This document shows positions 1 to 35,336 of a stretch of 35,336 nucleotides of DNA, one piece after another. The notes beneath the pieces are model-generated. The model saw nothing but the letters and a program-made list of their open reading frames with translations. It did not search any database and was not told where the DNA came from. The stretch comes from Intoshia linei. Lineage: Eukaryota > Animalia > Orthonectida. The stretch spans positions 1-35,336 of the forward strand of contig LWCA01000268.1 in the NCBI GenBank assembly GCA_001642005.1, written 5' to 3'. Within the stretch, counting starts at the first letter, position 1; each line of letters begins with the position of its first letter. The position numbers and the translations under genes are program-made.

Positions 1-53
1 TGTTCTTCCGTGGCCACCATGCTCACCGGATCTAAACCCAATAGAAAATATAT
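1..53 (+). mobile_element. Tc1/mariner transposase fragment (WPPCSPDLNPIEN motif), truncated by window edge
   Basis: Bases 1-53 are identical to 25421-25473, which encode VLPWPPCSPDLNPIENI, the SPDLNPIE catalytic-E motif of Tc1-family transposases. Confidence 0.85.
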
Positions 54-1083
54 TTTAATGAAATTGCTTATTCCTCTACATTGTAGAATCTACAAAAATT
101 AAAAATTTTATATATGATCATTTTTATATCGAAAAATGATATCTGGCTGATTTTTTCTATCTTTGTTAAGTTTAGATTTCTGTAAGGGGATGTGTATAAT
201 ATGTACTACGTGAATTTGATTAGCATCAATTTTTTAATTTGTAAAAAATTTAATATAACATTTAGGTCAGATTTTGTTTCAAAATTTTGATGGTCTAATG
301 GATTTTAATGGTTTTTTTCAATTTATTGTCCGAGTTTTTACTAGCAAGTCATTGTTAGTAATATTTATATTAACATATGTAATGTAAATAGATAAAAGAT
401 GGCATAATTAAGCTATAGTTATCTTTAATAAGGATTCTTTACTTTTACAAAGTCATTTAGCTTTAAACGTCTATCTATCTGTTGGTCTCTTTGTTAACAT
501 TTATCCAAGAACGTTAAGGCTTAGAGTTTTAAAAATACCAATTTTTAATTCAGTTTTTCGTATATCGCATTTATCGCAAATTTCAATTTCAAAACTTGAG
601 TCCTTCAGGGTCAAAAACCCAAATTATCCCTTTTTGTTACAAATCAAACGAGTCCTAGAACTTAAAAAAATAAAAACTATGATACAGATTTTGAAATATT
701 GAACATTTTAAAAAACCCTAAATTATCTATTTTATGAAAAAATTAAAATGAAAAAAATATATATTTTTCACTTTACTACACAAAAAATTTTATTTGAATT
801 TTGATCTAAATTTCAAAATAGATAAAAAATCATATATTATGTTATATAACCTCAGAACTAGTGTGTTCAACTTAGTTTTTTGGAAACTCAGTAATTACTA
901 AGTACTTAAATAAAAAAAACAAAATTATTTTTACAAAATAAAAACTCAGTAAAAAAAAATTAACTATAATGATTATATATATCAAACTATAAAAATTACT
1001 TTCTCAATTTCAAAAATTTTATTGTTTTTGGACCATCCTAATATACACTAAAGGATTATATACTGATATTCTTTTATTTTTAG

Positions 1084-4000
1084 ATGCTATTTGTCAAATT
1101 TTATTTAAGATTAAATTATCAAGAAGAAAGTTATTTCAACGTTGGAAATTTACATAATACTGAAAATATTATTTTCAGTTTATTAGATTTAGGTAAAAAT
1201 TTAATGAAAAAATTAATAGTACAATTAAATGTAACTCCATAATTGAATGTAGATAAATCTGAAACTGAGAGCATAATTGGTGATATAATTATTCTCTGTA
1301 AAAGTTCAAAATGCACTCTCCGAGCACTATGGATTGCAATGACAATTAGTAAATACATTACACTAAATCCGGACATTACAGAGGTTATATATTTTTAATT
1401 GAATTTGTAAATTTTAAAATTAGAATTTTGAGACAAATGATGTTATTGAAGAATTTGTCGAGGAGTATGACTCTTATGATTCTGATGAACCCATTTTGGT
1501 GCATATTTTGGAAGAAAAATTGTTTTTCGTGTTAACTCAATTATTTTATACAAACTACATATTTTTTATACAACAAATATTGTTACTACTGAATTTAAAG
1601 CCTTCGATCCCATTTTCTTATTTTTCTATTGACGATGTTTTGTTGAATTTTGGTTTTCAATTTAATTGATTATTTATAAAATAATTTTAGAAATATTTTA
1701 CAGAAATTTAGGGGATATATGCATGAAATTGAAAATTATTTTTGAATTGAATATTTCAGATTTGGAACAATTTAGTTATAATTGTTTCAATTGTGCCTTG
1801 ATTAAAGCTTGTAAAGGTGATCAATATTCAATAGATGAAAAAATTTTGAATACGTTTAATACTGTGGATAATTTTAACAATTTTTATAATTTGTTGAGTC
1901 AATTTCAAGGTTTTTTTCTTTTACGAGCTTTAAATGTTTTAGATAAACTTATCAATAAATATCCAATCAGTATCTCTGTTGTTAATTTATGGACCTTGTT
2001 TTCTTATTTAAATGTTTGGAAGAATAACGATTATATCATTCTACCGGTATGTTAATCAATGTATGTAAGAAAAAATTGAACAGTACCAATGTTTTGAATT
2101 TATTTTAAAATGTTAAAATTGTATCCATTTTTAAAATTTTGAGTAAACTTGATTTGCAAAAAACTTTTAGGGATTAATTAATGACTATTATTAATTCTTA
2201 ACCATTATATGGGTGTTTTTTAATATGGCTTATCTGGTATATTATTGTTTAGTTACTCTTGGTGTAATTTTTGTGGGAAATGTGAATATCAATATTTTTC
2301 GAATATTGTTCTTACCGTTTATCTTTATTTTAGTCATTTTTAGACATTTATGAATGAAATCAATGTTATTTTTTACAATTTAAGCGACCATGAACAATTT
2401 GGTATTCTTTTTTTATTTTATATATTTGTATTAATATTCGTAATTTAGTTGTTGAAAATGTTATGTGGATTGAATATTTTTGTCATTTTTTGAGGTCTAC
2501 TTCGGTATCTCATTCTGCCGAAAGCTTGAATTTTATTCTTCACTATGCCAATATGGTAATTTGTATATTCTTTTTCAATATTATAATATTTATAATAATT
2601 GTCGTATACCAATGACGGAACATCCCCAAAAGCGGTACGATAATTTAAAGTTCAGTTCAAATAGATTTAATTTATATTATCGACCAAGCATGGTTACAAC
2701 CTTTCGAGCTGCCATATTTAAATGAAAAATTATTTATATCACTACGAATGCATATGTAGTGCAGTCAGAATAAGATGATGACATTGTAACTAGAGTTGTT
2801 TCTAATCAAATTAAAAAAATTGACAAAACATAGACATAGACAAAATACCGGTCAAAAACTCCAATTATCCTTTTTTGAAATATCAAACGATTTTTAGAAT
2901 TTAAAAAAAATATACACTTTGACAGATTTTAAAACCATGAACTAATCATACATTTTCATTTCAAAAAGGTATAATAGCAAAATAAAATACTTTCAGGACC
3001 AAAACCATAAATAACTATTTTTTTAAAAAATTAAAATACTCCTATAATTTTAAAGAACGTTTTTAGGGTTTTTTTGTACACCATTTTTTGAGTCATTAAT
3101 GAGTATTTTTTAGAATTAATCATCGGATTGTCATTTTTTTTTAAATTACATCTAATCTACTGGGTATGTTTTTGAATTTCTTAAAAAAAATATTTGATGT
3201 GACACCCTAATGTGTATTACACATTGTATTTGTTATAATAGCTTTTTAATTTTTCAAGTTTTCAAATAAAAAATTATCGTATTCTCTATCTTAAAAAATG
3301 ACCTGATTATGGGATTGTTTTAGATAAAAATTACAAGCTAAGTGATGCCAACGAATTTTTTCTTTTCATGATTGATTTACATTTTCCTATGAAAGTTGAA
3401 TTGTTAATTTTCTAAATAACTTGTCTTTAATTTGATGACACTAGTTTCTACATGAAAGTCATATTTTCCAAAAATGTATCTAAATTAACACATTTTTAGA
3501 AAAAGTCCCAAGATTGTATGAATGAAATTGATGATGAAAATGAAAATGATGTAATGAACCAAGAAAATTTAAAAATAAATGTACGAAACATGTTTATCTA
3601 TACAGATGGTTCAATTAATACATGGCAGTCAATTTTAAATTATTCAATTTTTTCTGGCTTTAATATACAACCTACTATTGGAAATATTCTTTTATTAAAT
3701 TACGTTTTTCCTATTCATGACTCCTTCCCCAATCCTACTGAATTTATGAAGACTGTTTTGCAAACGGAGTACAATGTCTATATGCGAAACAACATTAGAG
3801 ATAAAGTAACTTGTTTTTTATATTCATTATTCAAGGTTTATAATTTGAGGTATAGCTACGTGATTCTTCAACTTTTAAAATCTGAAATACAAAGTGAAGT
3901 GAAAAATTGTCATCTTTTTTATAATTCGTCCAATTTTATTTCTCAAGTGTTTGTTTTTGATTTATCGGTATTTTCTATTCTTATATATTTTTATTTTTAT

Positions 4001-4509
4001 TTTTTATGTTAGGAATTGTTTTGGTTACAAGATTATAAAACTTGTCTTGTAAATTTCGCATATCTCGGTAATTTTGAGGATACAAGATTAGAATATTCTC
4101 AGGTATAGCGTTTCTATAGGCTTTAAAGTTTAATGCGTTAATATAAATTTAAATTAATAGTTGAATTTGTAAACGGACTCTTTCATAATAATTGTTTTCG
4201 GATCCGTTTTTTGGACTTTAAACTAATATTAATTTTTTGTAAAAGCAAAATTGTTTACAGTTGGATAAAATATGATTTATTATTATTTATTCAGCTTTTT
4301 AGAAAATTATTCGTATGGTGGAATCCTTTATTTCCAATTTAAATATTGATCAATACAATCAAAACAATTCAGAATTTCAAATTTTTAATTGTATATTTTG
4401 CAATTATTTAAAAAAAATTTTAATTGCTTTACGATTGAGTATCGTGCAAATATTTGAAATTTATGCAAAAAAAATGGCAACTTTCGGTTTTTATGTCTTG
4501 GCAATCAAG
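1084..4509 (+). CDS. Uncharacterised multi-exon protein-coding gene (boundaries and several junctions uncertain)
   Basis: Series of open, splice-bounded exons on +: ~1084-1192, 1253-1383, ~1694-2046 (ORF 1666..2055), 2344-2401, 2449-2554, 3324-3394, 3500-3967 (ORF 3518..4012), 4013-4102, ~4303-4509, mostly separated by short GT..AG introns like those of neighbouring genes. No recognisable domain, and I could not phase every junction. Confidence 0.5.
2599..2675 (+). repeat. Fragment of the MITE family seen at 31401-31738
   Basis: ttgtcgtata-ccaatgacggaacatccccaaaag...aatttaaagttcagttcaaatagatttaattta closely matches 31391-31467 (ttgtcgtata-ttattgatggaacatccccaaaag...aatttaaagttaagttcaaataaatttaattta). 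Confidence 0.7.
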
Positions 4510-4777
4510 GTAATATTATGTTATTTTTTAATAGCATAGTGCTAGTACATTATTATTTTTTAACTGAAAAAATTATCATAATACATAATTGTATTTGACA
4601 TATTGTTAAAATTTTCATTTGATGGAAATGACATGAGTGTTGTCTTTTTACAAAAATATTTGGTATTTTATAATAAAGGGAATAAATATATACTAGTAAT
4701 TTAGAAATGGGTAGTTTAAATTTATATTTTTTGTGATAATTTTCCATGAATAAAATATTTTAGATAAGTCTTCTCTC

Positions 4778-5006
4778 CAGTGGCGAATTTAGGATCTAGA
4801 TCTATTATTAAACTCCGATAAATAATTAATATACATAAATCGTATAAAATGATAACAAGCATAATTCAATTTAAGCAATTTAATTTAATTTAATGTGTCC
4901 CAGAAACTTTTTTTAATTTTACACAATGTTCTACAAATTAAAATATTTTAAGCCACATTTGTCACGCTAGGTGGGCACCCTTTGACCATTCCTAGATCTG
5001 CTACTG
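4778..5006. mobile_element. hAT-type MITE with ~17-bp imperfect TIRs and 8-bp TSD
   Basis: Left end CAGTGGCGAATTTAGGA; right end reverse-complements to CAGTAGCAGATCTAGGA. Flanks cttctctc (4770-4777) and cttctttc (5007-5014) match at 7/8, the TSD length of hAT elements. Confidence 0.8.
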
Positions 5007-5750
5007 CTTCTTTCTAAGAGTTCCGCTCTGACAATTTCAATGTTGTTCTGAAAATGACAATAATAATTTTGATTCTATGCATTTTTAATAAAATTTTTAT
5101 ATAATTTAGGGATTAATGAATTGATGTTTATAATTATCATTTACAGTCAGTATTCTAAATTTTAGGTGTCATTTTAGGTAGTTATTGCAATTTCTCGAGA
5201 ATTCTCGAAAAAAATTAACTCATTCTGTTAATAATACACTTAAAATTTTTAAAAATTGGAAAAAATAAAGTACTTACATATTATTACTGTAACAGTATCA
5301 AAATTGTTAATATTTTTGAAATAATGAAGGATTACAATCTGGTATTAATTGGTTGTTAATCTTAAATGAAACATCTAAAGTAGGAGAAAAATACGATTTA
5401 TTTAACATTTTATATTATTATAACTTACATATATAGGAATAAGTCCAAAATTAAATTATTTTTGAAACTATAAAGATATACATTTAAATATTTTTTATTT
5501 TTAAAACTGGTCCACTCATCAAAATTTGTATATATAAAAATGTTATGTTATGTTAAGAGTAAAAATCTATTAATTAATGTATTTAATTGAAAAGCGATCA
5601 CCTTCCGTCAAAAGAGTCACTTTTGATACATATCACTTTATTTAGAATATTTTATGTTGGCGTGGTTTAATTTCCCACATATACATTCCCATATATTGTA
5701 TTCCCTTAATTTTTATAAAGTTTTTTTTGTATAAAAAAATTAAAATAAGT

Positions 5751-6283
5751 AGTCTAAGTCCTTATTAACGGAATTTTTGTTAACGGAAAAATTTCATATT
5801 AACGGAATCTTTTATTATTTATTTTTTTAACGAATTTGTATGAACCAAAAATTCCGTTAATAAATCGTTCTAGAATCTATTTTTTAGAGAATCATAAATA
5901 TCAACTCATTTTTGTAATAATTAGAAGTCAATTTATTACGTTTTTTATCAAATTTTTAATAGATATTAAATGAGATGGCGTTAATTAGAAATAATTACTA
6001 TCATTGCGAAAATATCATTTTTAACTTTATTTTATATCTGTAAATAATTTAACGTTCATAAAATTTTTCATGGACCCCAAAAAACTAATGTGTACCTGTT
6101 GATAATGTTTTGTGCATATTACTTCGTAATGTATTATTCAAAAACTCATTATAATAAGAAATATGACCATTTAATGGTTTTTATTTAAAAAAATTAAATC
6201 CGTTAACTAGGGTTTTACTATGGGGATAATTACATATTAACGCAATTGAAAATTCTGTAATTCCGTTAATAAAGACTTAGACT
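5751..6283. mobile_element. pogo/Tigger-like MITE with 25-bp TIRs
   Basis: agtctaagtccttattaacggaatt (5751-5775) vs aattccgttaataaagacttagact (6259-6283): 24/25 inverted match. Right end finishes ...ACTG-TA, and there are several internal TTAACGGAA sub-terminal repeats. Confidence 0.8.
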
Positions 6284-7744
6284 GTAATTTTACTTGATGT
6301 TATTATTATATTATACATTATATAATTATGTAAGATGTATAATACATTTTAGGCATTCGAATATACATCAATGAATATAGATATAATTCAATATTTGATT
6401 AAAATTGTTTATGCACGCTATAATTTGGCTTTTTCTCAGCCATGGATTAGATGTAATCAAAAAATAATCATACGTGTACCATTGGACGTTATAAATTATA
6501 TTAAACTAAACGTAATATTTTTATTAATTGCATAAATCACGTGTCGACATCTAGTTGCTCGAATTTTTATTCATTGTACTTACTACAGTGTATGATTTTT
6601 TAAGATTTTTGTTTGTTCTACTTTATTAGTGTTTTCAAACAATGGTAATTGCATTGGTTTGCATAATTTACATAACATTTTTACTTATTATTAATTATTA
6701 ATTTATTTATACATAGTATATTAAAAATACCATATTCGTGTATAATAAAATGTAGCGCTTATCATTGAAAACACTATGTTTATTATTACCCCATTTTACA
6801 ATTATATTACCTTAATGTTAGTTTTTGGTATATTTAATATTAAACAATTAATAATGACAATTGTAAGTTTAAATAATACATACAATGAATTGACTGTTCG
6901 CCAAAATCGAAAATTCAAAATTTGTCCGAATAATAAAACCAAATTTCTATAAACGGTTAATAATTTTAGATTGATCAATAATCATGATCTAAATAAGTGA
7001 TTCTTAATCGATACACCATGAATAGAGTACAGGTGCACCGTAAAGAAATTTGATTATAATTACAATTATTATTATAATAATTGTAACAATGTTTACATTA
7101 AAATATTGTCTCGCCATAAACCAAACGTATATTAATAAAATTTATATTAACTAATTTTTTTTTATAATATGAGTTTTCTTGATACAGTAGACTGAGTAAA
7201 ATATATATTATATACAGTATATAATATAATAATATCGGTAATGTAGAGTATATATATAGATACAGTAGTAAGCTGAGCTAGGTGCTATTTGTACGTACAT
7301 AACATAACAGTTAACCTACAAAATATAATATCAAATAAAACTGAATTTTTATTTTTACTAAATTTTTTAATTATAAAAAAATTCAAAGAATAACCAAATG
7401 GTGATTGGTTATTGACTATCTGATTAATTATTAAAATTAAATTTTAGAACAGTACACCAGTTAGCATTGAAAAGCATTCAATCAAAGAATTAAATGAACT
7501 AATTTCTTTCATCTTAATATATACAAATTTTACGGACCAGAAAACGAGAGAAATTTTAAAAATTTTTAGAGGTGATTGTTGATATTTGTTAATAAATATT
7601 ATAATTTTTACATGGGAATTAATCGTATCATATTTTATGAAACCATGAAACTATATTGAATATTGATAGCGATTAATACATTTAAAGGCAAATTATAGAT
7701 TTTCGACGTGTCGCACATGTTGAGTTGATTTTTTTTATTTCATT

Positions 7745-8972
7745 ATGTCACTCTTTAAAATACAAGGATTTTCTGGAATGAGTCGTTACTCATTGAAAAT
7801 TATTTTGTTGGTGTTTTTGGTTGGTGTTGTAGTTTTGTATACAATGGGGTATTTGAATTATAAAAGAGCTTTGGATAAAATCAGTGCCATTTCAAAACAA
7901 GAAAAAAACGTTGCACGAAATGTAGACATGTTGGATTTGTATAAATTTATAATAACTGTTGCACAAAAAAGTGGTGAAAAGGTTATTGAATCCTTAGAAA
8001 ACCATGATAATGAAAATAGTAAAATGAGTAAATCCAAAACGTTAGAAGGTAAAGATGAATGGATGACTAAAGGTACATTTACTCTTTGTGATTTTATATA
8101 AATGTAGGAGATTTGTATTCTAATGCAGTTATGGTAAATCTTTTCGATCAATATTACCCTGGCTTAAAGGTAGTTTATTTGAAATGTATACATAAATGTG
8201 TAGTATGTGTCAGAAGAAAAAAATACGTACCCGTTAAAGAAAAACAATTTATTCGTACAAAATTGGCTTGGTGGTGATTATGATAGAAGATATGTTAATC
8301 GGTCAGATATTTTGATTTGGCTCGACCCTCTCGATGCAACCCAGGAATATACAGAGAATTTAACAAAATATGTATCGACCATGATTTGCGTAGCTGTAAA
8401 AGGAGTACCATTGATGGGTGTGGTACATTTTCCATTTCAACAAAAGACTTGTATTTACACGTTTATTTATATTAACCTGATTTAGATAGTGCTTACTACA
8501 ACAAATTTGATATTGACGGATATCTTCAAATCCCTCCAATTAAGAAGGACGCATGGGTCCCAAAAAATGTTACAAAAATAATTATATCGCGATCGCATTC
8601 TGGGGAAATGGAAGAAACCTTACTTAGTCTCTTCAATAAAGATAAAATTGAAATTATTAAAGCTGGTGGTGCCGGTAATCATGTAATTTAGACATAAAAA
8701 TGTACATAAACAGGTTACAAAATAATTCAACTGACTGAAAGAAATGCAGATGAATATGTTCACTCCACTAATATTAAAAAATGGGACGTTTGTGGTAATG
8801 GCTATACAATTTATCTATAAAGTACCGTTTAGCTGGAGACGCTATTATGAGAGCTGCAGGGGGTCGTGTACTACAACGAAATGGTAAATTAATCAATTAT
8901 GCCGATGACAACAAACAAATTATTGAAAAAGGACTCAATGCTGCTTTGTATAAAAATTTCATTTTAATATAG
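7745..8972 (+). CDS. IMPAD1: Golgi 3'(2'),5'-bisphosphate nucleotidase / inositol monophosphatase 3 (IMPAD1/BPNT2), 6 exons
   Basis: Exons 7745-8072, 8108-8169, 8204-8450, 8486-8674, 8714-8794, 8833-8972. N-terminal TM anchor, and motifs [50 protein letters not shown] typical of IMPAD1. Confidence 0.93.
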
Positions 8973-8988
8973 TTAAAATTGTATTTCA

Positions 8989-8994
8989 AATAAA
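8989..8994 (+). promoter_or_regulatory. Putative polyadenylation signal AATAAA of IMPAD1
   Basis: AATAAA 16 nt after the IMPAD1 stop and 16 nt before the PDHB ATG; such hexamers are common by chance in AT-rich DNA. Confidence 0.45.
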
Positions 8995-9010
8995 GTTTTA
9001 TTCCAAAATT

Positions 9011-10691
9011 ATGAGACTATCAAAGGTTATTGTTGTGTAAAATATAACCCTTTTAGACTTTAGGAAAGTTAATAAAGAGATCCATTTCATTTCGCCATTC
9101 ACCTACTGCTCCTCAAAGCACAGCTAATGGGATAAATGAAAATTTTCCTACACATGTATCGACCCAAAAACTAAATTTTAAATTATTGTGTGCATTTGAT
9201 TCATAGATCACCGTTCGAGATGCTCTCAACATGGCCATGGATGAAGAGTTAAAACGCGACAAAGATGTCATTTTACTTGGAGAAGAAGTCGCTTTATATG
9301 ACGGCGCTTACAAAGTTTAAATGTGTACACACTATAATTAATTTTACCAGGTTAGTCGAGGGCTACTGAAGAAACACGGAGAAGATCGAGTGATGGATAC
9401 ACCAATTACGGAAGTATTGTAACTAAATTTTGAAAATTAAACTCATTTAGATGGGATTTGCAGGCGTGGCTACAGGACTTGCACTGGTAATAATTAGATT
9501 AAAATTGTACCATGATCGTATTACCTTTAGGGTGGAATGAGACCCATTTGTGAGTTTATGACGTTTAATTTTGCTATGCAGGCTATAGATCAAATTGTGA
9601 ATTCGGCTGGAAAGCTTTATTACATGTCAAATGGCAAAGTAATTCTTGGCATGTTTTTTAAATTTAAACGTACATCACATTAGTTTAATGTGCCAATTGT
9701 TTTTCGAGGCCCGAATGGAATGGCAAGTGGCGTTGCGGCTCAGCATTCACAATGTTACGCTTCTTGGTATTCTCAAATTCCCGGTTTAAAGGTAATATCA
9801 CCATATTCAGCTGAAGATGCTAAAGGACTTTTAAAAACTGCTATTCGCGATAATGACCCGGGTACTTTTAAAAGGTTCATTCTATTGACTATATTTTAGT
9901 CGTATTTCTTGAAAATGAACTTATTTATGGAACATCATTTGAAGTAAACAAAGAGTTTTTTTCACCCGATATGACCATTCCCTTTGGTAAAGCTAAAATA
10001 GAAAAGGAAGGATCTGATGTCAGCCTTGTTTCCCATTCTCGTCCTGTAGAATTTTGTATTGAAGCTGCTCAAATTTTACTTAGCAAAAATATTAAGGCTG
10101 AGGTAATCAACCTTAGGTCTCTTAGACCTCTCGATACAGAAACTATTTTCAAATCTCTTAAAAAAACTAGACGTTTGGTTACCGTTGAAGGAGGTTGGCA
10201 TCATTGCGGAATTGGATCAGAAATTAGTGCCCTAGTTGCAGAAAGTAATTTATTTATTGGCTATTGCCAATTTAAACAAAGTATTAAAGAGATTTTAACC
10301 AGCTTAGAAATTTTTATAACTTGGACATTACTTATTCCAAATTTGTGTCATTTTGTAGATAATTCGATCGATTTTGGTTATTTTATGCCAGGGGTGCACA
10401 ACCTTTCCACCAATTCAGCCGAAAAGCTATTTTACTAATTGATAATACGGACCGTAGTCTACGGCCGCACAAAATTTACTTTGATATTGGGAAAGTATAA
10501 ATCCTTCAAATTTCAAAATGTTTAATTTGATGAAAAATTATATTTTAGGTGAAGCTTTCTTTTACTTAGACGCACCAATAATAAGAATAGCATCAGCCGA
10601 TGTACCTACACCATACGCTATGAATTTAGAAGAAAATTTTGCGCCAACGTCGAAAGATATTGTAGATGCAGTGTTAAAAATTAAAAATTAA
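9011..10691 (+). CDS. PDHB: Pyruvate dehydrogenase E1 component beta subunit, mitochondrial, 9 exons
   Basis: Exons 9011-9025, 9057-9155, 9207-9314, 9351-9413, 9451-9486, 9531-9638, 9684-9861, 9900-10244, 10549-10691. Basic presequence, then [78 protein letters not shown]. Confidence 0.97.
10389..10470 (+). mobile_element. hAT (Charlie-like) MITE end fragment in last PDHB intron
   Basis: CAGGGGTGCACAACCTTT at 10389 resembles the CAGGGGTCGGCAACC terminus at 11691-11705 (reverse strand); no partner TIR seen. Confidence 0.5.
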
Positions 10692-10758
10692 TTATAAAAG
10701 TATTTCAACATTGTATTAACAAACAACGTAATGACTTGGAGTAGTGTAAAAAAATATC

Positions 10759-13700
10759 TTATGGCGGAGATGTGGATGCATTATTTTCATTTGTAGTTTG
10801 AGTTTCCACGTTTTTTTTAGGTATTCTAAATTATTATAATATCATCAAAATATATGAAACCTCGACTCATCAAATATACTGTTGTATTGTTGCATTTGAA
10901 AAGAAGCTGCATCCATAAGGACGTTGATATCTCTTAATAAATTAATTCGGTTAATCGTAGATTCGCGTAGATCGCCTTCCATTAATTTTAATTCTTTGTC
11001 GGATAGGGCTTGTAAATCAATCGGTGGTTTAGGAAAACCTAAATATTAAATCAATGGAACCAGAATTTAAGGCAGAAATCGGCAACCTTTTGAATCTTGT
11101 GGGTCACTTTTTTTATAACGAAAAATTATACGAATTTCGTTTTTGAAAAATAGACATGCTACATTTCAATTTTAAGCGAAGTGAAACGGTTCTACTGTCT
11201 TTTCTCGATTATAAAAAGTCTTCTTATATTCAAGAGTAAAAGGAAAAATGCATATAATCAAAAACATTCAGACTTTTAAGCAGACCTTGAAAAATATAAA
11301 AAATACACTAAAAGTTTTTTTCTAATTAGTATAAACTTATAAATTAGACATTCTATTGTATAAAGAAAATTATTTTTTAAAAATAAATTGATATGTTGTC
11401 TATTTTTTGTTTAAAGTTCTTTCTTTCGAATATAAGCAGAAACTGTTTATATTCAAATTTTATTTAGTTAAAAATTTCACTAAAAATTTGGATTTCCGGG
11501 GTCTGCTTATAATCGAGAAAAGACAGTAGTATATTCAACTAAATAAAATCCAGGGCGATCTGAAAATTCAGTATTAAGTGATTATAATGAGCCAATAATA
11601 GTATAAAATGTTTAAAACGGTTTAAAAGTTGAAAAATAAATAATGTACATGTTTACTCAAAGGGCCACTAAAATTATTCTGTGGGTCACTGGTTGCCGAC
11701 CCCTGTTTTAAGACAATAAAGTTAATAATAATATTTGGAGTACAATCTATTTCCCATAGCTTCTCAACGTGTAGCCATGGTGAAAATTTGGCCCTTTTAA
11801 AAAAAGTTTGAGAAACCTGTCCTATATAATAAATGCACTGTGTCGATTCAGAAATTGACACATATACTGTCAGAAAAGATATTAATATTAATTAACATTT
11901 TGTTAAATATTGCATTAAAAATTAAAATAAAAACCACTAAAACTAAATATTTTTACAGGGCCAAAATAAGGAAATTTCAATCTAAAAATGAACCATTTGA
12001 TTTGATAAAACAAATTTATCAAAAGTAAAATAAAATTAAATGCAATAAAAATCGTCCTTATTTGTACACATTTTGGCGATCGCTGGTTAAAGAACACTAT
12101 AATCCAGGTATATGCAATTAGTGAACTTTCCGTGTTAAAATTTAAAAAAACTCAATTTATAATAGTTTTTCACTAGTGATATTTTTATAAATGTTTCGTT
12201 TTCAGAAATTTCAGTCCTTCAGGTCAAACACTCAATTTCCCGTTTTTTTGAAAATATTTTTTATATAAAATCATCCGCATATTTAAAAAAATAATGAATT
12301 CTGGGACGCGTTTTAAAATCATTAACATTGTCGTAAATCTCAGCCTGAGAAACCTACATATCCATGGTCAAAACTACAAATTACCCTTTGTTTTAAAAAG
12401 TAAAACTCTTCAAATTTTGTATAAAACAAATTCCGAAAGAGTCTTTAAAATAATAAGCATTATAAAAATGGCAACCTAACAAAAAAATTCTATAAATTTC
12501 GATAAATCCACATCACAATGTAAAAAAAATTACGTATTTTGTGTGTAGTGGTGATGGTGGGACCTCCAGTAAGTTCATTTTGTATGGTAGCGGCTATAAA
12601 ATGGAACATTAAATTAAAATAATGAAGTAGATATATACCCAAGTTTCTTATATCTACACGATTGTTATTTTGGTTTGGAGGGCGTTCTCGGTTCCGTTGA
12701 TTTTCATTTCTAACATTTTGAGCATCTTCTTTTAGTAAATCTAGTCTACATGTTGGACAAATTTGTTGCCTGCGGAACCAAGATCGCAAACACGCTTTAT
12801 GAAACATGTGACCACATGGGAGTTTTTTACAATTATTTTCTAAACTCATTTCTTCCCTGCAAACAACACAACAAGGGTCTCCATTATTCAAGTCTTCTTG
12901 TGTGATATCTTTAAATCTAATAAATGACTATATTAAAAATAATACGATGAAACTCATTCATTCTATATATGGCGCGTCTCGATTTAACAATTGTGACAAA
13001 GGATCTTTTGAATGCCCTGATGGAAGCAAATAGTCTTCTCACCAAAAAGAGAGGGTATGATTTATACACAACAATTGCAAACGAAAAGGAAAGGAAAGTA
13101 ATCATACTCATAAAATCTTAAAATGTAAAATAAAAGTGAAAATTTTAAAATTACTAAAAACAGTTTCAAATATCATCAAGTAGATTGCTTTATTTTCCCA
13201 GTTTACGGGACTAGCTGAATCGATCGTGTGTATACAATACTTTATAAATATATACAACAAGTACATTACAAGTAGTAAATATTCAAAAATAAAAATGATA
13301 TAAATGCCATCGTTTGTGCTTTCAGCGTTAAATAAGCAACTGTATATGATGGATAAATCAATCAACATTAAAAATATAGCAATTACTAAAATACACCATT
13401 AATTATAATCACATTATATCTACAGTCCGCCAATCCTGTACATTTCCGTACATTTTTTGGAAAATGTATTAATTGACAGGGGGGACCAAGGTATGAAAAA
13501 TTTAAATAAAAAATCTACACTATTATGATAATTATATATGTCCAATGGACATTGTCCATACTACTATATAATTATGCCCACCCCAATGTTGGCGAACTAG
13601 AGAGAGTATCTTCCGAAAGTGACTGAATAAAATTTACAAATAGCTCTCAAATGAAATTTTTTAGAAATTGCCATCATTCTTTCCATCTACAACAAAATAT

Positions 13701-14384
13701 AATTAAAATTTGGAAATTTGAAAAAATAAAAAAAAATTACATAGTCAATTCTGGCATAAAAAAGCCAATGAGAAGATTTAATGACCATTAAAAAAATAAG
13801 CTGGCAACCAAAAACGAATCCAAAACTGTTTCGAAATATGGTAAATGCGATACACGTCTCTGGAATAGTAAACCAAACTCTGTCCATAACATACTAGCAA
13901 GATTAAAAATCAAAAATTACATTAAATTACCTCGACTTCAACAGACTGAATTTTACCAAATAAAATATACCGAATAACATCAATAATAAAAATAAATATT
14001 AACATCAATTCAAAATATATCATCTAAATATAAACATTAAAACATGGGTAACATAATAAAGTATATGAACCACTTTGATTGCCCTAAACGAAAAATTAGA
14101 TGAGTAGATTACGAACAAAACTTTTTTTAAGCACATTAAAAATAAAAACATTCAATTTCAGCGATTCAAAAAAAAAGCATCACCCTGGTTCGGAGATGTA
14201 CCATTAAATAAAAATAAATAAATATAAATACGGCTATGGCAAAGTTGGATTTTGTTATATTAACAATCATGGAATAAAAGTTGTTTTGTTTTCGATATGC
14301 ATTTCCTATATACAGAAGTGTACATAAAGTCGTAATAACAACTACAGATTGAAACGGATTACGTCGAAGAAGTGGTAATACCAT
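10759..14384 (-). CDS. SYVN1: ERAD E3 ubiquitin ligase HRD1/synoviolin, 10 exons
   Basis: Exons 14232-14384, 13931-14023, 13741-13893, 13638-13686, 13155-13385, 12954-13116, 12639-12916, 12534-12593, 10861-11038, 10759-10825. TM region with DRVWFTIPETCIAFTIFR and WENKAIY, RING-H2 CVVCREEM..CKKLPCGHMFHKACLRSWFRRQQICPTCR, C-terminal ELKLMEGDLRE..RINLLRDINVLMDAA..QMQQY. Confidence 0.95.
11073..11705. mobile_element. hAT (Charlie-like) MITE in HRD1 intron
   Basis: Left CAGAAATCGGCAACC (11073-11087), right GGTTGCCGACCCCTG (11691-11705). Flanks atttaagg / ttttaaga (6/8), and a sub-terminal GTGGGTCACT near both ends. Confidence 0.7.
11193..11528. mobile_element. pogo/Tc2-like MITE nested in the hAT MITE
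   Basis: Perfect 22-bp inverted repeat including the TA target: tactgtcttttctcgattataa (11193-11214) / ttataatcgagaaaagacagta (11507-11528). Confidence 0.85.
12200..12450 (+). repeat. Dispersed repeat family (GGTCAAAAACCCCAAATTACCC-type unit)
   Basis: Similar units at ~609, ~2849, ~2996, ~12221, ~12366, ~32301, ~33491. 12299-12345 (gggacgcgttttaaaatcattaacattgtcgtaaat) matches 32237-32280. Confidence 0.65.
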
Positions 14385-14494
14385 TGATTATAATGCTAAA
14401 AATTAAAATATTAATCTTAATTGAAACTATGCCATTTACCTTAATTTAATACAAAAAACTATATGATCATTACAATTAAATTACATAGAAATCA

Positions 14495-14501
14495 CACGTC
14501 A
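14495..14501 (-). promoter_or_regulatory. UPRE/CRE-like TGACGTG motif upstream of HRD1
   Basis: TGACGTG(T) on the minus strand ~110 nt upstream of the HRD1 ATG; the UPRE consensus is TGACGTG(G/A). Confidence 0.4.
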
Positions 14502-15380
14502 TATCAATTGAAATTTATTTGCAATATCACCATTACCAGTAAAATTACCTTCTTTTTATTATTTAAAATTTTTAATGTTTACATATGCTTTTACAATAAA
14601 TTTAGTAAACTTTATTAATTTATTTTGATGACCTTTTGTTTGTCATTAGATTCAATTTCGTTAGCCCAGGATATTTTTGAGATATTGAGCTTTTCAAATT
14701 ATTCATTTATTTAACCTGATATTTTTGCCTTAAAAATCAAGTTTTATGACTAGATTATCTAGACAACCTGACAAAACTGAAAAAATTACTTTCAATACAA
14801 AAATATAAAAAACTAGAAAGTGTACATTGCATTTCATTTGACTATTTATAAAAATAATTTATAATTTACAAATATTGACAAGTAAATCGACATAAAAATA
14901 ATTTTCCGTTATGAAATTTGTCTAAATATGTAAATGAAATCAACTCCCACAAAATTAAATCAATCAAATGTAATTATTCAATTAAAGACTACTACTGAAA
15001 TAGCAGACACCATAATAATGACGGAAAAGAGTTGAATGTATGTAAAATGAAGCAACATTTAAAATAAAGTACAATAAAAATGTTGGTTGTCGAGAAATCA
15101 ACAATTATCACACAAAATAGAAACCAAGTGATCCTTAATTAACATTTTTTTTAATGACTATATTACTCTCATTACTAATAAATAGAAAATAAACAATTTG
15201 ATAGAGTAGAACGCCGATTAATAATTTCCATAGATTCCAAACTAACAAAGAGATACTAAGTCTCTATAGATACCGTTAAAATTCACTAGTAATTTTATTT
15301 ATTGATAGTACTGTCATATTAAACACGTTTTACGTTTATATATTTAATTTCAATATAAATCAAAATACTAATTTGAAGGA

Positions 15381-17451
15381 ATGGATCAAAATATTGCAGA
15401 TGTTGTAAAATCCACAGAGCAATTAAATATTGATAAAAATGTTACAAATTTGAATGAAAATAACTCATGTTCTCAAGTGGTTGACTGTGTGGAAACAGGA
15501 GATTCTCCGTCTTCCAGTGAACAGAAAGCAGAATGTGAAAGTCAGACAAACACTACCGTTAATGATGACCAAACAACAGATGCTACATCAACTAATGACG
15601 CTCAAGGTTCCGATTGTAAGAGCGATAATTGGCAAACCGAAGAAGATAAATTAAAAAAACCAACTATTCCTCCACTACAACTATTTACTTGTCTAGATAA
15701 ACGTATTTTAAATTAAAATAAAAAAATAATAATTTTTTCAGCAATTAAAAAGAAAAAGAAACAAAGAAAACGAAATGAAAATTTTACTATTGTTTTAGAT
15801 AATTGGAATGTAAATAGTAATTTTACCTTAATATCTTTCATTGTATAAATTTTAGGTGATAATTTACCGACTCAACCTATTGCAAACCAACCTCCGAAAA
15901 TAGACACCAGTTTGGTCTCGAATGTACCTCCATTTATTGCATATATTGGAACAGCCAGAATGGAATTAAATAATGAAGATCTCAAAAGATTTTTTTTGGG
16001 CATTGATGTACTTTTTTATATTTTTAAATGATGACAACGCAGGGGTCCTGAAATTGGTTATAATGTGAACCAACGTCCGGTGGCTTTATGCTCGGGTGGA
16101 TTTTGCGCTCTAATATTTATAAACAAGTTATATTTTTCTTTAGATTAAAAATGTAACACAACACAAAACTGAAAGTTCGACTGGTTTCGCGAGGGAAAGT
16201 ATAGTTTGTGTGGAATTTACAACCAGACAATTTCTAATTCAGGCCACAAAGTATGATGGTTGTGTAAGTCTTATAATAAATTTACATTGAAATTGATATA
16301 CTTCAGCTCAAACACATGTTTAAGTTAAAGTATTTCAAATAATATGACCTTTTTGTGACACTACAACATAATGATGTAGTGACAGACATGGGGTCTACAG
16401 TTGTAGTTCAACTTTTATAATTATCTTTTAGAGTCAAAAGAATAGAGAGGTATACATTAAATTGACATTGGAAGAATTGGTTCGAGATTTGGGTAGTTAA
16501 TACAAAAATGTATATAATATAATTTTAGAAAAAAATCGGAATAGACACGCTCCCGGTCGTGATTATAATAATAGTACTATTAATAGAAATTGGATTAAAG
16601 ATAAGGTGGATTTTCAAAAGAATATTCGTGGGCCCATGAACAGAAATGTGGGTAACAAAAGATATGATAATAGAAATGATCAAAGATTTGATAAACGAGG
16701 TGATAATAGAAATGATAAATATGGGCAAAAAGGTAAAATTGAATATATTAATATTTATTTTGTTTAGATTATAACAGTTTCGGTAACTTTAATAGAAGTT
16801 ATAATAACCGGGCTCCAGTAAAAAATTATAATCAAACTGTTGCAACTCAGGATCCACCCAAAAATGTAGAGACTACTTATAAGTCCGGAATGGCTCCACC
16901 CCAAAACTTTTCGTCAGTGAAAGGAGCATCAGATTCCAATATATTTGGACTCGCTAAACCCGTTGATACGAATAGAAAAAAGATAGTTTTAGAAAAACCT
17001 AAACCTAAACCTAAGGAAGAGGTTAAATTTTACCAGCCCTCGGGAAATCGATATAACTCGGATACGTTTACAAATAATAAGGGGTCGTTTGGGCAAAAGA
17101 AAAGTTCGATTCAGGTATGTTATAGTTTTACAATTTAATTTAAATATAGAATAATTCTACATATTACGGTCGGGTAAATACTACGGAACACAGTAAAAAC
17201 ACTCAATACCAAGACAGAAATCCATTTGAGTTAGTTTATAAGTTTTATTTATTGATTTGTTTTAGGTCTAAACGATCAGAATACAAAAAACGTGGAGACA
17301 ATAGGTAAATTTAAATTATGCAGTTGTTTAAAATGTATATTTAGAAATATTCAAAAGTAAAATCTATATCTTTATGGCTTAAATTCCATTCTTTAGAAGT
17401 TCGGGTACCGTTGGCAATAATAAATTTGGAGTGTTAAGTAATGATATGTAA
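15381..17451 (+). CDS. EIF4B: Eukaryotic translation initiation factor 4B-like (divergent), 11 exons
   Basis: Exons 15381-15702, 15742-15816, 15856-16007, 16144-16263, 16432-16492, 16529-16732, 16768-17114, 17150-17229, 17266-17304, 17345-17356, 17397-17451. KKKKKQRK basic patch, LPTQP..KIDTSLVSNVPPFIAYIGN RRM start, D/R/Y/G/N-rich region, SNIFGLAKPVDT, terminal NKFGVL, all matching eIF4B landmarks. Confidence 0.85.
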
Positions 17452-17564
17452 ATTTGTTCTAGGCGGATATGTATAATATTTTTAATTAAATTATTAAACT
17501 ATAATCGTATCGATGAGTTTGAATAATTCGTTTTGATAAAATTTATTTAAAATTTACATTTTCA

Positions 17565-20500
17565 TCAATTGAAAACAATGTGTGATTTTGGTTTGACTGG
17601 GCTTATTGGGTTTTGGTTGATTTTTTCCACAATTTTTTCATTTTTTATTTTCTAAATAAATATTTATATATGACCAAAGGTCATTTTTAATACCGTTTTC
17701 TTTATTGTTCTGTCAGAGTTAATTTTCTTCCAGTAATTAGATTCTTCTTCGCCTACATTTTAGATTTTTTAGAACAAGAGTGTTAATTAATTAAGTTAAA
17801 TTTGGACCACAACAAATTTTTTTTTATATCGTGATAAAATCATTATAAATCCGAACGGTTAAGTATTTCATATGTATGCCGTACTCTGCCTGTTTGCCTG
17901 TAATTTTATTGGCGAAATATAATTATAAGTATTTTAAAAAATAATACAATCATGCATAAAAAAAAAGTTACAAATAATTAAGAAAATTTTTAATCGATAA
18001 AACAGTTAATGAAGCTTCTCACAAGTTTAGGTATATTTTCAACATTGAGTCAATACTATTCTATGTAATTGGGCAAAACCATATGACCCTGGCTAAAAAA
18101 AGTGAAAATTCATTTATCGGTCATAAAATTTTAATATTCTAATTTAAAAATACTCTAAAATATTTCGATAGGTAAATAAGATCGCAGGAACAACACAAAC
18201 GGAAATATTTAATAATTTGAATTATTCTCTTAGATGTGTGAATAATATGAGAATCGTAATCTAACACGCAAATATTATTCCGGTATACCTACAAAATACT
18301 CAATAGTATAATAATCAAATCAAATAATTCAGTCAAAATATACACTCAGGTAAAAATAGATTTAAATATATAAGTGTTCGGAGATATTATAAGCAATTAA
18401 ATTTAATTTATGTTTTTCCTATAAAGACACTTTATATTTCCGAAAAAAACTATCTTAACCCTTTATTGAAAAACCCAACGAATTTTTGAAAAAGGTTATT
18501 TAGTCGGATAAATAAATAATAACGTTACATGGTTATAGACTATAATTAAACTTACATCGTAATGACTATGACTTATAGTGACCACTGGTATGGAAAAAAA
18601 ACTTTGTCGAAAAAATGAAAGATATACCAAAAAAATTTTTTGATTTGGTAATGTAATAATATGGGGTTTTTTTGTACTAAGGGACTGGAAAGTTACAAAT
18701 TGTTGATTAAACCATAAATTAAATTGAATACATAAATATTCTCAGCAGTAATCTCCAAATTTCCTCTAAATGATGAACTTATCCGACTATGTGTTCAGGA
18801 CGGTGGTGCCCGTCATACAAGCAGACTTTTGAATAAATATTTCCTAAATAATAATATAGAAATAATGCCATGGGCAGTTCAAAGTTCTGATCCCAACCAA
18901 ATTGAAACGGGCAATATTGAAGATAAACATTAGGGTAGAGGCCCTACAAATATATTGAAGTTTAAATAAATGTTCATGGAAGAATGGATGTTAATACATC
19001 AATAAACTACTAAAAATTTTGATTTAAATGTTAAAACGTTCTAGATATATTTTAGGGCAAATGGAGAAAACACTAATAATTCAATCAGTAATTAAACTTT
19101 TCTAATGCCATTTTCACTTTTTTTGTCCGCAATTGTACATTTGACATTACAGTATTTTACAGTATAAAGTTTTAAAAAGTATTTTAGTTGATATTTACCC
19201 TCCCCAAATATAATTATTCAAATTAATATTAAAATTTTAAGATAAACATGGAAAAATTAAATAATTGAAGTCAGTTTTGGGTCTGATTTCTTTGATGGGT
19301 TTCCATATTATTTTAAATTCAGTTTCAACCCATTAATATTTGGTTCTAATGATTTATGAATTACTCATAATTAGCCATTGAACTAAATTTCGTAAAAACC
19401 AGAGTAAAAAAGAATTTAAAAATGCCCATTTCAAAAAATATAGACATAGAAACAAACCCACAACTAATGAATCTGATGATTCATCAAACAAAGTTTTTAT
19501 TAAATTTACTTTTATGTATTCCTTTCAATTATTACAGTTGAGGAGGGTATATAATATTTATTTCCTAAATATTTACCAAATTAAAAAAATTTTTTGATAC
19601 ATTTTTAAAATGAAAATAGAATCTATAAAGCGTGCAAAATAACTTTTTATAATATAAAAAATACACCCTAAGACTTAGAGCCTAAGTCGACACCACATTG
19701 TTGTGGTGGCCCAATTTTGACAGTGTTAAAATTTAGTAAAACCTGATAACATTGTAAGTTTGAATTCATCGGAATCTTTGTATTCGTTTACTATTTTAAT
19801 TGCTTCATCTTCTAACGAATAACGTACAATCGCTTCCGTGTTTAAAAATTGTTTGTTCATGTCGATATATACGATAGGGCTCAATTTTGTCATAATTGTC
19901 TTAATATTTTGGAATGTAATGGGATACTGTATCTATTACCTTGATATACTTTTTAGTATTCTCAGGGTATATTTCAATTTTTACAAGTACATTTGGAGTC
20001 ATTTCTAATTGTTTTATGGTTTCATTGCTTGGTTCTCTGGAATTAAGTTTCATTTTTACATCTTCTATTGAAGTTTTCATTTGAGAATATTCATTTTTTT
20101 GACCGTCAAGATATTTTTTTCTCATTTTTAACCATTTGGTTCTAAATGTGTAAAATTAAAATTGAAACGATAAAAATGTTTACTTTGGTATAACTCGCAT
20201 TAACGTTTCAGGGATAATTTTGTCTTTTTTTCTAAAAATGTTTTAGTGTAAAAGTGTAAATTAGTTTTTATAAGACGTACAATTTTATTTTTTTGCATTC
20301 AATTTCATTTGATTCTTTTAATCTGCGCTTACCCATTTCTCCCTCACATTTCACTTTGGGTGACTTTGAAATTGCGTCTTCAACAATATTTACTAGATTA
20401 TAGATTGTTTAATGATTATGAGTATGGGAATTTCCCATTTGGAAGTGTTAGTAAGCAAAAATAATCAATCTTAAGCATCGATTCCACACTTTTCTACACC

Positions 20501-21882
20501 GATAGGGACGATAAAATTGCATTTAAATTTAACATTTAATTTTACGGGACCATTAAAAATGTAATTGCTAATCATTGCTTAGTTCAATGTAACATTTTTT
20601 GCATAGAAAGTTAATGGTTCGCGGACTTGCATTCGGGATTGTCGGTTAAATATTTAATTTTCACAAAAATTATTCATTAAGAACACCAAAAATTCAATTT
20701 TCGTGAAAGCAAGGACGATTCAGTCAAAAATTTGTGATAAAATAATAATTGCATTTTTTTGAATAAACCTTATATCATTTTAATCAACACTAAAAAGTAA
20801 ACATTGTTACCGAAATCCTAAATCCAGAAAGATTAGTAATATAACCTACGATTGTATTTTTTATAAAAGGAAATATACAAATAAAATGTTATATAAACCA
20901 AAATATATTGTCCTAAAACGTTATAAGGAAAATGGCTACTTTAATATTGTACAATAATAGACAACTTCTTGAGCGTTAACACTAAAACCATTGAATAAAC
21001 TTGAAAAAAACATTTTTTGGTAGCCACACTGCAAAGTATATATATTTTACACATCGCTTATAAATAACAAGATATACAGGCGATGGTTTAAATTTTAAAC
21101 ACAAAAAGTACATTCATCCATCAATTTCGAAAGTTGACGCTGTAATCGTATAAAGTCCTTGTTGCCCTTCGGGAAACTAGATGGTGGTGATGATCCTTTG
21201 TATAGATTCAACTTCTAAAAATAAATTAAACATAAACACATTATAATAACTTTGCAAGCTAAATCAGCTTCTTCTTTGCTTGAATATTCCACAAATGCAA
21301 ACCCCTTAAAGTCTCTAGTTGAGTGATACTTTGGTAAGCTAATATAATATATTTTTCCATACTCGCCAAAAACTTTGTTAATATTGTCCATATCTATAGG
21401 TTTTGGTAAATTGTCCTACATCAATAAAAATTTAATATATTAAAAAATTACAGCATAAATAACATTTTCATCTAAAGTTTCTGAAGATACAAATGGAATT
21501 ATACGCTTCACCATATTTCGCGTACCATCAACCTATAGGATATTAATTAAATCATTTGTATTAAACCTCTAGATTGTTGGAAGGTTTCAAGGCGTTTTTT
21601 AAAAAATTTTCATCAACGTCCAAACTTTTTATTTTGTTGAATTTCAAAAATACGCTTAATGCTACATCTGAAAAATATAAATATTAAAAATTTAATACAT
21701 CCATCAACTGAATTGTAAATTTCAGAAGACATGAATCGGTCACGTCTCAGATTTGCGTCTCCCATATAAAATTCAATCTAATTTATCATTGTAATCATTC
21801 CAATTAGTCTCACTTGATTAAGAACCATCATACTTTTCTTTTCAAATGATTTACCAAACCCATCAGACATTCTCACTTTCAT
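17565..21882 (-). CDS. LARP7: La-related protein 7 (La motif, RRM1, xRRM), 12 exons
   Basis: Exons 21814-21882, 21699-21777, 21567-21667, 21452-21532, 21251-21415, 21112-21214, 20281-20392, 20184-20231, 19940-20141, 19743-19899, 17694-17752, 17565-17651. QIEFYMGDANLRRDRFM, YISLPKYHSTRDFKGFAFVEY, MRVIPKTKWLKMRKKYL, YID, LSGEEESNYWKKI, C-terminal SHIVF. Confidence 0.9.
18082..19137 (+). mobile_element. Degenerate Tc1-like element in LARP7 intron
   Basis: Ends share AAAAAAAGTGAAAAT in inverted orientation (18095-18109 / 19110-19124) with outer TA. Internal decayed motifs NVIIWGF, QDGGARHTS, MPWAVQSSDPNQIE (approximating QDNAPxH and WPxQSPDLNPIE). Confidence 0.75.
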
Positions 21883-22994
21883 TTTTAATTTTTACACTAG
21901 TTTTATTCAATAATATATTGATATGGTAATTTATTTCAACTTTTATTTATTTTGAAATTGAAATTGAATTTATAAAACAAAGTATTTACACAAAATACAT
22001 AATGTTGTTTGTTCGAAAATTATTAGGTAATGTCATAATCATTCAGCATCAATACTTGAATAAATTGTTGGGAGCCCGTAGATTGAATTCCAGTTTTAAC
22101 CTATATTGTCCCAGACTAGTGATTCCAGTATGAATCATAATGATGCAATTCGAATCGATCATGATTCATTTCAAATTATTATATGTAGTAATTAAGTTGT
22201 GAATTTATTCAATTGGTGAATTACTCGGTGATGTAAAAATTGGTTTAAAATATCGATAAAAAAAATTTTATTAAAAATAGCAAGAGACTATTTGCAGATG
22301 TATTTTATTGTGTCCAAAGTAATATAACGATATTAAATTGAATAATGATATATTTAATCTAAGTATAATCTGGGTTTTTGACAGTGAAAATATTAATTTT
22401 TGAGGTTGCTATTTATGATACTGCTTATGAATTCAAAAACCATCCCAGAATTTATGTTTTATAAAATTTGAGGTCATGTTTCATTTTTAAAAAAAAATGT
22501 AATTTGGTGTTTAGACCATGAAGGCATGCGTTTCTGATGCTGAGATATATGACAATGTTAATGATTTTCCAACGCGTATAAGAATGTATGTTTTATTAAA
22601 TTTTTGGGATGATTTTAACTTCTTACTTTTTGGGATAATTAATTTAAATTTTAAATTTATGATAGAAATTAAATTGTTAATAGAATCCAAACAAATTTAA
22701 AAAAATAAACTGTATTACTAAACATGGAGAACAATATTATAAAGTCGGTACCACGTTTCAAAACTAAAATAGTGTGACCAGAAAAAAAACGTACTATCAA
22801 TTTTAGTTTATTTTATGATAAATGTAAAGCCAAAATTACATATCTGATTGCAAAAAATATTTTTGGCTTAAAATTGTTTCTAAATAAATTAAAATTTAAG
22901 TAATCGAACGTGACTAAATCGAGATATTACTGTACTATGAAAATGTATTATTAATTATAATACAGATTATAGAAACGATAATACATTTATAAAG

Positions 22995-24732
22995 ATGAAA
23001 CAAATATCTAACATTTGGTTAAATTATGAACGTAAAGGTGATAAAGCAGAGTGTAAGGTTTGCAAGAAAATGATATGTTGCAGTGGATCTTCGACCTCAG
23101 GCCTTCGTAGACATTCACAACGTCACAATATAAAAAGTGATGCAAATATATGTCAACCGAAAAAATAAATGAAACAAACATGTATTAATTCATTTGTAAA
23201 ACAAATTAAAACCAGGGAGGAATTGGTAGCTGAGTTAGTGTGTAAGGATGGATTTTCAATGACGGCAATAACTAAAAGTGAATTTATAAGAGAGGCATTT
23301 AAAAAATTATCCTATGGTTTGCCGAAACAATTTAGTGACATATTACATACGTTAAATATATATTTCAAATCAATAGTATCAATGTTAGGTGAGAAAATGG
23401 AAAAGTCAGTTCAAGATGGTAAACGTTTTAGTATATCCCTTGATGAATGGACTAGTTTTAGGAATTGAAAATACGTTAATGTGCACCTCTATGAAAACAA
23501 CTATAATGTCAAATTAGGTTTAATAAGAGTTCAGGGAAGTTGTCCTGCTGAAAGATTAATTGAACTTTTGATTCAAAAACTATTAAAATATAATTTGAAT
23601 ATTTTAACGGATGTATTATGCGTTTTCACAGATGGTGCCAGTGTATGTTTAAATTTGGAAGAATTTCCGGAATTTTACATCAACAATGTTATAATCATGC
23701 AATACACCTTGCTGTTATATCTGTATTATATTCTAGTGATTCGGAGGATTATGTTTACGTACAATCAGATACTGATTTTAGCTTCGACAGTGACGCAGAT
23801 ATATGTTACAGAACGGGATTATTGCCAATATCAGTTGCATTAAATGGATTTAAATTAAATGAAAAATTTTCCATAAAAAATAATATACTACAAAATTACA
23901 TATCATTGAAAGAAGGCCATGAGTTGAATTTATTGTTGGATACCCTGACGAGATGGAACAGTATTACAACAATGATGGATCGATTCCTGAAAGTATCGAA
24001 TTCAGTAATAACTGCTTTTAAATGATCTAAACTTATTTATTTATGTGGAATAATGGATTTTTAAATGTAGTTATACAAATTTCTAATATTCTAAAACCGG
24101 TTAAGATTGGTATCGAGGCATTGAGTAAGGCCGACATAAACTTATTAAAAGCAGATGCTATCATTCAATTTATTTACAATGAATTAGAAACAATTAATGG
24201 AGATAATTCGATACAATTACAGTTAAAGTTAAAAAGTGAAATAATGAAAAGGAGAAGCAAAGAACTGTTAACTCTTATTAAATTTCTACATGATTGCAAT
24301 TATTTTAGATTGAAAACAACCTGCAATGATCTCCCTATGTGTACAAAAAGTGAAACATTAATATTTTGTAAATCCTTTATAGATAGATTATTTAAAGAAG
24401 ATATCATTTATTCAGATAAAGAGATATGTGATGTAAAAGAAATAGATATATTGGAAAGATCTATTTCTGATAGTATGAAGTCAAATAATATCTTATCAAA
24501 TTCTCACAATTTATATGATGAATTCGATCGATATGAAAGAACTGGAACGCTATTATCAAGATTGTTAAAATTAAAGGAAGCCCTTATGACCGTTCAACAC
24601 AACACTACAACACAAAATGAAAGAAATTTCTCCACTGCTACTAATTTCGTTACAAAACGTAGAACGCGTTTAAATGACGAATCTATCAATATTATGTGTG
24701 TTTTGAAACACTTTTTCAACAGTCTAAAATAA
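22995..24732 (+). pseudogene. Decayed hAT-superfamily transposase (BED finger, DDE, C-terminal dimerisation domain)
   Basis: IWLNY..AECKVC..STSGLRRH..H BED finger, SISLDEWTS, TDGAS, CYNHAIHLAV, TRWNS, NERNFS, TKRRTRLND. Interrupted by stops at 23166, 23466, 24023 and a frameshift near 23645; intronless; TIRs not identified. Confidence 0.9.
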
Positions 24733-24861
24733 ATAAATTTTTTCCTAATTAAATTTGTAAATTTCAATATAGATTCGTGTTATTTAATTAAATTTCTTTT
24801 TGTTTCTAAAATTAATTAAGGTCTCTAAAATTTTTAATGCTTCTATATTATATAATATATA

Positions 24862-25738
24862 CACCCCGACAAACCGTTAGAGTACCTTATAAAAATGCTA
24901 TTAAAACCATTTTCTGGATAAAAATTAAAATAAAATTTAATAAATTTATAAAATGTCACTTACATATAACATGTCAAAGTGTATAAATATAATTTATTGC
25001 AATTATTCATCGCTAATTATTTCAAAATATTTAGTCATTATCGATCACGCGACAAAAGTGCTCTAAGAGATTATATTTTAAGTATTAATTAGCACTAAAG
25101 CATTAGAACATTATTAATTAACATTATTAACATTAGCAAGTATTAGCATTAGAAGTAGGAAGTGCATACAAACGTATCTCAATAATCGTTCGTCAAAAAA
25201 ATTAAATAATAAAATTGGACGCCCAAAGACATTAAGTCCATCTGATAGACGACTTTTATTGCGAGAAGCGTCTAATTCTCGTTTTAATGCTAGTTCAATA
25301 AAATCAAATTGTTTTTTTAAGGACGTTTCCACTCGGACGATACAACGGGAATTATTTTCCTCACCGAACATTTAACGCGTCTAAAATGACTAAAGAATGG
25401 TTAAATCATAAAAATATTACTGTTCTTCCGTGGCCACCATGCTCACCGGATCTAAACCCAATAGAAAATATATGGGGAATGATGACTGGGATTGTATATA
25501 AAGATGGAAAACAATATAAATGTTTAAAAGATCTGAGATCAGCCATAGAGAGAGCTTGGAATTTCATTGGAACCAACCCAAGGTTAACACTTTAATTGCA
25601 AGTATGCCTTCTATAATTTTTGAAGTTATTACAAATACAGGTGGAAGAAGTCATTATTAAAGTTATAAAATTATGTTTTAAATAAATTATTGTACCTATT
25701 TTGCTGTAAATTAGAAAGCGTTAGAGCACTTTTGTCGC
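24862..25738 (+). mobile_element. Internally deleted Tc3/Tc1-like element
   Basis: N-terminal GRPKTLSPSDRRLLLREASNS (~25217) joined almost directly to TKEWL..WPPCSPDLNPIENIWG..VYKDGKQY (25386-25595), so the first two catalytic Asp regions are missing. Perfect 18-bp IR gcgacaaaagtgctctaa (25049-25066) / 25721-25738; related motif CGTTAGAGTAC after TA-CAC at ~24860. Confidence 0.85.
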
Positions 25739-26641
25739 ATATTTATTTCGACTTTTTTTTCATTATCAAATTATAAAAAAAGTATACATAATTACACAAT
25801 TTAAAATTCTGGCCAATAACTGATATACTATATTGTTTTAGTATTGAAAAAATTAGATTATTGAAAGAAGAAATTATGGATACTCGACCATCTAATAATT
25901 TATCTAATTATGAAGAAAGTATAGATTTGGCTTTAAAAAACGTTGAATCATTGATTGTCTTGTCTAATAAAATTGATATGGACTCAGAGTCGGATTTTTG
26001 ACAAAAATACAAAAAATTACAAGACAAATAGTCTAAATATTTGTAGATACCACGTTTAAAAGCTCAAATGCCAATTTCAGTTAAAATAAAATTCAGTTTC
26101 AATGAATGAAAATGATATTTAAAATGGCAAACGCAACTCGAATAGAAAGCGTTAAATGTTTTTGATTGCAAATTAGTTTTTTTATTTTAAAAATACACAC
26201 TGTTAGTTAATAATTGCTTGTGATTCTTTGATGGGTGTGACACCCTAATATACATATCGTGTATAATTACGCATTCACTTAAGGAAATGATTTTTTTTTC
26301 AGTTCCAATTTCATCGTCTGGGTTTATTCACTCGCTTCCGGGTAATAGCCTGTAAAGTGTGTTACATAGCAAAAAAATAATTTTTATTTTAATTAATATT
26401 TGCATGTATGTGATATTAATATGTGAAAACATTTGAAAATAAAAACAAATATACTATAATATTTAATATGTTTAGTAACAAGGAAAAATAACAGATATTT
26501 AAACGTCCAAAAGAAAAATCTTTCGTCAGGTCGTGATTTAAATATCTTAAAACATGATTGAAATAAGAATCGACCAAGAGATATTGATCATCAATAATTG
26601 ATTATGTTCCGGGTTAGTAGAGTAAATTCTATTTGATTAAT

Positions 26642-29600
26642 TTATATGATCAAAACGACGATAGTAGCAATTATAGATATAGCGTATAGCCGTGACATAA
26701 TTGTTAGCGCCGAGCTGATCGAACCAAAGTTGCAACCATCTTCAACGCAACATCTTTCGCAAATCTAATGTAAGTTAAATAATAATAAAAAAAGTAAAAG
26801 TACTGTTTCTCCAGTAGTATTTGATGTTTTACACATCATGTTTTGTGCATCAATAAGACAAGGGTCTTGTTTGCACGTACGATTATAAAAACCGTCTCCG
26901 ATTTCTTCAGTTTTCTTTGTAGAAGTAATCTACATTAAAATAAAAATATGTAATAATCCATTTACCCAGCAACTCCCAGTGACTCCTAAACCTTCACATC
27001 CACCCATGGTAAAATTAGACGCACTAAAGAGATCGGTACAACTTTTTTCATTAGAAGCGCAAAAGAAACATCTTCCTGCAGAACAGATTTCTTTATCTAC
27101 GGACAAATAATTTGAAGCGTCACATTCTTCACAGAAAGCTCTGGGGTCGACACATTTCAAACAGTTTGATTGACAATCTAAATGCACAATATAGGTACAC
27201 AGCTTGATTAAATTACTTATGCAAGCAAGTCGGTCATCTTGAACAATATAGTCATTGTAACAATCTGTACAGTATACAACATTAGCGTACAAAAAGCATT
27301 CTTCGCAATTTGGTATTTTCGTCGAACATTCTAAAAATTGATATAAAAAATAATAAATTAGTAAACTTGTGCAAATTACTGGCGTCACAGTAGTATCTAA
27401 GTAAGATTGATCATCACATTTCAAGCATGTAATAAGATCCAGACATTTTTCACAATTTTCACCACATTCTATAAATATGTTTAATAGCTTTTAATTATTT
27501 TACTTTTGCAAGTCACTGTAGTTTCTTCCCACATAGTTCCATCCATACATTCTGTACAAGATTTTGAGTTTATGCATCTATTGCAATAACCTGGACAACC
27601 TAATTTCTATTAAGTGTGTATTTATATAAATATTACTTGAACACGTTTTGCCTTTGGTATCATAAAAAGTGGCATCTTTGCAAAGAGAACAAGAAACACC
27701 ATCTGAACATTTTAGACAGTTTCCCATACACACTAAAATATAATATTTGATTTATCATTTCATTTATGATTCTTTGTTTAAGTATTATAATAATCCAAAT
27801 TTATTAACAATTATTGTAAATATATTATAATTAGTATTGTGGTAATAAGAAATTCACACGGAAAAATAATGGATATGGAACCGGCAGTACTTTCTGGATT
27901 TAGATTATATTAAATACGTCAATGAATTTAGTATTTAAATTTATTTATTGAAAGCAGATATTGATTATAATGGTTTATTTACAATTTTATTTTTTCTGGA
28001 ATTTAAGCTATTTAAGACAATTTTTACGATTTACTGTTTTGACTTTTTTTAAGAATATACAGTGTGTTTAATAATAATAATATACTCATCCTCTTTAATA
28101 AATTAAACAAATGGGATCACAAAATTGTGTTTAAAATTCTTTAAAAAAATGTTCATTGAACGTCTACACATTTCAAATAAAGAAATATGGGTGAAAATTT
28201 ATATAATTTATTCCTACTGATTTTTTTTCACTGCTACGCAATTTTTCATTCTCATTTTCACAAAAGTAGAAAGTTATTTTAAATTTTAATTTAAAACTAC
28301 AACAACGAAGTACAACAAAGTACAATTTTGTTATTATCATTTTTATATTTATTACAATGATTTGCAATGTTGGTCAAATTCATTTTCAATGTTTTTAAAG
28401 TACTCATTCAGTTAATATTTTGATTGATACAAAATAGATACTTTTTACTTGTCGAAAGCAGATACTGAATATATCATCACATTCAAAAAGACAATACATT
28501 ACGTATTCATAATTTTATTTTTTCTGGAATTTAAGCTATTTATGAAAATTTGTAGAATTGTACTGTTTACTTTGTTTTTAAGATTATACACAAAAATTTA
28601 AACAATAAAAGTAAGGTGGAACAATTCACTTTAAATTAAAAGGTAATGTGATATGACGGGTCCACGTGAAACAAGTTTGGGAATGACTACTTTAAAGGAT
28701 TGATAATAGTAAATAGTAGTATTTTTAAATTAGATGTTCAATGTGAATTTTATATTAGAATAAAAATGTCCCTCGGCAAAGCCAGGTGTTGTTTGTACGT
28801 AGTACAAAACAGTCAACCAGATTATTATAGTATATATATGTATTATACAACAGTTATTAATAAAAATCAATATTTAAACAATAATATATTTATAACATCA
28901 AAAATCATACTTGCACACGATTTAGACACATCGTCAAAATAATAGCTGCTTGTTAAGCAAGTATCACATGTTTCCTTAGCAGAACATTTGTCACAATTTG
29001 CAGGACAGGCTATAGTACATTGTATATATTTAATGATTTTATTTACCGGCACATAGAGTCGTCGTAGAATCAAAATAATATCGATCAATACACTTTGAAC
29101 ACGTCGTGGCAGATGTGCATTCCAAACAATGTAACGAACAAGCTAAAAATGTAAACCACCACAAAAATAATACCTGAACAAGTTCCAGAAATCAAGTAAA
29201 ATGATGAATCGCATAAAGTACACATGGTTGCATCAGAGCAGATTAAGCAATTCAACGGACATACTGAAATAATATAAATTTAATTTTTACATATAATACC
29301 CACGCATAGTTCCAATTTATGATAGTCAATACACGTTTTGCATGAATGTGTAATAGCACCACTATCGGCATCACACGTTGAACAAAATTGAGAAGTTGCT
29401 GAATTGTTAATTAGTAAAATTTTATCTAAAATGAAATAATTTTACCTAAGCATTCATTGGCTGAATTTATACAAAAATTTGCATTACAGGTTAAACATGT
29501 CTTATCATCAGTACAAATTTGACAGTTACTGGAGCAAACTATGTAAATTTATATTATTTTTAAAAAATGATACGGGAGCAAGTAGTTACACCAGCAACAA

Positions 29601-32600
29601 CATTTAGATAATATCCAGGATCACATAATGTACAAGGCGATGCCGTTTCGCAAGTTGCACAGTTGTTTATACAAACTAAACATTATATATAGGATTTAAA
29701 GTTCCATACGTTGACAAATTAAGGCATTTGCGTCCCAATATTTACTACTATAACATGTAGAACACAATGTTCCCGACGAACACGTTTTACAACCGTTTGG
29801 ACAATCTAAAAACTACTGCAAAGTATTAACTAGTATATACCGCTGCATGTAGCCGGAGTTGAAACAAAAAATCTACCATCTCCGCAATCTGAGCAATCTT
29901 TCAAAGAACTACAACTATCACAGTACGCTATACAATCTAAAACTTGATTTTACTGTTAAGAAAATAATACTTTCGCATGCAAAACTAACATCATTGAAGT
30001 ACATTGCAGCTGGACAAATATCGCATGTCGTGGTACTTGAGCATCCTAGACAGGCGGTTGGGCAATCTAATGTTTGTTAAAATGGATCAATAATATTTTA
30101 CCGAGGCAGCCGTCAGAATCTGATTTCCAGAATTTAGCTCTGCTGTTTCCATTTACAAATAATCCGCATCGGTCGCACTCGTCAGAACTAAGGAAAACCA
30201 TAGTGCTATAACATGCTAGGATAGTTGTAAATATATTATAAATTAAATTACTATAACACATGGTGTTCTTAAAGTATCGACTTTCAGCGACAGATGAACA
30301 TGCTTCACATATAGACTTTTCTTTATAATAACAATCTATGCATTAATTAGAATGTGATGCATACCAACATACCAACACAAGCTCCATTGGACCATACTTT
30401 TCCATCTGTACATTGATCGCAAGAAGTAGTACTTGAACAAGATACGCAATTTATTGGACAATCTTAAGATATAAATGTGATATATGCATTAAAAATAATA
30501 TTACCTTTGCACAATGAGGCTTCGAATACTTTACTCACACAATTATTGCATTCTGGAGCTGTAGTGGGTAATCCGGATGAACATGCTTTGCAGCTCCATG
30601 TTGTTGGGTCCCAATAATAGTCCAATTTACATGAAGTACATCCATTTGTACCACATACAAGACAATTTTCCATGCAAGCTGGAAAAAATATATAATTTAA
30701 TAAAATTGAGCGTACTGATGCAAGTTGGAGTGCCATTTGCCCAATACAATGGAGAAGAAGCTGTTGTACAAGCATTGCATCTAGTGCTTGTGTCCATTGG
30801 GTGTTTAGCGCAATCAATTGCTATATAATATAGTAATTTATTTTTAAACAAAATGTAATTACCCACACAGTCATTTCCATCATGTTGAGCGGCCGGACAA
30901 GAAAGGCAGGCGCCACTAACCAAACCAGCCAAAGTTGCACATGACACAACTATATTTAATATTGAAATATAAATATTATGATATTTTACCATCGCATGTG
31001 TTAGTATTCCAAAATCTATTTTTTTTTTTTGCTGCACATCTATCACAATATGCCTGCGCTTCAGCTATATCTGGTGAAGCCGTACAATCCAAATCTAATC
31101 TATGTAAAATGTACCTTTAATTTTTTACCTAGACAGAAACCAGTACCACCACCTGCAGTCCAGGTTGTATCCATACACCCTGTGCACATTTCTTGTGAAG
31201 ACAGAAACGATAAGAATAAATTTTTGGTACAATCATCGCTGGCCATGGCTACAATTAATTAATTTTGGATATGAAGCATTATTACCCACACAATTTGTTC
31301 CATCCCATTTATATTCCATTGTTTGATCACATATCTCTTTTGTATCAGGTATGGTATTCCTTGTGTGTACTTTGATAAAAATAATATTTATTGTCGTATA
31401 TTATTGATGGAACATCCCCAAAAGTGGAACTCAAAATTTAAAGTTAAGTTCAAATAAATTTAATTTAAAAATTAAAATATAAATAAATAATTTATATTAT
31501 GTATCAGCAGAGTAACATCTGGTCAATTTAATAGTGCTGTCGAAAGAATCTATTTGCAGATATATTTTAGAAGATGAATTTATTTTTTACACATGGTTCA
31601 ATTACAATTAAATGATAAGTATCAAACTTATTGTTGTACATAAATATATAAACATAATTGTATATCAATAAATTAAATATTATACTGAACTGAACTGTAA
31701 ATTTTGACTATTTCACTTTTGGGGTGTTCCATCAATGGTATTCTATATTTATTATATAAATGTGTTTTACCAACACAAGTGCTTTGTGCATTAACATACA
31801 TATGATGACATCTTGGACACTCTGCCGCTATAATTGAGTCGCACGTATCAGCTAATATTTTTGTATATTTTAAATTACATATATAATTCAATTACCGGTT
31901 CCGGCATCTGCAATTGCCCAGCATGCATTACATAATTGTTGTGACTAAAACAAGTAATTTGTGAATGATAGTAGTCTGTATAGTAAATGTTCTAAGAACA
32001 TTGTTAATAATGCAATAATTACTATCCTTTACTTATATAAAATTAAATGTCTGAGTGTGTATGTATTACCATATATTTAAAAAATTTAACCAAACCCAAT
32101 TTCTAATACAGTTTTTCGCAGAGAATGTTGATATCTATATTTTATTTCCCGAATTTGAGTTATTCAGAGTCCAAACCGAATTTCCCCTTTTGCCATAAAT
32201 AAATAAAATCAGCCAAAAATTTTAATAAAACTTACATTTTGGGACTCGTTTTAAAATCATTACATTGTCGTAAATTTTCATTAATCAAAAGATAATTTTC
32301 AAGTTCAAAATCCAAATTATCTTTTTTTTCAAATGAAAACACCGCTAAAATTTTAAAAAAAATTGCAAATAGTAAAGTTGTATCCTGTTGACATACACAA
32401 AAATGTAAGAAGTAAGTAAGAATTATAATTTCATTATTATTAAATATAGTAAATACCGCTGTTCCGGTACAATCTGCCAAACCATTACCTTAACATACAT
32501 TTTATTCATGTTTAAATAATGTATTACCATTGCAAGCACCACTATCATACCAATAACCCTCACACGCGTTACACAAATCTACCGTAGACCCGGAAACAAC

Positions 32601-34986
32601 GGTACTGCAGTCTGCAACTAAGTAATATGTTATGTTTTTAAAAATAATAAATTATTTTACCAACGCAAGTACCACTCCAATGTACCCCAAGTCTTCTGCA
32701 TCCATAACAAGCTTCTTGAGTTGTTAGGGCGTCAGTTAGACAGTCGATAACTAATTTAAACAATCAAATCAATCTCAATTCAATTTTCAGATTACCTAGG
32801 CATCCGGTACCAACTACGAATTTTCTGTTGTGACACGCCCCACAAAGTAGAGGAGTAGTTAGACTAGCAAGATTGTTACAATCCACAGCTTTATAAAAAT
32901 TAACTGTTATATAAATTTAGTTTTACTGTCACAAGCGGTCTGCCATGCATGTCCACAATCTGTAGCAAAAGCTGCAGTGTTTATTGCTGTTGCCGTACTA
33001 CAATCGGTAGCTATATTAATAATAAATAATAAATGGATATTGTCAATTTTACTTTCAGTACACGCTCCAAAAATCCAAATTCTATTTTCACATCCATTGC
33101 ATTCAGCTTCAACAATTATTGTACTTGCAACAAGTGAACAACTAGTTGCTATAAGTAGAATATAATATTTTTTAAAGAATTTAATTATTGACAATTACAC
33201 TAAACTAAGATTCTGCCCGGGAAGAATAAAGTACAAGATTTTTATGAAATTTGTAAAATCCCGATAAATTTATTTCCAAAAAAATATTTTATTGAATTGT
33301 TATCCTAACTTATATAATATGCTACTCGATTTTTGTTTGTATGTTATGCTTTAAACAAAAATCGAGTAGTATGTTATGCTTTATAAAAATAACTACCCGT
33401 CTTAGAATTTTTTAAAGACCACATTTCAATTACAGTTTTTTCCGGGACGCATATAAAGATAAATTTCAACCTCCCAATTTCACATCTTACGAGTCAAAAA
33501 CCCCAAATTACCCTTCTTTTTTTAATGAAAACAGTCCTAGAATTTCAAAAATTTACAGGTGGTACAGTTTTATCGTGTTAACACACATAAAAAATTTCAA
33601 TCCGAATAATTGACAACTTCACGGTCAAAAAAACATTTTAGTATTTATGTTTTTTTCGAAATATTTTATTAAAACAAAAAATGTGAAATAATTAACGATC
33701 CGAAAATTGAAAAAAAAAATTATTCTGATAGAGTTTATTCCTATTGATATAAATACAAAATTTCAACCCCAGAAATCTACGCATTCCCGGTGAAAAATAA
33801 TTTTTACTATATTATCAACCAATATTTTTCAAATATTTCGATTAAAATCAAAAATTGAAAATATAAATATTGATGCTACAAATTCAAAAAAAATGTGGAT
33901 TGTACGTCTACCATTTCCAATAAAGATATTATGGGTGAAAATCTATATAATTTATTCCTTCGGAATTTTTTTCATTGCTACGCAATTTTTAAATTTCAAA
34001 TTTTTATTTTCAAAACATTTTTATTAAAACATTCAAATTTAAATAAGAAACTAAACAACGAAACTAAAAAAACTTTTTTAATATCATTTGTATATTACAA
34101 TCCTTTGCAAGAATGGTAAAATTCGACTGAAATGTTTATAAAGTCAAGATTCAGTTAATTATTATTGATACACAATTGGTATTTTTAAGTATTTATTAAA
34201 TTGGTACTGAATATATATCATCACATTGAAAATGACAAAATAGATTTTTATAATTTTATTTTTTTTGGAATTTTATACTATTTATGACAATTTTTAGGAT
34301 TGGACTGTTTTTAAAATTCTTTATACAAATGTTAACAAACAAAAAATTAAGATGGAATAATTCACTTTAAAGTAAAAAGTAATGTAATTTGATGGTTCCA
34401 CCTGAAACAAATTGTGGAACCACTCCTTTAAAGGATTGATAATGGTGAACAGTAGGATTTTTAAGTTAGATTTTGAACATGAATTTATTTTTTTGATATA
34501 ATAAAAATGTGCCCTCGGCTAGGTGGTGTTTGTACGTAGTACATAAAAGTCAAGCTAGTACATTATAATTTTACATTATAATATAAAAAATGTGTTCACA
34601 TGTATTTTTATGATATTAATTAAAATATATTAACCAGTGCAAGCTATCCCGTTTGGCCAATATCCATTACAAGATCCACATTCTGTAGAAGTTGTTGAAG
34701 AGCAACTAACGCCTACGATTAAAATAATAAAATATATGATACGAATCACTTTGACATTTTCCAGTAGCTACAGGATAACCTCTCAAATTATAATTTCCAA
34801 TTCCACCAGCACATCTCTCACATGCTGCATCTGAACTAGTCAGAACCGTATTTGTTACACATTCTATTATAATTTAAACAAAACAAAAATATATTTTACG
34901 GATACAGGCTGAGCTGTAGTAGTATCCATCACATTTTTCACAAAAATTGGCCGATAATAGCAAATTTGCAGCTATTCCCGAACATG
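26642..34986 (-). CDS. Large cysteine-rich (CxxC/furin-like repeat) surface protein with C-terminal Ly6/uPAR-like domain and GPI signal; 5' end outside window; 36 exons, ~1,197 codons visible
   Basis: In-frame exons: 34900-34986, 34750-34863, 34635-34712, 33053-33148, 32927-33010, 32796-32888, 32661-32750, 32528-32617, 32457-32488, 31896-31944, 31771-31851, 31286-31369, 31129-31248, 30990-31094, 30863-30949, 30716-30820, 30505-30678, 30373-30462, 30252-30335, 30102-30215, 29971-30066, 29841-29936, 29710-29805, 29574-29675, 29446-29538, 29300-29398, 29174-29263, 29047-29142, 28911-29009, 27637-27732, 27504-27599, 27367-27468, 27217-27330, 26966-27177, 26804-26929, 26642-26764; all introns GT-AG. 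Ends RCFFC...CERCCVEDGCNFGSISSALTIMSRLYAISIIATIVVLII*. Confidence 0.9.
27850..28820 (+). mobile_element. Non-autonomous Helitron-like insertion, copy 1 (5' boundary approximate)
   Basis: ~28135-28820 is co-linear with ~33878-34558. It has an internal duplication (27950-28050 vs 28454-28570), 3' hairpins cctcggc-aaa-gccagg and tttgtac-gta-gtacaaa, then ...agtcaaCCAG. Confidence 0.6.
31401..31738. mobile_element. MITE with ~35-bp imperfect TIRs in intron of the Cys-rich gene
   Basis: attgatggaacatccccaaaagtg (31403-31426) / cacttttggggtgttccatcaat (31714-31736), extended by tcaaaattta / taaattttga; TA on both outer sides. Confidence 0.8.
33200..34558 (+). mobile_element. Non-autonomous Helitron-like insertion, copy 2 (possibly composite; 5' boundary approximate)
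   Basis: Homologous to copy 1. Ends with hairpin tgtac-gta-gtaca (34531-34543), 11 nt, then CTAG followed by T (34555-34559), the canonical Helitron 3' layout. Confidence 0.6.
33322..33383. repeat. Perfect 17-bp inverted repeat with duplicated loop
   Basis: ctactcgatttttgttt (33322-33338) / aaacaaaaatcgagtag (33353-33369); the loop gtatgttatgcttta recurs at 33369-33383. Confidence 0.85.
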
Positions 34987-35336
34987 CTATAGAATATAAT
35001 TAATGATAGTTTTAATATGGTGATTTTAGGATAAATTATGACAAAGTCGTCAGCTTGTGCCCTCTAAGACAGTAATTAGTAAACCGATGTATATTATTTT
35101 TACAATTATTAATTTAACAAGTATTACTTGTATTTTAAATTTAAACTTTCAAATTAACTGCTCTAGAATATCAATGTTATTGTATCATATAAATGTAGAA
35201 TGCCCTCATGTAGCTATAACGAATAATATTTTAAAGTGATTCATATATTTATTTCCACCCTAATAATCATTAAAAATCATCACTGGGGCATATTTTTCAT
35301 TACGTTGAAAATTTAATTTTAATCGTTTAATTTAAT

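What the first reader, a model, noticed from the sequence alone, without database searches (positions are those of the whole stretch)
26642..34986. Giant GPI-anchored CxxC-repeat protein ending in a Ly6/Quiver-type domain: a VSP/i-antigen-like surface coat in an animal genome
Seen: hand-splicing gives ~1,197 uninterrupted codons with ~34 mutually very divergent Cys modules. These are followed by a 10-Cys domain starting RCFFC and ending CCVEDGCN, then a small-residue site (FGSISSA) and a hydrophobic tail with no cytoplasmic part. The gene continues 5' out of the window, and the ORF track shows only scraps of it. Known: CxxC...CC-x4-CN plus a GPI signal is the Ly6/uPAR (Quiver/sleepless) signature, normally found in small proteins. 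Long CxxC arrays are typical of protist surface antigens (Giardia VSP, ciliate immobilisation antigens, Entamoeba Igl) and furin-like repeats. Inference: a long Cys-rich rod mounted on a membrane-proximal three-finger domain is an architecture I do not recognise, and could be a host-facing, variable coat protein of a parasite.
Basis: partly seen in the sequence, partly recalled or inferred. Interest (0 to 1): 0.85.

Follow-up and report, generated by a model that had tools for sequence, protein, structure and literature searches.

The report
GPI-anchored cysteine-repeat rod with Ly6-like base
This is a real 36-exon gene of the parasitic worm Intoshia linei for a roughly 1,200-residue rod of disulfide-rich repeats that ends in a Ly6-like domain and a probable lipid anchor; it is one of about ten such genes, a domain combination I found described nowhere, but nothing shows that it is a variable antigen.

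Summary
On the minus strand, 34986-26642, 36 exons joined by 35 GT-AG introns translate without a stop into 1,196 residues (176 Cys). This equals GenBank OAF69529.1, "hypothetical protein, partial [Intoshia linei]". The 5' end is lost because the window is a whole contig.

The rod has two zones: 4-Cys modules, then 6-Cys furin-like repeats. A family profile hits the mastigoneme protein Mst1 (E 2e-10) and the R-spondin furin repeats (E 6e-5).

The last 120 residues have the CxxC...CC-x4-CN pattern, with 12 Cys rather than 10. A low-confidence model of this part aligns only with three-finger/LU domains (Lypd6b, Z 5.7). However, the Pfam Ly6 models do not match it, although they find ordinary small Ly6 genes in this genome.

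The tail looks like a GPI signal, and GPI-pathway genes are present.

Full-length paralogues start with a signal peptide followed by repeats, with no S8 peptidase. About ten paralogues lie on separate contigs, are 28-38% identical and are collinear. That pattern does not favour cassette shuffling or rapid antigenic variation.

Only one protein outside Intoshia, of unknown organism, shares the layout. Expression could not be shown.

The scan found this family twice before on other DNA.

The parts
34900..34986 (-). exon 1 of the model (begins in phase 1, so not the true first exon); 4-Cys module
34750..34863 (-). exon 2, 4-Cys module
34635..34712 (-). exon 3, 4-Cys module
33149..34634 (-). long intron (1486 nt) holding a dispersed repeat
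33053..33148 (-). exon 4, 4-Cys module
32927..33010 (-). exon 5, 4-Cys module
32796..32888 (-). exon 6, 4-Cys module
32661..32750 (-). exon 7, 4-Cys module
32528..32617 (-). exon 8, 4-Cys module
32457..32488 (-). exon 9, first half of a split module (ends in phase 0)
31896..31944 (-). exon 10, second half of the split module
31771..31851 (-). exon 11, 4-Cys module
31286..31369 (-). exon 12, atypical 2-Cys module whose IC-Q...Y-W-G..C pattern is kept in the paralogues
31129..31248 (-). exon 13, 4-Cys module
30990..31094 (-). exon 14, 4-Cys module
30863..30949 (-). exon 15, 4-Cys module
30716..30820 (-). exon 16, 4-Cys module
30505..30678 (-). exon 17, double module (11 Cys); start of the furin-like zone
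30373..30462 (-). exon 18, 6-Cys furin-like module
30252..30335 (-). exon 19, Cys module
30102..30215 (-). exon 20, Cys module
29971..30066 (-). exon 21, 6-Cys furin-like module
29841..29936 (-). exon 22, 6-Cys furin-like module
29710..29805 (-). exon 23, 6-Cys furin-like module
29574..29675 (-). exon 24, 6-Cys furin-like module
29446..29538 (-). exon 25, furin-like module
29300..29398 (-). exon 26, Cys module
29174..29263 (-). exon 27, 6-Cys furin-like module
29047..29142 (-). exon 28, 6-Cys furin-like module
28911..29009 (-). exon 29, 6-Cys furin-like module
27733..28910 (-). long intron (1178 nt) holding dispersed repeats
27637..27732 (-). exon 30, 6-Cys furin-like module
27504..27599 (-). 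exon 31, 6-Cys furin-like module
27367..27468 (-). exon 32, 6-Cys furin-like module
27217..27330 (-). exon 33, Cys module
26966..27177 (-). exon 34: last furin-like module plus the first third of the Ly6-like domain (from about 27073)
26804..26929 (-). exon 35: middle of the Ly6-like domain (phase 0 on both sides)
26642..26764 (-). exon 36: end of the Ly6-like domain (CC-x4-CN, ends 26729), GPI-type signal (26728-26645: small residues, spacer, hydrophobic tail), stop TAA 26644-26642
26729..27073 (-). Ly6/uPAR-like (three-finger) domain, 12 Cys, spread over three exons = residues about 1078-1167 of P0017

Best explanation
The locus encodes the C-terminal ~1,200 residues of a secretory-pathway protein of Intoshia linei. 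By analogy with its full-length paralogues, it starts with a signal peptide. It then forms a long, disulfide-stapled rod: about 16 four-cysteine modules followed by about 18 furin-like six-cysteine repeats. It ends in a Ly6/uPAR-like three-finger domain next to the membrane. The C-terminal hydrophobic peptide is most likely cut off at one of the small residues after CN (GSISSA) and replaced by a GPI anchor. The rod would then stand on the outer face of the plasma membrane. It is one of about ten old, collinear paralogues, so I read it as a structural or adhesive part of the animal's surface coat (glycocalyx, microvillar cuticle or ciliated epidermis) and not as a switching antigen. Shown: the gene structure, the open frame, identity to the public protein, the family and its collinearity, the furin-repeat homology, and the presence of GPI-pathway genes. 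Inferred: the signal peptide for this copy, the three-finger fold, GPI anchoring, surface location and function.
For: Gene model and open frame. The model is identical to OAF69529.1. Furin-like repeats: a family profile against PDB hits Mst1 8tx1 at E 2.3e-10 and R-spondin-2 Fu1-Fu2 at E 5.7e-5. The AF2 model of P0017 has pLDDT 75-84 in that zone. It aligns with R-spondin Fu1-Fu2 at Z 4.5-5.3, rmsd 2.1-3.0 A. The best relatives outside Intoshia carry Pfam VSP PF03302. Ly6-like end: the CxxC...CC-x4-CN pattern with 12 conserved Cys. Protein-language-model neighbours of residues 1078-1196 are all in the Ly6/uPAR/toxin clan at 0.86-0.89, and the same holds for the end of P0106. hhalign against five ordinary Ly6 genes of the same genome is in register over 75 columns, score 18.9, P 0.007, reached by 1 of 200 column shuffles. 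Model residues 1089-1170 align only with LU or three-finger domains: Lypd6b Z 5.7, rmsd 3.6, 76 aligned; GPIHBP1 4.8; uPAR 4.3; TGF-beta receptor II 4.1-4.3. GPI: the tail has small residues, a spacer and a 13-residue hydrophobic end with nothing after it. The genome holds PIG-M (E 2e-49), GAA1 (E 4e-12) and two collinear weak PIGK-like exons. Signal peptide and no enzyme domain in paralogues. Family of about ten on separate contigs, collinear.
Against: Pfam UPAR_LY6 and QVR models do not match the family's ends, although they find ordinary small Ly6 genes elsewhere in this genome. The isolated Ly6-like end of a paralogue folded poorly (pLDDT 52) and gave no meaningful fold match. The structural Z scores (at most 5.7) lie in the range the tool calls middling. 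Pfam finds no family at all in P0017 itself. No GPI predictor was available, and the tail could be a plain membrane anchor. The 5' end of this copy is missing, so its signal peptide is assumed from paralogues. Expression was not shown. The only hint is that three runs of unknown kind hold 0.38-0.39 of the sampled 31-mers, against 0.41 expected if only exons were present.
Confidence: 0.6

Rival explanations
1. It is a variant surface antigen of the parasite. The roughly ten genes would be expressed one at a time, or their symmetric phase-1 exons would be skipped or exchanged, to change the coat shown to the nemertean host. This would work like Giardia VSPs or ciliate immobilisation antigens.
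For: The animal is a parasite. The protein has CxxC repeats of the VSP type and a GPI-type tail. It belongs to a multigene family. Thirty-two of 35 introns are phase 1, so skipping an exon keeps the frame. A decayed partial duplicate exists on C1426, so duplication still happens.
Against: The family is small and each member lies on its own contig. Members are only 28-38% identical yet collinear over about 1,150 residues. Single modules find their best match at the same position in a paralogue in 12-16 of 32 cases, against about 1 by chance, and odd modules are kept in place. No sign of recent exchange, of many near-identical copies or of silent cassettes was seen. No expression data are available.
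Confidence: 0.08
2. It is a signalling co-receptor or adhesion receptor rather than a passive coat. The furin-like repeats would bind a ligand or a partner ectodomain, as in R-spondins and the ErbB and insulin receptor families. The Ly6-like domain would act sideways on a membrane partner, as Lypd6, Quiver or GPIHBP1 do.
For: The best structural matches are R-spondin Fu1-Fu2, HER2/HER3 cysteine-rich domains and the LU domains of Lypd6b, Lypd6 and GPIHBP1. Fixed module order with module-specific conservation across old paralogues fits specific binding surfaces.
Against: Thirty-odd repeats are far more than known ligand-binding furin-repeat units use. The invariant columns of the family alignment are almost all cysteines, so little beyond the scaffold is conserved. 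No partner is known.
Confidence: 0.2
3. The hydrophobic C-terminus is not a GPI signal. The protein would be held by a C-terminal membrane helix without a cytoplasmic tail, or it would be secreted into the cuticle or matrix.
For: No GPI predictor could be run. AF2 models the tail as a helix. The tails of the paralogues differ in length, and the public model of one (P0022) carries about 10 extra polar residues after the hydrophobic stretch.
Against: The small-residue site, spacer and hydrophobic end with no charged anchor residues after it recur in P0017, P0008 and the unrelated P0106. Ly6 domains are typically GPI-anchored (established knowledge). GPI-pathway genes are present.
Confidence: 0.12
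4. The copy in this window is a dead or dying gene, and the open frame is a remnant.
For: The 5' end is missing. Two modules are atypical. Four introns have been invaded by repeats. A related copy on C1426 is clearly decayed.
Against: There are 1,196 codons without a stop across 36 exons, and all 35 splice sites are canonical. All 12 Cys of the end domain and nearly all module Cys are kept, whereas the decayed copy has lost 7 of 44 aligned Cys and about 720 residues. The atypical modules are also atypical in the paralogues. The missing 5' end is explained by the contig end.
Confidence: 0.04

Closest known systems
Furin-like (FU) cysteine-rich repeats, as in R-spondins and the ErbB and insulin receptor cysteine-rich domains
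   Same: The second half of the rod is built from 6-Cys units of about 32 residues. A family profile hits R-spondin-2 Fu1-Fu2 at E 5.7e-5. The model aligns at Z 4.5-5.3, rmsd 2.1-3.0 A.
   Different: There are about 18 such units in a row plus about 16 four-cysteine modules, against two in R-spondins. There is no thrombospondin, L-domain or kinase part. The protein ends in a Ly6-like domain and a GPI-type tail.
Chlamydomonas mastigoneme protein Mst1 (PDB 8tx1, 8wa2)
   Same: It is the best solved relative of the repeat zone by sequence profile (E 2.3e-10) and by Foldseek (E 1e-4). It is also a very long extracellular rod of cysteine repeats on a ciliated cell.
   Different: Mst1 forms filaments and, as far as I know, is neither GPI-anchored nor ends in a three-finger domain. 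The TM-scores over the whole rods are very low (0.05-0.07), so only the repeat unit is shared.
Giardia VSPs, ciliate immobilisation antigens and the giant VSP-repeat proteins of Tetrahymena
   Same: These have CxxC-rich repeat ectodomains. The nearest relatives outside Intoshia are Tetrahymena malaccensis proteins and metagenome proteins with Pfam PF03302. Ciliate i-antigens are also GPI-anchored (established knowledge).
   Different: There is no transmembrane helix with a CRGKA tail as in Giardia VSPs, and those proteins have no Ly6-like domain. Pfam VSP does not reach threshold on any Intoshia member. The family is small, old and collinear, not a switching repertoire.
GPI-anchored Ly6/uPAR (LU) proteins: Lypd6/Lypd6b, GPIHBP1, uPAR, CD59, Quiver
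   Same: They share the N-terminal CxxC, the C-terminal CC-x4-CN, a GPI-type tail and a predicted three-finger fold (Lypd6b Z 5.7; GPIHBP1 4.8; uPAR 4.3). The genome also has ordinary small Ly6/QVR genes.
   Different: Known LU proteins are small or consist of LU domains only, apart from a short acidic stretch in GPIHBP1. Here the LU-like domain is the base of a rod of about 1,100 residues. It has 12 Cys. The Pfam LU models do not match it.
Proprotein convertases PC5/6 and PACE4 (S8 peptidase, P domain and a cysteine-rich furin-repeat tail)
   Same: They carry a long run of furin-like repeats at the C-terminal side.
   Different: Full-length paralogues start with a signal peptide followed at once by repeats, and no Peptidase_S8 or P domain is found. 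The end is Ly6-like plus a GPI signal, not a transmembrane or amphipathic tail.

Membership tests
Ly6/uPAR (LU) three-finger domain superfamily | N-terminal C-x2-C and C-terminal CC-x4-CN motifs within 70-100 residues | tested here: met
   The domain runs from RCFFC to CCVEDGCN in about 90 residues. The motifs are kept in P0008, P0022, P0044 and P0106.
Ly6/uPAR (LU) three-finger domain superfamily | 8-10 cysteines forming the 4-5 canonical disulfides | tested here: inconclusive
   There are 12 conserved cysteines. The spacing of the first three equals C-x2-C-x6-C. Disulfide pairing cannot be read from a model with pLDDT about 50-60.
Ly6/uPAR (LU) three-finger domain superfamily | Match to a curated family model (Pfam PF00021, PF16975, PF17064) | tested here: not met
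   hmmscan finds no family in P0017, P0008, P0022, the exons or P0106's end. Genome-wide searches with PF00021 and PF17064 hit six other loci but none of this family.
Ly6/uPAR (LU) three-finger domain superfamily | Remote sequence similarity to bona fide LU domains | tested here: inconclusive
   hhalign against five ordinary Intoshia Ly6 genes gives score 18.9, P 0.007 and 75 columns in register; 1 of 200 shuffles reaches it. Language-model neighbours are all in the LU/toxin clan but score under 0.9.
Ly6/uPAR (LU) three-finger domain superfamily | Three-finger beta fold | tested here: inconclusive
   Residues 1089-1170 of the whole-protein model align only with LU or three-finger domains: Lypd6b Z 5.7, rmsd 3.6, 76 aligned; GPIHBP1, uPAR, TGF-beta receptor II, cobra toxin. 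However, pLDDT there is 47-64, and the isolated paralogue domain gave nothing.
GPI-anchored proteins | C-terminal signal: small omega-site residues, short spacer, hydrophobic end, no cytoplasmic part | tested here: met
   GSISSA, then an 8-residue spacer, then a 13-residue hydrophobic end up to the stop. This was judged by rule of thumb, as no predictor was available.
GPI-anchored proteins | Host has the GPI synthesis and transamidase machinery | tested here: met
   PIG-M E 2.3e-49; GAA1 two exons at E about 4e-12, both over the cut-off; PIGK-like two collinear weak exons of 21.2 and 17.6 bits.
GPI-anchored proteins | Lipid attachment shown (PI-PLC release, mass spectrometry) | not testable with these tools
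   Needs a bench experiment.
Furin-like / VSP-type cysteine repeats | Repeats of about 30-50 residues with paired CxxC motifs | tested here: met
   69 CxxC motifs, and a 6-Cys unit of about 32 residues in exons 17-34.
Furin-like / VSP-type cysteine repeats | Significant match to a family model or to solved FU repeats | tested here: met
   The family profile hits Mst1 at E 2.3e-10 and R-spondin-2 at E 5.7e-5. Pfam VSP itself is below threshold or absent on the Intoshia proteins, but is strong on their nearest relatives (P0009, E 8e-53).
Giardia VSP family proper | Single transmembrane helix followed by the conserved CRGKA cytoplasmic tail | tested here: not met
   The protein ends in a hydrophobic stretch with no residues after it.
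PC5/6-type proprotein convertases | N-terminal Peptidase_S8 and P domain | tested here: not met
   Absent from all full-length paralogues, which start with a signal peptide and repeats. It cannot be tested for this copy because its 5' end is off the contig.

The most novel reading that the evidence does not exclude
An animal, the orthonectid Intoshia linei, has independently built a protist-style surface coat. This would be a family of GPI-anchored CxxC-repeat rods standing on a Ly6-type base. They would cover its cilia or the host-facing plasmodium membrane, and would be expressed by stage or one at a time, as ciliate immobilisation antigens and Giardia VSPs are.
Probability: 0.12. Interest if true: 0.8.

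Novelty: new variant of a known kind. Interest (0 to 1): 0.5.

Why it matters
Orthonectids are among the most reduced animals, with a genome of about 42 Mb in this assembly. How their plasmodium lives inside host tissue is not understood. A gene family that spends about ten loci of more than 1,000 codons each on probable surface rods stands out as a candidate for the parasite's outer face. The family also joins two well-known extracellular building blocks, furin-like repeats and a Ly6/three-finger domain with a GPI anchor, in a way I could not find in Pfam, the PDB or the searchable literature. If the proteins are on the surface, they are natural markers and antigens for following the life cycle. 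They would also be a case of convergence with protist coats. If they are ordinary cuticle or glycocalyx parts, the finding is a useful annotation of nine 'hypothetical proteins' and little more.

Tried and rejected

A metagenome scan with P0106 found nothing, and a search restricted to its Ly6-like end found only itself.

3. Pfam on single exons and on the long ORFs of the intron-poor paralogue gave nothing useful. phmmer of those ORFs against PDB gave only a BCMA TNFR repeat at E 0.04. phmmer of the paralogue's Ly6-like end gave nothing. A word-index search with that end also gave nothing.

4. The AF2 model of the isolated Ly6-like end of the paralogue reached only pLDDT 52. Foldseek on it found nothing. 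The wide VIA search on it was dominated by the helical tail. I take no evidence from these.

5. hhalign of the 4-Cys modules against the 6-Cys modules aligned the shared CxxC-aromatic half, but the score was not significant (9.5 against 7.4 +/- 1.5 for shuffles). The fold of the first rod zone therefore stays unclassified.

6. A search for the lost 5' end using the N-terminus of the paralogue found no candidate contig.

7. S8 peptidase or PC5/6 orthology is rejected (see the membership test). Contamination by a ciliate is rejected too. The gene has short introns (31-47 nt) with the same splice signals as the paralogues on other contigs, and it shares its contig with PDHB-like, inositol monophosphatase-like and RING-H2 genes.

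8. My own joined splice model was never sent to a search tool. It was built only inside local scripts, to check the frame and its identity to the public protein P0017. All database, fold and atlas queries used P0017 or DNA references.

Full report
WHAT IS THERE. The window is AT-rich (23-36% GC). It is the whole contig C1651 of a 41.6-Mb assembly. The proteins it encodes are deposited as Intoshia linei, an orthonectid parasite.

On the minus strand between 34986 and 26642, every Cys-rich open stretch is flanked by AG and GT in a consistent phase. Joining them gives 36 exons and 35 introns. All introns are GT-AG. Thirty-one are 31-47 nt (median 37), and four are long (401, 512, 1178 and 1486 nt). 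Thirty-two are phase 1 and three are phase 0. The joined frame has 1,196 codons and then TAA, with no internal stop, and holds 176 cysteines.

My first model had 34 exons. Comparison with the public protein showed a split module (exons 32488-32457 and 31944-31896) and a longer exon 12. The corrected model is identical to P0017 = OAF69529.1, 'hypothetical protein A3Q56_02727, partial'.

The 350 nt between exon 1 and the contig end hold no exon, and exon 1 starts in phase 1. The 5' end is therefore missing from the assembly.

The four long introns are long because they hold dispersed repeats, which recur in the window and in most other loci I fetched.

ANATOMY.
- Exons 1-16 carry modules of about 30 residues with four cysteines (C, a 12-14 residue stretch, CxxC, an aromatic residue, C).
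- Exons 17-34 carry six-cysteine units of about 32 residues (C-x2-4-C-x2-C-x5-C-x2-C ... C).
- One module sits in each exon, apart from one double exon and one split module.
- The last part of exon 34 plus exons 35 and 36 encode about 90 residues that run from RCFFC to CCVEDGCN with 12 cysteines. Then come FGSISSA, an 8-residue spacer and a 13-residue hydrophobic end that runs into the stop.

THE FAMILY. Exon 34 as a query finds ten further loci in the genome, each on another contig. An HMMER search of 1.84 billion representatives with a paralogue's C-terminal ORF brought back the deposited proteins. Nine Intoshia entries belong to the family: OAF69529, 69404, 67373, 68963, 67579, 70218, 67584, 71400 and 71115.

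They align with the window protein over about 950-1,200 residues at 27-38% identity in a single collinear stretch. In the multiple alignment, nearly all invariant columns are cysteines. Single modules of P0017 find their best local match at the same position of a paralogue in 12-16 of 32 cases, where chance gives about one. The odd 2-Cys module of exon 12 is odd in the paralogues too.

The member on C1055 is intron-poor, with an 834-codon ORF and a 581-codon ORF. The first starts with ATG and a hydrophobic signal-like peptide followed at once by repeats; the second ends in the same Ly6-like domain and tail. P0024 and P0106 also begin with signal-like peptides.

No member has any Pfam domain other than sub-threshold VSP, and none has an S8 peptidase.

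A copy on C1426 is the closest relative of the window gene (59% identity in exon 34). It lacks the equivalent of residues 184-907 and has lost 7 of 44 aligned cysteines, so it is a decayed partial duplicate.

WHAT THE ROD IS. Pfam finds nothing in P0017 itself. A profile of the family hits the Chlamydomonas mastigoneme protein Mst1 at E 2.3e-10 and the furin-like repeats of R-spondin-2 at E 5.7e-5.

AlphaFold2 on P0017 with the ten-sequence family alignment gives mean pLDDT 63, with 75-84 across most of the six-cysteine zone. Foldseek ranks Mst1 and R-spondin Fu1-Fu2 first. VIA-align puts R-spondin Fu1-Fu2 on residues 652-973 at Z 4.5-5.3 and rmsd 2.1-3.0 A, and HER2/HER3 cysteine-rich domains on residues 501-554.

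The nearest proteins outside Intoshia are giant repeat proteins of Tetrahymena malaccensis and unnamed metagenome proteins. The best of them (P0009) and most hits carry Pfam VSP. The second rod zone is therefore a run of furin-like/VSP-type repeats.

The four-cysteine zone is modelled as a short helix plus hairpin per module at pLDDT 30-67. I could not tie it significantly to the six-cysteine unit, and I leave it unclassified.

IS THE END A Ly6 DOMAIN?
For:
- The motif pair C-x2-C and CC-x4-CN is present, the first three cysteines are spaced C-x2-C-x6-C, and all 12 cysteines are conserved across the family and in P0106.
- Language-model neighbours of residues 1078-1196 are all clusters of the Ly6/uPAR/toxin clan (UPAR_LY6, QVR, Toxin_TOLIP, DUF753, Activin_recp) at 0.86-0.89. 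The end of P0106, which aligns with that of P0017 only weakly (E 8e-6), gives the same result.
- hhalign of the family's ends against five ordinary Ly6/QVR genes of the same genome aligns 75 columns in register, from the CxxC to the CN. The score is 18.9 and P is 0.007. Column shuffles average 9.2 +/- 1.8, and one of 200 reaches the observed score.
- In the whole-protein model, residues 1089-1170 align with the LU domain of Lypd6b (Z 5.7, rmsd 3.6 A, 76 of 96 residues), GPIHBP1 (4.8), Lypd6 (4.4), uPAR domain 1 (4.3), TGF-beta receptor II (4.1-4.3), activin-type receptors and a cobra long neurotoxin. With one exception at rank 49 (a papain-like protease, Z 2.9), the listed matches to that part are three-finger proteins.

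Against:
- Pfam's UPAR_LY6 and QVR models find six ordinary Ly6 loci in this genome but none of the family's ends. hmmscan is blank on the proteins.
- The model is of low confidence there (pLDDT 47-64), and the Z scores are in the range the tool calls middling.
- The isolated domain of the paralogue folded badly and matched nothing meaningful.

I rate a three-finger/LU fold at about 0.75, as a divergent lineage-specific subfamily.

GPI. The tail fits the usual rule: small residues at and after the cleavage site, a spacer, and a hydrophobic end with nothing after it. The genome has PIG-M (E 2e-49), GAA1 (two exons at about E 4e-12) and two collinear PIGK-like exon matches. No predictor or experiment was available.

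HOW IT PROBABLY WORKS. Inferred from the paralogues: a signal peptide takes the protein into the ER, where about 88 disulfides could form if all 176 cysteines pair. Inferred from the tail: the transamidase swaps the C-terminal peptide for a GPI anchor. The mature protein would be a stiff rod of more than 30 modules standing on a three-finger base on the outer leaflet.

There are only four N-glycosylation sequons, but Ser plus Thr make up 21% of residues. The best-matching solved rod is a hair on cilia (Mst1), and orthonectid adults are ciliated with a microvillar cuticle (PMC6543705). A role in the surface coat is therefore my leading reading. A binding or co-receptor role is the main rival.

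THE VARIABLE-COAT IDEA. The symmetric phase-1 exons would allow in-frame skipping. But this exon design is common in modular extracellular genes of animals (established knowledge), and the data point the other way. The family is small, dispersed, old and collinear, its modules keep a positional identity, and I saw no sets of near-identical copies. I give antigenic variation about 0.08.

OUTSIDE INTOSHIA. Among the 150 best of 1,048 hits, only one non-Intoshia protein reaches into the Ly6-like region. This is P0106: 406 residues, with a signal peptide, about eight VSP-type repeats (PF03302, E 9e-12), a 12-Cys Ly6-like end and a GPI-type tail. It comes from Logan and JGI assemblies of unknown organism. 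So a short form of the layout exists elsewhere, but I could not trace it.

The searchable literature has nothing on these accessions or on a furin-repeat plus LU architecture.

EXPRESSION. Three runs of one 2024 study, of unknown kind, hold 0.38-0.39 of the sampled 31-mers of 26642-31336. Words lying wholly in exons make up 0.41 of that stretch. That fits cDNA-derived contigs of the spliced mRNA, but it is only a hint.

EARLIER NOTES OF THE SCAN. My results agree with the two follow-ups on family size, fixed order, Ly6-like end and GPI signal. I reached these from my own searches.

VERDICT. It is a new arrangement of known modules in an unstudied family, already deposited as hypothetical proteins. 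The antigen reading is unsupported and the function is open.

Noticed in passing
G000:C1426:34760-38233 (+), seen in L015/L016: A truncated, decayed duplicate of the window gene. It matches P0017 residues 80-183 and 908-1195 only, at 40-56% identity. Seven of 44 aligned cysteines are replaced and about 720 residues are missing.
   Followed up: partly
window 33149-34634, 27733-28910, 31945-32456, 31370-31770: The four long introns hold dispersed repeats. For example, 33887-34553 matches 28143-28816 at 75% over 699 nt. The same repeats recur at 70-88% identity in most other loci fetched from this genome, including beside other family members. They are probably non-autonomous transposons.
   Followed up: partly
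L014 (G000:C1055:4000-13999), ORFs 7245-9749(-) and 4202-5947(-): One paralogue (OAF69404.1) has lost almost all module-boundary introns: two ORFs of 834 and 581 codons, against 36 exons here. This suggests recombination with a cDNA, or wholesale intron loss.
   Followed up: partly
P0106 (406 aa; Logan and JGI assemblies): A short protein from an unknown organism with less AT-biased composition has the same layout: signal peptide, about eight VSP-type repeats, a 12-Cys Ly6-like end and a GPI-type tail. Its source could not be traced.
   Followed up: partly
G000: C1237:37560-37826(-), C2487:7075-7425(+), C1599:26263-26388(-), C1852:16608-16964(-), C245:8379-8498(+), C2823:16013-16123(-): Ordinary small Ly6/Quiver-type genes with their own GPI-type tails exist in this very reduced genome. 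Where these genes are split (four of the six), the break falls shortly after the cysteine that precedes the second finger, close to the intron position in the family's Ly6-like end.
   Followed up: partly
window 8207-8485(+), 9971-10438(+), 12490-12891(-): The neighbouring genes are ordinary animal housekeeping genes: inositol monophosphatase family, the transketolase C-terminal domain of a PDHB-like gene, and a RING-H2 finger protein.
   Followed up: partly
window 23169-24732(+): A run of ORFs of 99-229 codons has no Pfam match. By eye the tail looks like a hAT-type transposase dimerisation region. This is unverified.
   Followed up: no
window 30716-34986 (exons 1-16): The four-cysteine modules of the first rod zone are modelled as a short helix plus hairpin. 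I could not assign them to any known repeat family, and no separate fold search was possible.
   Followed up: partly
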